A stretch of 64,000 nucleotides of DNA, from the NCBI GenBank assembly GCA_050633305.1, contig JBOEGF010000036.1, forward strand, positions 8,521 through 72,520. Reading direction: 5' to 3'. The DNA is from Nannocystales bacterium. GTDB taxonomy: Bacteria; Myxococcota_A; Polyangia; Nannocystales; Nannocystaceae. Shown here in pieces: positions 1 through 64,000 of this stretch. The position numbers and the translations under genes were made by a program. A model generated the notes under the pieces. It searched no databases. It was not told where the DNA came from and saw only the letters and a list, made by a program, of their open reading frames with translations. How positions within the stretch are numbered: position 1 is the first letter of the stretch; each line of letters opens with the position of its first letter.

Positions 1-1
1 G

Positions 2-850
2 GAGCCCTTCACAATCGAGCTCCGCGCCACCCCGGGTGACGCGGCGGGACGCTCCCTCTCTGCTGAGTTCGCTTGGGTTGGCGCAGGATCGAGCCTGCAG
101 CATGAACTCGTCCACCTTGTAACGTGGACGGAGGACGGGGTCTCCGCACCCGCGCTGGCCGAGGGGGTTGCGGAGGGGCTCGGCGCCAGCCGGACCGCCG
201 AGATCTGGTTCGATGCGTTCGCCCAGGAGCACCCCGAGGACTTCGCCTTTTTGCCTGCGGAGGAGTTTCAGCCCGATACCGGTACGTACTACGTCGGAGC
301 CGCGCAGATGGTTGCGGCGCTCGAGCGGCGATACGGTATCGAGGCCGTTCGCCGTGCTTATCAACGCGCACCTCGCGACGGGCCGCCCGATGAGATCGAG
401 GACGCTTATCTCGAGGCCTTCGGGGACAGTCTCTACGAGACCTTCGACGAAACCGCGGACGAGCGGCCTTGCGGGTTCCGTCAGTGGCAATGCGACGCCT
501 CCGTCGTTCCCACCGTCGAGCTGCCCTTCGGGTTCACCGCGGCCCAGACCGCAGCGTGCGGGGATGAAACACTCATCGGGGCCGAACTTTCCGGGGACAG
601 CCACTGGTACCCCGAGGCGGTGTTCGCCCTCGAGCTCGACCAGGAGACGTCGTTCATCTTCGAGGAGGACAACGCGTTCGTCCACGGGTTCACTTGTCGA
701 ACCACCTGCGAAGGCCCGAACGGGGTCCCTCCGGATGTCGTCTATCCCTACGTCGGCGTGCCGACCACGCTTCCAGCGGGGCGATACTTCTTTCGGGTTC
801 GGTCGGGAGACCGCGTGAATCCGTTCTCGTTTTCGCTGCGGCCGGCTTGA
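2..850 (+). CDS. C-terminal part of a hypothetical protein with an HExxH (HELVH) motif; 5' end lies outside the window
   Basis: The frame is open from nt 2 with no stop, and the listed ORF 251..850 is its tail. HELVH is encoded at nt 101-115. The composition is protein-like. Confidence 0.45.
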   Translation, partial: EPFTIELRATPGDAAGRSLSAEFAWVGAGSSLQHELVHLVTWTEDGVSAPALAEGVAEGLGASRTAEIWFDAFAQEHPEDFAFLPAEEFQPDTGTYYVGAAQMVAALERRYGIEAVRRAYQRAPRDGPPDEIEDAYLEAFGDSLYETFDETADERPCGFRQWQCDASVVPTVELPFGFTAAQTAACGDETLIGAELSGDSHWYPEAVFALELDQETSFIFEEDNAFVHGFTCRTTCEGPNGVPPDVVYPYVGVPTTLPAGRYFFRVRSGDRVNPFSFSLRPA

Positions 851-1027
851 GTCGGTGCACAGCGCTCGATGGTACCGTCCAACCGGTCCTGCTTCGCTTC
901 GACGTTCCCGCGCACCCACGCAACCCCGGGAAAGAACCGATGGGATCCGTGGTCGTCTCGGCCGTCGGTGCGCTTCCGCTCATGCCACGAGTGCAGCTAG
1001 ATGTCGTGGCGGAACTCGTCGCGAAGA

Positions 1028-2365
1028 TCACTGCTGGAGCGTGACCTCCACGTGTGTCCCATGACGCACGGCACGACCGAGCGAGCGCGGGTCATCAGGG
1101 TGGCCGACGTAGCAGGCGAACAAGTGGACCGCCGTGATGCGGTCCAACAGAGACTCGAGCTTCCGCTCGAGCTCTTTACCAGACATCGGCCCGAGAACTC
1201 TGTTCGTGTTCTCGAATGTGACGCTCGATCCCCACGCCGCGTGGACTGTGCGCGCGTGGGATTCGGCGTTCCGGATCGTTGCGACATCGGGATCGAGGAG
1301 GCTGAGCGGTCCCTCATCCCTCCACATGTCCTGCAGCGTGCCGATGAGCTTTCCGACGGACTTCCTGGCCTCCACGCTCTCCTTGGTGAGCGATGCCAAC
1401 ACCTGAAGCACAGGCCTGTAGGCGCGTTCCGCGAGCTTTCCGATCAGGCTCGCGCACGCTCTGCAACGGTGCTCCGGTTGGATGGCGGTCTCAAAGGCGA
1501 GGAAATCGGGCAGGCACTCCACCAGACCGAGACCCACATCTCGCTGCAGCTGAGTCATGAGCTCCTCGTAGCGGTGCGCGGAAAGGCCGGCATCCCAGCG
1601 CGTCTTCATCCACGCGTGCAGCTCCGCCGCTTCTGGCTTCGCGAGCAGGCTGTCGCGAGCGGCGCGAGTGCTCTCTCGGAATGAGTCGATGAACTCCTCT
1701 TCCTCGAACAACGGTTTCAGCCAGACCTTCGGGTCGCCGTCCTGAGCGACGAGGCCTCCCATGACGGCGACGAGAGTCGTCGGCTCGTGCAGCAAGGCGC
1801 CATTGTCGCCTATGAGGCTGATTGCCGTCGCGAGGTGGGATCGGCTAATCATCTGCTGCATCCAGTACGGGAAGCGTCCGAACCGCTCCTCACGGCGGAG
1901 GCGGCGAATGCCAAGCTCCTGGGCAAGCTTCATCGCCGTCCCGAAGAGCGTCTTCCGCTTCTGAACGAGCTCGGCCCTTAGACCGGCGTCGAACCCCTGT
2001 ACTCGGAGGCCGACTGTTAGCTCCGCGCACGCGATGTCGGCGTGCATGTACTCGACCCGCAAGCGTGCCTCCGAGTCCAGGGCGAGCTCCAGGGCCAGCA
2101 GCTTTTCGAGACCGTAGCGGGCCTTGCCGAGCCTCGCGAGCTCAGGCTCGTCTTGAAAGGTCGCGCGCAGCCGAGCGGCCTCCACGAGATGTCGGTGGAT
2201 CTCGACCCAGAGTTCAAAGATCTCCAGAGCCTCGAGCTCGAGATCCTGCGCGTGCTCCTCGATCTCTGCGAGCGTGGACCGTGCTTCGTCCCACTGCTGC
2301 CCGTCGCGAAAGCCGGTGACGGCCTGGAATCGCCCCTTCATGAACTCTGCAATCATGCTGATCAC
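1028..2365 (-). CDS. Hypothetical 445-aa protein with a C-terminal HEPN-like R-x4-H motif (IRNAESH)
   Basis: Long ORF with coding-like composition, divergent from the XRE-ImmA operon. R365-N-A-E-S-H370 is encoded at nt ~1256-1273. Confidence 0.6.
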   Translation of the reverse strand: MISMIAEFMKGRFQAVTGFRDGQQWDEARSTLAEIEEHAQDLELEALEIFELWVEIHRHLVEAARLRATFQDEPELARLGKARYGLEKLLALELALDSEARLRVEYMHADIACAELTVGLRVQGFDAGLRAELVQKRKTLFGTAMKLAQELGIRRLRREERFGRFPYWMQQMISRSHLATAISLIGDNGALLHEPTTLVAVMGGLVAQDGDPKVWLKPLFEEEEFIDSFRESTRAARDSLLAKPEAAELHAWMKTRWDAGLSAHRYEELMTQLQRDVGLGLVECLPDFLAFETAIQPEHRCRACASLIGKLAERAYRPVLQVLASLTKESVEARKSVGKLIGTLQDMWRDEGPLSLLDPDVATIRNAESHARTVHAAWGSSVTFENTNRVLGPMSGKELERKLESLLDRITAVHLFACYVGHPDDPRSLGRAVRHGTHVEVTLQQ

Positions 2366-2430
2366 CTCGATCTCTCCTCGGCCATCCTCGAATTGCCCAA
2401 CAGCCCACCGCCATCCAGCGCCGGCCCCTT

Positions 2431-2446
2431 CTTGTCAGCTTGTCAC
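2431..2446. promoter_or_regulatory. Tandem CTTGTCA(G/C) direct repeat in the divergent intergenic region; candidate operator
   Basis: CTTGTCAG CTTGTCAC lies 36 nt upstream of the GTG start of the XRE-ImmA gene, in the 116-bp divergent promoter region 2366-2481. Confidence 0.25.
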
Positions 2447-2481
2447 GTGCGACGAAATCGTCAATGTGATAAGTTGAGATC

Positions 2482-3648
2482 GTGCTCCCCACACACCACC
2501 TCGCGGCCAATCTGCGGCGGTTCCGTACCGCGCAGGGCTTGAGCCAGAGCGCACTCGCGGAGCGCGCCGGCCTGTCGCGCGTCGGCTACCGAGACCTCGA
2601 AACCGGCAAGTCGACCCCGCGTCCTGACACCCTTCAGAGTCTCGCCGATGCCCTCGGCGTCGCCATTCCGCATCTCCTTGCGCCCGTTCGCGAACTTCAC
2701 CACGTCCGGTTCAGAGCCGACCGTCAGCTGGCGAAGCGCGAGAACATTCTCGCCGAGGTCGGCCGTTGGCTCGACGGCTATCAGGAAGTCGAGCAAGCCC
2801 TTGAGTCGACCGCGGACTGGAAGCTCGCAGGGCTCGCCAAGAAGCTTCAGAGGTCTACACGCAGTGGCCAAGGTCTCGCCGAGTACGCAGCCCAGGAGGT
2901 CCGCAAGGACCTCGGCCTCGACGGCCAGCTCATTCGGGATATGTGCGGTCTGCTCGAGGACAACGGCGTCAAGCTGCTGACCGTGCCCGTCGCCACCGAT
3001 GGCTTCTTCGGACTCTCCGTAGGCCCGCAAGACGGTGGCCCCGCGGTCGTCATCAATGTTTGGGAGCGCATTACCGTCGAGCGCTGGATCTTCTCCGCCG
3101 CGCACGAACTCGCTCACCTGCTTCTGCATCCCACCGCCTACGACGTCGAGCGCGCCGACGAGAACCTCGAGGAAGAGAGAGAGGCCGACCTCTTCGCCAG
3201 TTTCTTCATTATGCCCCAGGACCTGTTTCAGACCGAGTGGGACGAGGCTCGCGGGCTCGGCCTCGTCGACCGGGTCTTCAAGCTCAAGCGGATTTTCAAG
3301 GTGAGCTGGCAGACCGTCGTCTACCGCGTCACTCTGGGGCTGCCCCGAGCGGAGAAGGACGCCATCTGGACCAGTTTTCGAGATGCCTATCGGGCGCGAT
3401 TCGGACACGAAGCGCCAACGACCACCGAGCCCGAGGCCCTCACCGCCGATGCCTTCACCGGACCCCCGATCTCCCGGGCCGCCGATGAACCCGCCCGCTT
3501 CCTCGGCGACGACTTCCAGGAAGACCGACTCTGTGGACTCGTCCGCAAGGCCCTCGAAACCGAGAACATCTCGCTCGGCCGGGGCGCCGAGATCCTCGGC
3601 CTGAGTCTCCTCGACATGCGAGAGTTGCGGAACTCCTGGATCGACTGA
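2482..3648 (+). CDS. XRE-family HTH fused to an ImmA/IrrE (M78, DUF955-type) zinc metallopeptidase
   Basis: The N-terminus LRRFRTAQGLSQSALAERAGLSRVGYRDLETGK is a classic XRE HTH. The central WIFSAAHELAHLLLH is the HExxH of ImmA/IrrE peptidases, followed by EREADLFASFFIMP. Confidence 0.85.
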   Translation: MLPTHHLAANLRRFRTAQGLSQSALAERAGLSRVGYRDLETGKSTPRPDTLQSLADALGVAIPHLLAPVRELHHVRFRADRQLAKRENILAEVGRWLDGYQEVEQALESTADWKLAGLAKKLQRSTRSGQGLAEYAAQEVRKDLGLDGQLIRDMCGLLEDNGVKLLTVPVATDGFFGLSVGPQDGGPAVVINVWERITVERWIFSAAHELAHLLLHPTAYDVERADENLEEEREADLFASFFIMPQDLFQTEWDEARGLGLVDRVFKLKRIFKVSWQTVVYRVTLGLPRAEKDAIWTSFRDAYRARFGHEAPTTTEPEALTADAFTGPPISRAADEPARFLGDDFQEDRLCGLVRKALETENISLGRGAEILGLSLLDMRELRNSWID

Positions 3649-3652
3649 GCCT

Positions 3653-4147
3653 GTGACACGCGCTCTGTTGATCGTCGATGCGTGTGTGCTCATCGACTTC
3701 TGGCATGCCGACCCCAGCGTCGTCGCTTTGCTCTGTCGGCACGTCGGACAGCTGAACGTCGCGCAGGGCGTACTCGCCGAAGTTCACGGGCTCGATTCCA
3801 GCACCGCCCAAGACGCAGGCCTTCGAGTCATCCACCCAGAGTTCGAGGTCTTGGCCGAAGCTGCCACCGCGAAGCGTGGCCTGAGCTACCAGGACCAGCA
3901 GTGCCTCATCCTCGCGCGGATACACGGCTGGACCTGTGTCACCAACGACGGCCGGCTGCGACGGGTGTGCGCCGAGGATGGCGTCGACGTGCTCTGGGGT
4001 CTCGAGCTGCTCGCACAACTCGTCGAGGCGGCCGGAATCCCGGCCGCACAAGCCGTTGCACTCGCCTACGAGATGGCCCGCGCTAACCGTTACCTGACCG
4101 CCGCGATTTTGACCCGGTTCGAGGACCGCGTTTGTAGCCTCGATTGA
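3653..4147 (+). CDS. PIN-like domain protein (VapC/DUF4411-type putative nuclease)
   Basis: Has LLIVDACVLIDF at the N-terminus and a later CVTNDGRLRR, the acidic-residue pattern of PIN folds. The GTG start lies 5 nt after the upstream stop. Confidence 0.65.
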   Translation: MTRALLIVDACVLIDFWHADPSVVALLCRHVGQLNVAQGVLAEVHGLDSSTAQDAGLRVIHPEFEVLAEAATAKRGLSYQDQQCLILARIHGWTCVTNDGRLRRVCAEDGVDVLWGLELLAQLVEAAGIPAAQAVALAYEMARANRYLTAAILTRFEDRVCSLD

Positions 4148-4204
4148 GCCGCCTCATTGGGGCTGACCGACCACACCCCGTGGTATCAACATCTACGCCG
4201 CGCC

Positions 4205-7200
4205 ATGAAGCCGAACACCTCTCAGCGGTCCCATCTCCTTGGCGCGCTGCGTGCCGACCTCATCGGCCCCTACGCCCCCGAGACGGGCGAGGAGGTCCTC
4301 GTGAAGCCGCCCATGCGGTGGTATCTCACCGGCTTCCTCGTCCCCGAAGGCGAGCTCAACCACGACACCGCTGCCGCCGGTGACGAAGATGAAGAGCTGG
4401 GTGCCGGCGATGAGCCTCAGGGCGAGGACAACCCCGAGCCGGCCGCCAAGCAGCGGCCCATCCTGCCCAGCGCCATCGGTCTGAGCGTCCTACTCCCCGA
4501 TGCCCCCAGCTCCGGCCCGGACACCGTCGTCCTCGACCTCGCGTGGGGCGAGTACGTCCTGCACAACAAGAAGCAGGACGTCGAGAAGCTGTGTGCTGCG
4601 CGGCGGATCCCCGACAAGCGTGCCTTCACTGGTAAGGGGCTCGCTCGAGACCTCTGGGAGCGCGTAGCGAGGCAGGCCAAAGGCGTCACCCTCGATCTCA
4701 GCAAGGCAAAGAACGGCACGCTCGAGAAGTTCAATGTCCCGGGCGCTCCGGGCGTCAAGATCGAGTACCGCGTCGAGCGGCTCGAGCCCGCCGTCGCCGA
4801 CAAGCTGCGCATCGGCAAGCCCGGCCAGGCCGCACGGGCGCTCGCCGTCTTCCTCGTCAACGGTCGCACCATCATGGCTGACCGCGAGCAGGACGGCCGG
4901 GGCTACTCCCGCGAGCTCAACGCACAGAGCCTCTTCCAGCTCGACCTCAGCCTGCGCGCCAGCGGGGGCCTGCTTCCTCGGCCCGACGCCCACTTCAGCC
5001 GGTCCCAGGACTTCGACGACCGGATGGTCGACGTTCAGTTTCGTGACGAGGTCGAGTGGGTCGTCGGGCACGGCATCGCCGCCGAGCCGATCTGCGTCGA
5101 CCCCTCCAAGCGACCGCACCCCAAGACCAACCCCGCCCTCGGTGCCAAGATCGAGTGGTTCCCGCGAACCCGCGTCGCCCGCGTCAAGCCGATCAACACC
5201 GACGACCTCGGCGTCGACGTCGACATGTTCAGCCTCGCCGACATCGACTCCCCCGAGGGCGTCGACAAGGCCCTCGGCACCCTCCCGGCCGCCTATGCCG
5301 CCTGGATCCACAACCAGGCCAAGATCCCCCTCGAGGAGCCCGGGCATTGCCAGACCCAAGCCGAGCTCGTTCGCAGAGCCCAGACCGCGCTCGAGCGCAT
5401 CCAGGCCGGCATCGATCTGCTGAAGGAAGACCCTGAGCTTCGTCAGGCCTTCGCCTGGGCCAACCGCGCCATGGCCGAGGTCGCCAAGCGCCGGATCAAG
5501 GTCCCCCGGCCCACGTGGCGCCTTTTCCAGCTCGCCTTCCTCCTGCTCAACATTCGCGGCGTCTCCGACCCGTCCCACAAGGACCGCCGCGACGTCGAGC
5601 TGCTCTTCTTCCCCACCGGCGGGGGCAAGACCGAGGCCTACCTCGGAGTCATCGCGATGACCCTGCTGCTTCGCCGGATGCGAGGGCAGACCCGCGAGGA
5701 CGGAGGTCTCGGGGTCACCGTACTGCTGCGCTACACCCTGCGGCTGCTCACCCTCGACCAGCTCGAGCGCGCCTCTGCCCTCGTCTGTAGCCTCGAGCTG
5801 ATCCGGCGAGAGCACCCCGACCAGCTCGGCAAGGAGCGGTACTCCATTGGTCTGTGGGTCGGCCGCTCCGGCTCTCCGAACTATCTCAAGGAGGCCAAGA
5901 AGGCGATCGAGGCTTTCAAAGGCAACACCGCGGAGTCGCGCGGATCCCCGTTCCCGCTGGTCAAGTGCCCTTGGTGCGAGACCGAGATCAAGGGCCGGCT
6001 CATGGCCACCCTCCCGCACGGCAAGGCCGCTCCCACGCGGACCGTCGTTGTCTGCGCCAACCGGGACTGCGAGTTCTCCAGCTCGGGTCGCGGCGAGGCC
6101 GGCAAGAAGGTCGGCGAGCTTCCCGTCCTCTTTGTCGACGAGCACATCTACGACGAGCTGCCCTGCTTCGTCGTCGCGACCGTCGACAAGTTCGCCATGC
6201 TCACCCACCGCGGCCAGGCCGGAAAGCTCTTCGGTCGTGTACACAGCTACACTGACCAGGTCGGCGAGCACCGCCGCTACTGGGGCGGTGGGGACGGCGA
6301 GAACCACGTCCGCCCCGGCAAGGGGGCCGAGCTTCTGCCCGATGGCCTGAGGCCCCCCGAGCTGATCGTGCAGGACGAGCTGCACCTGATCTCCGGCCCG
6401 CTCGGCACCATGGTCGGCCTCTTCGAGACGCTCGTCGAGTCCCTGTGCGAACTCGGGGATCCAGAGCATCGCACCGGACCCAAGATTATCGCCGCGACCG
6501 CCACCGTTCGCCGGGCGAGCGAGCAGGTCCGGGCGCTGTACGGTCGCGACAACGCCGAGCAGACCAAGCTCTTCCCGCCCCAGGGCGTCGATGCCTGGCA
6601 GACCTTCTTCGCCGAGCGCGACGCTGATGCCAACGAGCGCATGTACGTCGGCGTCGCTGCTGCGGGCCGCTCCATGAAGCGGAACCTGCTCACCACCTAC
6701 CTCGCCTTGCTCGGTTCAGGCGAGGCACTGTTCAAGCAGGACCCCAAGTCCGCCGACCCCTACAAGACCGTCGTCGGCTACTTCAACAGCCTCCGCGAGC
6801 TGGGCGGCATGCGCCGTCTCGTCGATGACGAGGTCCACTCCCGCGCCGGCAAGCTCGACGAGCGGATCCCGCTGGACCACCGGGCCCCGCATCTGTGGTT
6901 CGCCAACCGAGAGATCGGCGAGCCTGTCGAGCTGACCAGCCGAGAGCGAACCTCCAACATCAGCCGCAACAAGGCCCGCCTCGAGACCGGCTTCCTCACC
7001 GATGGCGAGACGAAGAAGGACCGCGACGCCCTCACCCCCGTCGACGTCGCCCTCGCCAGCAACATGATCGCGGTCGGCGTTGACATCGACCGGCTCGGCA
7101 TCATGGTCATGGCCGGCCAGCCCAAGACCACAAGCGAGTACATTCAGGCCAGCAGCCGCGTGGGCCGGGACGACAAGCGCCCCGGGCTCGTGGTCACCGT

Positions 7201-7786
7201 CTACAACCTGCACAAGCCTCGCGACCGCTCGCACTACGAGCACTTCGTCGCGTATCACGAGAGCTTCTACCGCTACGTCGAGGCGCAGAGCGTTACCCCG
7301 TTCTCCCTGCCTGCGCTCGATCGCGGACTCGCGTCGGTCGTCGTCGGCATGGTCCGGCATACCCGAGAGCCCAAGCTCGCCGCGCCGCGGGGTGCCGAGG
7401 AGACCGAGGCACTCGGTCGCGCCATGCCCTCGGTGGCGGATGTGCTTGCCACGCGCGCCGCCGCCCAGACCGAGGACCCCGCGATGTCGATGGAACATGC
7501 CGTCGTCACCCGGGCCAAGACCATCGGGGACAAGTGGCGAAACATCATCGACCCCACCGTCGACAGTGCGGGCTCCAAGGGACGCTACTGCTACTCGCCG
7601 TATGAGCGGACTGCCGCCAACGCCAAAGCGTTGATGCGGACGCCCGAGCAAGACGCCTCGGCGCCCGACGACGAGAAGATCTCCTACACCGACAATCGCT
7701 ACCCCTTCGTCGCGCCGACCTCCATGCGCGACGTGGAGCCGAGTATTGCGCTTTGGGTCCGCCGCCAACCGAAGAAGAACGACTGA
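4205..7786 (+). CDS. drmA: DISARM DrmA-like SF2 helicase (~1190 aa)
   Basis: Motif I is FFPTGGGKTEAYLG (nt ~5606-5640) and motif II is QDELHLISGPLG (DELH at 6374-6385). A long N-terminal region precedes the helicase core. The gene sits immediately upstream of a DUF1998 gene. The listed ORF starts at TTG 4157; ATG 4205 is preferred. Confidence 0.75.
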   Translation: MKPNTSQRSHLLGALRADLIGPYAPETGEEVLVKPPMRWYLTGFLVPEGELNHDTAAAGDEDEELGAGDEPQGEDNPEPAAKQRPILPSAIGLSVLLPDAPSSGPDTVVLDLAWGEYVLHNKKQDVEKLCAARRIPDKRAFTGKGLARDLWERVARQAKGVTLDLSKAKNGTLEKFNVPGAPGVKIEYRVERLEPAVADKLRIGKPGQAARALAVFLVNGRTIMADREQDGRGYSRELNAQSLFQLDLSLRASGGLLPRPDAHFSRSQDFDDRMVDVQFRDEVEWVVGHGIAAEPICVDPSKRPHPKTNPALGAKIEWFPRTRVARVKPINTDDLGVDVDMFSLADIDSPEGVDKALGTLPAAYAAWIHNQAKIPLEEPGHCQTQAELVRRAQTALERIQAGIDLLKEDPELRQAFAWANRAMAEVAKRRIKVPRPTWRLFQLAFLLLNIRGVSDPSHKDRRDVELLFFPTGGGKTEAYLGVIAMTLLLRRMRGQTREDGGLGVTVLLRYTLRLLTLDQLERASALVCSLELIRREHPDQLGKERYSIGLWVGRSGSPNYLKEAKKAIEAFKGNTAESRGSPFPLVKCPWCETEIKGRLMATLPHGKAAPTRTVVVCANRDCEFSSSGRGEAGKKVGELPVLFVDEHIYDELPCFVVATVDKFAMLTHRGQAGKLFGRVHSYTDQVGEHRRYWGGGDGENHVRPGKGAELLPDGLRPPELIVQDELHLISGPLGTMVGLFETLVESLCELGDPEHRTGPKIIAATATVRRASEQVRALYGRDNAEQTKLFPPQGVDAWQTFFAERDADANERMYVGVAAAGRSMKRNLLTTYLALLGSGEALFKQDPKSADPYKTVVGYFNSLRELGGMRRLVDDEVHSRAGKLDERIPLDHRAPHLWFANREIGEPVELTSRERTSNISRNKARLETGFLTDGETKKDRDALTPVDVALASNMIAVGVDIDRLGIMVMAGQPKTTSEYIQASSRVGRDDKRPGLVVTVYNLHKPRDRSHYEHFVAYHESFYRYVEAQSVTPFSLPALDRGLASVVVGMVRHTREPKLAAPRGAEETEALGRAMPSVADVLATRAAAQTEDPAMSMEHAVVTRAKTIGDKWRNIIDPTVDSAGSKGRYCYSPYERTAANAKALMRTPEQDASAPDDEKISYTDNRYPFVAPTSMRDVEPSIALWVRRQPKKND

Positions 7787-7790
7787 AGCC

Positions 7791-9716
7791 ATGGCACGAG
7801 CAAGCAAGACTGGAGGCAAGGGCGGCAAGCCGCGCCCCGACGGCGAACTGCGGCAGAGCCAGATGATCACCACGTACGGGCCCGGTGCCCTCGTCGACCT
7901 GGTCGCGGACGCCGTCCTGATCCCTGGCCTCGAGCACTGGCACTACAACGGAGCTTCGGGCTACGGCATCGAGCACGACCGGCTGGCCCAGAACCTGCGC
8001 AAGCGGGGCCTCAAGCTGTCCAAGGGGTTGCCGTTTCGAGCGCCGCCCGTCAACGCCGACGAAGACCCCCACCGTGGATGCGGCATCGGGGCCGTGGAGT
8101 TTCCTAGCTGGTTCGTGTGCCCGCAGCGGGGGTGCGGACAGCTGTTGCACAAGCGGGATACCGAGCACCGCAGTGGACGCCGGGTCCACCGCTGCGTGAG
8201 CGCGAAGAAGGACAGCAAGCTCGTTCCGGTCCGTTTCGTCATGGCCTGCAAGAACGGCCACCTCGACGACTTTCCGTGGAATTGGTTCGTGCACAAGGAG
8301 AAGGGCAGCATTTGTGCCGCGCCTGAGCTGCGCCTCACCGACAGCGGCAGCGGCGACCTCAGCGACGTCTTCGTGCGGTGCGATGGCTGCGGCGAGCGTC
8401 GTTCGATGGCTCAAGCCAGGGGCGAGAAGGCGCTACCTGGCTGTAAAGGCAAGCGTCCGTGGCTGGGCTACGGCGTTGGCGACAACAACGTCCGCGAGGA
8501 GTGCACCGAGGACCAGCGGTTGTTGCTGCGAACTGCGAGCAACGGCTACTTCTCCCTTGTCGAAAGCGCGCTGTCGATCCCGGTGCACAGCGGGCTGAAG
8601 GAGGACGTCAAGGCGTTCTTCGACCAGTACGAGGCCAAGCAGCTTCGCAAGCTCGACTCGCAAGCGAAGGTTGAGCTGATGCGCGAGATGCTTCCGTGCA
8701 TCAGCGATGACGCTCCCGCCTGCATCGCCAAACTCTCCGATGCCGAGCTCTGGGAGCGCCTGCAGACCTTCCGCACCGAACGCGACGCCGACGTGGACTC
8801 TGGACCCGTTCGAGCGACGGAATACGCCACGATCCTCACCGCGGGCCCCGAGCGGCCGGGGAGCAAGTTCGACAGCTACGGGGAGCAGCGCGACTACTAC
8901 GCCGAGCGTCCCGCTCCCGGCACCTGCCCGCTGCCGCAGGGGGTTCACGACCTCGTCCTGCTCAAGCGCCTCCGAGAGGTCCGGGTGCTCATGGGCTTCA
9001 CGCGCCTGGAGTCCAAGTCCCAGGACATCTACGGCGAGTTCAACCTTGGGTCCGCGATCGCATCGGTCTCGGCCGCCAGCGATTGGCTTCCCGCCTCAGA
9101 GATCCGCGGCGAGGGCGTGTTCGTGGAGCTGGACATCGACCGGCTCGAGGCCTGGGAGCAGCGGGAGGCGGTGCTGGAGAGAGAAGCCAAGCTCCGGACC
9201 GGGTTTTTCGCTCGGTTCCCGAAAGCCGCCGAACAGGGGATCGACTTTCCCGGCGCCCGCTTCTATCTGCTGCACACGCTTTCCCACCTCTTGATCACAC
9301 AGCTCGCGCTGACGTGCGGCTATGCGGCGTCGGCGATCCGCGAGCGGATCTACTGCAGCCTGCGCGGTTCGGACACCAAGGCTCCGATGGCCGGGATTCT
9401 GCTGTCGACCGGAAGCGCCGGCAGCGAGGGCACGCTGGGTGGACTCGTCGAACAAGGCCGGCGCATCGAGTTCCACCTCACAGAAGCCTTGCGACGGGCC
9501 AACCTGTGCTCGCACGACCCCGTGTGCGCACGGCACAGTCCCTCCAGCGGCATCCCCGGGCGCTCCCTGCTCGGGGCTGCGTGCCATGGCTGCCTCTTCA
9601 TCGCCGAGTGTTCGTGTGAGCGCGCAAATCAGTATCTCGACCGTGCGCTCGTCGTCCCGATCTTGGGTGAGCCCAAGGCCGAACAACTCGCCTTCTTCGA
9701 CCCCGTCCGCGGCTGA
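7791..9716 (+). CDS. drmB: DISARM DrmB-like DUF1998 protein
   Basis: The N-terminus has LRQSQMITTYGPGALVDL. The C-terminal Cys cluster is CSHDPVCARH...GAACHGCLFIAECSCERANQYLDR (nt ~9505-9640), typical of DUF1998/MrfA-type Zn modules. The ATG lies 4 nt after the drmA stop. Confidence 0.8.
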   Translation: MARASKTGGKGGKPRPDGELRQSQMITTYGPGALVDLVADAVLIPGLEHWHYNGASGYGIEHDRLAQNLRKRGLKLSKGLPFRAPPVNADEDPHRGCGIGAVEFPSWFVCPQRGCGQLLHKRDTEHRSGRRVHRCVSAKKDSKLVPVRFVMACKNGHLDDFPWNWFVHKEKGSICAAPELRLTDSGSGDLSDVFVRCDGCGERRSMAQARGEKALPGCKGKRPWLGYGVGDNNVREECTEDQRLLLRTASNGYFSLVESALSIPVHSGLKEDVKAFFDQYEAKQLRKLDSQAKVELMREMLPCISDDAPACIAKLSDAELWERLQTFRTERDADVDSGPVRATEYATILTAGPERPGSKFDSYGEQRDYYAERPAPGTCPLPQGVHDLVLLKRLREVRVLMGFTRLESKSQDIYGEFNLGSAIASVSAASDWLPASEIRGEGVFVELDIDRLEAWEQREAVLEREAKLRTGFFARFPKAAEQGIDFPGARFYLLHTLSHLLITQLALTCGYAASAIRERIYCSLRGSDTKAPMAGILLSTGSAGSEGTLGGLVEQGRRIEFHLTEALRRANLCSHDPVCARHSPSSGIPGRSLLGAACHGCLFIAECSCERANQYLDRALVVPILGEPKAEQLAFFDPVRG

Positions 9717-9720
9717 CCCG

Positions 9721-10602
9721 ATGACGCAAGACAAGTTCTCCCTGCGCACCGTCACCCCTGAGGTGCTCGAGGCGGCTTGGCAGCTCTTCACCGCGTTGCC
9801 GGCCCGTGCCCGCGTCACCGAAGCGCACGTCGTCGACGAGCAGCTCCGCGTCGCGCTCGTCGATTTTCTCGGCCAGCCCGCTTGGATCCTCGCAGGCATG
9901 CTCGAGGCCGTTCTCTCCGAGCGGGGTCGCATCGAGACCACGCAGCCACCCGCCGGAGTCGCACCGCGGCCCGTGTTCCGTCTGGAGCGCCGCTACGGGA
10001 ACAACACACCTGAGTTGGTTTGGAGCGGACCCACAGGTGGCCGCAGCGGCGCACGAGCGACCCGGCACGTCATCGAAGAGCTATTTCGAGCCGCGAAAAC
10101 GAGCGTGTTCATCGCTGGCTACAGCTTCTACCGCGCAGCGGAGTTGTTCGAGCCGCTCCGCGAACGGGTGAACCGTCAGCCCGAGAACGGGGCTCCAGCC
10201 TTAAAAATCCGCATCGTCATCGATTGCTCTGGCGTCAAGGACCCCTCGATGTCGACGGACGAGATCGTTCAGAAGTCGATCGCAGAGTTCGTACGGTCGT
10301 GTCCGCAGGTCCGGGAACTCGGCGCGCGGGTTCAGTACTACGTGCCTTCCGCGTCGCGCACCGACAAGGGAAGAGCACTGTGCAGCATGCACGCGAAGTG
10401 CATCGTCGTAGACGACGAGTCCGTCCTCGTTGGATCCGCAAACTTCTCGAACCGTGGCCGTGATGATCGGAACCTTGAAGTCGGCGCGTTGATTCGCGAT
10501 GCCAATTTCGCGTCCGTGCTCCTGGCGGCCTGGAGAGACGTCTCGAAGGACCTCGTGGACGTCTCGCTGCCTCCGAAGTCGTCGGGATCGTTGCCTGGTT
10601 AA
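9721..10602 (+). CDS. drmC: DISARM DrmC-like phospholipase D (HKD) family nuclease
   Basis: Single HKD motif SMHAKCIVVDDESVLVGSANFSNRG (His codon at 10390-10392). The ATG at 9721 lies 4 nt after the drmB stop. Confidence 0.8.
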   Translation: MTQDKFSLRTVTPEVLEAAWQLFTALPARARVTEAHVVDEQLRVALVDFLGQPAWILAGMLEAVLSERGRIETTQPPAGVAPRPVFRLERRYGNNTPELVWSGPTGGRSGARATRHVIEELFRAAKTSVFIAGYSFYRAAELFEPLRERVNRQPENGAPALKIRIVIDCSGVKDPSMSTDEIVQKSIAEFVRSCPQVRELGARVQYYVPSASRTDKGRALCSMHAKCIVVDDESVLVGSANFSNRGRDDRNLEVGALIRDANFASVLLAAWRDVSKDLVDVSLPPKSSGSLPG

Positions 10603-10718
10603 GCGCCTTCGTCGGAACCGGAGGCCTCGAGTACCTCTTCGGACGGGTCGTCGCCAGCGATGACCACGCGCCCGAGTACCACCAGCGCTGGGCACTCGAT
10701 GGCGCCCAAGAACGCGAC

Positions 10719-13040
10719 ATGTTCGAGGCCTTCGTCGACGAGATCATGGACCGCTGGCGGCGGTTCCCCGACCTTCACGTCTACCACTACGCCCCCTACG
10801 AGCCCGGCGCCATCAAGCGCCTCATGGGCCGCTACGCCACCCGCGAGGATGAGGTCGATCGCATGCTCCGCGCTGGCGTCTTCGTCGACCTCTACTCCAT
10901 CACCAAGCAAGCCCTGCGCGCCAGCGTCGAGCGCTACTCCATCAAGGACCTCGAGCAGTTCTTCGGCTATCAGCGCCAGATCGAGCTGCGCGAAGCCTCC
11001 ATGAACCTACGCGCCTTCGAGCGCACCCTCGAGCTGCACCAGGTCGACGTCGTCCCCCAACCCGTCCGCGTCGCCGTGCAGGCCTACAACCGCGACGACT
11101 GCGTCTCCACCCTGCGGCTGCGCGATTGGCTCGAGGGTCTGCGCGCGGGCCTCGTGGAGGGTGGGGAGGACGTCCCGCGTCCCGTGCCTCGCGACGCCGA
11201 GCCGAGTGAGGAGGTCGACGAGCGCCAGCAGCAGGTGCTTGCCCTCATGCAGCAGCTGCTGCGAGACGTTCCCGTCGACCGCGAGGAGCGTTCGGAGGAG
11301 GAACACGCGCGCTGGCTGCTGGCCCACATGCTGGGTTGGCACCGCCGCGAGGGCAAGGTCCCGTGGTGGGAGTACTTCCGCCTGGCCGAGTTGGACGAAG
11401 AAGAACTCATGGATGAGAGGGCAGGGGTTGCGGGGCTCGAGTTCGTCGAGCCCGCGGGTGGGACGGCGAAGTGTCCCATCCACCGCTACCGGTTTCCGTC
11501 GCAGGACACCGCCGTGCGAGACGAGGACGAGCTCCACACCGGGGTCGACGCCAAGTTCGGAAAAGTGGTCGGCATCGATCTGACCGGTCGAACCGTCGAC
11601 ATCAAGAAGCGTGGGGACACGGCCGACCTCCACCCGAGCGCCGCTTTCGCACACTCCACCGTCGGAACCACCGTCCTGTCGGACTCCCTCTTCCGCCTCG
11701 GCGAGTGGGTCGCTGCCCACGGGGTCAACGCGCACGGCCCGCTCAGAGCAGGGCGGGACCTCCTGTTGGGTCTCGTGCCTCGATGCTTGGGGCCTGCCCA
11801 ACCCGGCGCTGCCCTCCAGCGCACGGGCGAGACCGCGCTCGAAGCCGCTCGCCGCCTTGCCCTGGAACTCGACGGTGGCGTCCTCGCCATCCAAGGCCCT
11901 CCCGGCGCCGGCAAGACCTTCACCGGGGCCCGCATGATCTGCGAACTCGTCCGCGCCGGGAAGAAGGTCGGCATCACCGCTGGCGGGCACAAGGTGATCC
12001 GAAACCTGCTCGAGGCCGTCGTCGAGGCCGCTGCACAGGAGGGTCTCTCGATTCGCTGTCTTCAGAAGGTCAAGGGCAAGGCCGCCAAGGACGAAGGCCA
12101 GCCGATCCGCGAGACCGCGAAGAACCAGGACCTGGACGCCGCGCTCGCCGACGGCACTGTCGATGTTGCCGCGGGCACCGCATGGCTCTGGTCCCGGGAG
12201 GCCGCCGCCGAGTCCCTCGACGTCCTCTTCGTCGACGAGGCCGGGCAGATGTCCCTCGCGAACGTCCTCGCCGTCTCCCAGGCCGCCCACAGCGTCGTCC
12301 TCCTCGGCGACCCCCAACAGCTCGAGCAACCCCTCCAGGGCACTCACCCCGAGGGCACCGACGTCTCCGCCCTCGAGCACCTCCTGCGCGGCAAGCAGAC
12401 CATCGCCGCCGACCGCGGCTTGTTCCTGGCCGAGACCTACCGCCTGCACCCCTCTATCTGCCAGCTCACCTCCGAGCTGTCTTACGAAGGCCGCCTCACC
12501 TCGCGCCCCGAGCTCGCCCAACAAGCCCTCCTCGGCGACACCCCCTTCGCCGGTGCAGGCCTGTGGACCGTCGCCGTTGCGCACGACGGCAACCGCAACA
12601 GCTCCAGCGAAGAGGTCGAAGCCGTCGCCGAGATCTACGAGGGACTCCTCTCTGGCGATGTCTCCTGGCGGAATCAGGACGGTGTCGAAGCCAAGCTCAC
12701 CGCCGCCGACATCCTGATCGTCGCCCCCTACAATGCCCACGTTGGCCTCCTCGGCGAGCGGCTGCCGGGCGCCAAGATCGGAACCGTCGACAAGTTCCAG
12801 GGCCAAGAGGCACCCGTCGTCATCTACTCCATGGCGACCTCATCCCCCGACGAGGCGCCGCGGGGGATGGAGTTCCTGTTCAGCCTCCACCGGCTCAACG
12901 TGGCCACATCGAGGGCTCGCTGCGCCTGTATCCTCGTCGCAAGCCCGCGCTTGTTCGAACCCGACTGCCGGACGCCCAGGCAGATGCAGCTCGCGAACGC
13001 GTTCTGCCGCTGCGCGGAGCTGGCGACGACGGTCGAATAG
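10719..13040 (+). CDS. N-terminally truncated TM0106-type RecB-like nuclease / SF1 (DNA2-Upf1-like, AAA_11/AAA_12) helicase
   Basis: Has HVYHYAPYEPGAIKRLMGRYATREDEVDRMLR (RNase H-like exonuclease region) and Walker A AIQGPPGAGKTFTGA, plus DEAGQ and C-terminal SF1 motifs. In-frame homology (FVGTGGLEYLFG) extends upstream to nt ~10605 with no start codon and no RecB/Cas4-like domain. Confidence 0.7.
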   Translation: MFEAFVDEIMDRWRRFPDLHVYHYAPYEPGAIKRLMGRYATREDEVDRMLRAGVFVDLYSITKQALRASVERYSIKDLEQFFGYQRQIELREASMNLRAFERTLELHQVDVVPQPVRVAVQAYNRDDCVSTLRLRDWLEGLRAGLVEGGEDVPRPVPRDAEPSEEVDERQQQVLALMQQLLRDVPVDREERSEEEHARWLLAHMLGWHRREGKVPWWEYFRLAELDEEELMDERAGVAGLEFVEPAGGTAKCPIHRYRFPSQDTAVRDEDELHTGVDAKFGKVVGIDLTGRTVDIKKRGDTADLHPSAAFAHSTVGTTVLSDSLFRLGEWVAAHGVNAHGPLRAGRDLLLGLVPRCLGPAQPGAALQRTGETALEAARRLALELDGGVLAIQGPPGAGKTFTGARMICELVRAGKKVGITAGGHKVIRNLLEAVVEAAAQEGLSIRCLQKVKGKAAKDEGQPIRETAKNQDLDAALADGTVDVAAGTAWLWSREAAAESLDVLFVDEAGQMSLANVLAVSQAAHSVVLLGDPQQLEQPLQGTHPEGTDVSALEHLLRGKQTIAADRGLFLAETYRLHPSICQLTSELSYEGRLTSRPELAQQALLGDTPFAGAGLWTVAVAHDGNRNSSSEEVEAVAEIYEGLLSGDVSWRNQDGVEAKLTAADILIVAPYNAHVGLLGERLPGAKIGTVDKFQGQEAPVVIYSMATSSPDEAPRGMEFLFSLHRLNVATSRARCACILVASPRLFEPDCRTPRQMQLANAFCRCAELATTVE

Positions 13041-13104
13041 GAGCCGAGCACCATGCCTTCGCCGACGTGCCCACCGCGGGGGCAGGGACTCCGGCGCCCG
13101 CCCG

Positions 13105-13217
13105 TCACTCGTCCTTCCCCTCCAGCCGCTTCACCTCTCGCTCGAAGTCACTCTCGAACTCCCGGTCCTGCTGCACGCGGTACTTCGCATACACCTCCTC
13201 TGCGAGCCTCCCGGCGG
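13105..13217 (-). repeat. Copy A of a ~113-bp direct repeat; startless gene 3' end encoding ...AEEVYAKYRVQQDREFESDFEREVKRLEGKDE*
   Basis: Aligns to 15849-15961 with about 8 mismatches, some synonymous. On the minus strand an in-frame stop lies 53 codons upstream, and there is no ATG. Confidence 0.7.
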
Positions 13218-13352
13218 GGTGGATGCGCTGGCGAAGCTCGCGAAAGCCGTCGCGTAGTTGCGCGACTCAACGCGCTGCGAACTGCGACTCCGTCGCAGAT
13301 CAAGAGTCGGTCGGCGGAGAACCGTACCCGGTCCCCGCGAATCAGAAGACCG

Positions 13353-13562
13353 TCACCCGCCCGAAAGATACGGCGGCTCTTCCGGTAGCTTTGGAGAACC
13401 GTCTTCGTTCCTCCGGCCGCGCCGGATCTCTGCCGCGAGATGGTCTTCCCGAGAGGTATTCTTGAGCCGTTCGAGCATGCGCTGGAAGACGCGCTCCGCT
13501 TCGCGAACCGAGGGGTCCACGATGACCCTCTTCGTGCTTGGCTCCGACATCAGCTTAACCAT
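13353..13562 (-). CDS. Small hypothetical ORF (~69 aa, MVKLMSEPSTKRV...) overlapping the end of the DUF3990-like gene
   Basis: Internal Met of listed ORF 13353..13712. It overlaps the upstream gene end by 8 nt, which suggests coupling. No recognisable family. Confidence 0.3.
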   Translation of the reverse strand: MVKLMSEPSTKRVIVDPSVREAERVFQRMLERLKNTSREDHLAAEIRRGRRNEDGSPKLPEEPPYLSGG

Positions 13563-14157
13563 GACGAGCTTGCCCTGCCTGTGCAAGTTGCGCGGGTTCC
13601 ACCGGGTCGTTGCTCGTCTCGAGTGACGGCCGGAACAGCCCGATGAGCGCTTCTGGCCTTCGAACGACGATCTGGATGTGATTCTCCCCGAGAATCTCGG
13701 AGCCGGGCGCAACGGGCCTCCCCTCTTGAAACAGACCTCGCACGGTGTGGAACGCGGCGCCCTCCACCTCCTCCATCTGGTCGCAAAAGCTGTTCACCAA
13801 GAAGCAGTCCAGGTCGCGCCTCTTGTCCCGGTTCTGCGGGAACTCATCGCCCCTCTCCTGAAGGACAGTCGCAATCTCGGCGAGCCGGCGCGTGTGATCC
13901 GTGTCGAGAAGGTCGAGGCAGTTCCCGAGCTGGATAATCGCTCCAACCACCGCGAACTTAGGTCCCTCCTGGGAGCCCCACCTCTCCCGCGCCCAATCAT
14001 GGGCCCTTTGCAAGCCGAACTCCCAGAAGTAGATGCCATGGCCAAGCCAATCCCACGAGTTCTTGCTGTGCTTGAACCCCTCACCTTCGAGTAGCAGGCG
14101 GTCGGCAACCTCTTTCGAGCAAGCGTGGTAGCCGATGACTCTGCGGTCGTACTGCAT
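13555..14157 (-). CDS. DUF3990-like protein (predicted ADP-ribosyltransferase-type fold)
   Basis: Has VIGYHACS ... DWLGHGIYFWE ... AHDWA ... HIQIVVRRPEAL. This His / aromatic-Tyr pattern and its spacing resemble DUF3990. The assignment is from memory of the family. Confidence 0.5.
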   Translation of the reverse strand: MQYDRRVIGYHACSKEVADRLLLEGEGFKHSKNSWDWLGHGIYFWEFGLQRAHDWARERWGSQEGPKFAVVGAIIQLGNCLDLLDTDHTRRLAEIATVLQERGDEFPQNRDKRRDLDCFLVNSFCDQMEEVEGAAFHTVRGLFQEGRPVAPGSEILGENHIQIVVRRPEALIGLFRPSLETSNDPVEPAQLAQAGQARHG

Positions 14158-14358
14158 GCCGACGAGCAGCCTATCGGCCTCCGCGATGACGCCACAATCG
14201 GCGAGGCGCTTCGGGGACAGGTTGAAGCTCGAGGAGCGTGTCGAAGCGTCGGAGCAGAGCGACCAGGCGGGAGCGATTCAATCCACACGACCCGGAGACC
14301 TGTCCCTCGGTCGCCCGCAACCTTGTCCCACCCTCCGCAACCTTCCAAGGTCCTGCCG

Positions 14359-15423
14359 ATGGGCGTGCACGTGAACCTCTGGGTCGAACACAGTCGGATC
14401 GACCCCGAGGCATGGACGGCATACTTCGACGAAGCGCTCGTCACCACCCGGGCGTATCCACCAGGCGCGCTGTCGCTGGGCATGCTCGAGGTCGGGGGGG
14501 TCGAGATCCCCGCCTACACCAACGAGGTGCTTCAAGCGCGCGGCGGCGTTCCCTGCATTCGCATCGCAGGCGATCGAGCCTCCAAACGCACGGCGGAGTC
14601 GTTCGAGATTCCCCAGCACCTCCGGCCCAGCCGCGTCCCCTCTGGCCGCGCGGCGCCGCACGCCCACGTACTGTGTCACTTCGGCGACGACGATTCGTGG
14701 CCGGCCACCGTGTTTGCGCGCAAGACCCAGGGCCATCCGTTCCACGTGCTCATGGTCGCGCTCGGTCTTCTGGCCGAGTGTCGTTTTCCCGGGGTCGCGG
14801 CCGTCGGCGGAGACATCGACGCTCGCGATGGCGAGCAGGCGCGCGCGCTACTGCAACAGCTCCTCGGCCAACGCTTCGACAGGCCGCTTTGCACCGACGA
14901 GCCTCGTCTCCGCTCCACACTCCAACCCAGCCTCAGCCCTGTCGCCATCGACCGCGCTGTTCAACACCTGGTCCGGCCGCTCGACCCCGCGATCATCGGC
15001 GACATTCTCGGCCACCTGCGCGCGGCCCCGTTGGGCAAGGTCCGACACGAACTCGAGACCTTCGTACCGAGCGCCCCCAGCTTTGAGGTGCTGTGCAACG
15101 AGACGCAGGAGGTCTTTGTGACGCTCGCGGGCTCCCTCTCGCGAGCGTTCGACGATCCGACGTCCGAAGAACTCCTCGCGGCGTTGGACCACGCCCGCGC
15201 CCTGCAGATCCTTGCCAGAACCACCCACAGGCGCCGTCTCACGCTCACCGAAGACGCCTGGGTTTCTCTACGTCAGGCCCCGACGGAGGTCCTGAGATTT
15301 TGCGTCCGCTTCGCGGCCTTCGAGTGGAAGGGGTGGGAACTCCATCAGGTCGTCCGGGGCATCTTCGAGAACGAGCACGTCCGCGAAGCCATGTTCGCGC
15401 GATGGAGCGAGGGCCCCGTGTAG
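14359..15423 (+). CDS. Hypothetical protein (~354 aa)
   Basis: Internal ATG (MGVHVNLWVEHSRIDPEAW) of listed ORF 14125..15423. The upstream part of that ORF is antisense to the DUF3990-like gene. Confidence 0.55.
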   Translation: MGVHVNLWVEHSRIDPEAWTAYFDEALVTTRAYPPGALSLGMLEVGGVEIPAYTNEVLQARGGVPCIRIAGDRASKRTAESFEIPQHLRPSRVPSGRAAPHAHVLCHFGDDDSWPATVFARKTQGHPFHVLMVALGLLAECRFPGVAAVGGDIDARDGEQARALLQQLLGQRFDRPLCTDEPRLRSTLQPSLSPVAIDRAVQHLVRPLDPAIIGDILGHLRAAPLGKVRHELETFVPSAPSFEVLCNETQEVFVTLAGSLSRAFDDPTSEELLAALDHARALQILARTTHRRRLTLTEDAWVSLRQAPTEVLRFCVRFAAFEWKGWELHQVVRGIFENEHVREAMFARWSEGPV

Positions 15424-15499
15424 CTCACTACGCACTCCGCCTTCGCGCGCGGCGTGAAGTCGAACCCGCTCTCCGCTGCGATCCTCGGAACGAGCCGCG

Positions 15500-15844
15500 G
15501 TGTCGCCAGCGCTCCTCGAGGACACCGACGCGCAGATCCTCATCGCCGAGGCCGACGGCGAGGCGTTGGGCTACCTCGTGGCGAAGCACGAGCGCCGCGA
15601 GCACCCGATGGTCACGCCGCGATCGTTCGTGCTGATCGACGCACTCGCAGTGTCGGCGAAGGTGTGGCGGCGCGGCCCGGAGGCTGATGGATGCCGCGAC
15701 GGCCCACGCCCAGGCACTGGGACCGAGCCCGTGGAGCTGACGGTGCGATCGTTCAACCGCGAGGCGATCGTGTGCTACGAGGCGCTGGGGTTTGGGGCCG
15801 AGCCGCTGCGGATGAGCCTTCCGAACCGCGAGCCCGACGCGTGA
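15500..15844 (+). pseudogene. GNAT N-acetyltransferase remnant with frameshifts
   Basis: The listed frame has LIDALAVSAKV and VELTVRSFNREAIVCYEALGF. The acetyl-CoA motif A (RRCGGAARRLMDAATAHAQALGPSP) is encoded out of frame at 15657-15737. The N-terminal part is interrupted by an in-frame stop at 15455. Confidence 0.5.
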
Positions 15845-15848
15845 ACCA

Positions 15849-15961
15849 TCACTCGTCCTTCCCCTTCAGCCGCTTCATCTCTCGCTCGAAGTCACTCTCG
15901 AACTCCCGGTCCTGCTGCACGCGATACTTCGCATACTCTTTCTCTGCGAGCCTCCGGGCGA
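15849..15961 (-). repeat. Copy B of the ~113-bp direct repeat; startless gene 3' end encoding ...AEKEYAKYRVQQDREFESDFEREMKRLKGKDE*
   Basis: About 93 % identical to 13105-13217. Upstream fragments in other frames up to 16275 suggest a multiply frameshifted gene. Confidence 0.7.
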
Positions 15962-16237
15962 CGGCTGCCGACACCTGACCGGCATTTCGCGAGAAACCGA
16001 GCGATTCCCCTTGGTTCGAACGACTCTCTCACCGTTGGTAGCCACAACGTCGTCCGGATCACCCGCCCCCAGCGCTAGGCGCCGGCCTCGGCGGACTGCC
16101 ATGGAACACCGTACGCGAGCGCGTCACGGACTCCCTCGGGTCGCTCGAAGGCGTGCAGGTCTTTCTCTACGCGCCCAAGTGACGAACCCCCGCAAACCTG
16201 TCCCTGGGGTCCGTGCTCGAAGAAGATCTCACCTTCC

Positions 16238-16699
16238 ATGCAACACCGCCATCCGACGGCCGACCCAACCAGCATGACGCACAGCTACCCCGAGCACCCA
16301 CCCGAAGTCCTCCCGCCCGAGGGCGTCATCGAGATGGCCTGCACGAAGTACGGCGACGACCCCGAGCTCTTCCACGCGTATGCATCTTTTGCGGGCAGGG
16401 TCGATGCATTTCTCTCCTGTCGCGGCCTTCAGGGATGGGACGCGTTGGACGTGGAGCGCTTCATCCTCTCGGCGAGGACACCGTCGGAGGCGGGAACCCT
16501 GTGCTGCATGCTGGCGACGGTGCTGCCCTGGATGGTCGGAGCCGAAGACATCTCCCGGTTCGACGCGAGCCGCCAACTCGCAGCACTCCTCGAATCCTGC
16601 CCGGGAGACGTCCAGGCGCGCACTTGCGTGAAGCAGGCGATCGAACAACTCGAGGAGACCGAGGCTTGGGCAGACGGATCGGAGGAACTCCGACACTGA
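16238..16699 (+). CDS. Hypothetical protein (start uncertain; alternative Met at 16274)
   Basis: Its composition is more protein-like than that of the overlapping antisense ORF 16229..16696. Confidence 0.45.
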   Translation: MQHRHPTADPTSMTHSYPEHPPEVLPPEGVIEMACTKYGDDPELFHAYASFAGRVDAFLSCRGLQGWDALDVERFILSARTPSEAGTLCCMLATVLPWMVGAEDISRFDASRQLAALLESCPGDVQARTCVKQAIEQLEETEAWADGSEELRH

Positions 16700-16714
16700 G
16701 ATGTCGAGCAGCCC

Positions 16715-17698
16715 TCAGGCCCAGCGGATCTGATAACGCAGGCTGTGCCCGCACACTTCGGAGAACCGCTGCACGGAGCGGGCGCTCATCTTCTCGGAGA
16801 CGGCGATGGGGATTCGGGTGGTGAGCCAGCTGCCGAGGGAGGGGACCTCGCCCTGAAATGTGGGGCCTTCGGCGGGCTCGCGCAGGACGACGTGGGCGTC
16901 GATGGCATCGGCCCGGTCCATGAGGTCGAAGACCTGGCGGAAGAGGATGTAGGAGGTGTCGCTGCGGTGGGCGGACCAGTTGGCGACGGGCATGAAATCC
17001 ACGAGGTGGATGAGCTGGTAGTTCATGGCCTCCCAGAACTGCTCTCCGGTCAACTCGAGGGGCTCGTTGTCGATCACGCGCCTCATGGAGACGGCCTTGA
17101 TCGGACGACCGACGTTCCGGCGGAGCTCGTGGCGAATCTCGCCGGAGTACAGGAGGCGAAGCAGGCTGGGGAAGGCGGCGACCTGTAAGAAATCGGAAGG
17201 ACTGAGCAAGGCCTCCAGGCGCGGGATCTTGTTCGCCTCCATGGCGAAGGTGTTGGTCCCGGTGCCCAGGATGCTGTGCAGCAGCATGACCAAGGGGCTT
17301 CCGGCTGGGTAGTACTTGGCGGTGTACTCGAAGCAAAAGTACAGGTGGTCGAGGAAGGAACCGTCGGCGTGCTCGACGTCGAAGTTGCACTCCTGAACGA
17401 GGAAGCTGGCGAGGGCTTCGGGAACGGGGGGGAGTTCGAGACCCTCGGTGGCGCGGTCGTAGGCGGCCTGAACGTCGGCGGATGCGTCGCTCTGCCAGGA
17501 GACATCCTTCCCAACTCGGTGCCGAATCACGTAGCGCGCGGCGGGGCTCTGCAAGGTCTGGAAAATCGTTCGATTGAGGTCGAAGTCTTCGATCGGCTTC
17601 ACCTCGACCTTGCCCTTGTGGTCGCGTGCCCCGGCGTAGGCAATGGCGGCCTTGCGCGCGACGGTGGGCTCGGGCCTTTCTGCGGCGTTCTGCGGCAT
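16715..17698 (-). CDS. Hypothetical protein (327 aa)
   Basis: Met (MPQNAAERPEP) at 17698 inside listed ORF 16715..18607. The Arg/Pro-rich N-terminal extension of that ORF is antisense to the hydrolase gene. Confidence 0.7.
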   Translation of the reverse strand: MPQNAAERPEPTVARKAAIAYAGARDHKGKVEVKPIEDFDLNRTIFQTLQSPAARYVIRHRVGKDVSWQSDASADVQAAYDRATEGLELPPVPEALASFLVQECNFDVEHADGSFLDHLYFCFEYTAKYYPAGSPLVMLLHSILGTGTNTFAMEANKIPRLEALLSPSDFLQVAAFPSLLRLLYSGEIRHELRRNVGRPIKAVSMRRVIDNEPLELTGEQFWEAMNYQLIHLVDFMPVANWSAHRSDTSYILFRQVFDLMDRADAIDAHVVLREPAEGPTFQGEVPSLGSWLTTRIPIAVSEKMSARSVQRFSEVCGHSLRYQIRWA

Positions 17699-17836
17699 CT
17701 CAGCGCGAAGCGTAGCAGAGGTCGTTCGGGCTCGGGACGCAGGGCAGGTGGCGCTGCGACCGTGGGTAACCGGCCACGGAGTTCGGACGGAGACGGGGTC
17801 CGGGCGGACGCACGGTGTGCAATCCTCGGTACCGCG

Positions 17837-19018
17837 ATGGTGAAGACCCGAAAGCACGTGGACGATCTTCGGGGTGCGGGACGGCTGGCGGTGGAGGCGA
17901 CGCGCGGTGTGACGGCGTTGGTGGAAGCGATGCACCGAACGATCGGCAGCGGGCCGGCGGTGTTGGGCAAGCCGTTGGCGGGCCCGGTCGAGGTGGGGAC
18001 GGCCGCGGTGTACGGGGCGATTCGCGGCGTGAGCGGGGTGGTGGGCGCGGGCATCGACGCGGCGCTGGCCGGGGTCGGCCCGTTGCTGGGAGAGAGCACG
18101 CCTGGACCCGCGCGGGAGGCCTTGCTGTCGGGACTCTGCGGGGTGCTGGGCGACTATCTGGAGGACACGGGCAATCCGTTGGCGCTGTCGATGCTGTTGC
18201 GCCGCGGCGGGGTGGCGCTTCCGGTCTCGGATCTGAAGGCGATGGCGGAGGCGGTGCCGGACGCGAGCTCGAGCATCCTGCTGACGGTCCACGGGTCGTG
18301 CATGAACGACCGGCAGTGGCGATACAAGGAGCACGACCACGCGGACGCCTTGCAGGAGGCGCTGGGGTGGACGCGGGTCGATGCGGTCTACAACAGCGGC
18401 CTGCACATCTCGACCAACGGGAGGACGCTCGCGACTCAACTCGAAGCGCTGGTGGATGCGTGGCCCACTGGGGTCGAGCGGATCGTCGTGCTGGGGCACA
18501 GCATGGGAGGGCTGGTCGCCCGCAGTGCCTGCCGCATCGCAGAAGACACGCCGCTTCGGTGGCGGGGGCTGCTTGGCGGTCTGGTTTGTCTGGGGACGCC
18601 GCACCACGGAGCGCCGCTGGAGCGCGGCGGCAATGGCATCGATGTGCTGCTGGGCTTGAGCCCATACAGCGCACCGCTGGCCGGACTCGGCAAGATCCGC
18701 AGCGCAGGCGTGACAGACCTACGCTACGGCAACGTGTTGGACGCCCACTGGGAGGGCCGCGACCGTTTTGAGCCCGGCGCGGATCGGCGCAGCCCGGTGC
18801 CGCTGCCTGCGGGGGTGGACTGCTACGCGGTCGCGGGGCAGCGGGGTCGTGGTGGGGATGGGTTGGTCCCGGTCGACAGCGCGCTGGGCAGACATCGCGA
18901 CGCGCAGCAGACGCTCGCGTTTGCGGCGGAGCACACGCTGGTGGTCCCGGAGACGAGCCACCTCGACCTGCTGGGCCACCCGGACATCTACACGCAACTC
19001 GAGGCGTGGCTACGCTGA
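17837..19018 (+). CDS. Alpha/beta hydrolase (lipase/esterase-like, GHSMGG nucleophile elbow)
   Basis: Has VVLGHSMGGLVARS and a downstream LGTPHHGAP. ATG 17837 (MVKTRKH) lies within listed ORF 17276..19018. Confidence 0.75.
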   Translation: MVKTRKHVDDLRGAGRLAVEATRGVTALVEAMHRTIGSGPAVLGKPLAGPVEVGTAAVYGAIRGVSGVVGAGIDAALAGVGPLLGESTPGPAREALLSGLCGVLGDYLEDTGNPLALSMLLRRGGVALPVSDLKAMAEAVPDASSSILLTVHGSCMNDRQWRYKEHDHADALQEALGWTRVDAVYNSGLHISTNGRTLATQLEALVDAWPTGVERIVVLGHSMGGLVARSACRIAEDTPLRWRGLLGGLVCLGTPHHGAPLERGGNGIDVLLGLSPYSAPLAGLGKIRSAGVTDLRYGNVLDAHWEGRDRFEPGADRRSPVPLPAGVDCYAVAGQRGRGGDGLVPVDSALGRHRDAQQTLAFAAEHTLVVPETSHLDLLGHPDIYTQLEAWLR

Positions 19019-19045
19019 GATACGCCCGCCCGAGCCTGGGCGCGG

Positions 19046-20116
19046 CTACCTCTCGTAGAGGGTCTCGGCTGGACCGAGGTCGTCCTCGCCGGGCGCGTCG
19101 GCGGCATCGAGCACGAACATGAACTTGTCGATCTCGACGCCGTCTTCGCGCATGGAGACCTGGACGTCATGCCAGCCGGGCTCGTCGACCTCGAACCAGA
19201 TGTTGGCGTCCTGCTGCGACACGCCCTCGATGTCGACGCCGCCGGTGTGCTGGTTCTGGCCGCGACGGTGGTTGACGAAGCGCCAGCCGTTGGGGAACTG
19301 CCAGCGCATGCCGGAGTTGTCGCCGAGCTCGTTGCTGGGCCACTGGCCGTCGATGCCCAGGTGCAGGCCGTTGGCGGCGGGACCCCGCCCCCGGGCGCGG
19401 CAGTAGCCGTAGTACCGCCCGGTCTGGTTGAAGAAGACTCGGTAGCTCAGCACGGCAACGGCACCGGGGGTGTTGCTGAACCCACCGGAGGGTTCTTCGT
19501 CGGCGGAGTCGGCACGTCGGCGATCGGGGAGGACCTCCAAGTAGGTCTCGTTGGAGGCATCGGCGGGGTCGGTCAGGGCGTTGCCTTCGCCGCCGAGGCC
19601 GTCGCCATCACACTCGGAGTACAGGTTGCACAGCGGGGTGTTGTCGGCGGTGCAGGGGGTGTCGACGACGCAGCCATCGATCTGATCGTCGGGGATGTCT
19701 CCGCTGGCGCTCGAGATCTCGTACCAACGCAAGCGGTTGGGCTCGGTGTTGGTCTGCTCGGTGTAGTGCTCGGCTTCGAACACGACGATGCCGTCGATTT
19801 CCTCGAAGTCGGTGTTTGGGCCCACGCCGCCGGTTGTTTCATCCCCGGTCGAGCTCGCGTTGGTGGGGTCGATGGTGGTGCCCGGGTCGCTGGTTGAGCC
19901 GGTGGTGGCGCTCGTGGGCGCGCCGGTGGTGCTCGTGGATGACGTGGCGGATGCGGGTCCGCTGCCGGACCCCGTTCCGGTGGGGTCGGTGCCATCGGTC
20001 GTGGGTGTCTCGGTCGCGGATGCGTCTTCGGTGTCGGCGCCCGTGTCGTCGGAGCCGCACCCAAACACGCCGACGCAGATCGCGATTCCCCATGCCTGCT
20101 TCAACTTCGCCATCAT
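19046..20116 (-). CDS. Secreted lipoprotein with a C-terminal carbohydrate-binding-like beta-sandwich domain
   Basis: The lipobox is AICVGVFGCGS, followed by an acidic Thr/Ser/Gly linker. The C-terminal pattern is FEAEHY...YLEV...GLHLGIDG...MREDGVEIDKFMF. Confidence 0.65.
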   Translation of the reverse strand: MMAKLKQAWGIAICVGVFGCGSDDTGADTEDASATETPTTDGTDPTGTGSGSGPASATSSTSTTGAPTSATTGSTSDPGTTIDPTNASSTGDETTGGVGPNTDFEEIDGIVVFEAEHYTEQTNTEPNRLRWYEISSASGDIPDDQIDGCVVDTPCTADNTPLCNLYSECDGDGLGGEGNALTDPADASNETYLEVLPDRRRADSADEEPSGGFSNTPGAVAVLSYRVFFNQTGRYYGYCRARGRGPAANGLHLGIDGQWPSNELGDNSGMRWQFPNGWRFVNHRRGQNQHTGGVDIEGVSQQDANIWFEVDEPGWHDVQVSMREDGVEIDKFMFVLDAADAPGEDDLGPAETLYER

Positions 20117-20180
20117 CGACAACCACGGTACGCGAGCGGGCGTCCGCGTGTGCTGCAGGTTCGGTGAGGTTGACCCGGGC

Positions 20181-21281
20181 TTAGGGCAGCGCGTGCTGCT
20201 CGAAGAGGTCGAGCATGAGCTCGTTGGCGCGCACGGTGAGGGAGCTGGTTCCGGAGAGGCAGAACTCCTGGCCCGGCCAGCAGTGCCCGACGCCGTCGAG
20301 GGTGCACAGGGTGACGGTGGCATCGGCATCACACCCGTCCCAGGTCTGGCACGAGGCGTCGTCCATCTCCAAGGTGACGGAAGACTCGGGGTCGCAGCCG
20401 TTGCGGTCTGCCCAGCCCTGAAGCGACTCCTCCACGGGAGGGAAGCCGGTGAGGTTTCCGGGGTAGGGGACGACGGTGTCGGCGGTGCCGTGAAAGTGGA
20501 TCACGGGAATCGGGCGGACGGGGTCGCAGTCCTCGGGCGGGAGGCCCAGCGGTCCTGCGACGGGACCGACCGCGGTGATGATGTCGGCGGCTTCGCAGGC
20601 GAGTCGGTGGGACATGAACCCGCCGTTGGACATGCCGGTGGCGTAGACGCGGCTTCTGTCGATGCACAGGGTCGTGGCGACTTCATCGAGCAGCGCCCGG
20701 ACGAAGCCAACATCGTCCACCTCTCGCCCGGTGGCGACGCCGCAGCACGCTCCGCCGTTCCACGAGTTGGACACACCATTGGGGTAGACGGCGATGACCC
20801 CTCGCTCCTCGGCATCGACGTTGAGGTCGGAGAAGAAAGCCTGCTGCGCGGCGTTGGACCCGAACCCGTGAAAGTTGAACACTAAGGGCGTGGCTTCCGA
20901 GCCGTCGTAGCTGCTGGGGACGAAGAGGTTGTAGTTGCGAGTTCGGCCGTCGAACTCGAGTTGCAGCCCGATTTGCTCGCCGGGGCGAACGGTGGTGCCT
21001 GGACACGCTGCGGGGTCGCCGGTGCTGGAGGAGGACTCGCCGCCGACCGAGGTGTCGGAAGGTGTGGGGCCGGTGGATGTCTCCGCGCTGCTCGTGCCGC
21101 TCGCGGAGTCGGTGGTGCTCCCGGACGTGACGGTCGCAGGCGTGGTGGTGCTTGGCGCTTCGGTCGTGGTGCTGGTGCCGTCGGTGTCGGTCTCCGCGCT
21201 CCCGGGCCCATCGCTGTCCCCACAGCCGAGCACCGCCACGAGACTCCATCCGACGACCAGGTTCACACGGCTGCGACGCAT
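20181..21281 (-). CDS. PHB-depolymerase-family esterase lipoprotein (LpqC-like)
   Basis: The lipobox is VAVLGCGDS. Has FNFHGFGSNA, WNGGACCG and GMSNGGFMSHRLACE motifs. Confidence 0.75.
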   Translation of the reverse strand: MRRSRVNLVVGWSLVAVLGCGDSDGPGSAETDTDGTSTTTEAPSTTTPATVTSGSTTDSASGTSSAETSTGPTPSDTSVGGESSSSTGDPAACPGTTVRPGEQIGLQLEFDGRTRNYNLFVPSSYDGSEATPLVFNFHGFGSNAAQQAFFSDLNVDAEERGVIAVYPNGVSNSWNGGACCGVATGREVDDVGFVRALLDEVATTLCIDRSRVYATGMSNGGFMSHRLACEAADIITAVGPVAGPLGLPPEDCDPVRPIPVIHFHGTADTVVPYPGNLTGFPPVEESLQGWADRNGCDPESSVTLEMDDASCQTWDGCDADATVTLCTLDGVGHCWPGQEFCLSGTSSLTVRANELMLDLFEQHALP

Positions 21282-21437
21282 CGCCAGAGGGTACCTCCGA
21301 AGTCCGCTCGGGATGCGGCGGGACGCACGCAGCGTCGAGGGCCGTGAGGCGGGCGGCTGTGGTGCTGCGTCGCACGTTCGGTTCGGGGGCTTGCAACGTG
21401 TCCGGGTCCTTGGTGAATCGTGAGAATCTCTCGCGAC

Positions 21438-22277
21438 ATGGAACGGTCCGAGATCGAGGCGAACGTCCGCGCAGTCTTCGACACGGTGGCGGCGGGGTAC
21501 GACCACCCGGGAAGCTACTGGTTCGACCAAACGGCGCAGGCGATCGCGACGGCGGCGGGGCTTGGGGATGGAGACGAGGCGCTCGACGTGGCGACGGGGA
21601 CCGGCAAGGTGGCGTTGGCGCTCGCGGGGTCGGCTTCGGGGGCCCGAGTCGTGGGGGCGGACTTGTCGGAGGGCATGCTGGGCGAGGCCCGTCGCAAGGC
21701 GGACGCGGTTGGCCTGCGCAACACGGAGTTCGTGCAGTCGTCCTTCGAGGGGTTGGCATTCGGCGAGCGGTTCGACGTGGTGACGTGCAGCTTCGGGATC
21801 TTCTTCGTGCCCGAGATGGTCGACACGCTGAAGCGGTTTGCCGCGCAAGCAAAGTCGGGAGGGCGAGTCATCCTCTCCACGTTTGCGGTGGGTTCGTTCT
21901 CGCCGTTGAGCGACGCGTTTGTCCGCCTCTATGAAGAGTTCGGCTTCGAGGTGGGACCGCGGCCGTGGTTGCGTGTGGGGTCCCCCGAGCTCCTTGGCGG
22001 GCTGTACGACGAGGCGGGACTGCCCGGCGCGGAGGTGGTGGAGCACGACTTTGGCTTCGAACTCCGCGACGAGAATGTCTGGTGGGACATCGTGTTCAAC
22101 GCTGGCTATCGGGGCATGCTCGAACAGCTCAGCGAAGAACAGGCACCCCGGTTCAAGGAGCGGCACCTGTCCGAGGTCCGCGACTTGCTCGCACAGGACG
22201 GCGGGTCCCGGCTCGACGTTCGAGTTCTGATTGGCCAGGCCGCAAAAACCGGGTCGGGCCAGTCGCTCTCATCGTGA
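21438..22277 (+). CDS. Class I SAM-dependent methyltransferase (UbiE/COQ5-like)
   Basis: Motif I is LDVATGTGKVALALA, with later DVVTCSFGIFF. Confidence 0.8.
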   Translation: MERSEIEANVRAVFDTVAAGYDHPGSYWFDQTAQAIATAAGLGDGDEALDVATGTGKVALALAGSASGARVVGADLSEGMLGEARRKADAVGLRNTEFVQSSFEGLAFGERFDVVTCSFGIFFVPEMVDTLKRFAAQAKSGGRVILSTFAVGSFSPLSDAFVRLYEEFGFEVGPRPWLRVGSPELLGGLYDEAGLPGAEVVEHDFGFELRDENVWWDIVFNAGYRGMLEQLSEEQAPRFKERHLSEVRDLLAQDGGSRLDVRVLIGQAAKTGSGQSLSS

Positions 22278-22452
22278 CCCGGGGGGCAGCGACGAGCACG
22301 GTGCTCGAGCGCTCCAAGCCTCGCAGGTGCAGGCGAGGGCGGTGTATGTGGTGACCGCGCAGGCCGCGGACCCCGCGGCGGATCGGGTTTCGTGTACGAA
22401 TTGATGCTCCGCTGAGTTTCAACGTCCAAGCTCAGCAGAGCCGTCCGAGAAC

Positions 22453-23634
22453 ATGCGCCGAGCCAACCCAACGTCCGCCTCCTCGGGGTGGGAATGGAAC
22501 GCCCAGGGTCCGCCCTCGTCCCAGCCGCCTTCGCAGCGGCCCGGTCCCCCTCGCGGTGGATCGACGGAGGCGGTGTTGGCAGGCGTCGTGTTTGTGGTCG
22601 TGGCGGCGGTGGCGGTGGCGGCGTACTTCGTGCTGAGCTCCGAGGACAACGACCCGGACGCGAGTGTTTCGGAGGTCGAGGACAGCTCTCCGGCTCCAGC
22701 CGCCCCGCCGAAGCCAGCCGAGCCGGATGCAGACGCCACGCCGAAGACCCAACGCGCCGTCCCGTCGTTCGACACGATCGCGTGGCACACCACGGACCCG
22801 ACCACGCTCCAAGACCTCGTCCGGGTGTGGTCGGTGCCGCGTGATGTGCTGACCAAGCTCAACCCCGAGTTGCCTCTGTCGAAGTCGCTCGAGGTTGGGA
22901 CTCCGGTTGTTGTGTACTCGCGGAGTCTGGGCGCCAGCGCATCGATCGGCCCGCCCAATGACGGGCGGCTGATCTGGGGCGTTCCGTTGCCTGAAGACGA
23001 GGCGTGGACGCTCCCCGAAGATCGGACTCGGGCGTTTGCGACTACAGAGACGATCGCTTCGGTGGTCGGAGGGTTCCATGCGTACGCCGACCGGTTCCCC
23101 GATGCGGCGCCGATCGTCGTGGGGGACCTTTCCGCCCGGCGCGGTGGGAGAATCTACGGCCACCAGTCCCACCAAAGCGGCTTGGACATCGACATCCGTC
23201 TCGTCAAGGACAGCACGGGAGAGGGATTCGACGCGGAGCGCAACTGGTTCCTCGCCAAAGCGTTGATCGACGGCAGTGAGGTGCGGGCGATCTTCCTCAA
23301 CCGGACGGAACAGGCGTGGCTGCGTGCAGCGGCGGAGGCCGATGTGGGTGCAGCTTCCGCGCAGGAGTACTTCGCGCTGATTCGCCACGAGCCAGGCCAT
23401 ACGATTCACATGCATGTCCGCTTCGTGTGCGCCAAGGAGGACAAACGCTGCGTTGGGTACTCGTTGCCGGACACCGACGAGAAGGACCCGAAGAAGGCGA
23501 GCAAGCTCCCCGGCGGGGCGGGCGGGACGTCTCGCGGGGGTGCATCGAAGCGGCCGCGCCTCCTGCCCAAGGGCGGTGGCAAGACCGCGGGCAAGAAGAA
23601 AAAACGAAAAAAGAAGAAGGCCAAGAAGAAGTAG
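22453..23634 (+). CDS. Penicillin-insensitive murein endopeptidase (MepA/M74-like) with an N-terminal TM segment and a poly-Lys tail
   Basis: Has GHQSHQSGLDIDIRL and HEPGHTIHMHVRF, which are metal-ligand motifs. The C-terminus is GKKKKRKKKKAKKK. Confidence 0.65.
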   Translation: MRRANPTSASSGWEWNAQGPPSSQPPSQRPGPPRGGSTEAVLAGVVFVVVAAVAVAAYFVLSSEDNDPDASVSEVEDSSPAPAAPPKPAEPDADATPKTQRAVPSFDTIAWHTTDPTTLQDLVRVWSVPRDVLTKLNPELPLSKSLEVGTPVVVYSRSLGASASIGPPNDGRLIWGVPLPEDEAWTLPEDRTRAFATTETIASVVGGFHAYADRFPDAAPIVVGDLSARRGGRIYGHQSHQSGLDIDIRLVKDSTGEGFDAERNWFLAKALIDGSEVRAIFLNRTEQAWLRAAAEADVGAASAQEYFALIRHEPGHTIHMHVRFVCAKEDKRCVGYSLPDTDEKDPKKASKLPGGAGGTSRGGASKRPRLLPKGGGKTAGKKKKRKKKKAKKK

Positions 23635-23798
23635 CCGCAGCGGGATCCGAGGAGACCGGGCTGAGTCTCGCGGATCGGGGGGCGAACCAGCGGCGGACAG
23701 CGAATGCGACAGGGGTGTCACATTTGGCGCGTACGAAACATGCAGTCCGGCGGGTCTTCCCGATACGGCGCGGGCTCCCGTGGTACCTCCTGTGACAG

Positions 23799-25601
23799 AT
23801 GGCATGGGTCCGAGTCCAGAGGTCTGCAGCGGGGGTCATGGGCGCGGTCTTGCTGGGGTGCGCTCCAGAGGCCGGGCTTTCTTCGGTGGGAACGACGGGG
23901 GCGGCTTCGACGGGGGCGGATGCGTCGACGAGCACCGGGGAAGCAACGACGGGCACGGCGGGTGCAGACGGCTCGTCGTCGTCCTCGAGCACAGGCGCCG
24001 CATCGCTGTGTGGTGATGGGGTGCTCGATGAGGGGGAGGCGTGCGACGACGGGTCCGCCAACGCGCAGAACGCCGCGTGCCTGCTCGATTGCACCGTCGC
24101 ATCGTGCGGCGATGGAAACGTGCAGGAGGGGGTTGAGGCTTGTGACGATGGAAACGACGACGACACCGACGCGTGCACCTCGGTGTGCGAGGCCGCGGCG
24201 TGCGGCGATGGATCGGTGCAAGGCGATGAAGAGTGCGACGACGGGCGGGACAACGGCGACTCCCGAGCTTGCAAGTCGGACTGCACCGCCGCGGTGTGCG
24301 GCGACGGCCTCATCTTGGCGGGCGAAGAGCAGTGCGACGACGCCAACGACGACAACAACGATGGGTGCAGCGAGCTGTGTCTGTTCACAGATTGTGGGGA
24401 TGGGTTCTGGAACCCGGAGATCAACGAGGTCTGTGACGATGGTCCGGGCACGCCTGGCGACGTGTGCAACGACGACTGCCTCACATGGGGGCAGTGGACC
24501 GAGACCTTCAACGGGAGTGGAGACTCCAACGACCTGATCTATGGGGTGGCATTCGACAGCGCTGGCAACCCCGTGGTCGCAGGCGTGACGCTGCCCGACA
24601 ACGGCAACGGTGACGACATCTGGGTCCGCAAGTACGACGCAACGGGGGCGGAGTCCTGGACGCGGACGTTTCATGGCGTGACCTCAGACCTGGGTTATGG
24701 GGTCGCGGTCGCGCCGAACGACGACGTGTTCGTGGTTGGTTCGGTCTTCACGCTGACCGACAACCGGGATATCTGGGTGCGGCGATACGCGTCCGATGGC
24801 ACGCCCGGCTTCACGCGGACGCACAACGGGTCCGACGACGAGGCGGACGAGGGCCGCGGAATTGCCATCGATGCGGCGGGCAACCTCGGCGTCGTCGGCT
24901 ACGTCACCCAATCCTCGGACACGGAGATCTTCGTCCGCAAGTACACGCCCGGGGGCGCAACGTTGTGGACCGTGGTCGAGTCGGGTCCGGCGGGCGGGGA
25001 CGATGAGGGCCACGGGGTCGCGTTCGATGCCGCGGGCAACTTGGTCGCGACCGGGTTCGTCTCGACCGGTGGGGGCGCGGAAGACATCTGGGTTGCCAAG
25101 TACAACGCGTCGGGGACGGAACTGTGGGCTCGGACGCATGCGGGCTCGGGCGGGACCAACGACGCTGGGGAAGGGGTCGCGTTCGATGGCGGTGGCAATG
25201 TCGTGGTCGCAGGCTTTGAGGCCGTGGCCGGGGAGAGCGACAACGCCTGGATTCGCAAGTACGACCCGGACGGCACCGAGCTGTGGACGCAGACCTTCAA
25301 TGGCCCCAGTGGCGGCCGAGATCGTGCACAGGCTGTCACGGTCGCGGCCGCCGACGAAATCGTCGTCGCGGGGTCGACGTTCGAGGACTCCCAGTCCGAC
25401 AACATCTGGCTCCGCCGTTACGACGCGGACGGCAACGAGGTCTACCCGTGGGCGACCGAGTACAACTCTCCGGGGTTCCTCTCCGATGTCGCGCACGGGG
25501 TGGCGGTGGACGGCGATGGCAACGTCGCCGTGGGTGGATTCGAGACCCGTTCCGAGAACGGTGAGGCCCGGAACACCTGGTTGCGGTACGTGCTCCCATG
25601 A
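23799..25601 (+). CDS. Lipoprotein with Myxococcus-type cysteine-rich repeats followed by beta-propeller-like repeats
   Basis: The lipobox is VLLGCAPE. About 5 repeats fit the form CGDG...E(A/E)CDDGN...D.C...C. These are followed by repeated DIWVRKY...G...W modules. Confidence 0.8.
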   Translation: MAWVRVQRSAAGVMGAVLLGCAPEAGLSSVGTTGAASTGADASTSTGEATTGTAGADGSSSSSSTGAASLCGDGVLDEGEACDDGSANAQNAACLLDCTVASCGDGNVQEGVEACDDGNDDDTDACTSVCEAAACGDGSVQGDEECDDGRDNGDSRACKSDCTAAVCGDGLILAGEEQCDDANDDNNDGCSELCLFTDCGDGFWNPEINEVCDDGPGTPGDVCNDDCLTWGQWTETFNGSGDSNDLIYGVAFDSAGNPVVAGVTLPDNGNGDDIWVRKYDATGAESWTRTFHGVTSDLGYGVAVAPNDDVFVVGSVFTLTDNRDIWVRRYASDGTPGFTRTHNGSDDEADEGRGIAIDAAGNLGVVGYVTQSSDTEIFVRKYTPGGATLWTVVESGPAGGDDEGHGVAFDAAGNLVATGFVSTGGGAEDIWVAKYNASGTELWARTHAGSGGTNDAGEGVAFDGGGNVVVAGFEAVAGESDNAWIRKYDPDGTELWTQTFNGPSGGRDRAQAVTVAAADEIVVAGSTFEDSQSDNIWLRRYDADGNEVYPWATEYNSPGFLSDVAHGVAVDGDGNVAVGGFETRSENGEARNTWLRYVLP

Positions 25602-25619
25602 ACACGTCTCCGGTCCACC

Positions 25620-26153
25620 GTGGGGAGTGCCCCCGCGCTCCTGAGGAGTTCGTCGGTGGCGCGTCTTCCCCGTGAAGCACTCTCCCGCAACGGTGGGTGG
25701 CTGGTTCTCGTGCCGCTTGGCATCAGCCTGGCTCTGTGGAGCGCGCTGCCGCCGGCCTACGCGCCCGAAAACTTCGGCGCGGGCATCCCCACCTGGTTGA
25801 GCTTGTCGGAGAACGTGTTTCGCGTACTGGTGTTCGCGACGCCAGGGGCGCTTCTCGTCGGGGCATCGAGTCGGGTGCAGCGCCTCGGCTGGGGGCTGTA
25901 CTCGATCGGCCTGGCCCTGTACCTGGCCAGCTACGTTCTGCTGGCGATTTGGCCCGACGGGGCGTGGGCGGGCAGCGCCCTTGGGTTCACGGCGCCGGCG
26001 TGGACCCCGGCGCTGTGGCTCATCGGTGTCGCGTTGATCTGCCAGGACTCCTGGGTGAACGCACGGTGGATCTGGTGGCTGTACCTCGGTCCCGTCGCCG
26101 CGTTCCTTGGGCTGCATGTGGGCCACGCGGCGCTCGTGTGGTCGGGGCTCTAG
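25620..26153 (+). CDS. Integral membrane protein, function unknown (start uncertain)
   Basis: Several hydrophobic helices (WLVLVPLGISLALW, LYSIGLALYLASYVLLAIW, ALWLIGVALI). Confidence 0.5.
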   Translation: MGSAPALLRSSSVARLPREALSRNGGWLVLVPLGISLALWSALPPAYAPENFGAGIPTWLSLSENVFRVLVFATPGALLVGASSRVQRLGWGLYSIGLALYLASYVLLAIWPDGAWAGSALGFTAPAWTPALWLIGVALICQDSWVNARWIWWLYLGPVAAFLGLHVGHAALVWSGL

Positions 26154-26206
26154 CAGACGCATGGGGTGCTCGCGGTCTGGGCGCAACTTCGGCACACTCG
26201 AAGTCG

Positions 26207-26851
26207 ATGACGTCGACACAGCCGCCGCTGGACCGCGATGCGCTCGCGGAGCTGACCGAGTCGACCCTCGGGCACTACGAGGATCGGGCCGATGCGTTCT
26301 GGGAAGGCACCCGGGACCATGACGTGAGCCAGAATCGCGACGCGCTGCTCAGACATTTGCGAACCGAGGGCCCCGCACGGATTCTCGACTTCGGCTGCGG
26401 TCCCGGCCGCGACCTCATGGCGTTCGCAGCCGCGGGACACGATCCCGTCGGACTGGACGGCGCGGCGCGCTTCTGCGAGATGGCTCGGCGCCACTCTGGC
26501 TGCGAGGTGCTGCACCAAGATTTCCTGCAGCTCTCGCTGCCGGACGGCGGGTTCGACGGGGTGTTCGCCAACGCGTCGCTGTTTCATGTGCCCGCGCAGG
26601 AGCTGCCCCGGGTCCTCTCACAGTTGTGGGCGACGCTGCGGCCCGACGGCGTGCTGTTCGCCTCCAACCCGCGTGGGGACAACCGAGAGGGGTTCAATGG
26701 GGCTCGCTACGGCAGCTACCACGATCATTCGCGATGGCAGGACTTGGTGACAGCCTGCGGCTTTGTCGAACTCGAGCACTACTTCCGCCCGCCGGGTCGT
26801 CCGCGTGCTGAGCAGCCGTGGCTCGCCACCGTGTACCGCAAGCCCTGCTAG
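26207..26851 (+). CDS. Class I SAM-dependent methyltransferase
   Basis: Motif I is ILDFGCGPGRDL, followed by FDGVFANASLFHV. ATG 26207 lies inside listed ORF 25697..26851. Confidence 0.8.
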   Translation: MTSTQPPLDRDALAELTESTLGHYEDRADAFWEGTRDHDVSQNRDALLRHLRTEGPARILDFGCGPGRDLMAFAAAGHDPVGLDGAARFCEMARRHSGCEVLHQDFLQLSLPDGGFDGVFANASLFHVPAQELPRVLSQLWATLRPDGVLFASNPRGDNREGFNGARYGSYHDHSRWQDLVTACGFVELEHYFRPPGRPRAEQPWLATVYRKPC

Positions 26852-27489
26852 GCCGGGGGCGGGAAGAAGACGGGCTCGTCGCCGGGCTGCCATGGAGGCG
26901 ACTTGTGCATGCAGCGAGCGAACAGCGCAGAGGCGCACCATGCTTCCAGCCAGCGGCGGGTGCTGGGGAAGGGAGCCTGCTGCCACTGGGCCCTGTCGAC
27001 ACCCGCGAACTGTCGGACGAACGGGAAGAGGGCCGCGTCGACGAGGCGCGGGGCGTCGCCCATTAGGTACCTCGCGTGGGTCAGACGGGCTTCGAGCTTG
27101 GCAATGTACGCGGAGGCGCGGTCTCGCTCCTGGCGAGGGTCGATGGAGTCGTCCCGCGACGCGTACTTGTAGCGATCGAGGTGGTGTTTGAACGGGCCGT
27201 CGTTGTCTCGCAACAATACGCGCGTCTCGTCCGGCGGGCTGTCGTTCCACGAGTCGGGGTCGCGGCACGCCAGCGCCCACTGCATGACGTCGATGCTCTC
27301 GTCGAGGACGCGGTCGGGCAGGACCAGGACCGGCACGGTTCCCTTGGGCGATGCCTCGAGCATGGCCGCAGGCTTGTCTCGCAGAAGGATCTCTCGGAGC
27401 TCGCAACGGACGTTGGCCACGGCGAGCGCCAAGCGGGCCCGCATCGCGTACGGGCACCGACGGAAGCTGTACAGAATCGGAGTCGTCAT
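26848..27489 (-). CDS. Glutathione S-transferase family protein
   Basis: The N-terminal thioredoxin-like motif is ILYSFRRCPYAMRARLAL ... KGTVPVLVL, and the C-terminal domain is helical. Confidence 0.8.
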   Translation of the reverse strand: MTTPILYSFRRCPYAMRARLALAVANVRCELREILLRDKPAAMLEASPKGTVPVLVLPDRVLDESIDVMQWALACRDPDSWNDSPPDETRVLLRDNDGPFKHHLDRYKYASRDDSIDPRQERDRASAYIAKLEARLTHARYLMGDAPRLVDAALFPFVRQFAGVDRAQWQQAPFPSTRRWLEAWCASALFARCMHKSPPWQPGDEPVFFPPPA

Positions 27490-27516
27490 GCTCGCGTGGG
27501 AACCCGCTGGGCGTGG

Positions 27517-27972
27517 TCACTCGGGAATGTGTGTGCCATCGGGGCTGAAGTTGACCTCGCGCAGCATCAAGACCTGGCTGTCGCGAAAGCGGCTGACCTT
27601 CACCCGCACACGCGGAGCGCTCGCGCCGTCGACCGGCTTGACGACGACTCGGTGGGACTGGGGCTGGCGGGGCGGGACAAAGCCTGACCATTGGGCGACC
27701 CCGTCGACCACGAACATCTCGTCGACCGCGACGTCCAGCGCGAGCTTGTCCATCTCCTCGGTCCCGACGGCCACGAGCCGGAAGCTCAGTTCGGATTCGT
27801 TGCCGGGTCGGTCGAGCAGCGTCATCTCGACGTTGACGGTTCCGCTCTCGTCCGACGCTGTCCCGCTGCCGAGGTCGAGTGGCGAGGTGGACGGCTTGTC
27901 GCACCCACTCGCCAGGGTGAGCACCGCAAGCGCCAGCGCGGCGAACCGGGGAATGCGATGGGGCAGCAGCAC
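27517..27972 (-). CDS. Small lipoprotein (GTG start inferred)
   Basis: The signal and lipobox are FAALALAVLTLASGCDK. The remainder is beta-rich. Confidence 0.45.
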   Translation of the reverse strand: MLLPHRIPRFAALALAVLTLASGCDKPSTSPLDLGSGTASDESGTVNVEMTLLDRPGNESELSFRLVAVGTEEMDKLALDVAVDEMFVVDGVAQWSGFVPPRQPQSHRVVVKPVDGASAPRVRVKVSRFRDSQVLMLREVNFSPDGTHIPE

Positions 27973-28037
27973 GTCGGCGAGTCTACCGTTTGTCGGGGAG
28001 GTTGGCTCTGCCCTGCCGAGCCAGCCGCCGCGCGACG

Positions 28038-28559
28038 CTATGGACCCGGTGGCCCCGCACGGACCACGGTGTCGAAGTACGGGTTGTCGTGACCGTTGAT
28101 TCGCAAGACCGATCGCAGCGGCACGTGCGTCGCAGGCTGACCGAGGTATTCGACGTCGACCATTCCTCCGGGCAGCAGCGTTGTCCGTGCCGCGGGCCAA
28201 AGGCCGAAGGTGACGTGTTCCACGATGGCCCCCTGCCGACCCACAGTCCTCGCGAGAGGTCCGTACAGCCGGGTCGTTTTGCGCAGGTCCTCCGCCGCGA
28301 GAAGTCCTGCTCGGGTTCGGCGCGCATCCACGGCGAAGAGCCACAGGGGCGCGCCCAACAGCGTGACCACAAACAGGCCGAGCGCGGCCTTGCCCGGTTG
28401 CGAGAAGTCGGTGGGCGTGGAGAGCAGGAATGCGGCCGTGGCAAGGTGGGTTGCGATGGCCAGGGCGATGCTGCGACGGACCGCGAGTCGTGTTCGCTCC
28501 GCCCGTGTTCGGATTCGCCGCAGGTCGTGGTCGCGCAGTGGCTGCTCGGTTTGCGGCAT
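28038..28559 (-). CDS. Membrane protein, function unknown
   Basis: ATG 28559 (MPQTEQP). Two hydrophobic helices (IALAIATHLATAAFLL, LGLFVVTLLGAPLWLFAV). Confidence 0.5.
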   Translation of the reverse strand: MPQTEQPLRDHDLRRIRTRAERTRLAVRRSIALAIATHLATAAFLLSTPTDFSQPGKAALGLFVVTLLGAPLWLFAVDARRTRAGLLAAEDLRKTTRLYGPLARTVGRQGAIVEHVTFGLWPAARTTLLPGGMVDVEYLGQPATHVPLRSVLRINGHDNPYFDTVVRAGPPGP

Positions 28560-28655
28560 CGGCCCGCGGTTAGAATAGGCCGTCTTGGCCCTGCGGGGAC
28601 ACGCTCCGACGCGGACGGCCGCGACAGGGCGGGAGCGGTGCTTTAGTCTGGGTCT

Positions 28656-29177
28656 GTGACCGAGGAGAAGACCGCGAGTCCGAGGTTCCGCGTGGGACGA
28701 CTCGACCATGTGCACATTCGTGTCCCTGACCGGGCCAAAGCGGCCGCGTGGTACGCCGAGCACCTCGGTTTCGAGCCCGTCGAACGCTTCGACTTCTGGG
28801 CCACTGGGTTCGAAGGGGGACCCCTGCAGATCACTGCGGATGGTGGCAAGACGATGCTTGCGCTGTTCGAGGCGTCGCAGCGGCACCCGATGATCAGCCA
28901 GGAGACGGGGGTCGCCTTCAGCGTCGACGCGGAGATGTTCATGGTGTTCACCCGCGCGCTGCCTGGGGGCATCCGCGGAGCGTCAGGCGAACCGCTGGCC
29001 CCCGATGAGGTCATCGACTTCGATCTTTGTTGGGCGTTCGACTTCGCCGACCCGTGGGGCAACCGCTATGAACTCAACTGCTACGACTACGACCGGATCG
29101 CGACCGAGTTGATCGCCGCGGACGGCATCAGCCCGGTCCGGTACTGGCCACGCGGGCTGTACGAAGCGCAGCGCTGA
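28656..29177 (+). CDS. VOC (glyoxalase/bleomycin-resistance/dioxygenase) family protein
   Basis: Has RLDHVHIRVPDRAKAAAWYAEHLGF and a C-terminal DPWGNRYEL. Confidence 0.8.
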   Translation: MTEEKTASPRFRVGRLDHVHIRVPDRAKAAAWYAEHLGFEPVERFDFWATGFEGGPLQITADGGKTMLALFEASQRHPMISQETGVAFSVDAEMFMVFTRALPGGIRGASGEPLAPDEVIDFDLCWAFDFADPWGNRYELNCYDYDRIATELIAADGISPVRYWPRGLYEAQR

Positions 29178-29198
29178 CTCGGCTGCTCTGTGGGGTCG

Positions 29199-29909
29199 CT
29201 ACCGTGTGTGGGGGAGGCGGTCCTGTTGGAGTCTCCACATGATCTTGGCCATCCGTTTCGGCGGAGGGCCGTCGGTGATGATCAGCAGGCCCATGCGGCG
29301 TCCATCCTTGCGCCGGACTTCACACTGCAACAGCAGTTCGAGCGAGCCCAAGGCGATACGCAACGAGAGGTGGGCGCCGACGGAGACCCGTTGGGCACGC
29401 AAGGCGTCCAACTCGACGAGGATTCCCGTGAGGCTGATGTCGATGGGGACGACGTTTCCGCGGACGCCATCGCCCTGGACGACCGCAGCGACGAGCGTGT
29501 CGGGTGGCACGGGAACCCGAACCGCAGAGCGTCGGGTCGCTGCGGTGAGTTGCTCGGGAAGCGCGAGGGTCGCGAGCGTCTCCCCTTCGGGTGTCTTGTC
29601 GACTCCGATGACTTCCGAGGCGAACCCCTTCGTTCCACCGCCTGAGGGAAACGTCACCGCCGCGCTGCTTCCAAGCAGCGTGCCATCGGGTGGGTTCGGG
29701 AGCTCGACGACCACGCCGTCGCTGGAGGCCGAACGAAAACGACCGGTACACGACAGGGACATGTGGGCTGCCATCAACGCGACGGGTGTCTTCGAGAGGC
29801 AGGCGACCTGCAGGACGGGTAACACCACGGACCGGAGGGCGTCGTCGGGCCCAGGGGTCGCGGCGGGGGAGGGGGCGTCCTTCTCGGGTGTGCCTTCTTC
29901 GGCGCTCAT
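29199..29909 (-). CDS. PilZ domain protein
   Basis: RRSAVRVPV (RxxxR) plus PIDISLTGILV (D/NxSxxG). ATG 29909 lies inside listed ORF 29199..30086. Confidence 0.6.
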   Translation of the reverse strand: MSAEEGTPEKDAPSPAATPGPDDALRSVVLPVLQVACLSKTPVALMAAHMSLSCTGRFRSASSDGVVVELPNPPDGTLLGSSAAVTFPSGGGTKGFASEVIGVDKTPEGETLATLALPEQLTAATRRSAVRVPVPPDTLVAAVVQGDGVRGNVVPIDISLTGILVELDALRAQRVSVGAHLSLRIALGSLELLLQCEVRRKDGRRMGLLIITDGPPPKRMAKIMWRLQQDRLPHTR

Positions 29910-30084
29910 ACGCTTGGGTGCTCCAGCGTATCGCGAACGCGGGGGCCCTGCGTTGACGTTCTCTTTCCAACGTCCGGACCCGGAGCGGAACCGCACCATG
30001 CGGCCCAGATCTCGAGCGGGATGGGACCGGATGCAGCTCCTGCACAAAGCGCCCCATCTCCGGTCCATGTCGCTAAGGTCAGGC

Positions 30085-30717
30085 ATGGCTTCGCCCCTGC
30101 GATCCCCAACGGTTGTGTTGAGAACGCCCTTTCACCTTGCCGTGTCGCTCTTGGCGTGCGCATGCGCCACAGCCAAGCCCGCCGCGCCCCCTCGGCACGT
30201 CGCCCACGGTCACGCCATCGCCACGATCGAGCGGGACGAAGGGGAGCCGGAGATGATGCTCGAGCGCGTTGAGGACGAAGACACACACTGGGTCGAGCTG
30301 CCGCACTTCGGCGAGTGCCCCTACGAGGACGGTGAGGTCCCGCCGTACACGCCCGTCGACGACTCGGACATCCCCAGTCTGGATGCCAAACGCACCCGCC
30401 TGACCAACATGGACGCTGGAGAGGCCACCATCCACAACGAGGCGCTGCTCCAGCATCTCGATCGCGCCACCGCGGAGGTGCTGGCATGTGTGAGCGTGTC
30501 CGCGTGTTACGACGACCGGGCGCTGGAGCCGGGCTCGATCGAGCTGAGCTTCGAGGTGGCACCGGATGGTCAGGTGCGGGGCGTGAATGTCGAGCCCACC
30601 GCTGGGTTGGATCACACGGGGATCCGTCCTTGCGCGCGTCGAGCGATCTGGGACACGACGTTCCCGGCGTTCGACGGCGCGGACATGGTGGTCAGCTACA
30701 GCCTCGATATCGACTGA
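30085..30717 (+). CDS. Secreted/lipoprotein with a TonB-C / AgmX-PglI-like C-terminal domain (tentative)
   Basis: The signal and lipobox are LAVSLLACACA. The C-terminal beta-rich segment is SIELSFEVAPDGQVRGVNVEP...C. Confidence 0.5.
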   Translation: MASPLRSPTVVLRTPFHLAVSLLACACATAKPAAPPRHVAHGHAIATIERDEGEPEMMLERVEDEDTHWVELPHFGECPYEDGEVPPYTPVDDSDIPSLDAKRTRLTNMDAGEATIHNEALLQHLDRATAEVLACVSVSACYDDRALEPGSIELSFEVAPDGQVRGVNVEPTAGLDHTGIRPCARRAIWDTTFPAFDGADMVVSYSLDID

Positions 30718-30842
30718 GGACCTCCAAAGCGCTGTTCTTGGGGGTCCTCGGCCCCTTGGCGCTCGCCCTTGGCCAATCGTCTCTCGTCGACGACACTGTC
30801 GGCGCGTCCAGGGTCCAGGCGACCCAGAGCGCCCAAGAAGTC

Positions 30843-32603
30843 ATGCAGCACTACACCGCGCCCATCGACGACATGATGTTTCAGCTCGCCGCCTTCGGTT
30901 ACGAAGCCGTGGCGAAACTCGACCGGTTCGAGGCTTTCGATTTCGAGACCGCTCGGATGTTCCTCGAGCAGACAGGCACGCTCGCCTCAGAGATTCTGCT
31001 TCCCTCGAACCGAACCGGGGACACAGAAGGGACCAAATGGGATCCCAAGACCGGGGCGGTGACGATCGCGAGCGGATACGAAGCGGGACACCAGGCCCTG
31101 GCCGAGAACGGCTTCTACGGCCTGACCGCGGACGTCGAGCATGGTGGCGGTGGCGCACCGATCTCGTTGGGGACGCTGGCCAAGGAGATGCTGATGTCGG
31201 GGAACAAGTCCCTGTCGATGTGCCCGGGCCTGACCAACGGTCTCATCGAGGCGCTCGAGGCGTTCGGCTCGGACGAGCAAAAAGAGATGTATCTCCCCAA
31301 GCTCGCCGCGGGCGAGTGGACCGGGACGATGTGTCTGACCGAGGCGCACAGCGGGACGGACCTCGGTCTGTTGGGCACCAAGGCCGAAGCGTTCGAGGAT
31401 CACTTCAAGCTGTCCGGGTCGAAGATCTGGATCACCTGGGGCGAGCACGAGCTCTCCGAGAACATCATCCACCTGGTGCTCGCCCGTCTGCCCGGCGCCC
31501 CTGCGGGCATCAAGGGCATCAGCACCTTCATCGTGCCGAAGTTCCTGGCCGACGGGAGTCGCAACGGCATCTCGTGCGCCGGTCTCGAGCACAAGATGGG
31601 CATCCACGGCTCCCCTACCTGCGTCATGGCGCTGGAGGAGGCCGAGGGCTGGTTGGTCGGTGAGCCCCACAAGGGCATGCGCACGATGTTCATCATGATG
31701 AACGCCGCTCGCCTCTTCACCGGGGTCGAGGGCATCTCGCTGGGCGAGATCGCGTACCAAGCCGCACTCGACTTCGCCAAGGAGCGCCGTCAGAGCCGTG
31801 CCATGGCGATGGGCAAGCGCGAGGCGGGTCAGGCCGCCGACACCATCCTCGTGCACCCTGACGTGCGCCGGATGCTGCTGGACGTCAAGTCCACCACCGA
31901 GGCCCTGCGAGGCCTGTCGGTGTTCATCTCCGCCAACATCGACATCTCCACCGACCACCCCGACGAAGCCACCCGTCAAGAGTCGGACGACCTGGTCGCG
32001 CTCATGATTCCGATCATGAAGGCGTACGGCACCGAGCGCGGCTTCAAGAACGTGTCCGACTGCATGCAGGTGTGTGGCGGCATGGGCTACACGGTCGACG
32101 GCGAGATCGAGCAGTACCTCCGAGACCTTCGCATCGCGATGATCTACGAGGGCACCAACCACATCCAAGCGCTGGACTTGGTTGGGCGCAAACTCGGCCT
32201 GAGCAATGGCCGGCTGTACCAGGTGTTTGGCAAGCGGGTCCGCGCGGCCATCGACACCGCCAAGGCCAACGAGGCCACCGCGCCCTTCGCGACCAAGCTC
32301 GGGGAGACGCTGTCGGCCCTGGATGCGGCCACGATGGCACTGGGCAAGCGGGCCTCTGACGACCCGGAGGTCATGGGGGCGTCGGCCTCGACCTACCTCA
32401 GCGCATTTGGCCTGGTGGTCTGCGGGTTCTCGCTGCTCACGCAGGCCAACCACGCCGTGACCGCAAAGACCGACAACCAGCGGTCCAAGCTCGGGGTCAC
32501 GCGTCACTTCTTCGACCGGGTACTCCCCGAGATCGAGGGACACTTCGCACTGCTGGGTGCGAACCACGAGTCGATCACCCAGTTCGACGACGCGGATTTC
32601 TAG
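30843..32603 (+). CDS. Acyl-CoA dehydrogenase (long, FadE-like)
   Basis: Has GTMCLTEAHSGTDLG, KIWITWGEH, GIHGSPTC and YEGTNHIQALDLVGRK, which are classic ACAD motifs. Confidence 0.85.
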   Translation: MQHYTAPIDDMMFQLAAFGYEAVAKLDRFEAFDFETARMFLEQTGTLASEILLPSNRTGDTEGTKWDPKTGAVTIASGYEAGHQALAENGFYGLTADVEHGGGGAPISLGTLAKEMLMSGNKSLSMCPGLTNGLIEALEAFGSDEQKEMYLPKLAAGEWTGTMCLTEAHSGTDLGLLGTKAEAFEDHFKLSGSKIWITWGEHELSENIIHLVLARLPGAPAGIKGISTFIVPKFLADGSRNGISCAGLEHKMGIHGSPTCVMALEEAEGWLVGEPHKGMRTMFIMMNAARLFTGVEGISLGEIAYQAALDFAKERRQSRAMAMGKREAGQAADTILVHPDVRRMLLDVKSTTEALRGLSVFISANIDISTDHPDEATRQESDDLVALMIPIMKAYGTERGFKNVSDCMQVCGGMGYTVDGEIEQYLRDLRIAMIYEGTNHIQALDLVGRKLGLSNGRLYQVFGKRVRAAIDTAKANEATAPFATKLGETLSALDAATMALGKRASDDPEVMGASASTYLSAFGLVVCGFSLLTQANHAVTAKTDNQRSKLGVTRHFFDRVLPEIEGHFALLGANHESITQFDDADF

Positions 32604-32668
32604 AACGCCGCTGAGGCCAGGCTCCCTCTGTCACCGATCGACGAGGGGGCCAGGCCGACGACGAGCTG

Positions 32669-33556
32669 CTAAAAGAACTCGTCGCGTCGGGCTTGGAGTT
32701 CGCGAGCTTTCTGTTGCTCCACCCGGTTCTCGGCGGCGATTCTTGGAATCGCATCTGCATCGGCTTTGAGAACCTCGTCGAGCAGTCGGTCAAACGTCGC
32801 TTCGTCCTGGGTCTTCACCGCGAGCTCGGCTGCCCACAGGACTCTCGTGGAAAGGACATCAGGCGAGATCTCGAGCGCCGCCTCGAAATGCTCGCGCGAT
32901 TTGTCGAGGTCGCCCCCGGCAATCGCGGGCGCGACTGCGTAGAACACTCCGAAGTAGGTGTGCGGTGCGCCTCCCAGGAATGTGGGGTCGAGCGTCAGGA
33001 CTCGCTCCATCGTGACCTTGATGTTGTCTTTGTGCCGCAGCATCACCGCGAACCCCTGCTTCTTGGCCCACTTCCCCAGTGCGGTCGCGTACCAGAACAT
33101 CGCGGGGACGCCCTGTTCCCCGACTTGCGCGACCGCATCGGGGTACTTCGCGTCCGCTGCCATTGCCGCCGCGAACTCTGGCGATGACGCCACCATGGCT
33201 TGCTCGCCCCAGTGCAGCCCAGCTTCGAGGGCGTCGAGGTATGCGTCCTCGTCGTGGCGAAGGTACCCGTCGGCGAGGAAGTAGTACGCGTGGGTCAGCT
33301 TCACCAGCACCTCGGCATGGCTGGGTTCGGTCGCGACCACACCCTCCCAATGGGCGATGGCCTCCCGGACGTTCTGGGGGTCGGTTCGTTCTGCCCAACG
33401 CGCATCGCCAAGCGCCACCGGATCCACCGGGTTGGCTTCGGGCTCGGCGGGCTGCGTGACCGGCTCGGGCGGGGACTCGATACGCCATTCCGGCTGACGA
33501 CCCGCACATGCGACGAGGGCAAGGCTCAAGACGAGGAGGGGGAAGGCGCGTGTCAT
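32669..33556 (-). CDS. TRAP-transporter TatT-component-family lipoprotein (TPR-like)
   Basis: The lipobox is LALVACAG. Has FLGGAPHTYFGVFYAVAPAIAGGDLDKSREHFEAAL. Confidence 0.65.
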   Translation of the reverse strand: MTRAFPLLVLSLALVACAGRQPEWRIESPPEPVTQPAEPEANPVDPVALGDARWAERTDPQNVREAIAHWEGVVATEPSHAEVLVKLTHAYYFLADGYLRHDEDAYLDALEAGLHWGEQAMVASSPEFAAAMAADAKYPDAVAQVGEQGVPAMFWYATALGKWAKKQGFAVMLRHKDNIKVTMERVLTLDPTFLGGAPHTYFGVFYAVAPAIAGGDLDKSREHFEAALEISPDVLSTRVLWAAELAVKTQDEATFDRLLDEVLKADADAIPRIAAENRVEQQKARELQARRDEFF

Positions 33557-33619
33557 CGAAACTCCTGACTCGATGCTATCGGTTGCGTGCGTCCTGCGCG
33601 GGTCTAAACTGGGAGAGCC

Positions 33620-33910
33620 ATGCGACCGTTTCGGATCTCGCTCGGAGCCGCCGTTGGCCTCGTGCTCGCGCTCCTTGCGACCGGGTGCGGTGCGCAAGAC
33701 TGCGGGTGCGGTGCGAGCCCCGACGACGCGTTCGCCGAACATGACTTGTCGTACCCCGGCGAGCACGACCTTACCAACGAGTGCGCCTGCCGATGCGCGG
33801 ACGGTCCCGTGCAGCCAATCCCCCTGGATGACGAAGGGGGCTGTGAGTACGCGGGCGCCGAGTGTATCGATGACGAGGGGTACCCCGCCGAACTCGTGTG
33901 CTCGGGCTAG
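33620..33910 (+). CDS. Small Cys-rich lipoprotein
   Basis: The lipobox is LALLATGCGA. The mature part has 8 further Cys residues. Confidence 0.55.
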   Translation: MRPFRISLGAAVGLVLALLATGCGAQDCGCGASPDDAFAEHDLSYPGEHDLTNECACRCADGPVQPIPLDDEGGCEYAGAECIDDEGYPAELVCSG

Positions 33911-33993
33911 GGGCCGCCCGCGCTGGTACCGGGTTCCCTCGGTCGCATCTCGGGCGCGTAGGAGCGCGCCCAGGGGTGAGGTAGCCTTTCGGG

Positions 33994-34791
33994 ATGAGCG
34001 ACGAGCCGCCGATGGATCTCGATGTGGCGGCCTGCTTGGCGGATGCGTACGGCGTGAAGCCGCCCCGTGTTCTTGTCGACCTCGCCCAGACCGCGTTCGT
34101 TCACGCGACCCGGGAGGGCTTTGTCAACGACACCGACTACCTGTCGTACGGTGGCCTTGGGTTCGACCTCGCTGGCTTCGCACAGCGTCCCGTTTGGCCG
34201 GATTGCGAGCCGCATAGCTACCCATGTACGCCGCCCGAGTTGTTCGTCTTCGGCTCGCCTGGGGTCGATGGCATTCACTACGGCTTCCTCGTCTACGCCG
34301 CCGAGTTGCAACCGTATCCGTTCGCCGCGCTCAACCCGATGAGCACCCGGAGTGGGGTCCGAGCATTGGGGGCAACGGACGATGAGAGGGGGGCGTTGCT
34401 GGGCCCGGGTCGGTCCGGAGCGGCCGTGTTCGATCCCGCTTGGCCTGCGGTCGAGCCCGTCGTCCCCGAGGGGTGGCGGTACGTGACGACGAGCGATGGT
34501 GTCGGGGTCTTGGCGCCGAAGGAGGCGTTTGGTGACCGACCCATGGTGGATGTTGGATACTACGCAGCTCTTGCCCCGGTGGAGCGCGCAGCGACCCGCG
34601 CACTCATGCAAGGCCACCCGGCAACGAGCCTGAGGGTGCTCCGGGAGTTCTTCGCGAACAACCATCAGGGGGATGCGGTCTCAGCCCGGGCGGTGCTGCG
34701 TCTCATGGCCCAGGCCTACCGCGCACTCGATCGCCCACTGCTCGCCGACGTGGCGCTTGGGCATGCACAGCGGCATTGGCCAAAAGGGTGA
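33994..34791 (+). CDS. Hypothetical protein
   Basis: ORF with coding-like composition. No motif recognised. Confidence 0.55.
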   Translation: MSDEPPMDLDVAACLADAYGVKPPRVLVDLAQTAFVHATREGFVNDTDYLSYGGLGFDLAGFAQRPVWPDCEPHSYPCTPPELFVFGSPGVDGIHYGFLVYAAELQPYPFAALNPMSTRSGVRALGATDDERGALLGPGRSGAAVFDPAWPAVEPVVPEGWRYVTTSDGVGVLAPKEAFGDRPMVDVGYYAALAPVERAATRALMQGHPATSLRVLREFFANNHQGDAVSARAVLRLMAQAYRALDRPLLADVALGHAQRHWPKG

Positions 34792-34806
34792 GAGCCTCAC
34801 ATCGCC

Positions 34807-35382
34807 TCACCAAAACAGGCTCAGCACGAGGGAGCTCGCCATGCCGTACATCGCGAGAAGGCCCAGCGTCATGAACAGCCCGCGCGTGCCATCGTGGCCT
34901 CGTAGATAGCTATACGTGTAGCCCAATCGAGCGACGGCAAAACCGATGATCCAAGCTTGGGCTGCTGCGGGCGTTGGCGAGGCGAGCGAGAAGACGACCG
35001 CCAGCAACCCGAAGTGGACCGTGTTCTCCGTGGTGTTGCGGTGTGCGTTGTGGTGCCGCTCGAGTTCTCGGACGCCTTCCCGCGGAGCATCGTCGGGGCT
35101 CGTGCCGGCCTCGGCCCACTCCTCCGGGGTCGCGTGCATCTTGAATCGCCCCCGCGTCAGTTCGGTCGCCGTCATCAGCCACGTGTGGTTGAGTGCAAGC
35201 AGACCGGCTGCGATAGCGAGCGCGCGCATCGCCTCGACGGAGGGCAACCCGACCACGTTGGGCTTCACACCAAACGCAAAGACGTTCAACGCCACGCTGA
35301 CGAGGAGCACGACGACGGGATAGAGGGTCACGATCGTCACGGCGCGACGTCGGCGTTTCGTTTCGTCGATGCTGGACTTCAT
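34807..35382 (-). CDS. MAPEG family membrane protein
   Basis: Has HHNAHRNTTENTVHF between hydrophobic helices. The ATG is at 35382. Confidence 0.65.
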   Translation of the reverse strand: MKSSIDETKRRRRAVTIVTLYPVVVLLVSVALNVFAFGVKPNVVGLPSVEAMRALAIAAGLLALNHTWLMTATELTRGRFKMHATPEEWAEAGTSPDDAPREGVRELERHHNAHRNTTENTVHFGLLAVVFSLASPTPAAAQAWIIGFAVARLGYTYSYLRGHDGTRGLFMTLGLLAMYGMASSLVLSLFW

Positions 35383-35520
35383 GCTCTGGAATCGCCCCTC
35401 CGGTCGCACGGGCGACCCTCAGAGCCTCCCCTCAAGCTAGGCCATCGCGGCCCGCGGCGCGCGGAGCGAATCTGGACCGCAGGGGTGCAAATTTGATCCT
35501 CAGGAGTGAAGGCCGGTTGC

Positions 35521-36129
35521 TCAGCGCGAAGGGGCCACCATGGGGCTCAATGCGACCCGGGCCTGCTGCCGAACACTCTCGGGGTCGAGGCCGAGCCCCA
35601 TCTGCACGAGTACCGCGGCGAGCTGGGTATCGACACATCGCGCCGCAAGCTCCGCTGAGTGTTCGGGGTTGGCCTCGCCACGCTCGAGGCCACTGCGATA
35701 CCAGCGCGCGAACGCGTCGAGTTGCTCCTGCTCGAGCTGACGAACCCTGTCCGCCGCCAGGGGCCCAAGCTTCGAGCGGTCGATTCTCATTCGCGTGAAC
35801 AGACAACCGGATGGCGTTCCTCGGTCCGACGTCAATGCCACGATCGCTCCGTCGAGCGTCGCCGCAAAAGGTCGTTCGACGAACAGCGCCTGGAGCATCG
35901 GGACGACCACGACTTCACGGTAGGCATCGAGGGCGGCGGCTTGAAGACCGTCCTCGCCCCCAAACTCGCGGTACAGGGCGGGCTTGGAGATCCCCGCGAG
36001 ACGGCACATCTCGTTGAGCGAGACCGAGGACAAGCCCCGCCGCCAGTACTGGTCCATCGCGACCTCGACGGCGGCGCCCCGGTTGACGGAGCGCGGCCGC
36101 CCTCGCGCTCGCTTTTCACCAGTCGCCAT
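35521..36129 (-). CDS. TetR family transcriptional regulator
   Basis: The HTH is GLSSVSLNEMCRLAGISKPALYREFGGEDGL. The ATG is at 36129 (MATGEKR). Confidence 0.85.
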   Translation of the reverse strand: MATGEKRARGRPRSVNRGAAVEVAMDQYWRRGLSSVSLNEMCRLAGISKPALYREFGGEDGLQAAALDAYREVVVVPMLQALFVERPFAATLDGAIVALTSDRGTPSGCLFTRMRIDRSKLGPLAADRVRQLEQEQLDAFARWYRSGLERGEANPEHSAELAARCVDTQLAAVLVQMGLGLDPESVRQQARVALSPMVAPSR

Positions 36130-36131
36130 GT

Positions 36132-36153
36132 TTTCGTACCTTACGGTACGAAA
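36132..36153. promoter_or_regulatory. Perfect palindrome TTTCGTACC-N4-GGTACGAAA; candidate TetR operator 1
   Basis: It lies directly upstream of the TetR start codon in the divergent intergenic region. Confidence 0.45.
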
Positions 36154-36186
36154 GACCTTGACACCATCCACTGCGTGCATCAAATG

Positions 36187-36210
36187 TTTTGGTACCGCTC
36201 GGTACGAAAA
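36187..36210. promoter_or_regulatory. Second near-palindrome TTTTGGTACC-N4-GGTACGAAAA; candidate TetR operator 2
   Basis: It shares the GGTACGAAA half-site with operator 1 and lies 21 nt upstream of the ATG of the divergent membrane-protein gene. Confidence 0.4.
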
Positions 36211-36230
36211 TCCGTGCGCAGGAGAACGAG

Positions 36231-36935
36231 ATGCTCGCAGGTCACTTCACGACAGCCATTCTGGCCCGACAGAGGGTCCCCTCAGGCCATATCGGGTTCT
36301 ACCTGGTCGCCTCTCAGCTGCCGGATCTCCTGTGGCTGGCCTTCCACTACTTGGGACTCGAGCCGACGGCCCCCGACAACTTCATGGTGATGACCCTCCA
36401 GACCCTGGATGCCAACATGACGTACAGCCACGACCTGCTCCCGCTGCCGGTCTGGGCGCTTGTGACGTTGCTGGCGGGTCGGGGCCTCTTTGGCTCGTGG
36501 AAGCCGGGCCAGGCCGGCGCCGTGTTGGTGGTGGTGCACGGCCTGGTCGACTTTCTCGGGGGGTTCGACCACCACGTATTCGGGCCGGACACACCGTCCG
36601 TGGCGACCGCTCTGTATGGAACTGCGCCGTACCTCGCGATCACGCTCGAGCTCGTCTTCGTCGTCGCCACCATGGCTTGGGTTGTGCGCACGGACGCGGC
36701 CAACGGGGTCCGTCGGGGTCGTCGGACCTGGGGCATGCGAGTTGCCGTGTTCGGAGGCGGTCTCGCGTTCATGTACTTGACGGCGACCCAGTCTGTCGCG
36801 GAGCTGTGGGGCGTGGATCCGAACCCGAACCTGTCGGGCACCGCGATGCCGACGCTGATCGGCACCTATTGGGGGCTCCTCCTCGCGCTGTGGTGGGGCG
36901 AGAGCCAAGACGGCACTCAGAGCTCGACCCTGTGA
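36231..36935 (+). CDS. Integral membrane protein (possibly YdjM-like membrane-bound hydrolase)
   Basis: ATG 36231 is preceded by GGAGAA. The protein is multi-helix and hydrophobic. The gene is divergent from the TetR gene. Confidence 0.55.
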   Translation: MLAGHFTTAILARQRVPSGHIGFYLVASQLPDLLWLAFHYLGLEPTAPDNFMVMTLQTLDANMTYSHDLLPLPVWALVTLLAGRGLFGSWKPGQAGAVLVVVHGLVDFLGGFDHHVFGPDTPSVATALYGTAPYLAITLELVFVVATMAWVVRTDAANGVRRGRRTWGMRVAVFGGGLAFMYLTATQSVAELWGVDPNPNLSGTAMPTLIGTYWGLLLALWWGESQDGTQSSTL

Positions 36936-36944
36936 CGACTCCCG

Positions 36945-37538
36945 TCACACTCCGCGAAGCTGCTTGCACCAGAGCAACTGCACCTCGTCCGGCAGTTCCG
37001 GGTAGGCACCGTGGTTTGCCGCCCTGAGCACGCTTCCCATGCGTTCGTAAAATCGACACGCGGGAACGTTGTTGTTCTGCGTCTCGACCTCGAGCTGGCG
37101 GAACCCCTTCATCGCTGCCCATCTCTCTGCGGCCCTGAACAGGGCGGAGCCCACACCCTGATGGCGAGCGTTGTCCGATACTCGCAGGTCCCAGAGGAGG
37201 GCGACGTCGTCCCGCCCCTCGGCCAGGTCCAGGCTGCCTGTGGGATCGACGGCGACGGCCGCCCCGCCGACTCGGTTGCCACCGATGGTCGCACCGAACA
37301 AGCCCCACGCCGACAGGTCGAAGCGCTCGGGCCAGCGAATCGGCCCACCGTCGAGAATGTCGTAGTCCTTTCGATACGAGGATGCCAGGCGACGGGCGGG
37401 CTCGATGAGCCTCGGTGTTCCGTTGGCTCCGCGACCCATGTCGAATACCTCATGGACCTCGAATGCGATCGAGACCTCTGCGTATTGTTCGAGCATTCCG
37501 CGGGGCTCACTCGTCACCTCGATGGGGCCTGCGGGCAT
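36945..37538 (-). CDS. GNAT family N-acetyltransferase
   Basis: Has RHQGVGSALFRAAERWA (motif A) and NNVPACRFYERMG. Confidence 0.8.
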   Translation of the reverse strand: MPAGPIEVTSEPRGMLEQYAEVSIAFEVHEVFDMGRGANGTPRLIEPARRLASSYRKDYDILDGGPIRWPERFDLSAWGLFGATIGGNRVGGAAVAVDPTGSLDLAEGRDDVALLWDLRVSDNARHQGVGSALFRAAERWAAMKGFRQLEVETQNNNVPACRFYERMGSVLRAANHGAYPELPDEVQLLWCKQLRGV

Positions 37539-37635
37539 TTCGAGAGTATAGATTGAGCACGCAAAGCGAGGCGGGGGATGACGTGCAAGAGCACATGGCC
37601 GCTGAAGTGGTTGTTGCCCCGCCCAAGGGGTCGAT

Positions 37636-38790
37636 GTGCTCGAACGGCCATCCATGTGGGACATCGAACACCCGCAACCCGTATCGGACGGGGTCTCGAC
37701 CCCGGCGGATCGAGAAAAAGTGGACCGGCCACATGGCCGCTTTACGATAGGTTATGCCGTGCTCGTCGTACTCGCGCTCACGATGCAAGTCGCGACTGGG
37801 CCCGTCCCGGCTCGGGGGGTCGCCGACCAACAGGCCGAGGAAACGCGTGTCGTGGTCGTTCGCAGTCAGGCCGATCTCGGCGTGCCGGAGGCTGGCGTCC
37901 GGCGTGCCCTCGAAGGACATGTTTCCGACATGGGCTACGAAGTCCGCGTGGACTTCTCTGCGGGCGACCAGCCCTGGCCACCGTCCACCACGCAGGTTGA
38001 GCTCATCCCCGACGGGGAAGGGGGGCTGAGGGTTGCGATGCGGCGTGAGATGGACCCCCAGCCGTGGACGCGGACCCTCCCCGAACAAGGGGACACCGAT
38101 CTCCTCCTCGAGTCTTTGGGTGTGCTGATGAGAAGCATGCTGGGTGCGCCGGAACCGGAACCGGAACCGGAACCGGAACCGGAACCGGAACCCGTGCCCG
38201 AACCCGATCCGGGACCGGAGTCGACCCGCGAGCCCGAACCCGAACCCCCGCCCGAGTCAACGTCAGTCCCCGGTGCGCTCGACGTTGCGGTTGGGTATCG
38301 AGGGGACACGGTCGCGGCCGGGCATCGCTGGCACTCGGGTGTGGGGCTGGACCTCGCGGGGCGCCTACCCATCGGGCTTGGGTTGGGCGGCGGTCTCGCG
38401 TTCACCCCTCAGCACGCAGGCGCCGGGCTGTCCGTCCGTCGCCTCGGTGGCCATGTGCGGGTTGGAGGATCGTTCCGTCCACAAGCCCGGTTGCAGCCCG
38501 CGGTGTTCGCTGTGCTGTCCGCGGAGGGCCTGGGTTGGTCCGATGCGCCGACACGGTCGCAACCGCAGCCGGGCTGGGCCGTGCGGGTTGGAGCGGGGCT
38601 AGGCGCCGAAGTCCGGGCCTTTGTGACCGGGCGATGGTTCGTCGTGGTCCGCGGGTCCGCGCTGGGATGGGTCCGTGGCGTACAACTCGACCAAGAACAA
38701 GGCGAGGCGCGCGATGTCCTCATCCGCACAGATCCCGTGGCCTTTGAGGGGTGGGTCGGTTTGGGACGCCGCTGGACGCTTGCGCGCTAG
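37636..38790 (+). CDS. Hypothetical secreted/outer-membrane-like protein with a (Pro-Glu)n linker (start uncertain)
   Basis: The signal-like segment is [20 protein letters not shown]. It has a [21 protein letters not shown] linker. The C-terminal half is Gly/Ala/Val/Arg-rich and beta-like. Confidence 0.5.
38149..38190 (+). repeat. Perfect hexanucleotide microsatellite (CCGGAA)x7, in-frame (Pro-Glu)n
   Basis: Read directly from the sequence. It lies inside CDS 37636..38790. Confidence 0.9.
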
Positions 38791-39141
38791 ATTTTGTCAT
38801 CCATTTGCCATGCGCGGTCACCACAGACAGATGAGCGTGACTCGGACTCGCACAACACCCGGAAAGGGGGAGGATTTCGCCCTCTGCCAGCATCGCACCC
38901 GCGGCGACCGAAGCACGGCTCGGTTTCGTGCGTGCTCGATGATGCCTGGCGCGGGCGATGCCGCACGTGGACCAGCACCCCGTCCGTTGCGGGACAGCGC
39001 CGCGCAGACCGCCGTTCGCGCGGTGGTACGATGGCAAGCCCGCTACGGAAGCCCCCTACGGCGGGCGGTTTTGGTGTTTCACCACAGCCTCCGCACCGCG
39101 GTTCCGCGAGACATCCAGGTCGATGCCCTAGGAGCGATCGC

Positions 39142-40308
39142 ATGACACTACACCTTGACGATGCGCGCTGGCGCGCCGCGGTGGACGCGGAACACAGGGG
39201 GGAGGCGAGCCCCACGCAGCGGAAACTCCTGGAGCAGTACAAGCCTCGCGGCGCGGAGTACCGAGCCGAGCAAGCCTTCCTCGAAGCCTTGAGCGCACCT
39301 CCAGCCTACGAGGACACTCGCCCCGAGTGGCTCGACGAGGTGCTCGACTCCATGGCGACAGAGGTGGAGGACCGGTCTCCGCCACGCACTCGTTGGCTGC
39401 CTTGGGTGAGCGTCGCCGCTGCGGTCCTTCTCACGACGGTCGCGGCAGTCGTGGGCATGCGCTGGGTCGGCGAGGAGCCGAGCCGCGCGGAGCCGATCGC
39501 ATTCAGTGTTCCCTCGCTTCCCGACGCGTCGGCGCTCGAGTCACCCCCCGGTGGCTCACCGCAGGTCGACCCCACGTCGGCGGGGACGCAACCCGGGGCG
39601 AGCATCGCTCCGTCCTCACTCTGTGCGAGCGGACCACAGCACTCGATCTGCGCAAAGCCGGATGCGCGCGTCACAGCGGTCGACTCTGGCGCGGTCGCAC
39701 TCCACCAAGGCGTCGTCACGATCCGAAGCCAAGACACCGAAGAGGCGCACGTACAACTCGACGACGTGACCGTTCGCGCTGGCCGTCATAGCGTCGTCGT
39801 TGTCGAGCGCACCACAGCAGGGTGGTCGGTCAGCATCGAGTCGGGGACGGCAACCGTGGTCGAAATTGGATCGGCGCGTCGCCTCGACCGAGGAGAGAGC
39901 TTGGAGCGTGGCCGCGGTAAGGCCCCGGCCGCGGCGCCGAAGCCCGGGCCTCGTCCGGTCAAGGCGAGCACGTTGCTGGCCCGCGCCCGGGCGCAACGCC
40001 GAGACGGGAACACGGCCAGCGCGATGAAGACCTACGCCGACCTGATCCGGCAGCATCCCCGGTCCCCGGCTGCCCAAACGGCTCGGATGAGCCTGGCGCA
40101 ACTCCATCTCGACCGCGGCAAGACCAAGGATGCGCTGCGACTGTTCCGGGCGTATGAGAAGCGTGGCGGGCCGCTGGCTGAGGAAGCGGCGTACGGGGAG
40201 TTCCGCGCCTTGAAGAAGCTCGGTCGAGGCGCCGAGGCCCAGCGTGTCGCCGAAGCGTTCGCGCGGCGTTTTCCCGACAGCCACTACAGTGCGAAGCTCG
40301 ACCGATGA
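39142..40308 (+). CDS. FecR-domain / TPR membrane protein (anti-sigma-factor-like)
   Basis: It has a short cytoplasmic N-terminus, one TM segment (WLPWVSVAAAVLLTTVAAVVGM), a beta-rich FecR-like segment and a C-terminal TPR-like segment. GGAG lies upstream of ATG 39142. Confidence 0.55.
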   Translation: MTLHLDDARWRAAVDAEHRGEASPTQRKLLEQYKPRGAEYRAEQAFLEALSAPPAYEDTRPEWLDEVLDSMATEVEDRSPPRTRWLPWVSVAAAVLLTTVAAVVGMRWVGEEPSRAEPIAFSVPSLPDASALESPPGGSPQVDPTSAGTQPGASIAPSSLCASGPQHSICAKPDARVTAVDSGAVALHQGVVTIRSQDTEEAHVQLDDVTVRAGRHSVVVVERTTAGWSVSIESGTATVVEIGSARRLDRGESLERGRGKAPAAAPKPGPRPVKASTLLARARAQRRDGNTASAMKTYADLIRQHPRSPAAQTARMSLAQLHLDRGKTKDALRLFRAYEKRGGPLAEEAAYGEFRALKKLGRGAEAQRVAEAFARRFPDSHYSAKLDR

Positions 40309-41501
40309 TGCGGGCCTCCCTGGTGATGTCCGTCGCGCTCACCCTTGGGTGCAGCCCCAGCCACATCGCGGCCGTGGCTCCGGCCACCGACGGAGCGTCC
40401 GGGTCGGACGCAGACTCCGCGCCCGTGGGCTCGTCGAGCTCGGGCGAAACGAGCACGACCGGGGGGACCGCTGCAGAGGCAGAGGCAGAGGCAGAGGCAG
40501 AGGCAGAGGCAGAGGCAGAGGCGACGAGTGGCGGGGCTCCCTCCTCGGACGAAGGGTCTTCGTCCGAGACGACGGAGGGCTCGGAGACCACCGACGCGGC
40601 GTTGTGCCCTCCGCAGCCAACTCCAGGCTGCGATGAGACGGGCGACCCTCTCGACGCGGCCGAAGTGACTTGTTTTGACGGTATCTCGGCGCAGTTCGAG
40701 AGCAGCGACTCCATGGCGTGGCGAAGCGCTCATGAGTTCGGAAACTCGCAGTGGGTGTCGACCGAGTCGGAAGCCGTCCTCGTCCTCACCACTGGGGTTC
40801 TTCCCGAACCGGGTCTCGTGGGCGAAGTCAACGTCACGCCAGGGGCGGCCGAGAACTCTCCCACCAACAACGGCAACCCAGACGGCGTCGCGCTTCCGTC
40901 GGGGATCAACCCCCTCTTTGGCAGCACATCGGCGACGCCCTTCGCCGACTGCAACGGCATCGCCGACTGCTCGGGGACTCTCGCGATTGCGTTTGATGGC
41001 AGCGCCGACGACCTGGTCTGGTTCTCATTCGACGCGACCGTACCGGCCGATGTGTATGGTTACAGCATCCAGGTCGGCTTTCTCAGCGCCGCGTATCCCG
41101 AGGACCTCTTGGAGTTCAGCAGCGACCTCTTCGTGTGGTGGCACGAGAGCGAGGACTACGTGGGCAACCTGGCGACGCTCGATGGCTACCCCGCCAATGT
41201 TCTGGGTCTCGCCCCGCGCCTGCACGAGCACTCGACGGACCATCCGGCACTGCAACGGACCGGGATGGAGGGCACGACCGGGGAGACCTGCGAGGTGCAA
41301 GGCGCGAGTGTGGACTGCCCAATCGGCGCCTCCACGGGATGGATGGAGCTGCGGGGTCCGGCCCAGCCGGGCGAGGATATCCATGTGGTCGTCGCGCTCC
41401 TCGACCAAGGAGCGCTCGACCGGGACACCACCGTGGTGCTGGACGGGTTCAGCTGGGTTTGCGAGCCATGTACCCCCGGCGGGTCTTGCGGCTTGCAGTA
41501 G
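40305..41501 (+). CDS. Lipoprotein, choice-of-anchor-L-like domain (tentative)
   Basis: The lipobox is VALTLGCSPS. It has an acidic linker with an (Ala-Glu)n run and the segment FSFDATVPADVYGYSIQVGFLSAAYPEDL. Its start overlaps the upstream stop (ATGATG). Confidence 0.55.
   Translation: MMRASLVMSVALTLGCSPSHIAAVAPATDGASGSDADSAPVGSSSSGETSTTGGTAAEAEAEAEAEAEAEAEATSGGAPSSDEGSSSETTEGSETTDAALCPPQPTPGCDETGDPLDAAEVTCFDGISAQFESSDSMAWRSAHEFGNSQWVSTESEAVLVLTTGVLPEPGLVGEVNVTPGAAENSPTNNGNPDGVALPSGINPLFGSTSATPFADCNGIADCSGTLAIAFDGSADDLVWFSFDATVPADVYGYSIQVGFLSAAYPEDLLEFSSDLFVWWHESEDYVGNLATLDGYPANVLGLAPRLHEHSTDHPALQRTGMEGTTGETCEVQGASVDCPIGASTGWMELRGPAQPGEDIHVVVALLDQGALDRDTTVVLDGFSWVCEPCTPGGSCGLQ
40473..40520 (+). 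repeat. Perfect hexanucleotide microsatellite (GCAGAG)x8, in-frame (Ala-Glu)n
   Basis: Read directly from the sequence. It lies inside CDS 40305..41501. Confidence 0.9.
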
Positions 41502-41802
41502 GGGCCGACGTCTCGACGCCGATGCCGTTTCTCGAAGACGCGGCGCTCGAAGTCCTGCGCAAGACTGCATGAACTGACCCGAGCCGGGACGGTGAACGCA
41601 GCCGGCTGGACTCCGCCGAGGCGATGCGCCGTGCGTGACTGGGCGGTCTTCCTCTGCTTGTCGTCTGAGGCCTTGGCGCGTCGGCTCTGGTCGCTGCGGC
41701 AGCCCGCTGCTTCGCGCGGCGCGGCCGCAGACTCGCCGATCATTTCTTCATCCAAAGGCACGGTGAGACAGACACATTCGGTCATCAGGCCATAGAGCCG
41801 GA

Positions 41803-42990
41803 ATGTCCCCAGAAGCCACATCCTGTCCAATGTACAGACCTACTCTCACGCAGCCCTCTGAGCATCCCACACGGAACGGAACGACCGCGATGCGGCTTTG
41901 CCCGGCTGTGAAGGTGCGTCCTCGGACCCCGGAGCCCTTCGGCCGCACGCCGATTGAGGAAGCCCTGCTTCAACTCTCCGAACTCGAGTTTCGCATCACA
42001 CATTGGGATACGGCCGCAGCGGAAGACTCGGCTTCGAAGGAGGCGTTGGTCCGCCTCGTCTCCACCGGGGAGGCGATCGCCGAGGAGTCGGTCTACATCC
42101 TCCAAGGGCTGTCCGACGGGTCTCCCGCGGACGCTTCCACGCGGACGCCGGGCGCTGTCCCACAGACGGTCGCTGACGTGGCGTTCGTCGCTGCCATGGA
42201 GACGAACACGCTACGGGCACGACTCTCGGGGCTCGAGGGGCTACAGGAGAAGTGGCGCGTGCTCGAGACGTGTCAACGGACCAAACGACACGTGCTGCGC
42301 GCGGTCACCTCGGTCGCGCAGGAACTCCTCGGCCACACCGACGCAGGGGACCGAACGCCGCGGTTCCACAAGGCCCTGCTCGGCTCGCTTCGTTGCCGCC
42401 GTGCTCTCTCGAAGTTCTGGCACCAAGTCGAGACGAACAAGGGGCGCTCCACTGCCGAGCGGTTACAGACTGCCTACGACGCGATTGCGGTGCTTCGCAG
42501 GGATGAATACTACCGGGAGCTTCGTATCAATGACCGACGCGTCCTGCACGAACTCCGAACACGTCTACTCGCCCGACTGCGGGAGGACGATGGACCCAAC
42601 CTGCACACCGATCAACTCCTGCAAGACGTCGATGGGTTCGTGGTCTTGAGCCGACGGATCAACAGCCGGATGGAGCTGGTCGACCACGACCGGGCAATCC
42701 TCCGGGAACTCGAGCGAAGCCTGCCTCCACAAGACGAAGACCCTCTGCCTTTGCCGATACCGCTCGTGCTCCGACTGCACCAGCTCCAGGGCCTCGCGCC
42801 CGTGCTCGACAGCGCACTGTTCGGTCGGCACACCATCTCCACCGCCGACCTCCGTCGAATCCTGTGGTCACTGGAACGGTGGCCACAACAGGAGTTCGAC
42901 GGCCACGGGAGTGGAGCGTGGGGCCGCGCTATCCCGGCCGCGGCGCGAATGCCTACGACCGAACGGTCGGAGATGCCGCGGGGCGTATGA
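41803..42990 (+). CDS. Hypothetical protein (start uncertain; alternative Met near 41890)
   Basis: Long ORF with helical, coding-like composition. No motif recognised. Confidence 0.5.
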   Translation: MSPEATSCPMYRPTLTQPSEHPTRNGTTAMRLCPAVKVRPRTPEPFGRTPIEEALLQLSELEFRITHWDTAAAEDSASKEALVRLVSTGEAIAEESVYILQGLSDGSPADASTRTPGAVPQTVADVAFVAAMETNTLRARLSGLEGLQEKWRVLETCQRTKRHVLRAVTSVAQELLGHTDAGDRTPRFHKALLGSLRCRRALSKFWHQVETNKGRSTAERLQTAYDAIAVLRRDEYYRELRINDRRVLHELRTRLLARLREDDGPNLHTDQLLQDVDGFVVLSRRINSRMELVDHDRAILRELERSLPPQDEDPLPLPIPLVLRLHQLQGLAPVLDSALFGRHTISTADLRRILWSLERWPQQEFDGHGSGAWGRAIPAAARMPTTERSEMPRGV

Positions 42991-43097
42991 CCCGTCTCGG
43001 CGACGCGCCACCGGCCCTCTGCGGAACGACGCGTCACCCTCTTCGCCTATCGAACAACCACGAACACCGCTCATCGCCGCAAGAAGGAACACCCGCC

Positions 43098-43766
43098 ATG
43101 TCATCGACGTCCACCGCTCTCCCCTCTTCCCTTCAGACACGCGTCTCGCGGCCGGCTCCGAAGTGTTCGACACCGGCCCCACCGCCGCCGGTGCATGTCC
43201 TGGACAAGGAGGCGGTCGACGATTTGCTGAGACGTGCACGAGCCCTCGCGGGCCGGGGCCGAGATCCCGCGGCCGCCCATGCCATGTTCACGACCGTTCT
43301 CAGGCTCGACCCGGTCCGACTCGAGGCCCACATCGACCTCGTTCAACTCGAGGTCCAAGCCGGAAACCTCGAGCGCGCCCGCAAGCGGATGGAGCGACTC
43401 TCCGAGGAGTACTCCTGCCGATCACGTCAGAGCAACGCGACACGGCTCTTCAAGGGCTCCGACGGCTGGGAGGAGGAGTTCTCGGCAAGCTGGGACGACC
43501 ACCTTCGACCAGACGCTGCGCGGTCGGGTCCTCGAAGGGGTGCGAGCATCGGACACTCGAACTCGAAGCTTCCGCCTCCTCCGACGAAGGGCTCGGCCGA
43601 GTCCGTGCTGTCTGTCGAGCGACGCGAGGAGTTGCTCTCGCGATACTCGGTCCGCACGCTCCGCGCACGCGCCATGGTGCGGCGTGACCCCTCCGTCACG
43701 CGTCGCGAATCGGGCACCAGCCTGGCGCATTCGCTGCGCAAGCTCGCTCGGGGCGCTTCCAAGTAG
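43098..43766 (+). CDS. Hypothetical protein with a TPR-like segment
   Basis: ATG 43098 lies inside listed ORF 42864..43766. Has AMFTTVLRLDPVRLEAHIDLVQLEVQAGNLERARKRMERL. Confidence 0.45.
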   Translation: MSSTSTALPSSLQTRVSRPAPKCSTPAPPPPVHVLDKEAVDDLLRRARALAGRGRDPAAAHAMFTTVLRLDPVRLEAHIDLVQLEVQAGNLERARKRMERLSEEYSCRSRQSNATRLFKGSDGWEEEFSASWDDHLRPDAARSGPRRGASIGHSNSKLPPPPTKGSAESVLSVERREELLSRYSVRTLRARAMVRRDPSVTRRESGTSLAHSLRKLARGASK

Positions 43767-44090
43767 ACGACGGGCAACCGCTCGAGCGGTCCGAGCGTGG
43801 TCCGGTGTTCTCCGCCGTAGAGGCTCAGCCGTTCGGGGCGTCACGGCTTTGCGAGACCGTGGACCGTGGACGAGTGACCCAAACACCGCGAGGTCCGGCG
43901 CGCCCGAGGTCTGAGTATCGGTCTCGGCCAGGTGCTCTGTTGACGTCGCCTCGAGTGCACGCGGCATACCAACGTCGAAATGACTACCGTCGGGGGGTTG
44001 AGACGAACCTGGGGGGACCTCGGAAGAGGCGCTTCATGCGACAGCCGAGGTCTCGTGGAATCGGCGCCGCGGGTGCTCTACAGTCCCCGC

Positions 44091-45728
44091 ATGTGGACCC
44101 CACGCGCGGGCTTCATCCCGTTGTTCTTCCTGATCGCGTGCGGAGGGTCGTCTGGCTCTGGCGACGACGTCGGGACCGAGGCGAGCACCGCCAACGCTGA
44201 CAGCTCGAGCACCGCGGACGCCACCACGGCAATGGGGGAGGGGACTTCGACGACGACCACCACCGGTGGTCCCGTCGAGCCACCCGAGGGGACCGCACTC
44301 GTCACGCTCGACCTCGAAGCGGTGGTGGCCGAGGTCTCCCCGCGCTACCTCTCGGTCGCCGTGGACAGCTCCCAGGTCCTGGGCGGTAGCTTTTGGGGCG
44401 AGGGCGGCGCGAGCGGAGGCCTCGGCCAGAAGGAGGTCGACCCCTACGACTTCGAGCGCCCCAGACTCCGCGCGCTCGCGGCCGAGCTGGCACCGGCGTA
44501 CCTCCGCATCGGCGGCTCCGAAGCCGACGTCGTCTACTACGACCTCTCCGAGACGCCAGTCGACGAAGCGCCCGGACCGTACGCGCTGTTGCTGACCGCG
44601 CAGCGCTGGGCCGAGCTCGTCGAGTTTTCTGCGTCGATGGGCTTCGAGCTGTTCTTCACGCTCAACGCGGGACCGGGGCCACGCGACGAGAACAACGCTT
44701 GGCAACCCGACAACGCCCGGACCCTGTTGCAACACGCGGCCGACCGCGGTGACCCCGTCGGCGTTTGGGAGCTTGGCAACGAGATCAACGGCTACCCGCT
44801 GTTCCACGCGCTCCTGCTCACCGGTGAGGACTACGCCGAGGACGTGCGGGCCGCTCGGACATTGGTCGACGCGGTGGATCCCGACGCGCTTCTGGCCGGG
44901 CCGTCCAGCGCCTATTGGCCTGTACGCGGCGAGCAGAACCCGATCATGCCCGACTTCATCGCGGCGGGCGGCGACGCGCTCGATGTGGTCACGTGGCACT
45001 ACTACCCGACCCAGTCCGAACGCTGCCCGCTTCCCAGCCGAAGCTCCGAGCTCACCACCCTGCTCGAAGCGGCCAACTTGGACGAGGTCGAGAAGTGGGC
45101 GGAGGACGTCGAGACGCTGGTCTCCGACCATGCTCCTGAGGCGGAGCTGTGGATGGGCGAGTCGGGCAATGCCCAATGCGGTGGTCAACCCGGCGTCTCC
45201 GATCGCTTCGTCGGGAGTCTGTGGTGGGTGGACCAACTGGGCCTGCTCGCCCGCCGGGGACACCGCGTCACGGTGAGACAGACGTTGTCGGGATCCGACT
45301 ATGGCCTCATCGATGACGCGACACTCGATCCCCGTCCCGACTACTGGGCATCGGTGTTGTGGAAGCGCCTGATGGGTGCACGCGTGCTCGCGACATCCCA
45401 CGAGGGACCCACCTCCTTGCGAAGCTACGCGCATTGCGGTGAGCGTGGCGGAGTGACGGTGGTACTCATCAACCTCGACCAATCCGAAACGCTGGATGTC
45501 AGCCTTCGCGCCGACGCGGCCGACGTCTATCTCGTTCATGCCGAGACGCTCGACGCCACCGAGATCCGGCTCAATGGAAGCGCTCTCCCCGACGACGACG
45601 TCGAAGCGCTCGCGGCACTCACCCCCGCCGACGCTGAGCTCGTGCAGGGGCACGCGGTTGTCGCCCTCCCTCCGACGTCGTTTGCGTTCGTACACCTTCC
45701 TGGGCTCAGCTCGGCTGCGTGCGGCTGA
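44091..45728 (+). CDS. Glycoside hydrolase family 79-like (heparanase/beta-glucuronidase-like) lipoprotein
   Basis: The lipobox is LFFLIACGGS. Has WELGNEING (acid/base-like NE) and ELWMGESG (nucleophile-like), with a C-terminal beta domain. Confidence 0.55.
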   Translation: MWTPRAGFIPLFFLIACGGSSGSGDDVGTEASTANADSSSTADATTAMGEGTSTTTTTGGPVEPPEGTALVTLDLEAVVAEVSPRYLSVAVDSSQVLGGSFWGEGGASGGLGQKEVDPYDFERPRLRALAAELAPAYLRIGGSEADVVYYDLSETPVDEAPGPYALLLTAQRWAELVEFSASMGFELFFTLNAGPGPRDENNAWQPDNARTLLQHAADRGDPVGVWELGNEINGYPLFHALLLTGEDYAEDVRAARTLVDAVDPDALLAGPSSAYWPVRGEQNPIMPDFIAAGGDALDVVTWHYYPTQSERCPLPSRSSELTTLLEAANLDEVEKWAEDVETLVSDHAPEAELWMGESGNAQCGGQPGVSDRFVGSLWWVDQLGLLARRGHRVTVRQTLSGSDYGLIDDATLDPRPDYWASVLWKRLMGARVLATSHEGPTSLRSYAHCGERGGVTVVLINLDQSETLDVSLRADAADVYLVHAETLDATEIRLNGSALPDDDVEALAALTPADAELVQGHAVVALPPTSFAFVHLPGLSSAACG

Positions 45729-45778
45729 CCCCGAGTCTCCTGCGGCTCTTGCACTGTTTGCACGGTGCGTGAAGCCGC

Positions 45779-45806
45779 TCCAAATGCGACAGCGCTGTCG
45801 TATTTG
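45779..45806. repeat. 28-bp near-perfect palindrome CCAAATGCGACAGC|GCTGTCGTATTTGG
   Basis: 13 of 14 positions are complementary. It lies 50 nt downstream of the GH79-like stop, at the start of a 675-bp region with no convincing ORF. Confidence 0.6.
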
Positions 45807-46404
45807 GGGACGCCCTGGCGACTCGAAACGTCTGAGCTTGCTCCGCAAGAGGCTCCGCCCTTCGGTATGGACGACTCCTGCCGGAGTGCGGTCGCGACCA
45901 CGAGGCGAGGGCGACCGCTCGGGCCCGCTGACGGTCACGCCGCGGGTCCGGACCGTTCGAGGTCGCGACCCAAGGTCGCCAGGCCCGATTCGACGCCGGT
46001 TCGAGGTCTTGGGTTCGGCAGCACGTCTCGAATCCCGGACAGGATCGGCGTCCCGTTGCGGGCTGCGGAGCACGGAACGTGGACTCGTGAGACCCGTATC
46101 GGCGTGAACGGCCACATCGTCGGGCCGCCGACCGCACAGGGAGCATCCGTATAGGGCTCGACGGAACCAAGCCGGCGCGACCGGAGCCCTTGAATCTGTG
46201 CGGGTCGCAACGATGAATCTTGGAGAGCCCTCGGCTCCAACAGGTCGCATGCACCCCGCAGCCATTTCCTCCGTCCTGGTGCTTGTGTCGCTCCGCCGGA
46301 CGGACAGGCCCGCCGTTGGTGCAGAGCGTCAACTCGCAGGCGCGGAGATTGGCGCCATCTGCCGCTTCTGAACGACGACGTCGTGCTCGGAAGGACCCCC
46401 GACA

Positions 46405-46656
46405 ATGACACCACTGAAAAAGATTCTCGGAACCCCACTGATCCACGCGGTGCTTGGGTTCATGTTCTTGGCCGCGTTCTCGTGGCCGATCTTCTCGTTC
46501 GAGGAGCCGATCAACACCTGGAAGTTCATGTATGGCGCCTGGGCGGTTGGCATCGGACTCCTGTTCCTCACCACGACGTTCGGAAGTGCGCCGGAGGCAG
46601 ACGAGATGGACGACGATGAAGACGTGGATGTGGAAGGCGTAGGCCAGAATGTTTAG
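46405..46656 (+). CDS. Small two-TM membrane protein translationally coupled to the sensor kinase
   Basis: It has two hydrophobic helices and an acidic tail. Its stop overlaps the kinase ATG by 8 nt. Confidence 0.6.
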   Translation: MTPLKKILGTPLIHAVLGFMFLAAFSWPIFSFEEPINTWKFMYGAWAVGIGLLFLTTTFGSAPEADEMDDDEDVDVEGVGQNV

Positions 46657-49600
46657 TCCATGGACAATTATTGGCGTGATCGTCGCCTATGTCGCGGTGC
46701 TGTTCGTCATCGCGCAATGGGCCGAACGATCCAAGGCCGGCAAATACGTCTCAAAGTACTCCGGCGTCTACGCCCTCGGACTGGCTGTCTACTGCACGAC
46801 CTGGACGTACTACGGTTCGGTTGGCAAGGCCTCGACGGGCGGGATGGGCTTCCTTCCCGTGTACTTGGGTCCCACGTTGGGGCTGCTGCTGGGGTGGACG
46901 ATCTTCAGGCGGATCGTTCGTCTCAAGCACGCTCACCGTATTACGAGTATCGCCGACTTTATCTCCAGCCGGTACGGGAAGTCGCAGGCGGTCGCCGCCA
47001 TGGTCACCGTCATCATGATGGTGGGAATTATTCCGTATGTTGGCCTGCAGCTGAAGGCCGTGACGGGGACCTTCGTGCAGATCACCGCGGGGTCGACCGA
47101 TGGCGCGGGGATGGCGGGTTGGTTCAGCCCGATCATCGCGACTTTGATGACGATCTTCACGATCGCTTTCGGTATTCGGCATATTGACCCCACCGAGCGT
47201 CACCCCGGGATGGTGGTGTCGCTGGCCATCGAGTCCACGTTCAAACTCGTCGCTTTCTTGGTCGCGGGCTTCTTCATCGTGAAGTCGGCGTTCGGCGGTC
47301 TCGGTGGCTTCGTCGAGTCCTTCACAGCCAATCCGCCCGATCTCCCGATGCTCAAGGCCGGGGACTCCAAGCAGATCATGGTGTGGATCACCGTGACGCT
47401 GTTGTCGATGTCGGCGTTCTCCTTCCTGCCTCGGCAGTTCCACGTCGGCGTGGTCGAGAACGGTGACCCCGAGCAAGTCAAGAAGGCTGCGTGGCTCACC
47501 CCGCTGTACCTCATCGCCATCAACCTTCTGGTGGTGCCCATTGCGATGGGCGGGTCGTTGCTGGCCGAGGCTGGTACGACCGGAGACCAGTTCGTGTTGG
47601 CCATTCCCGTGCAATCGGGCCAGGCTGCGCTGTCGTTGGGGGTGTTCATCGGCGGCTTCTCGGCTGCAATCGGCATGATCATGATCTCCAGCATGACGAT
47701 GGCGACCATGATCTCGAACCACCTGGTCATGCCTCTCATCTCAGCCGTGCCCGCGCTGTCGTTCCTGCGACGCCGTATGCTCTACGTGCGGTGGGTGGCT
47801 GCCGCTGGGTTCATCTTCGCCGGCTATGGCTTTGAGGTTGGGGTCGGCGACTCGTACATGTTGGTGGCCATTGGCCTGATCTCCTTCGCGGCTGCGTTCA
47901 TCGTGGCACCGGTTGTGCTCATCGGCCTGTTTTGGCGCAACGCCAGCCGTGGCGGCGCGTTGTTGGGCCTGGGATCCGGCTTCGTGTTCTGGGCGTACAC
48001 CCTGTTCATGCCCAGTCTGATCAAGAGTGGCTGGCTCCCCGAGAGCATCCTCGAACACGGCGCGTTCGGGCTGAGCGCCCTGCGACCCGAAGCTCTGTTC
48101 GGCCTCGCTGGTCTTCCCTCGCTGACCCACGGTGTGTTGTTCAGCGGCGTTGCCACCATCACGGGCCTGCTTGCGGGCAGTGTGCTCTTCCCGTCCAAGG
48201 GCGAAGAGCGGGCACTGACCGACGAGTTTCTCGACGAGGGCGAAGGGGGCTTCTCCCACCTCGATGACAAGAATCGCACCATCGATGTGGGAGAGAAGCG
48301 TGAGGCGACGCTGCGCGTTCTGGGGAAGTACTTCGACCACGCAGAGGCGGGCGAGATGTGCCAGACCTGTTTCCAAGAGGCGGGAGTGCAAGAGCAGGAG
48401 AAGCTCACGGTGGTCGAGATGGCCGAGCTTCACTCGACGATCGAGAAGCACCTCGCCGGTGCGGTGGGTGCAGCATCGGCGCACGGTGCGATGAAGGACT
48501 GGGGAACGATCGATCGTCAGGACTCCAAGTCGCTCGCTCGCTCGTACGGCAAGATGCTGGCCAAGCTCAAGCTCTCGCCGAAGGAACTCAAGGAGCGCAT
48601 CGACTTCCAGCAGGAGCGGGAATCCTTGCTCTCCGAGCAGTTCCGCGAGCTTCAGAAGAAGATCGACGAACGCGATGCAGAGATCGTCGAGCGACAGAAG
48701 GCCGAGGTCGCGCTTCAAGCCGCGCACGACGAGCTGGAAGACCGGGTCGAGCTACGCACGGCAGAGCTCAACAAGCGCAACAAAGAGATGCGCCTGGTGT
48801 TCGACACCGTGAACCAGGGCTTCATCACCATTGACCTCGAGGGTTCCATCGGAGCCGAGCGGTCGCGAGTCGTCTCCGAGTGGTTCGGCGTTCAAGATGG
48901 GCCCGTGCAGAGCAAGCTGCACGAGGTCCTGGCCGGGCTCGATGAGCGGACTGGGACGGCGCTGGAGATGGGCCTGGAGCAGGTCAAGATGGGCATCTTG
49001 CCGCTGGACGTCTCGCTGGATCAGTTGCCGACGGCTTTCGAGGCAGACGGCCGATACTACGAGGCGGACTACCACCCGACAGGAGAGATCGACGAGTCGA
49101 GTGATGAGTCGCCCGACAACCTCCTGGTCGTCGTTTCCGACGCCACCGCTCGGGTCCAGCAGGAGCGCTCCGAAGAGCGTCAGAAGGAAGTGGTCGGCTT
49201 GTTCGAACGCTTCATGAACGACCGCAACTCGGTTCTCTCCTTCCTCGGAGATGGTGACTCGCTGATCGAGCAGATCACCGCGTGGAGGGAGGGGGACGAG
49301 GACGTCCTCATTCGCCGCAACCTGCACACGCTCAAGGGCAACGCCGGCATCATGGCGGTGGGTAGCATCGCGCGGCTGTGCCACGCACTCGAGGAGCAGT
49401 TCGAGAATGGTGCGCTGTCCCCGGAGGACTCGGAGCGCTTGGCAAACGAATGGAAGAATCTCCGTGGTCGTATCGACGACATCGTCGACACCGAGACCGA
49501 CACCATCGAGCTGGAACCGCGCGACTACGACGCGATTCTCAAGGCGCTCAACACTGGACGCCCCGCGAAGGACATCGAGGCGCTCGTGCTCGGCTGGAAG

Positions 49601-50164
49601 CTCGAGCCCACGCGCAAGACCCTGAGTCGTCTCGGTGAGCAGGTCTCTCGTCTTGCCGAAGAACTCGGCAAGGGGGAGGTCGACGTTGTCGTCGAAGACA
49701 ACGACGTACGCCTGGATGCGGAGGAGTGGGGCGACTTCTGGTCCAATCTCGTGCACGTTGTACGAAACGCGGTCGACCATGGCCTGGAGGAGCCTTCCGA
49801 ACGCGAGAGCGCCGGGAAGAACCCCAATGGCAAGGTCACGCTTCGAACCGAGGACACGGTACAGGCTCTCACGGTGGTCATCGAAGACGATGGTCGCGGC
49901 ATCAACTGGGATGCGCTGCGCAAGAAATGCAAGACGCATGGCCTTCCGTACGAGACGCAGAGCGACCTCGTCGAGGCGCTGTTCGCCGATGGTGTCTCCA
50001 CCCGGGACGAGGTCTCGACAACCTCGGGACGCGGCGTCGGCATGGCGGCTGTCCGGGGCGATACCGAAGCCCGTGGTGGCTCGGTCAAGGTCGACAGCCG
50101 GCCCGGCAAGGGCACACGCTGGACGTTCCGCTTCCCCAAGGCGGCGCCTGCGAAGGTCGCGTAG
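46649..50164 (+). CDS. Sensor kinase: sodium/solute-symporter (SLC5)-like membrane domain, coiled coil, PAS-like domain, HPt and CheA-type HATPase
   Basis: The N-terminal ~500 aa form a multi-helix SSS-like domain. The HPt signature is RRNLHTLKGNAG (His codon at 49325-49327). The CheA-type catalytic boxes are VRNAVDHGLE, EDDGRGI and SGRGVGM. I recognise no HisKA, REC or CheW-like domain. Confidence 0.8.
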   Translation: MFSPWTIIGVIVAYVAVLFVIAQWAERSKAGKYVSKYSGVYALGLAVYCTTWTYYGSVGKASTGGMGFLPVYLGPTLGLLLGWTIFRRIVRLKHAHRITSIADFISSRYGKSQAVAAMVTVIMMVGIIPYVGLQLKAVTGTFVQITAGSTDGAGMAGWFSPIIATLMTIFTIAFGIRHIDPTERHPGMVVSLAIESTFKLVAFLVAGFFIVKSAFGGLGGFVESFTANPPDLPMLKAGDSKQIMVWITVTLLSMSAFSFLPRQFHVGVVENGDPEQVKKAAWLTPLYLIAINLLVVPIAMGGSLLAEAGTTGDQFVLAIPVQSGQAALSLGVFIGGFSAAIGMIMISSMTMATMISNHLVMPLISAVPALSFLRRRMLYVRWVAAAGFIFAGYGFEVGVGDSYMLVAIGLISFAAAFIVAPVVLIGLFWRNASRGGALLGLGSGFVFWAYTLFMPSLIKSGWLPESILEHGAFGLSALRPEALFGLAGLPSLTHGVLFSGVATITGLLAGSVLFPSKGEERALTDEFLDEGEGGFSHLDDKNRTIDVGEKREATLRVLGKYFDHAEAGEMCQTCFQEAGVQEQEKLTVVEMAELHSTIEKHLAGAVGAASAHGAMKDWGTIDRQDSKSLARSYGKMLAKLKLSPKELKERIDFQQERESLLSEQFRELQKKIDERDAEIVERQKAEVALQAAHDELEDRVELRTAELNKRNKEMRLVFDTVNQGFITIDLEGSIGAERSRVVSEWFGVQDGPVQSKLHEVLAGLDERTGTALEMGLEQVKMGILPLDVSLDQLPTAFEADGRYYEADYHPTGEIDESSDESPDNLLVVVSDATARVQQERSEERQKEVVGLFERFMNDRNSVLSFLGDGDSLIEQITAWREGDEDVLIRRNLHTLKGNAGIMAVGSIARLCHALEEQFENGALSPEDSERLANEWKNLRGRIDDIVDTETDTIELEPRDYDAILKALNTGRPAKDIEALVLGWKLEPTRKTLSRLGEQVSRLAEELGKGEVDVVVEDNDVRLDAEEWGDFWSNLVHVVRNAVDHGLEEPSERESAGKNPNGKVTLRTEDTVQALTVVIEDDGRGINWDALRKKCKTHGLPYETQSDLVEALFADGVSTRDEVSTTSGRGVGMAAVRGDTEARGGSVKVDSRPGKGTRWTFRFPKAAPAKVA

Positions 50165-50304
50165 CGACCTGCGAGGAGTCCTGCGAAGGGCGGCGAGCTT
50201 TGGGCTCGTCGCCCTTGGTCGTTGATGGATCCGGATTGGATCTTGCGGTCGAGGAGCGTTTGCGCCCTTGCAGAGCCAGTAGGGTGCTCGAGCCGCGTTT
50301 GCGC

Positions 50305-51222
50305 TCACGGACTGTTTCCCCAGTCGAGCAGGTCGGTTGTCGAGGGCGTCGCAAGAACCTCGCACAACCGGGAGCGTCGCCACTGCAGGCGAGCGCGCCC
50401 GCGTTGCACGGCATCATGAACGGTCCGTACCACCTCCGCATGCTGGTGATCAGCGAGTTGGCTTGCAGCGCGTTCCGTCCGGTCGATGACGGCACCGGGT
50501 TCGAGAAACTCGCGTAACCTCCCAAGGTTGGCAACATCCCACCGCTCTTCGAACCCCGTGCTTGCGTACTCCCACAGTGCAGGCGGGCCGCCTCCGGCAT
50601 CGGGTGTCCATGGATCGAACACGGGGTTGTCGTCGCCATCGAACGCCAACACCGACGCGTATTGGATCCACGCGACGGCATGGCCAACGCACCCGATCCG
50701 GTTCCACATCCCCAGAACTTCGCCGACGTTGGGTCCGAGAGTTCCGTACGACGCGAGACAGGAAAACCAACGGTGGGGTGGGGCGTCCATCCCGTTGTGC
50801 CGCAGGCTCGTTTCCTCCTCCATGCGTGCGAGCAACGACTGCCGAATGAACGTGTAGAAAACGTCGCTGATGTCTGGCCCAAGCGTGTCTGTGATGACGG
50901 TCCGGCGCTTGGCGAGGCTCGCGTGAAGTTGCTCGATGACCCCGCCGAGCGCACCACTGCGCAACCCGTGTTGCCATGTCTCGAGGCACAGGGGCAAGAC
51001 ATGAGCCATCAGATCGGGTTGCAACGGTTGGGCGTGCATGAGGTCCAGCGCGTACTCGTTGATCTCCCGGCCGCACGGACCTACACCGACCACGCGCGCG
51101 GCCAGGGCTTCGAGCGGGGCCTGCTCGTAGTCGAACGCCTTTTGGGTCACCTTCGTCGGCGGCTCGGGAGACCCTATGTCTCGGTGAAAGTCCGTTGGGC
51201 AGGGGTAGTGATGACGTGACAT
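50305..51222 (-). CDS. Hypothetical protein (305 aa)
   Basis: ATG 51222 (MSRHHYP) lies inside listed ORF 50305..51387. The composition is coding-like. Confidence 0.55.
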   Translation of the reverse strand: MSRHHYPCPTDFHRDIGSPEPPTKVTQKAFDYEQAPLEALAARVVGVGPCGREINEYALDLMHAQPLQPDLMAHVLPLCLETWQHGLRSGALGGVIEQLHASLAKRRTVITDTLGPDISDVFYTFIRQSLLARMEEETSLRHNGMDAPPHRWFSCLASYGTLGPNVGEVLGMWNRIGCVGHAVAWIQYASVLAFDGDDNPVFDPWTPDAGGGPPALWEYASTGFEERWDVANLGRLREFLEPGAVIDRTERAASQLADHQHAEVVRTVHDAVQRGRARLQWRRSRLCEVLATPSTTDLLDWGNSP

Positions 51223-51399
51223 GCCGATTCCTTCGTGTTGTGAGCGTCGCCCCTCGGTGTCTGCGGGAATGCTAGGCCGACGCACGTCGTGACGAGGGGC
51301 CTGCCGGTGCGACCCCCTTCGTCGGTGGGGGCGCCGGATGCCGAAGAGTACGTGCTCGTGCCGCCGCGCAGACAGGAGAGACTCCACCGTTCGCTACCG

Positions 51400-51547
51400 A
51401 AGCGAGCAGCTCGCGGCGATCTGACGCGAAGACGGGGCCCGAGGCGGAAGTCCGCAGGAACCCGACAGTTCGGTGAAAGGCGTTCCTGAGTTCCACGACT
51501 TCGGCCTTGTACGCGTCGGAGAACCTCCGCCGCTTCCTCCTGGACAC
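51400..51547 (-). mobile_element. IS3-family transposase OrfA N-terminal remnant (frameshifted)
   Basis: VSRRKRRRFSDAYKAEVVEL matches the conserved OrfA N-terminus. An HTH-like continuation (VPADFRLGPRLRV) appears only in another frame. No OrfB follows. Confidence 0.45.
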
Positions 51548-51659
51548 TTGGTTCCCGATTCTCTCTTCGGTCGGGGGTGTCCACCAAACCGGGGAAGTTC
51601 ATGATTGTCACCGCGATTCAGCCTGCTCGCCGCCGTCCGCATCCGGACCAGAGGCGCGG

Positions 51660-52421
51660 TCAGCCGCCGTCGGGGAAGTCGAAGGCGAGGTCGTCGAAGC
51701 CGAGGCCGTAGGAGTCGTCGACATCGACGACCTCGAGCCGGGTGATGTCCGAGGCGTCCGCGAACGTGAGAACCACCGGCTCGTATGGGTCGCCCAGGCC
51801 CATGGCCGCCTCCTCGACCACCACCGACCCATCTTCGGCGAGCAGCCGGACGGTCCCGACGACCCCGGAGTTGTTGACCCCCGCCAGCGTGATTGATGGC
51901 GCACGTACGGGCGCAGCGAAGTCGATGTAGAATGGGGCGTTCGGAGCCGTGTCGCACGAGTAGTACGCGAACACGTAGTAGGGCTCGGAGCTCGCGGTAC
52001 CCGCTGCGCTGGTCACCTCGAACGAACAACCCGGAGACGAGGATATGACCCCGTACTCGGCATATTGGTCGGTCACGACCTCCCCGTCGGCCAGCTCGTC
52101 GAAGTCTAGCTCGATCCGCGTGTAGGTCGGCCGCTCGGCGCCGCTCGAGCTCGAGCCGTCCGTCTCCGGGTCTCCCGACGTCGAGCTCGCGTCACTGCTG
52201 GTCGCGGTGGACCCGTCGTTGGGGCTGTCGTTGTCCTCGGGCGGGTCGTCGTCGTCGGGGGTACCGCTCTCGTCGCCGCCAGCCGTGCCGTCGTCCTCGG
52301 TCCCCCCTTCGGTCGGCATATCGTCCACGGGGTCGTCCTCGCCGGACGAGCCACAACCGAGGAGGAGGAGCAGAAGGGGCCAGGGACGGGAAACAATCAC
52401 GAGCCGAGCGCTGTGCAACAC
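51660..52421 (-). CDS. Secreted lipoprotein with an acidic linker (GTG start inferred)
   Basis: The lipobox is PLLLLLLGCGSS, followed by an Asp/Glu/Thr/Ser-rich linker and a beta-rich C-terminal domain. Confidence 0.55.
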   Translation of the reverse strand: MLHSARLVIVSRPWPLLLLLLGCGSSGEDDPVDDMPTEGGTEDDGTAGGDESGTPDDDDPPEDNDSPNDGSTATSSDASSTSGDPETDGSSSSGAERPTYTRIELDFDELADGEVVTDQYAEYGVISSSPGCSFEVTSAAGTASSEPYYVFAYYSCDTAPNAPFYIDFAAPVRAPSITLAGVNNSGVVGTVRLLAEDGSVVVEEAAMGLGDPYEPVVLTFADASDITRLEVVDVDDSYGLGFDDLAFDFPDGG

Positions 52422-52639
52422 GTGTGCCCAGCAAAACCCGACGGTTACACGACCCGCCCTCCCGGATCGGGAAGCTCGGGACCCGGCGACCCTCCCGGAT
52501 CGACTCCATCTGCCGGCATGTGCTCTCCGCGCAGGCGTCGGCGAGCCCGCGGCGGTTGGGAGCGAACACGTGCTCCCCAAGTCCGAGCACCCAGAACCGC
52601 CGGAACGGTCTCCGCCGACGCGCTGAGACGCCTTGGGCG

Positions 52640-53200
52640 TCAGTCCTCCCAGTGGAAGAGCGCGTCGAACTCTCGGTACGGGCCATTGGAGAGGAGCGTC
52701 GGAACGGCGACCCCTCGGGTGAGCAGGCCGGCCAGATCGGATGTGCGGAGCCTGTTGTACCCCCAGCGCTCGAGCCTCAGCTCGACCTGGTGCGAGAGGT
52801 TCGCGACGGCGTCGGTCTCAAGAACGTCTACGCTCTCGAAGGTCGGAAGGTAGGACGCCGCGCCGGTGGGGGCCCAGGACTTCTCGCCTTCGAGGAAGCA
52901 GTACACAGGAGCCAGTCGGCTCAGGAGGACGGCGAGTCCCGTGAAGTGAGCGGCGTGGGGTTTCCGCTGAAAGGACGATTCGCGGCGGTAGAACCACGCG
53001 TCGATGAACGATGCGTAGCCCGACCCGTAGTGGTCGAACTCGGCCCGCAACTCGGCGCGCAGGTCCGCGGCAAGCGAGCGAACGACGCTGCGCAGCTCGG
53101 CCTCCACGGCAACCTCGTCGCGTGGTGACCATGGCGGCCTCAGCGGCGGTTGATGGGTCGCGAGCAGCCTGGCGACGATGTCTTCGAGTTCTTCGTTCAT
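52640..53200 (-). CDS. Hypothetical protein (186 aa)
   Basis: Internal Met (MNEELEDIV) of listed ORF 52640..53296. The upstream extension overlaps the integrase remnant. Confidence 0.5.
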   Translation of the reverse strand: MNEELEDIVARLLATHQPPLRPPWSPRDEVAVEAELRSVVRSLAADLRAELRAEFDHYGSGYASFIDAWFYRRESSFQRKPHAAHFTGLAVLLSRLAPVYCFLEGEKSWAPTGAASYLPTFESVDVLETDAVANLSHQVELRLERWGYNRLRTSDLAGLLTRGVAVPTLLSNGPYREFDALFHWED

Positions 53201-53273
53201 GAGCTGCGTTCCTGAATCAGGACGACTACCCTTCTTCTTCGCTGCCGTCCGCCAATCAGCCCCACCCGCGTGA

Positions 53274-53493
53274 GCGGGATTCACACTGCGGCACACGTTC
53301 GCCTCGCACCCGACGATGCGCGATGCGCCGCGTGCCGCTCAAGGCGGTGCAGGAGCTTCTCGGTCACGCAACAATCGAGATGACGATGCGATACGCGCAT
53401 CTGTCCCCGACTGTGGCCCGAGACGCGGTGCGTCTCCTCGACCGCGATCACCGCGGTGTGACCACAGGTGTGACCAAAACCGCCGCCATGTAG
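53274..53493 (+). pseudogene. Tyrosine recombinase/integrase C-terminal fragment (box II) with a frameshift
   Basis: LRHTFASH is read in one frame (53286-53309), and RVPLKAVQELLGHATIEMTMRYAHLSP in the adjacent frame (53323-53493). An in-frame stop lies directly upstream (53271-53273), and there is no N-terminal domain. Confidence 0.7.
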
Positions 53494-53529
53494 AAAACGG
53501 CCCCTAGCGTGGTGCTAGAGGCCGTTTTT
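53494..53529. terminator. Bidirectional hairpin terminator AAAACGGCCCCTAGC-GTGGT-GCTAGAGGCCGTTTT
   Basis: A 15-nt stem with one mismatch and a 5-nt loop. An A-run lies on one side and a T-run on the other. Confidence 0.55.
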
Positions 53530-53532
53530 CAG

Positions 53533-53557
53533 TGGAGGCGCCGGGAGTCGAACCCGG
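53533..53557 (-). other. tRNA 3' fragment (T-arm plus 3' acceptor strand); likely att-site remnant
   Basis: The minus strand reads CCGGGTTCGACTCCCGGCGCCTCCA: T-stem CCGGG/CCCGG, T-loop TTCGACT, then acceptor strand CGCCTCC and discriminator A. No complementary 5' acceptor strand (GGAGGCG) or D-arm lies upstream. Confidence 0.55.
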
Positions 53558-54368
53558 TAGGGACAACAGCCGATCGTGACCGATCGTTAACCATCGTTGC
53601 CCCTGAAACCGCCGAGGGAGATGGGTCGAGCCCAAATCGTGTCGACGGCGTCGCCGATGTTGGCCGATCGTCGCCCCTCGACTGTCGTGAAACCACGACA
53701 GAGATCGACGCGGCAATATCCGAGCTGGAGCGGGGGAGGGTGGACCTGGCGCTGGACCGGCTGAGAGCGTTAGCTCTTACCGTCCGCCACGACCGATAGC
53801 CGGCCCGCGTCGCAATCGAGCGGCGCCAACCCGCTCACACCGCTGATGTGCCGCCGCCTGATATGGGAAGCGTCGCCCGCGCTGGGTACCCGATCTCCGA
53901 GGTGACGGCGCCCTGTTTCCCATATCCCCATATCCCCCTAATACTTGCGGAACAACCGGCCGGCGGACGCGTCTAGTTCGTCAAACAGGTCTCGGCTCAT
54001 TTGGGCAAAGTTCTGGACGACCATACGAGCGTCCTCGATATCCACGTAGCACTCGGCGAGTTCGCCCATCGCGCGAACGACATCATTTGAGTGAAACCCA
54101 ACGTCCAGATTACGGCGATGCTGATTGAGTGCGAGTCAACGCCGGCGCTCTCTTTCAATCTTGGAGACTTGAGGAGTCCCAAGAGCCCGAGTCAGATTGG
54201 CGCGGTGCCCGTTGGAATGACGCGAGCCCCAGCCGAGGGCAGCTGGAGCCGATCCACTACCGCCATGCTATCGATCGAAGGCGGGGTCGATTTCTCCGAT
54301 AGACCGGCGGAGGTTGGTCGGACCAGCCAGATCGATGTTCCCGCACCGACGCGCGGCAGCATCCCGCG

Positions 54369-55508
54369 CTACTTACACGTGCAGACCTGCACGCCGCGTG
54401 CGAGCTGCCATCCACCGGGACCGTCGACCAGATGGACGGGCTGCTTCGGTCGCGAAGCTGCTCGGCAAAGCGTGCAAACCCTGTTCGCACCTGAGAGATA
54501 GGTCGCGCCTGGCCGCTTCCGGTAGTTGCCATCGCTGCGGACCCATTGTGGATCGAGGCCCGAAGGAAGACTGGCCGCGATCACGCCGTAGGCCGCCGCG
54601 TTTGTCTCTGCGCCGTGGTGAGGTGCTGTCACCAGGGGCGTACGTGTGGCCGGCACGGAGCGCAACGAGGCCAGGTCGGAGTCCGCGCTGAAGATGACGG
54701 CTGAGTTGTTTGGGTCCTCGGGGGCCACGAAGACCAGGGACTCCCGGTTCGCGACGCTCAGCCGAAGGAATCGCAGCGCACTGACCTTGCGGCGAAGCAT
54801 GTGCGCTGTCAGCTCGACGGAGTTGATCGGGTGAAGGAATGCCTCGCCGCCCGCGGGCGTTCCGCGCCGTCGCGCTTCCTCGAAGTCGAACCACCTAATT
54901 CTCGCGCCATGGTGATGAGCGGCTCTCGCGACCTTGCGGATCCGTGCGGCCGCCTGCACCGCCTCAATCCACAGGGCCCCTCGTGCGCTCCCAACGAGAT
55001 CGGTCGACGGAAGCCAGACGCCGTCTGCAAGCCCGTCTAGGATGTCCGGTGCCAGGGGATCCTCCAAACCGAGCGCCGCTTCAACCCCATCGAGGTCAAC
55101 GTCTACGTCCTCCCCGCGTTCCGACCCCTCGCGGGCGTCGGGCGACTCCAGGGAGCCCGCCTCCTGCTCGGCGCGCACGTCCGTGAGCAGTTCGTCGAGG
55201 AAGTCTGCCGGCCGGACGATGAGATCTACAAGGCGCTCTGTCCACCGCCCGGGGAGCCACACGTCGCGGACCACTGCAAGGGAGGCCTCTAGCAGCCCGA
55301 CAAGACCCTCGGCGTGATCGGCATCGGCATGCGTGCACACGGCCACGTCGATCGCGGGCGTGGGCCGCACCAACATCAGTTGGGCCGCGAACACCGTGCG
55401 CGCGCGACCGCCATCCACGAGTATCGTCTTGCCGTCCGCGCGTTCGAGCAGGAACGCATCCCCTTGGCCCACTGGGACTGCCGTGAACGTGGCGACCACG
55501 TGCGGCAT
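54369..55508 (-). CDS. MBL-fold metallo-hydrolase (ComEC-C-terminal-like)
   Basis: Has VPVGQGDAFLLERADGKTILVDGG and VCTHADADHAEGL (HxDxDH variant), with a later TAPHHG. ATG 55508 lies inside listed ORF 54369..55604. Confidence 0.7.
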   Translation of the reverse strand: MPHVVATFTAVPVGQGDAFLLERADGKTILVDGGRARTVFAAQLMLVRPTPAIDVAVCTHADADHAEGLVGLLEASLAVVRDVWLPGRWTERLVDLIVRPADFLDELLTDVRAEQEAGSLESPDAREGSERGEDVDVDLDGVEAALGLEDPLAPDILDGLADGVWLPSTDLVGSARGALWIEAVQAAARIRKVARAAHHHGARIRWFDFEEARRRGTPAGGEAFLHPINSVELTAHMLRRKVSALRFLRLSVANRESLVFVAPEDPNNSAVIFSADSDLASLRSVPATRTPLVTAPHHGAETNAAAYGVIAASLPSGLDPQWVRSDGNYRKRPGATYLSGANRVCTLCRAASRPKQPVHLVDGPGGWQLARGVQVCTCK

Positions 55509-55557
55509 CGTACAGATTGACGGATGCCAATTGGAGTCGGGCTTGGTATCGGCTGCC

Positions 55558-56274
55558 GTGAGGGTGTTCGTCCAGTATCCTGGGAGGGTGACGCTTCCGC
55601 CCAAATTCTTGGAGGCCGACTTCGACCTACTCGGATCCCTGCTGGAGTTCGACGTCGAGCGGAGGTTCGGACGTAAGGTTCAGGTCCTGCATGCCTTCCT
55701 GAACAACGACTCGGTCGTTCGCACGGCCCACCAGCAGCGCCGCGAATGGAAGTCGCGGGCGAAGCCGGACCGGGCCTTCGAGAACCTCGGCTCGGAAGCT
55801 CGCCACTGGTACACATTCAACGCGGGTGGTCGGACCGAGGCACAGCTCAACGTCGGGATGTTCGGCGGCAGGGATGGGCACCTCCGAATCGGGCTTGGCT
55901 TCGAGATGACCGAAAGAAAGGGCGGGCGGCCCGCGGCCGTCCAGTTCATCTTTGCGGCCTTCGTCAAGCTGCTGAAGGAGCGGACCGAGCTCGTGCACAA
56001 CGTCTCGCACTTCGTGGAGGAGATGGGCCTCGAGGTCGAGTTCTGGGGACCATCGTCAACCGAACTCGAGATCGTCGGGACGTCCGACGCGCTTCGGTTT
56101 ATCACCAGCCTGACCAGGACGGCGCACTGGGTCTTCTTGGGCAAGCTCCTGCGCCTCGACACCGATGCGGCGGTTCTTGCAGAGCCGGCCGACCTGGCCT
56201 CGGCGATCGACGACGTGTTCCGGGGCATCCTGCCGATCTGGCGGGAAGCCAACGTTGTGGGCTCGTTGGGGTAG
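55558..56274 (+). CDS. Hypothetical protein divergent from the MBL gene (start uncertain, GTG/TTG candidates 55531-55609)
   Basis: The composition is coding-like from about 55590 (FLEADFDLLGSLLEFD ... WYTFNAGGRTEAQLNVGMF ... LRIGLGFE). No family recognised. Confidence 0.5.
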   Translation: MRVFVQYPGRVTLPPKFLEADFDLLGSLLEFDVERRFGRKVQVLHAFLNNDSVVRTAHQQRREWKSRAKPDRAFENLGSEARHWYTFNAGGRTEAQLNVGMFGGRDGHLRIGLGFEMTERKGGRPAAVQFIFAAFVKLLKERTELVHNVSHFVEEMGLEVEFWGPSSTELEIVGTSDALRFITSLTRTAHWVFLGKLLRLDTDAAVLAEPADLASAIDDVFRGILPIWREANVVGSLG

Positions 56275-57042
56275 TCGAGCAGCATCTATCCGGTAGCACG
56301 CATGTCGGGGATGACGGTCCGAGGCGTGTGCATGAACTTTCCTGTTGAGGTAGAGCCCGTATCGTTCGACTCCATTTCGGCGTCGGGCCGCGAGATCGAT
56401 TCGCGGTATCTGGTGCCGCTCCGCCTGATGCGGGACGACGTGCTCCTCGTTGACACCATGCAGGTAGTTCCTCGCGAACGCACGGAAGAGCGGCGGGCGG
56501 ACGATGTGGGCCAACATACGAGAGTCGGCGCGACCAACAGACGATGAACTATCCAGCCGCGGCCGGCTCCGGCATCGCTCGTCGAGCAGGCCGACCGATT
56601 CCCGGGAACGTGGAGTGGCCCCGGCGCTACCTCCTCGCGGCCGAGCGCTGGCTCGTGCTCACACTCGGGGTCGAGGCCGCCGCGTTCGCGCGCTGCGAGT
56701 CATTCTCCATTCTCCGAGACCCATCGGAAGAAACACGCGACGTTCTACGCCGACCCCGTTCCCGGCTTCCGTGATCTCGACCTCGAAATAGTTGGTCGGT
56801 GATCGGGGGCAGCCTCTGGGAGCGGTTCCCGGACGACCGGGAAGAGTCGCCGTCGCCTTTGGTCGTTTCGTCAGTGCTATCCCAGGGCTGGCGGGAGGTA
56901 CGAACTCGAGAACCCTGACGAGGTGCTTGGGGTTGTTGGTCGGTCGGTCTCGCTAGCCTGCCGCGCGCGCACGCCGGCGACCACCGAGTGGGTTCGAGCC
57001 AGCTAGAAACGTCCGGCGGAACTCGAGCCAGCCGCGTTCCAG

Positions 57043-58350
57043 CTAGTCAGTCGGCGCTGGCTGGAGTGTCCTGCCATCAAGATCCAGGTACAGCTGCGCC
57101 GCGTCGTAGGGGCAACGTCGGGTGCCTCGGATCGTCCAAGGTTCGCGCATGCAGGTCTCGGCTCGTTGAGGCGCATCGCAGCAGGAGTACAGCGGGCACA
57201 TCCAGCGAGCGGCTTCCTCCGATCGAAGCGACTGAACCAGGTGCGCCATCGAGCGAATGAGAAAAACCGCCTGCTCGCCCGGGGTCTCACGCCCTCCGGC
57301 AAAGACCTGCCCCTGGGCGTCCTCCATCGACGGCAAGGGAACCTCCTCGAAGAGCGGCCTGACGTCCAAGGATTGCTCCGGCGATTCGGGATCTGGCAAC
57401 CGGTCCAGCGGGAACCGGCGCTCGCCGTTTCGGTTGCGCGCCAGGCTCAGGAGGGCGATCTCCTGGTACCATCTTAGGGCGACCAGGAGTGGGTCCTCGT
57501 CGCCTGCAGCGGCGTGGTGCTCGACGAACTCTTTCAGTGTCGCAGTGATCTGCGCCACCGTCCGATCGTAGGTCGCTGCTAGCGTGTGTCTCCGGCACCA
57601 GTCATAGACCTCCTCTCCCGACGGGTCTGTGCTGTTTTGGCCCATGTCGGAGAAACCATCCAGCAAGTTGAAGAGGTGCGGCCCTGGGGTCGGGTGTTGG
57701 AGGGCCCAATGGCACATTGCGATACGTTGCCGTGGGGTGTGGAGCCCGACCGTCGCCAAGATCCGATCAATCGCGACGTACTCGAACGACGTCGATTCCA
57801 GGACGGGCTCGTCGTCGGCGAACAGCACCTGCAGCGCAACGGAGTACGCCTCCTTGATCTCCCAGGGGCCTACGCTGTGATGCATGATCTCGCCAGAGAT
57901 ATTGTCGACGAACTTTGCCTTGGCCACCATCACTGGCTGCGACTCGGCGTCGATCGTCGCAGCTTCAAGGCAGTAGCCCTCGTAGGCCCACGGCGTCCCA
58001 CTGCCCCAGGTCTCCCGGGGTTCCACCGCACGCCGAAGTCGAGGCTGAGCGAAGTACCATGGGTCATCTATGGCGGATGGATCGTCTGTCAGTGGGAGCG
58101 TCACCGCCTCCCCCATGTGCCGAACTGCGCGCTTCGTCGCGTGGACCGAGTCGAGGAAATGAATGAAGTCGATCGCCCCGTACACCGAGCACAAGTCCTG
58201 CAAGAGGTGACCGTACTCGTGCATGAACGTCCACAGACCGTGGGGAAGAGGCTGTCCCGTATCTGGGTCCAGCACATCCTCGCGAAACCATATGTAGAAC
58301 GCGCTCGGCCGGTAGTAGGAGCGCCCTGAGCTATCGTGGCGGATTGGCAT
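57043..58350 (-). CDS. Hypothetical HExxH protein (putative Zn metallopeptidase) with a Cys-rich C-terminus
   Basis: Has GLWTFMHEYGHLLQD near the N-terminus. The C-terminus has CPLYSCCD...C...C. The ATG is at 58350. Confidence 0.55.
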   Translation of the reverse strand: MPIRHDSSGRSYYRPSAFYIWFREDVLDPDTGQPLPHGLWTFMHEYGHLLQDLCSVYGAIDFIHFLDSVHATKRAVRHMGEAVTLPLTDDPSAIDDPWYFAQPRLRRAVEPRETWGSGTPWAYEGYCLEAATIDAESQPVMVAKAKFVDNISGEIMHHSVGPWEIKEAYSVALQVLFADDEPVLESTSFEYVAIDRILATVGLHTPRQRIAMCHWALQHPTPGPHLFNLLDGFSDMGQNSTDPSGEEVYDWCRRHTLAATYDRTVAQITATLKEFVEHHAAAGDEDPLLVALRWYQEIALLSLARNRNGERRFPLDRLPDPESPEQSLDVRPLFEEVPLPSMEDAQGQVFAGGRETPGEQAVFLIRSMAHLVQSLRSEEAARWMCPLYSCCDAPQRAETCMREPWTIRGTRRCPYDAAQLYLDLDGRTLQPAPTD

Positions 58351-58591
58351 CGTTCGACCTGTGACTGTGTTCGCGCACCCGCTGCACGCGGCGCGAGTCT
58401 CCAAGATACGCGAGGCGGGCCCCTTCATTCGCTATGTGGACCAGAATGGGCCGTTGGCCTGATATTGATCGGTCAGGCCCGCTCTCCAGCACATGGCGGC
58501 CTTCAGCAGCGTCAGCCTGGTTTGTTGGCAATGAGCGACGTTGGAGGCGCTCTGGCCCGGTTCAGCGTATCCTTCGCTCCTGCACTCGCTG

Positions 58592-59416
58592 ATGGACACG
58601 ACAAATCTCCATTCCGAGCTCGAAGTGGTTCTTCGCGCTGGCACCCACCAGCTCGTCTTCATTGACGACGGTGGAGCCGGGCACCACACTATGGACCCCG
58701 ATATCCTTGTTCAGGACCATCTTAGTTTCACCGCGGTCATTGTCCCAGCGTGCTCCTTTATCCCGTTGAACGACGCCTTCGTTTCGTGGCTGTCCGAGGT
58801 GCAGAAGGACGCCCCGTCCGTCACCGAGCTTCATGCCACAGCACTCATCAACCCGAAGCGCGGCCAGCCTTGGCGGGACGTCAAGGATGTGGACGTGCGA
58901 GCCGGGCATCTCCGGCGCGCCGCCGACGTTTTCCTCCCCCATGTGGAGACCGTCATTCACGCCCACATCGGCAAGGAGCAGTACGAATCTCTCCTTGCCT
59001 CGCATGCCGAGCAGGTGGATGGCCTCTACGACCATGTCAAGAAGGACCTCACGAAACACAAACATGGCCTCGAACTCGTGACGCTGCAGGCGGTCGCAAA
59101 GCACGTGCAGAAGCGCGGGGTTCCTTCCGTAGTATTCGAGGATGAGGGGCGCTACAGGGTGAAGAACAAGGACGAATGCACGGTGAAGTTCATGTTCGAT
59201 CCCGTCGTTCCGATGTGGAGAGGTGCTGTTGTCTACCAGCCTTCGCACGCGTGGCCAGGGCTGCAGGTCGCAGACATGCTGGCAGTTGCATTCGCGCGCG
59301 AGTACGTCACCGCTCAACGGGTGCGGATTGGCAAGCACCCTCTCCCTTTCGATCGTGTTTGCAAGCGAATCCGCGAGCAGGTCGCCGAGAAGAAAGTCTT
59401 CGCCTTCGACGCCTGA
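58592..59416 (+). CDS. DUF3800-like protein
   Basis: The N-terminal LVFIDDGG and C-terminal GLQVADMLAVAF match the two signature ends of DUF3800. ATG 58592 lies in an AT-richer patch. Confidence 0.55.
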   Translation: MDTTNLHSELEVVLRAGTHQLVFIDDGGAGHHTMDPDILVQDHLSFTAVIVPACSFIPLNDAFVSWLSEVQKDAPSVTELHATALINPKRGQPWRDVKDVDVRAGHLRRAADVFLPHVETVIHAHIGKEQYESLLASHAEQVDGLYDHVKKDLTKHKHGLELVTLQAVAKHVQKRGVPSVVFEDEGRYRVKNKDECTVKFMFDPVVPMWRGAVVYQPSHAWPGLQVADMLAVAFAREYVTAQRVRIGKHPLPFDRVCKRIREQVAEKKVFAFDA

Positions 59417-59687
59417 TGTGTGGACACGCGGCCTGCCACTTTCCGTTCTGGGCGCAGAGCGCCCGGATGCCGGTCCGAGATTGGGGCGGTCGCGGAGAAG
59501 GCCCGGGCGGTGCGAGCGCGTGCCCGTGTTGCCGGCCGAGTTCGTCTTGGCAATCTGCGGCTTGTCGATCTTGACGGTCCTGCGTGGGGATGGATATCTT
59601 GGCACCGTAACGCCCGTTGTACGTTTGCCTTGGCGGCATGTGCTCTTAGGCGGCCGCTCCATGAGCATCGGGAGTTTGTGAGGGCAG

Positions 59688-60455
59688 ATGGGCCACATCC
59701 GGCTTGGGAAACTTCCACGCACGAGACGCTGGGCAGAGGTCGTCGACCTCTTGGGCCTCGGTGCGGGCTCCGCTGCGGTCGCCGCCGCCACCCTCGACGC
59801 GGCCGAAGCGGACCTACGCGGCGCCCCTGAAGACCCCGCTGTCCTTCACGCTTTCTGGCTGCTGACGCAGCTCCCTGACGCGGCGCGTAGCAGCGACTTT
59901 GCCGGCGCACTTCGTGACATCGGGGTCCAGGTCGAGAGCGCGCCCACGGTCGCCGAGCTCGGCGCCGCGCTTACCCGGGCCATCGACCGGCACGCGCTCC
60001 AACAGCGCAACATGTCCGACCTCGGCGAGATGGCACAGCTTGCTGTCGTCCAGAGCCTGACGGGTCTGCTGCAAGCCCGCGTGCCGACGCTCTTCGGGAC
60101 TACGCCCGACGACGTGCGCTCGGAGGTCGCCAAGCTCGCGACCGGAAAACAGTTTGGGATGCTCGCCAAGGAGTTCTTCGCCGGCTTCTCGCAGCGGTTC
60201 CTCACCTACTACACCAGCCGCGAGCTGCCCTCCCACGTCGGACGGGGCCGAGCGTTCCCGGAGCTGACGGACCACGAAGCGTTCAACCAGGCGCTCGACA
60301 TCCATTGTCAGCAGGCGTCGCGGATCGTCGAGACCTTCGCGGGCACCTGGTACTCGAAGAGCCGATACGAGAAGACGCTAACTCCCGAGCGCATGGCGGG
60401 GTTTGTCGGGTACGCGCTGGGCAAGATGCGGCGCGAGCTGAGGCGGGGGGGCTGA
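59688..60455 (+). CDS. Hypothetical 255-aa protein, partner of the QueC-like enzyme (QatB-like position and size)
   Basis: The ATG is preceded by GAGGG. The N-terminus is MGHIRLGKLPRTRRW. Its stop TGA overlaps the ATG of the next gene (TGATG at 60453-60457). Confidence 0.65.
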   Translation: MGHIRLGKLPRTRRWAEVVDLLGLGAGSAAVAAATLDAAEADLRGAPEDPAVLHAFWLLTQLPDAARSSDFAGALRDIGVQVESAPTVAELGAALTRAIDRHALQQRNMSDLGEMAQLAVVQSLTGLLQARVPTLFGTTPDDVRSEVAKLATGKQFGMLAKEFFAGFSQRFLTYYTSRELPSHVGRGRAFPELTDHEAFNQALDIHCQQASRIVETFAGTWYSKSRYEKTLTPERMAGFVGYALGKMRRELRRGG

Positions 60456-62548
60456 TGTCGTCGTCCCTGCCTCGGAGTGTGCGTCACGTCGCCTGTGGGA
60501 GCGCCGCTCGCAGCGCCCCCGAGGATGCGCTGCGCCTGAAGCTCCACGGGACGTCGCCGAGCTTCAGCGTCGACGTCGCGGGCCTCGACCAACAGCTGAC
60601 GACTCGTGTCGCCCCGCGCTTCAGGGATCTCATCCGCCTCGCGTCCTACGTCCTCGTCGCAGACCAGGCGGTCACCCGTGGGGAAGAGGACTCCCTCGAC
60701 CTGGGGAAGCGCTGGCGCCGCGAGTTCAAGTTCGTCGTCGGCGTCGAGGACCTCAACGTTTGGGACTGCGACGAGATGCGCGACGTTCTCGAGTCGACGC
60801 TGCATACCCTCACCGACGACTTCTACACGTTCGAGTTCGTGCCGCAGCTCGACTCCGAGCCTGAGCAGCTCAACTTCGGCGCCGTGGGCGACGACCCCTT
60901 CCTCCCCCTCGAAGGCTTCGCGTCGGTGCAGCTGTTCTCCGGTGGGATGGACTCGTTCACGGGGGCGGCCGAGGAGATCCTGGGCAGCGATCGAGACGTC
61001 ATCCTCGTGAGTCACCGGTCGGCGACCAAGACTTGGAAGCTTCAGCGGGACCTGATCGACGACCTCCGCCAGCGAGCTCCGTCGCGCCGCATCCTCCACG
61101 TCGCTGTGAGCATGGTGAAGCATGCGAAGGAGCTTCGCCGCGAGCGAACCCAGCGGTCGAGGTCGTTCCTGTACGCCGCCCTGGCGGGGACGGTGGCCAA
61201 CCTGGTGGGCCTCGACTTCATCCGATTCTACGAGAACGGGATCGTCGGCATGAACCTCCCTGTGCTACCGCAAGTCATCGGCACGCGGGCGACGAGGACA
61301 ACCCATCCGGAGGTGCTGCGGGGCTTCTCAAAGATCCTCTCGCTCCTTGGCTCCCAGAGTATGCGGGTCGAGAACCCGTTCGAGTTCTTGAGCCGCGCCG
61401 AGGTGGCCGGGCGGTTGAACGGCGCCGGTGCCATCGACGTGCTGAGCAAGACCGTCAGCTGCGCGCACGTGCACAAGAGCAGCAAGATGCATCCGCACTG
61501 CGGCGTCTGCTCCCAGTGCGTGGACCGGCGCATCTCAATGCTGGCGGCCGGATTCGCCGAGCATGACCCTGCCGAAGGCTACGCTGTGGACATCCTCCGC
61601 GGTCAGCATCCCACGGGCGAGGGCGACGTCCTGACCGAGCGCGACCGCACGATGATTGTCGGATACGTCCACGCCGCTGACCGCTTCCGAGACCTCGCTT
61701 CGCCACTCGAGCTTCAGCACCGGTATCCCGAGGTCACCCGAGCGCTACTCGGCCTGACCGAGCGCTATGTCATCGACGCCGATGAGGCGCTCCGGCGTGT
61801 CTACGAGGTGCACAAGCGCCACGGTGATGGCGTCGGTAGGGCCGTCGAAACGCTCTTCGACTCGGACACGGTCAGGGCGCTGCGGAAGCCGAACGGCATC
61901 CCTGCTGACAGCCTCCCCGCGCTCTTGGGTGCGCGCGGCCTTGGCATGTCCGGATCCCATCAGCAGAAAGAGGAGGTGGCTCTAGAGATCGTGCCGGCAG
62001 ATGCCGAGCATGTCTTCCGCCGGCAGGGGCAGAACTGGACGCTCAAGTACCGGGGCGGCAAGCCGCTGATCATGAAGCACACGAAGGGGCTGAACTACAT
62101 CAGCTTCCTGTTCCGGCACCCGAGTGAGGAGCTGACTGCGTTCGCGCTGATCGACCTAGACGAGGGGCGTGAGGTCGGCCGGCACTCGCTGTCTACGTCG
62201 TTCTCGATCGACGCGAAGACGCTCAGCTCGGTGAAAGGCAAGATGCGGGAGCTCAAGTCCGCCCTCGCCGACGCGATCGAGTACTGCGACGACGCCGGAG
62301 CCGCTCGCATCCGGGCTGAGATCGAGACGCTTGAGGACTACGTGAGTCGGGAGACCGGGCTCGGGGGAAAGGTCCGGCGGGAGTCGCCGGACCGGAAGAG
62401 GGCGAGATCGTCGGTGTCCAATGCCATTACGCGCGCTATCGGCACGGTGCGCAAAGAGCACCCAGCCTTCGCCGACTACCTAAAGCGGCAGATCCAGACC
62501 GGGTTCTTTCTCCAGTATCGCGACGTCAGCACCCACTGGCTGTTGTAA
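60455..62548 (+). CDS. QueC-like PP-loop ATPase (QatC/Cap9-like) with a ~160-aa N-terminal and a ~270-aa C-terminal extension
   Basis: The PP-loop is LFSGGMDSFTGA (SGGMDS at 60938-60955). Has RTQRSRSFLY and the Zn-type cluster CAHV...HCGVCSQCVDRR. The C-terminal segment is FRRQGQNWTLKYRGGKPLIMKHTKGLNYISFLFRHP. Confidence 0.8.
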   Translation: MSSSLPRSVRHVACGSAARSAPEDALRLKLHGTSPSFSVDVAGLDQQLTTRVAPRFRDLIRLASYVLVADQAVTRGEEDSLDLGKRWRREFKFVVGVEDLNVWDCDEMRDVLESTLHTLTDDFYTFEFVPQLDSEPEQLNFGAVGDDPFLPLEGFASVQLFSGGMDSFTGAAEEILGSDRDVILVSHRSATKTWKLQRDLIDDLRQRAPSRRILHVAVSMVKHAKELRRERTQRSRSFLYAALAGTVANLVGLDFIRFYENGIVGMNLPVLPQVIGTRATRTTHPEVLRGFSKILSLLGSQSMRVENPFEFLSRAEVAGRLNGAGAIDVLSKTVSCAHVHKSSKMHPHCGVCSQCVDRRISMLAAGFAEHDPAEGYAVDILRGQHPTGEGDVLTERDRTMIVGYVHAADRFRDLASPLELQHRYPEVTRALLGLTERYVIDADEALRRVYEVHKRHGDGVGRAVETLFDSDTVRALRKPNGIPADSLPALLGARGLGMSGSHQQKEEVALEIVPADAEHVFRRQGQNWTLKYRGGKPLIMKHTKGLNYISFLFRHPSEELTAFALIDLDEGREVGRHSLSTSFSIDAKTLSSVKGKMRELKSALADAIEYCDDAGAARIRAEIETLEDYVSRETGLGGKVRRESPDRKRARSSVSNAITRAIGTVRKEHPAFADYLKRQIQTGFFLQYRDVSTHWLL

Positions 62549-62653
62549 GAGCTGGCTCTCGACGACGGCCGGCAGAGCGAGGTGAATTCCGAGCGCTGTT
62601 TTTCGCACTCGGAGGGATCCGTTTGCATGCAGGCTGTGTACGGGCCGAAAAAA

Positions 62654-63394
62654 CTATGCCGCTACGCCTGACGTAGCGCCTGCAACGCGGCCCGTAGCGC
62701 CTCCGGGTTGAGCCATGTCGGCTCGCAAATACCTGACCCGGAGGTTCACATGAAGCCCCAAGAAAAAACTGAGCGGAGCTGCCGAAGGTGTGGCGGACTC
62801 GTCGGCACCCGATGCGCTGTCCACGCCCACGATAAGCACACGCGCGCCAAATCCGTGGCCCGCGATCGCGTGATGACCGTCTGCCCGTGCCGCGCCGAAC
62901 TCGATCAGAAGACGAGTGGGGAGCGGGGCCTGGAGCTGTGCGCGGCCACGACGGTCAGCGACGCTCGGAGTGCAGCTCATAGGCCTCGGGTCCAGCGGCC
63001 GCCATCGCAACGGCTTGCGCACGCCGTCCGTCTTGTTCTGGGCCGTCGCACCTTTGACCGTGTCCTCGGCCCCACGATGGCGGATGTGTATCTTGAGTGG
63101 GTCGAGGCCCATTCTTCCGGAGATCTGGTCGAAGCGAAGCGCGTGAGAATTCGGTCGGCTTTCTGCTTGTCTTGGGCCGCGGTGGCGTATCTGTTGGGAC
63201 GCGTCGCGGTGGTCATGGACGACTTTCGGAAGAACTTCGGTCCGAAGCGTTGAGGTCGATTGAACGGGGAAGCCGCTCTCGCTGGAGCTCTGCTTCGTAC
63301 TGTTTTGGGGACAGCGACGATGGTTCCTCGGTCCCCCGCGTCCGCGTCCGCGTTCAGATTTTTTTGCGATATTCGTTTGCCACGACCTCAACAA
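62654..63394 (-). pseudogene. Degenerate tyrosine-recombinase-like ORF
   Basis: AESRPNSHALRFDQI resembles box I (TGxRxxE..LRW.DI), KTDGVRKPL resembles the K-beta hairpin, and FFLGLHVNLRVRYL resembles LLGH...T..RY. The HxxR box is not conserved, and hydrophobic core positions are replaced by charged residues. Confidence 0.35.
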
Positions 63395-63623
63395 TCATCC
63401 CGCCGGGCGCATCCACTCCGATTGAGAGAAGAAGGGTCGTCAGGAGGCCGTCAACCCTTCTTTGAGCATCGTTCGAAAGCGACGCATACTTCGCGAAATC
63501 CCCTCCGGGGATCAGCTCCTCGATGTCAGTCGCGAGAGCCCCTTTCCTCAGCTGTTCAGGCTCCGAAAGGCTGCGATATGCGTCAGCGATCTTCTTGCGG
63601 CGTCCCATACCCGATCTAAACAC
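63354..63623 (-). CDS. Small hypothetical protein (lower-GC ORF upstream of the recombinase-like ORF)
   Basis: The sequence is protein-like (RRKKIADAYRSLSEPEQLRKGALATDIEELIPGGDFAKYASL...). It overlaps the recombinase-like ORF start by about 40 nt. Confidence 0.4.
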   Translation of the reverse strand: MFRSGMGRRKKIADAYRSLSEPEQLRKGALATDIEELIPGGDFAKYASLSNDAQRRVDGLLTTLLLSIGVDAPGGMIVEVVANEYRKKI

Positions 63624-63782
63624 ACTGTTTCACCTCTTCCAACGGCAGGCCATGGCTCATGGCCAAGGGGCTGGCTGGACGGGGGTGGACGGAGGTTGGG
63701 GTCCTCGGCTTTTTGGGTTTGGGGACCTGGCGCTTTGGTGCTCAGGTGTTCGGCCGGTGCTATGGTTCCGACGCTCGTGTCA

Positions 63783-64000
63783 ATGGCACCACACGGCGCG
63801 CACTTCAGGAGCGTGTTTGAGCAGCCCGAGTGTGCCACGGTAGAGCTGCGGCCCGCGCCCTCGACCGAGCACTTCTCCGGAAGCGACTCGTCAACGCGGA
63901 AGGCTGAGCCCGGGAGCCTCGGCCGCCCCGAGGCCTGCACCAACGACCTGTTCAAGGAGAAGTGCGACGCTGCGTGCGAGCACGTGTTCGAGAGCTACTG
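63783..64000 (+). CDS. 5' part of a hypothetical ORF running off the window end
   Basis: ATG at 63783 (MAPHGAHFRSVFEQPECATVEL...KEKCDAACEHVFESY) with no stop before nt 64000. It is not in the ORF track because it is incomplete. Confidence 0.3.
   Translation, partial: MAPHGAHFRSVFEQPECATVELRPAPSTEHFSGSDSSTRKAEPGSLGRPEACTNDLFKEKCDAACEHVFESY

What the first reader, a model, noticed from the sequence alone, without database searches (positions are those of the whole stretch)
2366..10602. DISARM-type core (drmA-drmB-drmC) without any methyltransferase, in a five-gene operon with an XRE-ImmA fusion and a PIN protein
Seen in sequence: five same-strand ORFs are packed with gaps of only 4-57 nt (3648/3653, 4147/4205, 7786/7791, 9716/9721). 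The third has helicase motifs FFPTGGGKTEAYLG and DELH after a ~470-aa N-terminal region. The fourth ends in a DUF1998-type Cys cluster. The fifth carries a single HKD motif, HAKCIVVD...GSANFSNRG. Established knowledge: helicase + DUF1998 + PLD is the conserved DISARM core. Described DISARM classes also carry DrmMI or DrmMII methyltransferases plus DrmD or DrmE. Here the flanks are a HEPN-like gene on the left and a truncated nuclease/helicase on the right. The only methyltransferases in the window (21438, 26207) are small class I SAM enzymes more than 10 kb away in a housekeeping context. Inference: this may be a DISARM derivative in which the usual methylation partner is absent or encoded elsewhere. 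Control or toxicity may instead be supplied by the co-transcribed protease-repressor fusion and the PIN nuclease.
Basis: partly seen in the sequence, partly recalled or inferred. Interest (0 to 1): 0.78.

Follow-up and report, generated by a model that had tools for sequence, protein, structure and literature searches.

The report
DISARM core cassette missing its methylase
This is a genuine, intact DISARM anti-phage core (drmA-drmB-drmC) in a myxobacterial defence island, sitting next to a separable repressor-protease/PIN toxin pair; its usual methylase partner has been pushed away or lost, which is a modest variation on a known system rather than a new one.

Summary
Five tightly packed same-strand genes encode an XRE-M78 fusion, a PIN protein, DrmA, DrmB and DrmC, and no DNA methyltransferase, DrmD or DrmE is detectable anywhere in the 64 kb window.

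- The proteins are class-1 DISARM orthologues. In most relatives drmD-drmMI lie directly upstream of drmA.
- The drmMI|drmA junction is a frequent insertion slot. In one subclade relative (L096) DrmMI lies 12.7 kb upstream of drmA, beyond McrBC. The window shows only 4.2 kb upstream.
- In the closest long contig (96% DrmA) no DrmMI or DrmD lies within 28 kb upstream, so real loss is plausible.
- drmABC is a discrete block (window ~4166-10581) found with and without the XRE-M78/PIN pair. It is under strong purifying selection (dN/dS 0.05-0.22).
- The XRE-M78/PIN pair is RosmerTA-like. It also heads a non-DISARM operon elsewhere.
- Its association with DISARM (CapH-CapP fusion plus vapC-like gene) is already published. 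So is the finding that class-1 DrmABC works without its methylases and causes no autoimmunity.

Verdict: a new variant of a known kind, of moderate-to-low interest.

The parts
2..850 (+). 3' part of a ~354-aa gene of unknown function; it serves as a synteny anchor
   Evidence: 93% identical to the gene that follows the McrC fragment in L001, and 84% identical to the gene directly upstream of drmA in L096. No Pfam hit.
1028..2356 (-). HEPN-like protein (442 aa), transcribed divergently from the XRE-M78 gene
   Evidence: No Pfam, PADLOC or NCBIfam hit. It travels with XRE-M78/PIN in L008 and L091. R362, N363 and H367 (RNxxxH) are invariant across 14 diverged homologues. The family is tiny: 14 representatives among 1.84 billion. 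The exact 442-aa product is on record.
2366..2481 (.). Divergent intergenic region with a conserved block upstream of the XRE-M78 start: GCTTGTC...GTCAA...GATAAGTT, about 2436-2473
   Evidence: The block is conserved in WIN, L008, L091 and L096 although the rest of the spacer has diverged. Calling it a promoter or operator is inference. The sigma-70 consensus scan found nothing.
2482..3648 (+). XRE-HTH fused to an M78 (ImmA/IrrE) zinc-peptidase, 388 aa, with an intact HELAH motif; RmrA-like / CapH-CapP-fusion-like
   Evidence: Pfam HTH_3 3.9e-15 and Peptidase_M78 7.6e-13. PADLOC RmrA 5.7e-33, capP 3.8e-15, capH 2.8e-09. NCBIfam spr1629-type repressor/antitoxin at 78.9 bits, below its cut-off.
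3653..4147 (+). PIN-domain nuclease (164 aa), the putative toxin or effector of the pair
   Evidence: The Pfam PIN hit is weak (7.8e-4, below cut-off), but homologues carry PIN/DUF3368. D9, E43, D81 and D99 are invariant in 30 sequences. The AlphaFold model has pLDDT 95.4, and its top PDB matches are mostly PIN/VapC domains.
4166..4204 (+). Left edge of the drmABC block, including a conserved ~27-nt leader (CGTGGTATCAAC.TCTACGCCGCGCC) just before the drmA ATG
   Evidence: Homology to L001, L002 and L091 begins at 4166-4179 whatever gene lies upstream. The leader is conserved in six loci.
4205..7786 (+). DrmA, the DISARM SF2 helicase (short 'DrmAS' form, 1193 aa)
   Evidence: NF038325 at 1015 bits, above the 950 cut-off and full length. 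PADLOC 8.9e-254. 7S9V_A 2e-165. Walker A K475 and D724/E725/H727 are invariant in the clade. dN/dS 0.075-0.22.
7791..9716 (+). DrmB (DUF1998/MZB protein, 641 aa)
   Evidence: NF038324 at 551 bits, above the 240 cut-off. Pfam MZB 3.3e-08. 7S9V_B 7.9e-100. The Cys cluster is conserved. dN/dS 0.05-0.11.
9721..10602 (+). DrmC (PLD-family nuclease, 293 aa, a single HKD motif)
   Evidence: PADLOC DrmC 6e-37. PLDc_2 4.8e-12. NF038319 at 116.9 bits, below its cut-off of 133. HxK(x)4D...GSxN is conserved in relatives. dN/dS 0.10-0.22. Homology to relatives ends at 10559-10581.
10605..13040 (+). 5'-truncated TM0106-type RecB-like nuclease / SF1 helicase; first ATG at 10719. It marks the right edge of the block.
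   Evidence: Only positions 304-462 of TIGR03491 and 46-164 of RNase_H_2 are present. The frame stays open upstream as far as the drmC stop without a start codon. It is not present next to drmC in any relative.

Best explanation
The locus is a mosaic stretch of a Nannocystales defence island. It is not a single five-gene system.

Module 1 (window ~4166-10602) is a class-1-type DISARM core, drmA-drmB-drmC.
- In this family drmD-drmMI normally sit directly upstream of drmA (shown).
- In this sublineage other defence genes have been inserted at that junction. These include a McrBC-like pair, a HEPN-like gene and the XRE-M78/PIN pair. drmD and drmMI have been displaced many kilobases away or lost (shown in relatives).
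- The core is still maintained by selection (shown).
- It most likely works as shown for Serratia. DrmAB is held off by a trigger loop. It loads on foreign DNA with single-stranded 5' ends, translocates using ATP and blocks replication. The DrmC PLD nuclease helps with degradation. Tolerance of host DNA does not strictly need the methylase. This mechanism is inferred by orthology.

Module 2 (2366-4147, perhaps with the divergent HEPN-like gene at 1028-2356) is a RosmerTA-like pair.
- The XRE-M78 protein represses its own promoter and neutralises or gates the PIN nuclease. A phage or DNA-damage cue triggers proteolysis (inferred).
- It lies 57 nt upstream of drmA on the same strand, and no intrinsic terminator was detected. 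Its derepression may therefore also boost drmABC by read-through, as a CapH-CapP-type regulator would. This coupling is optional (inferred).

My estimate is about 50% that no cognate methylase acts with this core, and about 40% that one is encoded off-window or in trans.
For: Identity of the core:
- DrmA and DrmB pass the NCBIfam cut-offs and match the solved Serratia class-1 DrmAB structure.
- DrmC matches DrmC models.

Canonical relatives:
- Of 44 metagenomic loci with at least 4.5 kb upstream of drmA, 21 have DrmMI within 600 nt, 16 have it 1.8-10.5 kb upstream, and 7 have none.
- The SNF2 protein upstream of DrmMI is the DrmD equivalog (966 bits against a 610 cut-off). Its homologues precede DrmMI in more than 20 loci.

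Displacement and decay inside the clade:
- L010 has DrmD-DrmMI, three inserted genes, then drmA.
- L003 keeps only an 89-aa DrmMI remnant.
- L096 (DrmA 84% to the window) has a DrmMI-like gene, then McrBC, then XRE-M78, PIN and two more genes, then drmABC.
- L001/L099 (96%) have no DrmMI or DrmD across 41 kb.

Modularity:
- Homology to L001, L002 and L091 is confined to ~4166-10581.
- The pair is present in WIN, L008, L091 and L096 and absent in L001 and L002.
- The pair heads a TIR/RNase H operon in L098.
- An unrelated XRE-M78 + DUF4411 pair fills the same drmMI|drmA slot in L075.
- A 27-nt drmA leader is conserved in every context.

Function retained:
- dN/dS is 0.05-0.22 with dS 0.25-1.6.
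- Catalytic motifs are intact.

The pair:
- RmrA 5.7e-33.
- PIN fold and an invariant D-E-D-D tetrad.
- ImmA-type antitoxins pair with PIN toxins (PMC10440598).

Literature on methylase-independent action.
Against: - The region left of window position 1 is unseen, so a DrmMI in cis, as in L096, cannot be excluded.
- Nothing is known about the rest of the genome.
- No expression data exist. The promoter and terminator scans are uninformative in this 66% G+C genome.
- The pair is linked to drmABC in four of six subclade loci. An analogous pair recurs in L075 and in Nocardia. That is more than a casual neighbour might show, so functional coupling could be stronger than I assume.
- DrmC falls below its NCBIfam cut-off.
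- The PIN protein matches no PADLOC RmrT model.
Confidence: 0.55

Rival explanations
1. This is an ordinary class-1 DISARM that merely looks methylase-free. drmMI, with or without drmD, lies just beyond the left end of the window or elsewhere in the genome. It is separated from drmA by embedded defence genes, still methylates the host and works with DrmABC.
For: - In L096, a member of the same subclade, a 1382-aa Eco57I/MmeI-type DrmMI-like gene lies 12.7 kb upstream of drmA with McrBC and other genes in between.
- 16 of 37 methylase-bearing loci have 1.8-10.5 kb of inserted genes between drmMI and drmA.
- The window shows only 4.2 kb upstream of drmA.
Against: - The relative that shares the window's left flank (L001/L099; 93% nucleotide identity up to window position 1) has no DrmMI or DrmD from 28 kb upstream to 10 kb downstream of drmABC.
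- L008 has none within 10 kb.
- L003 shows DrmMI actually decaying in the clade.
Confidence: 0.35
2. The five genes are one co-evolved system in which the XRE-M78 protease-repressor and the PIN nuclease replace methylation as the control or toxicity arm of DISARM.
For: - The genes are on the same strand with 4-57 nt gaps.
- The pair is linked to drmABC in WIN, L008, L091 and L096.
- An analogous pair sits directly before drmA in L075.
- A set of DISARM loci carries a CapH-CapP fusion plus a vapC-like gene.
Against: - drmABC at 96% and 84% identity lacks the pair yet shows the same purifying selection.
- Extra genes are inserted between PIN and drmA in L091 and L096.
- In L075, L096 and Nocardia the pair coexists with DrmMI, so it does not substitute for it.
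- The pair occurs without DISARM in L098.
- Only 3 of 80 distant DISARM loci have any XRE/M78 gene nearby.
Confidence: 0.12
3. The XRE-M78 protein is mainly a CapH-CapP-type stress-responsive transcriptional switch for the downstream defence genes, PIN and drmABC, rather than an antitoxin.
For: - capP 3.8e-15 and capH 2.8e-09.
- CapH-CapP fusions associated with DISARM are published.
- A conserved motif block lies upstream of its start.
- The pair heads different defence operons in L098, L091 and L096.
- No terminator-like site was found on the + strand between 900 and 11200.
Against: - The best HMM matches are to RmrA antitoxins.
- Published CapH/CapP modules lie upstream on the opposite strand from their operon, whereas this one is co-directional.
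- drmA carries its own conserved leader and is expressed behind divergent genes in L001 and L002.
- The C-terminal ~100 residues are unassigned and look too short for the GAF domain of CapP.
Confidence: 0.3
4. The drmABC genes are a decaying remnant of a DISARM system that lost its methylase and no longer functions.
For: - DrmMI remnants exist in the clade (L003).
- The neighbouring McrB genes look degraded in L008 and L001.
- The gene right of drmC is truncated.
Against: - All three ORFs are intact in six loci, with dN/dS 0.05-0.22 at dS up to 1.6.
- Catalytic residues are invariant.
Confidence: 0.05

Closest known systems
Class 1 DISARM (drmD-drmMI-drmA-drmB-drmC; Serratia sp. SCBI, PDB 7S9V)
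   Same: DrmA and DrmB are orthologous (2e-165 and 7.9e-100 to 7S9V chains; NCBIfam DrmAS and DrmB pass their cut-offs). A DrmC-type PLD follows in the same order. Relatives at 38-66% identity carry DrmD and DrmMI directly upstream.
   Different: No DrmD or DrmMI in the 64 kb window or in the nearest relatives' flanks. DrmA is the short form (1193 aa against 1325 aa). Foreign defence genes occupy the position of drmMI.
[quoted passage not shown] 2022, Nocardia wallacei FMUON74)
   Same: An XRE-HTH/M78 fusion protein and a PIN (VapC-like) gene lie immediately beside drmA-drmB-drmC.
   Different: In the published cases the pair lies upstream of drmD-drmMI on the opposite strand. Here it is co-directional, 57 nt from drmA, and DrmD and DrmMI are missing.
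RosmerTA (RmrT toxin + RmrA Zn-peptidase antitoxin) and ImmA-antitoxin/PIN-toxin pairs (Millman 2022; Ernits 2023)
   Same: The XRE-M78 protein matches 14 RmrA models (best 5.7e-33). It forms a two-gene unit with a small nuclease-fold partner 4 nt downstream. The pair is mobile between contexts.
   Different: The partner is a PIN domain that matches no PADLOC RmrT model. Toxicity and neutralisation are untested.
DISARM-like cassette associated with canonical McrBC operons (Bell et al. 2024, 2025; mentioned but not described)
   Same: In the five subclade relatives examined (L001, L002, L008, L091, L096) a McrB-like (DUF8426) and McrC-like (DUF2357/PDDEXK_7) pair lies upstream of drmABC.
   Different: McrBC is not visible in the window itself. 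It looks degraded in L008 and L001. The published description is too brief to compare architectures.

Membership tests
DISARM (core) | DrmA SF2 helicase | tested here: met
   NF038325 equivalog at 1015 bits, above the 950 cut-off and full length. PADLOC 8.9e-254. 7S9V_A 2e-165.
DISARM (core) | DrmB, a DUF1998/MZB protein encoded separately just after DrmA | tested here: met
   NF038324 at 551 bits, above the 240 cut-off. Pfam MZB 3.3e-08. 7S9V_B 7.9e-100. The gap after drmA is 4 nt.
DISARM (core) | DrmC PLD-family nuclease | tested here: met
   PADLOC DrmC 6e-37. PLDc_2 4.8e-12. The HKD motif is intact. However, NF038319 scores 116.9 bits, below its cut-off of 133.
DISARM class 1 | DrmMI N6-adenine methyltransferase adjacent to the core | tested here: not met
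   None in the 64 kb window by PADLOC, Pfam, tblastn or motif search. It could lie upstream of window position 1, as in L096. The rest of the genome cannot be tested here.
DISARM class 1 | DrmD SNF2 helicase | tested here: not met
   No hit in the window. The SNF2 gene next to drmC in L001 is not DrmD (64 bits against cut-offs of 610 and 950).
DISARM class 2 | DrmMII C5-cytosine methyltransferase and DrmE | tested here: not met
   No PADLOC hit and no C5-methyltransferase motif in the window ORFs.
DISARM (function) | Host DNA methylation and restriction of phage or plasmid DNA | not testable with these tools
   This needs methylome sequencing and challenge assays.
RosmerTA | RmrA: HTH plus Zn-peptidase (M78) antitoxin | tested here: met
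   14 RmrA models hit, best 5.7e-33 over residues 11-284. HTH_3 and Peptidase_M78 are present. The HELAH motif is present.
RosmerTA | An adjacent RmrT toxin recognised as such; toxicity neutralised by RmrA | tested here: inconclusive
   The PIN protein matches no PADLOC model. PIN partners of ImmA antitoxins are predicted in the literature. Toxicity cannot be tested here.
CapH/CapP regulator | An HTH repressor and an M78 protease encoded upstream of, and opposite to, the regulated operon; a C-terminal GAF domain in CapP | tested here: not met
   capP 3.8e-15 and capH 2.8e-09 are only partial matches. The orientation here is co-directional, while published modules are divergent. The ~100-residue C-terminal tail has no assigned domain.
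PIN/VapC nucleases | PIN fold with four conserved acidic residues | tested here: met
   The model has pLDDT 95.4. Its top PDB matches are mostly PIN/VapC domains. D9, E43, D81 and D99 are invariant.
ARMADA / Druantia / Dpd (other YprA-family systems) | A YprA helicase with fused DUF1998 and C-terminal nuclease, plus a BrxHII + PglX or deazaguanine gene set | tested here: not met
   The helicase and the DUF1998 protein are split into two genes, as is typical of DISARM. The best models are DrmA and DrmB, with DruE only at about 1e-4. No PglX or Dpd genes are in the window.

The most novel reading that the evidence does not exclude
A Nannocystales sublineage runs a naturally methyltransferase-free DISARM. 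In this reading drmABC has become a self-contained, exchangeable three-gene cassette. It carries its own short leader, tolerates host DNA purely through DNA-structure sensing, and is gated on demand by an upstream XRE-M78/PIN switch. It sits in an island whose McrBC covers modified DNA.
Probability: 0.3. Interest if true: 0.55.

Novelty: new variant of a known kind. Interest (0 to 1): 0.35.

Why it matters
If this lineage truly has no cognate methylase, it would be natural evidence for something shown so far only by gene deletions in one Serratia system. That is, the DISARM core can tell self from non-self without epigenetic marking, and it can be kept by selection as a free-standing cassette.

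The loci also show that the drmMI|drmA junction is a recurrent landing site for other defence genes: McrBC, GmrSD, Uma2, OLD-type ATPases and XRE-M78/PIN pairs. This matters for annotation. Rule-based tools that require adjacency will miscall split systems as incomplete or methylase-less.

The practical payoff is modest, because every component and most of the pairings are already in the literature.

Tried and rejected
- An exact-sequence look-up of the window's DrmB found nothing. Only later did I learn that the window's own proteins are on record (NCBI MAG Nannocystales bacterium, MGH1347545-50).
- The genome-contig scan gave only 6 loci.
- The metagenome scan returned only distant relatives at 38-52% identity. 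These were useful for defining the canonical architecture but not for the close clade.
- The sigma-70 promoter and intrinsic-terminator scan was uninformative: 0 promoters, and terminator-like sites only on the minus strand at chance level.
- No tRNA gene lies in the window to serve as an integration site.
- The repeat search in the XRE-M78 upstream spacer gave only a weak palindrome.
- HEPN-like protein: no hit in Pfam even at E<=1, in PADLOC or in NCBIfam. A profile search of the PDB gave nothing meaningful. The single-sequence AlphaFold model had pLDDT 46 and was not used.
- The C-terminal 124 residues of DrmA alone did not align to 7S9V. The residue proposed to sense methylation (Serratia V1296) therefore could not be checked.
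- I considered the SNF2 gene beside drmC in L001 as a DrmD. I rejected it because it scores far below both DrmD cut-offs and resembles the SCO1167/ZorD/DpdE type.
- I considered that drmABC might be a class-2 system with drmMII deleted downstream. I rejected this because the orthologues are class 1 and no C5-methyltransferase trace exists.

Full report
**Observation**

The five same-strand ORFs are real and spaced as described.

| Gene | Coordinates | Gap to next |
|---|---|---|
| XRE-M78 | 2482-3648 | 4 nt |
| PIN | 3653-4147 | 57 nt |
| DrmA | 4205-7786 | 4 nt |
| DrmB | 7791-9716 | 4 nt |
| DrmC | 9721-10602 | – |

GC3 is 0.74-0.88 against GC2 of 0.44-0.59, which marks these as coding frames in a 66% G+C genome. 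All quoted motifs are present.

The family assignments are firm for the two main proteins.
- DrmA: PADLOC 8.9e-254; NCBIfam DrmA equivalog at 1015 bits against a cut-off of 950, full length.
- DrmB: PADLOC 7.7e-85; NCBIfam DrmB family at 551 bits against 240.
- DrmC: PADLOC 6e-37. It has PLDc_2 and an intact HKD motif but falls just under its NCBIfam cut-off (116.9 against 133).
- DrmA and DrmB match the solved Serratia class-1 DrmA:DrmB complex at 2e-165 and 7.9e-100.

The exact proteins are on record from an NCBI MAG labelled Nannocystales bacterium. There PGAP already names the helicase 'DISARM system helicase DrmA'.

**No methylase in the window**

I scanned 42 further ORFs covering the rest of the window.
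- PADLOC gave no DrmD, DrmE, DrmMI, DrmMII, PglX or RM methyltransferase hit at E<=1e-5.
- Pfam showed only UbiE/COQ5-type small-molecule methyltransferases.
- tblastn with four DrmMI proteins and one DrmD from relatives found nothing in the 64 kb at E<0.01.
- A search for amino-methyltransferase and C5-methyltransferase motifs found nothing.

The caveat is important, though: only 4.2 kb upstream of drmA is visible.

**What relatives look like**

DrmA has thousands of homologues, many named DISARM DrmA in Myxococcota. I recovered 80 metagenomic loci at 38-52% DrmA identity.

Of the 44 with at least 4.5 kb upstream of drmA:
- 21 have a ~1400-aa DrmMI-type methylase within 600 nt upstream on the same strand;
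- 16 have it 1.8-10.5 kb upstream;
- 7 have none in the sequence available.

The SNF2 gene before DrmMI is the DrmD equivalog (966 bits against 610). Its homologues precede DrmMI in more than 20 loci. The family is therefore canonical class 1: drmD-drmMI-drmA-drmB-drmC.

The genes embedded between drmMI and drmA are themselves defence genes. They include Uma2 endonucleases, OLD/AAA_15-type ATPases, GmrSD, YhcG/DUF1016, Abi_C, Shedu SduA_C, and one M78 + DUF4411 pair. Embedding of foreign defence genes in DISARM operons has been reported before, for ShdA (PMC10270631).

**The window's own clade**

Loci are grouped by DrmA identity to the window.

| Locus | DrmA identity | Arrangement |
|---|---|---|
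| L092 | 61% | DrmMI and DrmD divergent from drmA |
| L010 | 62% | DrmD-DrmMI, three inserted genes, drmA |
| L005 | 66% | C-terminal end of a DrmMI at the contig edge, 3.5 kb upstream |
| L003 | 64% | only an 89-aa DrmMI remnant |
| L096 | 84% | see gene order below |
| L091 | 83% | McrC, HEPN-like(-), XRE-M78, PIN, 375 aa, drmABC |
| L008 | 96% | McrB (internally deleted), McrC, HEPN-like(-), XRE-M78, PIN, drmABC |
| L002 | 84% | McrB, McrC, six unrelated minus-strand genes, drmABC |
| L001 + L099 | 96% | see text below |

L096 gives the fullest picture of the subclade at 83% identity or more. Its gene order is:
- a DrmMI-like gene (1382 aa, Eco57I/MmeI domains)
- two genes
- McrB-like (DUF8426) and McrC-like (DUF2357/PDDEXK_7)
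- two minus-strand genes
- XRE-M78 and PIN
- two genes
- drmABC

The L001 contig extended by L099 reads McrB, McrC, an IS, a McrC fragment, the 353-aa gene that also opens the window, seven unrelated genes, then drmABC. It has no DrmMI or DrmD anywhere in 41 kb.

The window aligns to L001 over positions 1-860 and 4176-10577. It aligns to L008 over 1095-10581.

Three conclusions follow.
1. drmABC is a discrete block with edges at about 4166-4179 and 10559-10581.
2. The space between McrBC and drmA is a hypervariable slot.
3. The methylase is retained far upstream in at least one subclade member and is absent from the island in the member most like the window.

**Is the core still functional?**

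Among WIN, L001, L002, L008 and L091:

| Gene | dN/dS |
|---|---|
| DrmA | 0.075-0.22 |
| DrmB | 0.05-0.11 |
| DrmC | 0.10-0.22 |

dS ranges from 0.25 to 1.6. This includes the trio WIN/L001/L008, none of which shows a methylase in the sequence available. Walker A, the DExH box, the Cys cluster and the HKD motif are invariant. A decaying remnant is therefore very unlikely.

**The XRE-M78/PIN pair**

- The 388-aa protein has HTH_3 and Peptidase_M78 with an HELAH motif. It matches 14 RmrA models, RmrA being the RosmerTA antitoxin (best 5.7e-33). It matches capP and capH more weakly.
- The 164-aa protein is a PIN domain. Homologues carry PIN/DUF3368. D9, E43, D81 and D99 are invariant. A model with pLDDT 95.4 mostly matches PIN/VapC structures.

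The pair is separable from DISARM.
- It is absent in L001 and L002.
- It heads a TIR + RNase H operon in L098.
- This PIN family is absent from all 80 distant DISARM loci.

The association does recur, however.
- In L075 (42% DrmA) an unrelated XRE-M78 (RmrA 1.3e-19) and a DUF4411 PIN (3.7e-30) sit exactly between DrmMI and drmA.
- L026 has a bona fide RmrA (6.5e-144) just after drmC.
- Lau et al. described DISARM systems with a CapH-CapP fusion and a vapC-like gene (10.1101/2022.04.27.489752).
- Ernits et al. note that ImmA-type antitoxins pair with PIN toxins (PMC10440598).
- RosmerTA is defined as a Zn-peptidase antitoxin plus a toxin of unknown function (10.1101/2022.05.11.491447).

In L075, L096 and Nocardia the pair coexists with DrmMI. 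It therefore does not replace methylation.

**Operon question**

No + strand terminator-like site was found between the genes, but the scans carry little weight in this genome.

A 27-nt leader directly before the drmA ATG is conserved in six loci. Two of these have a divergent gene upstream of drmA. The cassette can therefore be expressed on its own.

A conserved block upstream of the XRE-M78 start suggests an autoregulated promoter.

Read-through into drmABC is possible but not required.

**Mechanism**

Steps that are shown:
- orthology to Serratia DrmAB;
- intact catalytic motifs;
- purifying selection;
- modularity.

Steps inferred from published work:
- DrmAB is auto-inhibited by a trigger loop and activated by DNA with a single-stranded 5' end, so discrimination rests on DNA structure (PMC9142583).
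- Deleting drmMI and drmMII causes no autoimmunity, and DrmABC alone protects against M13 (10.1101/2021.12.28.474362).
- An acidic, variable N-terminal segment of the window's DrmA, at about residues 45-85 before the conserved ILPS..GLS motif, lies where the C-terminal end of the Serratia trigger loop aligns. That alignment is not significant.

**Comparison and novelty**

Bell et al. mention a DISARM-like cassette frequently associated with canonical McrBC operons, and 'many uncharacterized DISARM-like classes', without describing them (PMC11090510, PMC12458937). This locus fits that remark.

Every part is a known family and the pairings have precedents. What is new is documentation of a lineage in which the class-1 core persists under selection while drmD and drmMI are displaced or lost. 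I rate it a new variant of a known kind, with interest about 0.35.

Noticed in passing
window 10603-13040: The gene right of drmC is a TM0106-type RecB-like nuclease/SF1 helicase lacking about 300 N-terminal residues. Its reading frame continues upstream to the drmC stop with no start codon. The event that set the right edge of the drmABC block therefore cut into this gene.
   Followed up: partly
L008 16470-16697 and 17895-18077: Right after drmC lies a second, 80%-identical copy of the PIN gene's 3' end plus 19 nt of spacer. It ends exactly at the left edge of the drmABC block. It is followed by a fragment of the gene that is drmA's divergent neighbour in L001 and L002. This looks like a scar of single-crossover or cassette exchange.
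   Followed up: partly
L075 2966-4631: In an unrelated DISARM lineage (42% DrmA) an XRE-M78 protein and a DUF4411 PIN protein sit exactly between DrmMI and DrmA. This is an independent recurrence of the window's arrangement, with the methylase present.
   Followed up: yes
L012-L087 (16 loci), region between drmMI and drmA: The drmMI|drmA junction is a frequent landing site for other defence genes: Uma2 (four times), OLD/AAA_15-type ATPases, GmrSD, YhcG/DUF1016, Abi_C, HipA_2, Shedu SduA_C, and a DDE transposase.
   Followed up: partly
L099 10001-18435 and L008 4434-5220: The McrBC-like pair upstream of drmABC looks degraded in the closest relatives. L001's contig has a short McrB (738 aa), an IS (DDE ISAZ013) and a duplicated McrC fragment. 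L008's McrB has an internal deletion.
   Followed up: partly
window 1028-2356 (-): The HEPN-like protein belongs to a very small family: 14 representatives at E<1e-3 among 1.84 billion. E295, Y313, R362, N363 and H367 are invariant. It has no Pfam, PADLOC or NCBIfam model and no usable structure prediction.
   Followed up: partly
window 13555-15423: A 200-aa minus-strand protein matches PD-T4-9_A weakly (2.4e-07). The adjacent 432-aa protein has no family hit. The defence island may extend about 5 kb right of drmC.
   Followed up: no
window, somewhere in 10719-64000 (ORF not located): One ORF matches PADLOC QatC (6.2e-51; probably a QueC-type enzyme) and another matches mad2 (3e-20). The summary output did not say which ORFs these are.
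   Followed up: no
L092 15952-17997: In a 61% relative a UvrD-family helicase (681 aa) is inserted between drmB and drmC, and DrmB is longer (789 aa).
   Followed up: no

Follow-up and report, generated by a model that had tools for sequence, protein, structure and literature searches.

A Met-Gly protein and a long QatC-like enzyme from a Nannocystales bacterium are probably an uncatalogued two-gene variant of phage-defence systems that tag a partner's first glycine

This study analysed a 64,000-nucleotide stretch of DNA from a Nannocystales bacterium (hereafter the window), and the results revealed a gene pair, ORF1 and ORF2, that probably represents an uncatalogued variant of those phage-defence systems in which the first glycine of a partner protein is tagged. 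We assign a probability of roughly 0.6 to the reading that the pair is a two-gene immune module working like the QatBC core of QatABCD and made of different parts. The wider proposal that the family is a third, widespread class of QueC-family N-terminal-glycine modifiers, after type IV CBASS (Cap9) and QatABCD, with a substrate other than QatB and with interchangeable output modules, is in our judgment an even bet. The genes and their expression signals are as follows.

59571..59600, + strand: sigma-70-like promoter candidate (TTGACG, 18 nt, TATCTT), upstream of the operon
59679-59681, + strand: in-frame TGA, 5' of the ORF1 ATG (read from the sequence)
59680-59684, + strand: GAGGG, plausible ribosome-binding site, 3 nt before the ORF1 ATG (read from the sequence)
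59688-60455, + strand: ORF1, 255 aa, all-helical partner and predicted substrate, from a family without annotation (ORF list)
59688..59741, + strand: N-terminal tail motif of ORF1, MGHIRLGKLPRTRRWAEV; Gly2 is the predicted acceptor, and L9, P10 and W15 form the conserved anchor
60453-60457, + strand: TGATG stop/start overlap of ORF1 and ORF2 (read from the sequence)
60455..62548, + strand: ORF2, 697 aa, long QatC-like enzyme, starting at the ATG of TGATG

The N-terminus of ORF1 reads MGHIRLGKLPRTRRW, and because of the in-frame TGA at 59679-59681, the ATG at 59688 is its sole possible start. The TGATG overlap indicates that ORF1 and ORF2 are translationally coupled. An alternative TTG start for ORF2 at 60305 (747 aa, from the ORF list) was dropped because the homologues and an identical database protein (P0121, from a Nannocystales MAG, 100% identical across 697 aa) begin at the ATG at 60455. 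The candidate promoter is weak, a consensus scan having returned one site against 0.3 expected. Both reading frames have a GC3 of 0.84 (the genome is 66% G+C) and more than 500 full-length homologues each, and are therefore genuine genes rather than chance ORFs. The window held no second copy of ORF1, of ORF2 or of the C-terminal module described below, and no tRNA genes.

By sequence comparison, the stretch from about residue 55 to 375 of ORF2 is a true PP-loop enzyme of the QatC type, as the preliminary description had proposed in preferring QatC to QueC and to other PP-loop families. ORF2 matched the QatC model of PADLOC (5.2e-51), the NCBIfam QatC model NF041925 (2.4e-56; 191.4 bits, which is below the 280-bit equivalog cutoff) and QatC in the PDB (9zee_B, 1.6e-27; 9vlk_A, 6e-26). 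The sequence elements named in the preliminary description, from the TGATG overlap to SGGMDS, RTQRSRSFLY and the Zn cysteines, were all read at the coordinates given there. ORF2 is organized as follows.

60455..60904, + strand: QatC-type N-terminal extension, residues 1-150, with D58, DQAVTR...WRR and DFYTFEF
60905..61534, + strand: QueC-fold catalytic core, residues 151-360
60938-60955, + strand: PP-loop SGGMDS, S162-S167
61292-61309, + strand: TRTTHP in the core, T280-R-T282-T-H-P
61460-61519, + strand: Zn cluster C336/C349/C352/C355 in the core, CAHV...HCGVCSQCVDRR
61535..61978, + strand: family-specific helical middle region, residues 361-508, at the position of the QatB-binding C-terminal extension of canonical QatC
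61979..62545, + strand: C-terminal module, residues 509-697, 189 aa, pI 9.5

The ATP-binding residues S162/D166/S167, H187, R236 and Y240 of ORF2, which were invariant or near-invariant across the family, aligned to S156/D160/S161, H180, R233 and F237 of P. aeruginosa QatC; T280/T282 aligned to T278/T280, and the four Zn cysteines also corresponded (reference residues from PMC13279940). The Thr/Thr substrate pocket distinguishes QatC from QueC and Cap9, in which these positions are Tyr/Asp (PMC13279940). The published QatC-specific motifs (D63; D(x)4R...WxR; Dx[WY]xxxF; RxRxxx[FY]; TRTTHP replacing the QueC Tyr/Asp; PMC13329287) were all found in ORF2, as D58, DQAVTR...WRR with four extra residues, DFYTFEF, RSRSFLY and TRTTHP; in place of the QatC motif P(x)4TK, ORF2 has P(x)4SR. 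All four cysteines of the Zn site are present, with a spacing of C(x)12C against the QatC pattern C(x)19CGxCxxC. ORF2 also carries FRRQGQNWTLKY.

The roughly 160 residues before the PP-loop, previously regarded as an addition, proved to align from residue 55-57 with the N-terminal extension of canonical QatC, the alignment to the P. aeruginosa protein (9zee_B) beginning at residue 57. The departure from canonical QatC begins only after about residue 375. The HMM of the ORF2 family matched canonical QatC only at 44-389, and residues 361-508 were not alignable to it; within the family, this middle region retains Y376, A408, R455 and H456, and it is likely the partner-binding surface. Of the roughly 270 residues after the Zn cluster that the preliminary description pointed out, only residues 509-697 are a separable added module. 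When the comparison was reversed, canonical QatC scored 167-178 bits on the family HMM and every family member at least 523 bits. In these profile comparisons, the ORF2 family is a clade apart from canonical QatC.

ORF1 resembles QatB in its position, size, helical nature and Met-Gly start, as had been suggested; the suggested kinship itself was not detected, all searches for QatB homology in ORF1 being negative. No match to QatB was obtained with PADLOC or in sequence and profile searches of the PDB, hhalign of ORF1 against a purpose-built canonical QatB alignment returned a probability of 0.6%, and hmmsearch --max against QatB yielded negative bit scores. None of the 540 ORF1 homologues carried a Pfam domain. 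The QatB family PF28083 is missing from the local Pfam copy, because canonical QatB itself gave no match, and the local Pfam negative for ORF1 is thus uninformative alone; we therefore used precomputed annotations, in which PF28083 was assigned to QatB relatives and to none of the ORF1 relatives. The AF2 model of ORF1 (pLDDT 88.4) comprises an unstructured stretch at residues 1-12, a first helix from residue 13 and 12 helices in all. A Foldseek search of this model against PDB and BFVD returned nothing below E 0.18, which is not a test of QatB fold identity because the PDB library ends on 2026-04-08 and probably predates the QatBC entries. The calculated pI is also different (8.8, basic, versus 4.9 for QatB).

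The predicted acceptor tail of ORF1 is highly conserved. The family consensus is MGH[IV]RLGxLP[RK][TS][RK]xW, and among 73 distinct partners, G2 was kept in all 73, H3 in 70, R5 in 62, L6 in 68, G7 in 67, L9 and P10 in 68 each, W15 in 71 and V18 in 69. The tail is near-invariant among partners whose overall identity drops to about 47%. Gly2 is the modification site in QatB and in the CD-NTase according to papers of 2025-2026 (PMC13279940, PMC13639016), and the earlier speculation that the Met-Gly start is a candidate modification site is thereby strongly backed. Because no QatB homology was detected, the status of ORF1 as a substrate rests on analogy, from which we predict that its Gly2 is the acceptor.

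The partner gene lies directly upstream of the enzyme gene, adjacent to or overlapping it, in 77 of the 80 genomes or loci fetched, which bears out the expectation that the pair is conserved as a unit, and pairwise distances of ORF1 and ORF2 across relatives correlate (r = 0.89). The pair occurs in at least 10 phyla, with culturable strains among them, and no conserved third gene was found across the 80 loci. The reported absence of the usual companions was confirmed: PADLOC and Pfam revealed no QatA or QatD among the ORFs from 50 kb to the window end plus 10 kb beyond, and no TGT, CD-NTase, Cap10 or CBASS effector within ~10 kb on either side.

The pair sits in a defence island. Avs2 (2e-259) is encoded 3.5 kb downstream, an MBL-fold nuclease-like gene and a DUF3800 gene lie upstream, and relatives elsewhere neighbour BrxL, GajB and a PLD-helicase; serine recombinase/DUF2924 and integrase genes recur near them. 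This setting suggests, through guilt by association, a role in phage defence. The family has no model of its own in the PADLOC (2023) or NCBIfam (2026) collections used here, and it falls outside a 2026 survey of Qat systems in which four-gene operons made up 98% of clusters (PMC13434339).

The C-terminal module of ORF2 was examined through structure prediction and database searches. In its AF2 model (pLDDT 91.8), a small beta/alpha unit that weakly resembles a winged helix is followed by a long hairpin of helices, further helices and a final strand. Searches of Pfam, NCBIfam, PADLOC and PHROGs for its identity were all empty, and a profile search of the PDB returned coiled-coil or UVR-like noise only. 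The top 18 Foldseek matches all belonged to the OmpR/PhoB/ToxR/GlnR DNA-binding class, and all were non-significant (E 0.26-1.4). The first ~60 residues share the strands-then-helices layout of the OmpR/PhoB/SARP winged helix (Trans_reg_C) and a resembling sequence pattern, KGLxYLxxLLxxPG ... I.TG..C.Y; the module differs from that fold in having no significant sequence or fold match and an inserted helical hairpin of ~70 residues. The C-terminal domains of four relatives (L072, L073, L074 and L076) appeared OmpR-type by eye, and Pfam Trans_reg_C was matched in the L072 sister protein only, weakly (E 0.002) and below the gathering score. Domain-architecture logic, the non-significant Foldseek matches and this one weak Pfam match in a relative suggest that residues 509-697 most likely bind DNA.

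The same module was found in 70 of the 80 family loci and in 8142 cluster representatives at E <= 1e-3, mostly at the C-terminus, in AAA_16/TPR STAND NTPases, cyclases, and receiver, GAF, NACHT and other domain proteins. The analysis uncovers a very large C-terminal module, without a Pfam match here, on STAND NTPases and signalling proteins. Some relatives of ORF2 have bSEFIR/TIR in its slot, next to the same partner gene, and others have the domains of OmpR-type appearance at this position. A PD-(D/E)xK C-terminus perceived by eye in a Leptospira relative was unsupported by the PDB sequence search and by PADLOC, and was set aside.

We infer the following mechanism, including the binding of the two proteins to each other, the reaction and its substrate, the binding to DNA and the action against phages. 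The N-terminal 375 residues of ORF2 would be a QatC-type ATP-dependent PP-loop ligase that, by analogy with Cap9 and QatC, activates a carboxylate with ATP, the likeliest substrate being 7-carboxy-7-deazaguanine. The helical body of the co-translated ORF1 would dock onto region 361-508, and its tail (G2, L9, P10, W15) would thread into the active site; after removal of Met1, the activated group would be transferred to the alpha-amine of Gly2. The module at 509-697 would position the complex on DNA or regulate it there, a task for which the four-gene system uses separate proteins (DNA binding by QatA has been reported in published work), and in relatives an effector (bSEFIR/TIR) occupies the module slot. 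The module may stand in for the absent partners, as the preliminary description suggested.

This proposal is modelled on QatBC. Crystal structures revealed the QatB N-terminus inside the QatC pocket (PMC13639016, which cites QatBC 9WVJ/9X6C), and an NDG-modified GTSKAY peptide of QatB was detected by LC-MS/MS (PMC13639016). It weighs against the proposal that, even for canonical QatC, reconstitution in vitro failed and QatB modification was seen at a low level only (PMC13279940, PMC13639016). QatBC alone defends against some phages, including lambda-vir, and the QatB substitution G2D abolishes defence (PMC13279940); because QatBC alone protects against lambda-vir, a self-sufficient two-gene system is plausible. 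With QatBC (QatC structures 9ZEE/9ZEF and 9VLK/9VLL), ORF2 shares the N-terminal extension, the PP-loop, the Thr-x-Thr pocket and the Zn site, and the pair shares a helical partner of ~250 aa that is encoded directly upstream, translationally coupled and started with Met-Gly. Both partners also have a conserved Pro/Trp anchor some residues after Met-Gly. However, ORF1 shows no detectable homology to QatB, carries MGH[IV]RLG instead of MGTS, and places its anchor at a different distance from Gly2 (L9, P10 and W15, versus the canonical P15, L16 and W20). Its tail before the first helix is ~12 residues long, compared with 30-90 in QatB, and the docking geometry must therefore differ. ORF2, in turn, departs from canonical QatC in its post-Zn region, its added module of 189 aa and its C(x)12C spacing, and the pair stands without QatA (a KAP NTPase) and QatD (a TatD nuclease).

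Type IV CBASS offers a second precedent. Cap9 deazaguanylates Gly2 of the CD-NTase (10.1101/2025.04.06.647259), and the likeness to the present pair lies in a QueC-family ligase with a partner that has a Gly2 acceptor, and in a defence function, the acceptor and the function being predictions for the present pair. Cap9 is nevertheless minimal (~185 aa, versus 697 aa in ORF2), has retained the Tyr/Asp pocket of QueC and acts on a nucleotidyltransferase, and the system needs Cap10 (TGT-like) and a signalling effector, which are absent here.

If this reading is true, nucleobase tagging of Gly2 would be a general and portable immune switch, and the present system, with its two proteins, may lend itself better than QatBC to reconstitution in vitro. 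An independent lineage with the same catalytic core and an unrelated, short-tailed substrate would indicate which parts cannot be dispensed with (Gly2, the Pro/Trp anchor and the Thr-x-Thr pocket) and which can be exchanged (the partner fold, QatA, QatD and the output domain at the C-terminus).

A different use of the same parts, which we consider unlikely, is that ORF2 is a transcription factor that acts through a winged helix and regulates genes of the mobile element or island on which it lies; its QatC-like domain would then sense or modify ORF1 or a ligand. The module also occurs in signalling proteins with receiver, GAF, cyclase and AAA_16/TPR domains, a distribution typical of DNA-binding outputs, and the OmpR-type appearance of some relatives, the single weak Pfam match and the recombinases that often adjoin the pair are consistent with such a regulator. 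However, no conserved third gene exists for it to control, operator-like repeats upstream of the operon were at chance level only in the window and the four relatives searched, the catalytic residues are strictly conserved, and the bSEFIR/TIR that replaces the module in relatives is an immune effector rather than a regulator.

We regard as improbable the proposal that ORF2 acts on a nucleic acid or a small molecule, such as 7-deazaguanine in DNA, with the module as a tether and ORF1 as an accessory or effector. Deazapurine bases are the native targets of QueC-family enzymes, and the weak winged-helix resemblance of the module agrees with a tether; moreover, QatC has a Thr/Thr pocket unlike the pockets of QueC and Cap9, and attempts to reconstitute its reaction in vitro have failed (PMC13279940). 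This proposal, however, does not explain why the Met-Gly tail is near-invariant or why the two genes are translationally coupled, conflicts with the position of the QatB N-terminus in the QatC pocket in crystals, and lacks a transglycosylase (DpdA/TGT-like) gene nearby.

A decayed canonical qatABCD operon that lost qatA and qatD, to which QatC as the best named match of ORF2 might point, is effectively refuted by the two-gene layout kept in those 77 genomes across many phyla, the partner family distinct from QatB, the score gap between canonical QatC and members on the family model, and the two intact reading frames with their GC3 of 0.84. A biosynthetic QueC paralogue serving queuosine or preQ0 is scarcely credible: the Pfam QueC match is weak (25.7 bits, at the Zn-binding end only), the TIGR00364 score is 16.9 bits (cutoff 150), a motif check found no YxQxHxxE, VPxRN or YPDC in ORF2, queD and queE are not adjacent to the pair, and E. 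coli QatC does not complement a queC deletion (PMC13329287).

A fusion at the same end of the enzyme was also observed in a canonical system. On the Bradyrhizobium ottawaense plasmid pBoOM27 (L082), canonical QatC is fused to TatD, which shows that further functional domains of the system can naturally be joined to QatC at its C-terminus. L082 is a canonical QatA/QatB/QatC set with the QatD nuclease fused, whereas the module fused to ORF2 is non-catalytic-looking.

The two open reading frames claimed in the preliminary description were found at exactly the same positions, and the motifs it had named in the second (SGGMDS, RTQRSRSFLY, the Cys cluster, and the FRRQGQNW stretch) were all recovered. 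The pair comprises the following elements.

59679-59681, in-frame TGA 5' of the ORF1 start
3 nt 5' of the ORF1 start, GAGGG
59688-60455, ORF1, 255 aa, with the N-terminal peptide GHIRLGKLPRTRRW
60453-60457, TGATG containing the ATG of ORF2, which extends to a stop at 62548 (697 aa)
60938-60955, SGGMDS of ORF2
61979-62545, C-terminal module of ORF2 (residues 509-697), 189 aa

Because of the in-frame TGA, the Met-Gly start is the sole possible start of ORF1. Both frames exhibited a GC3 of 0.84 and each had more than 500 full-length homologues; therefore, ORF1 and ORF2 are real genes. Across 697 aa, ORF2 was 100% identical to a protein of a Nannocystales MAG in the database.

The proposed QatC-like nature of ORF2 was borne out by profile and structure matches. 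The PADLOC QatC model matched residues 55-374 (5.2e-51), the NCBIfam QatC model matched at 2.4e-56, the solved QatC structures 9zee_B (1.6e-27) and 9vlk_A were retrieved, and all of the best named matches were QatC. The alignment revealed that each residue reported by Gao et al. (PMC13279940) to be functionally important in Pseudomonas aeruginosa QatC has a counterpart in ORF2: S156/D160/S161 correspond to S162/D166/S167, H180 to H187, R233/F237 to R236/Y240, T278/T280 to T280/T282 (inside TRTTHP), and the four Zn cysteines to C336, C349, C352, and C355. ORF2 also contains the QatC motifs that Libby et al. (PMC13329287) described. ORF2 scored 191 bits and did not reach the curated QatC cutoff of 280 bits; a model of the ORF2 family gave canonical QatC 167-178 bits, at positions 44-389 only, and each family member at least 523 bits. 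On the basis of sequence, ORF2 is a QatC-type enzyme of a separate clade. The QatC alignment and motif matches therefore identify the 160 aa preceding the PP-loop, pointed out in the preliminary description, as the ordinary QatC N-terminal extension rather than an addition.

The designation of ORF1 as QatB-like could be retained for its behavior, namely its position and Met-Gly tail, but not for homology. ORF1 yielded no QatB match in PADLOC or in a PDB sequence search, and a PDB search with a 40-sequence profile of the ORF1 family yielded none either. We took true QatB sequences from annotated plasmids and aligned 20 of them; in a profile-profile comparison with ORF1, the probability was 0.6%. 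Precomputed annotations assign Pfam PF28083 to QatB relatives and to none of the ORF1 relatives, and ORF1 is basic (pI 8.8), whereas QatB is acidic (pI 4.9). As judged from these comparisons, ORF1 appears not to be QatB by descent. The AF2 model of ORF1 (pLDDT 88) comprised unstructured residues 1-12 followed by 12 helices, and had no relative among PDB and BFVD folds, the PDB fold library probably being older than the QatB entries.

The best-supported reading, to which we assign a probability of approximately 0.6, is a QatBC-like module in which ORF2 modifies Gly2 of ORF1 and carries a built-in DNA-binding-like module. At the expense of ATP, ORF2 would join a carboxylate, probably 7-carboxy-7-deazaguanine (CDG), to Gly2, and the DNA-binding-like module would stand in for separate accessory proteins. 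An amide-linked CDG would add approximately 176.03 Da to the partner (calculated as C7H6N4O3 minus H2O); the enzymes encoded by folE, queD, and queE produce the CDG precursor. The earlier suggestion that the appended domain takes over from QatA and QatD is plausible by analogy, since QatA has been reported to bind DNA (PMC13279940).

Residues 361-508 of ORF2 are conserved inside the family, are not alignable to canonical QatC, and occupy the position of the QatB-binding helices in QatC; we infer by analogy that this region may bind ORF1. The module that follows, modeled alone with AF2 (pLDDT 92), opens with three strands and a pair of helices, continues as a long helical hairpin and more helices, and ends in a strand. 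Among 1.84 billion cluster representatives searched, 8142 carried it (E <= 1e-3), nearly always at the C-terminus; some copies of approximately 190 aa stand alone. The database proteins P0361-P0507 belong to this family. The module had no match in Pfam, NCBIfam, PADLOC, PHROGs, or PDB sequences, and is a very large family without annotation. A Pfam scan of 61 carriers identified AAA_16/AAA_22 with TPR (STAND NTPases), guanylate cyclase, receiver, GAF, hydrolases, nSTAND3/5, and NACHT, as would be expected of the companions of a DNA-binding output domain. In Foldseek, the best-ranked matches were all OmpR/PhoB/ToxR/GlnR winged helices and were nonsignificant (E 0.26 or worse).

Of the 80 ORF2-family loci, 70 carry the module. 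In four loci (L072, L073, L074, and L076), it is swapped for a domain ending in ...RQQIRRLRKxL...W.GYRLNP, whose sequence looks like that of a classical OmpR-type winged helix; the L072 domain matched Pfam Trans_reg_C (E 0.002). A metagenomic relative carries bSEFIR/TIR (PADLOC 6e-43) in place of the module, with an MGH partner still 5'. Two plasmid-borne QatC-type enzymes are further cases.

L088:3914-5779, Leptospira noguchii plasmid, 621-aa QatC-like enzyme with the partner MGHERLGILPKTRSW and a different C-terminus
L082:4815-6947, Bradyrhizobium ottawaense plasmid pBoOM27, QatC-TatD (QatD) fusion of 710 aa, Pfam TatD_DNase 1e-46 at residues 469-706

Given the OmpR-type, bSEFIR/TIR, Leptospira, and TatD swaps and fusions, QatC-type enzymes accommodate output domains at a C-terminal slot. 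DNA binding is the most likely output of ORF2, at about even odds. By eye, the Leptospira C-terminus resembled a PD-(D/E)xK nuclease (..IPDH..LIVESKY..); no support for this came from PADLOC or from a PDB sequence search. The Bradyrhizobium fusion, its enzyme part being canonical QatC, is annotated merely as qatC. In the locus L001, the gene just 5' of the orthologous pair (ORF2 orthologue 87% identical) encodes a 765-aa protein (L001:1683-3980) with the same module (E 1e-53) and an N-terminal 585 aa of unknown kind; two adjacent genes with one module hint at a homotypic interaction or a second system built on the module. The window contains no equivalent of this gene.

Relatives of ORF2, canonical QatC included, occur in at least 578 species-representative genomes. 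The best 80 loci represent Myxococcota, Planctomycetota, Verrucomicrobiota, Pseudomonadota, Desulfobacterota, Acidobacteriota, Zixibacteria, Deferribacteres, Binatia, and Krumholzibacteriia, and the Leptospira plasmid copy adds Spirochaetota. Zavarzinella formosa DSM 19928, Comamonas phosphati CGMCC 1.12294, and Mizugakiibacter sediminis skMP5, like the Leptospira noguchii plasmid, are candidate natural hosts or orthologue sources. Across the 80 loci, no conserved third gene was found near the pair. A large serine recombinase lay within 10 kb in 32 loci and DUF2924 in 27; a tyrosine integrase was near the pair in 12, and ParB-like and AAA_24 genes also recurred. Two loci exemplify the serine recombinase with DUF2924.

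L010:6200-8504, serine recombinase and DUF2924
L002:18608-21399, serine recombinase and DUF2924

The pair therefore appears to be cargo of integrative or mobile elements. That it regulates genes of such elements is the alternative that survives best, and is unlikely. Among 108 random nonredundant neighbors, PADLOC identified BrxL, GajB, PLD-helicase, and ZorD/DpdE/DrmD-like helicases (2 each, as raw counts), and these defence-type neighbors are supportive of a defence role.

Modification of ORF1 by ORF2 is addressed by the partner tail. Partner identity drops to approximately 47% overall, and the first 18 residues are nearly fixed: among 73 distinct partners, G2 occurred in 73, H3 in 70, R5 in 62, L6 in 68, G7 in 67, L9 in 68, P10 in 68, W15 in 71, and V18 in 69. 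Canonical QatB has MGTS followed by conserved P15, L16, and W20, and the ORF1 tail follows the same logic. Published work on QatB showed that it cannot do without G2 or the Pro/Trp segment, placed the tail in the QatC pocket, and detected a GTSKAY peptide carrying the NDG modification (PMC13279940, PMC13639016). The Met-Gly modification site, originally offered as speculation, is thus the established mechanism of sister systems, and fits the ORF1 family very well. An action of ORF2 on DNA or a small molecule is rated as doubtful, below the regulatory alternative. RefSeq starts of QatB lie too far 3' at L081:4210-4962 (204 aa annotated vs 250 aa) and L082:3829-4818 (216 aa vs 329 aa), and consequently the functional MGTS N-terminus is lost; such misannotation was already noted by Gao et al. 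(PMC13279940).

A survey of the two-gene unit revealed that an ORF1-family gene lies directly 5' of the enzyme gene, adjoining or overlapping its start, in 77 of the 80 fetched loci. In two of the other three, the enzyme gene lies less than approximately 450 bp from a contig end; the third, L030, has no detectable partner. Pairwise distances of ORF1 and ORF2 correlated (r = 0.89), as expected of a co-inherited pair, shared phylogeny contributing too. Between 50 kb and the end of the window, no ORF matched KAP NTPase, TatD, TGT, or CD-NTase, and the earlier claim that no QatA-like, TatD-like, TGT-like, or CD-NTase gene lies nearby holds for that interval. A decayed Qat operon is a very improbable explanation of the pair. 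That ORF2 is a biosynthetic QueC is the least credible: the QueC motifs YxQxHxxE, VPxRN, and YPDC were not found in it, and the QueC model TIGR00364 scored 16.9 bits vs a cutoff of 150.

The literature searched contained no description of the pair, and neither PADLOC 2023 nor NCBIfam 2026 holds a model of ORF1. For specialists in defence systems, the pair holds real interest and can be tested directly, although it introduces no new principle.

The surroundings of the pair include the following genes.

46649-50164 (+), 1171-aa ORF, by eye with an N-terminal multi-pass membrane part (solute-symporter-like) and a C-terminal histidine-kinase ATPase (..DDGRGI..GRGVGM..)
54369-55604 (-), 411-aa protein with an N-terminal metallo-beta-lactamase (MBL) fold
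57043-58428 (-), 461-aa protein without a match in any library
58541-59416 (+), DUF3800 protein directly 5' of the pair
L083:12109-16278, in the stretch reaching past the window end, Avs2 antiviral STAND gene (1389 aa, PADLOC 2e-259), approximately 3.5 kb past the ORF2 stop and outside the window

The 1171-aa ORF marks the ordinary chromosomal flank ahead of the island. The MBL part resembles the MBL nuclease heads of RTasMBL (DRT-associated), LmuA, and Avs1a (PADLOC 8e-10 to 1e-8), and the protein may be a further defence effector. The 10 kb of the source contig past the window contain small genes of unknown kind, then Avs2, and then an AAA_15/SMC-like gene. The setting of the pair is a defence island, inside which the window end falls. 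The G+C content was approximately 0.62-0.63 at 46-50, 57-60, and 62-64 kb vs approximately 0.66 elsewhere in the window. In L083, the Avs2 gene is preceded by a gene of 348 aa that matched PDC-M14A weakly, and the AAA_15/SMC_N-like gene after Avs2 encodes 1081 aa on the opposite strand. On a Rhizobium rhizogenes plasmid (L087), DUF3800 also occurs near a QatC-like pair, adjoining a Lit-family phage-exclusion gene.
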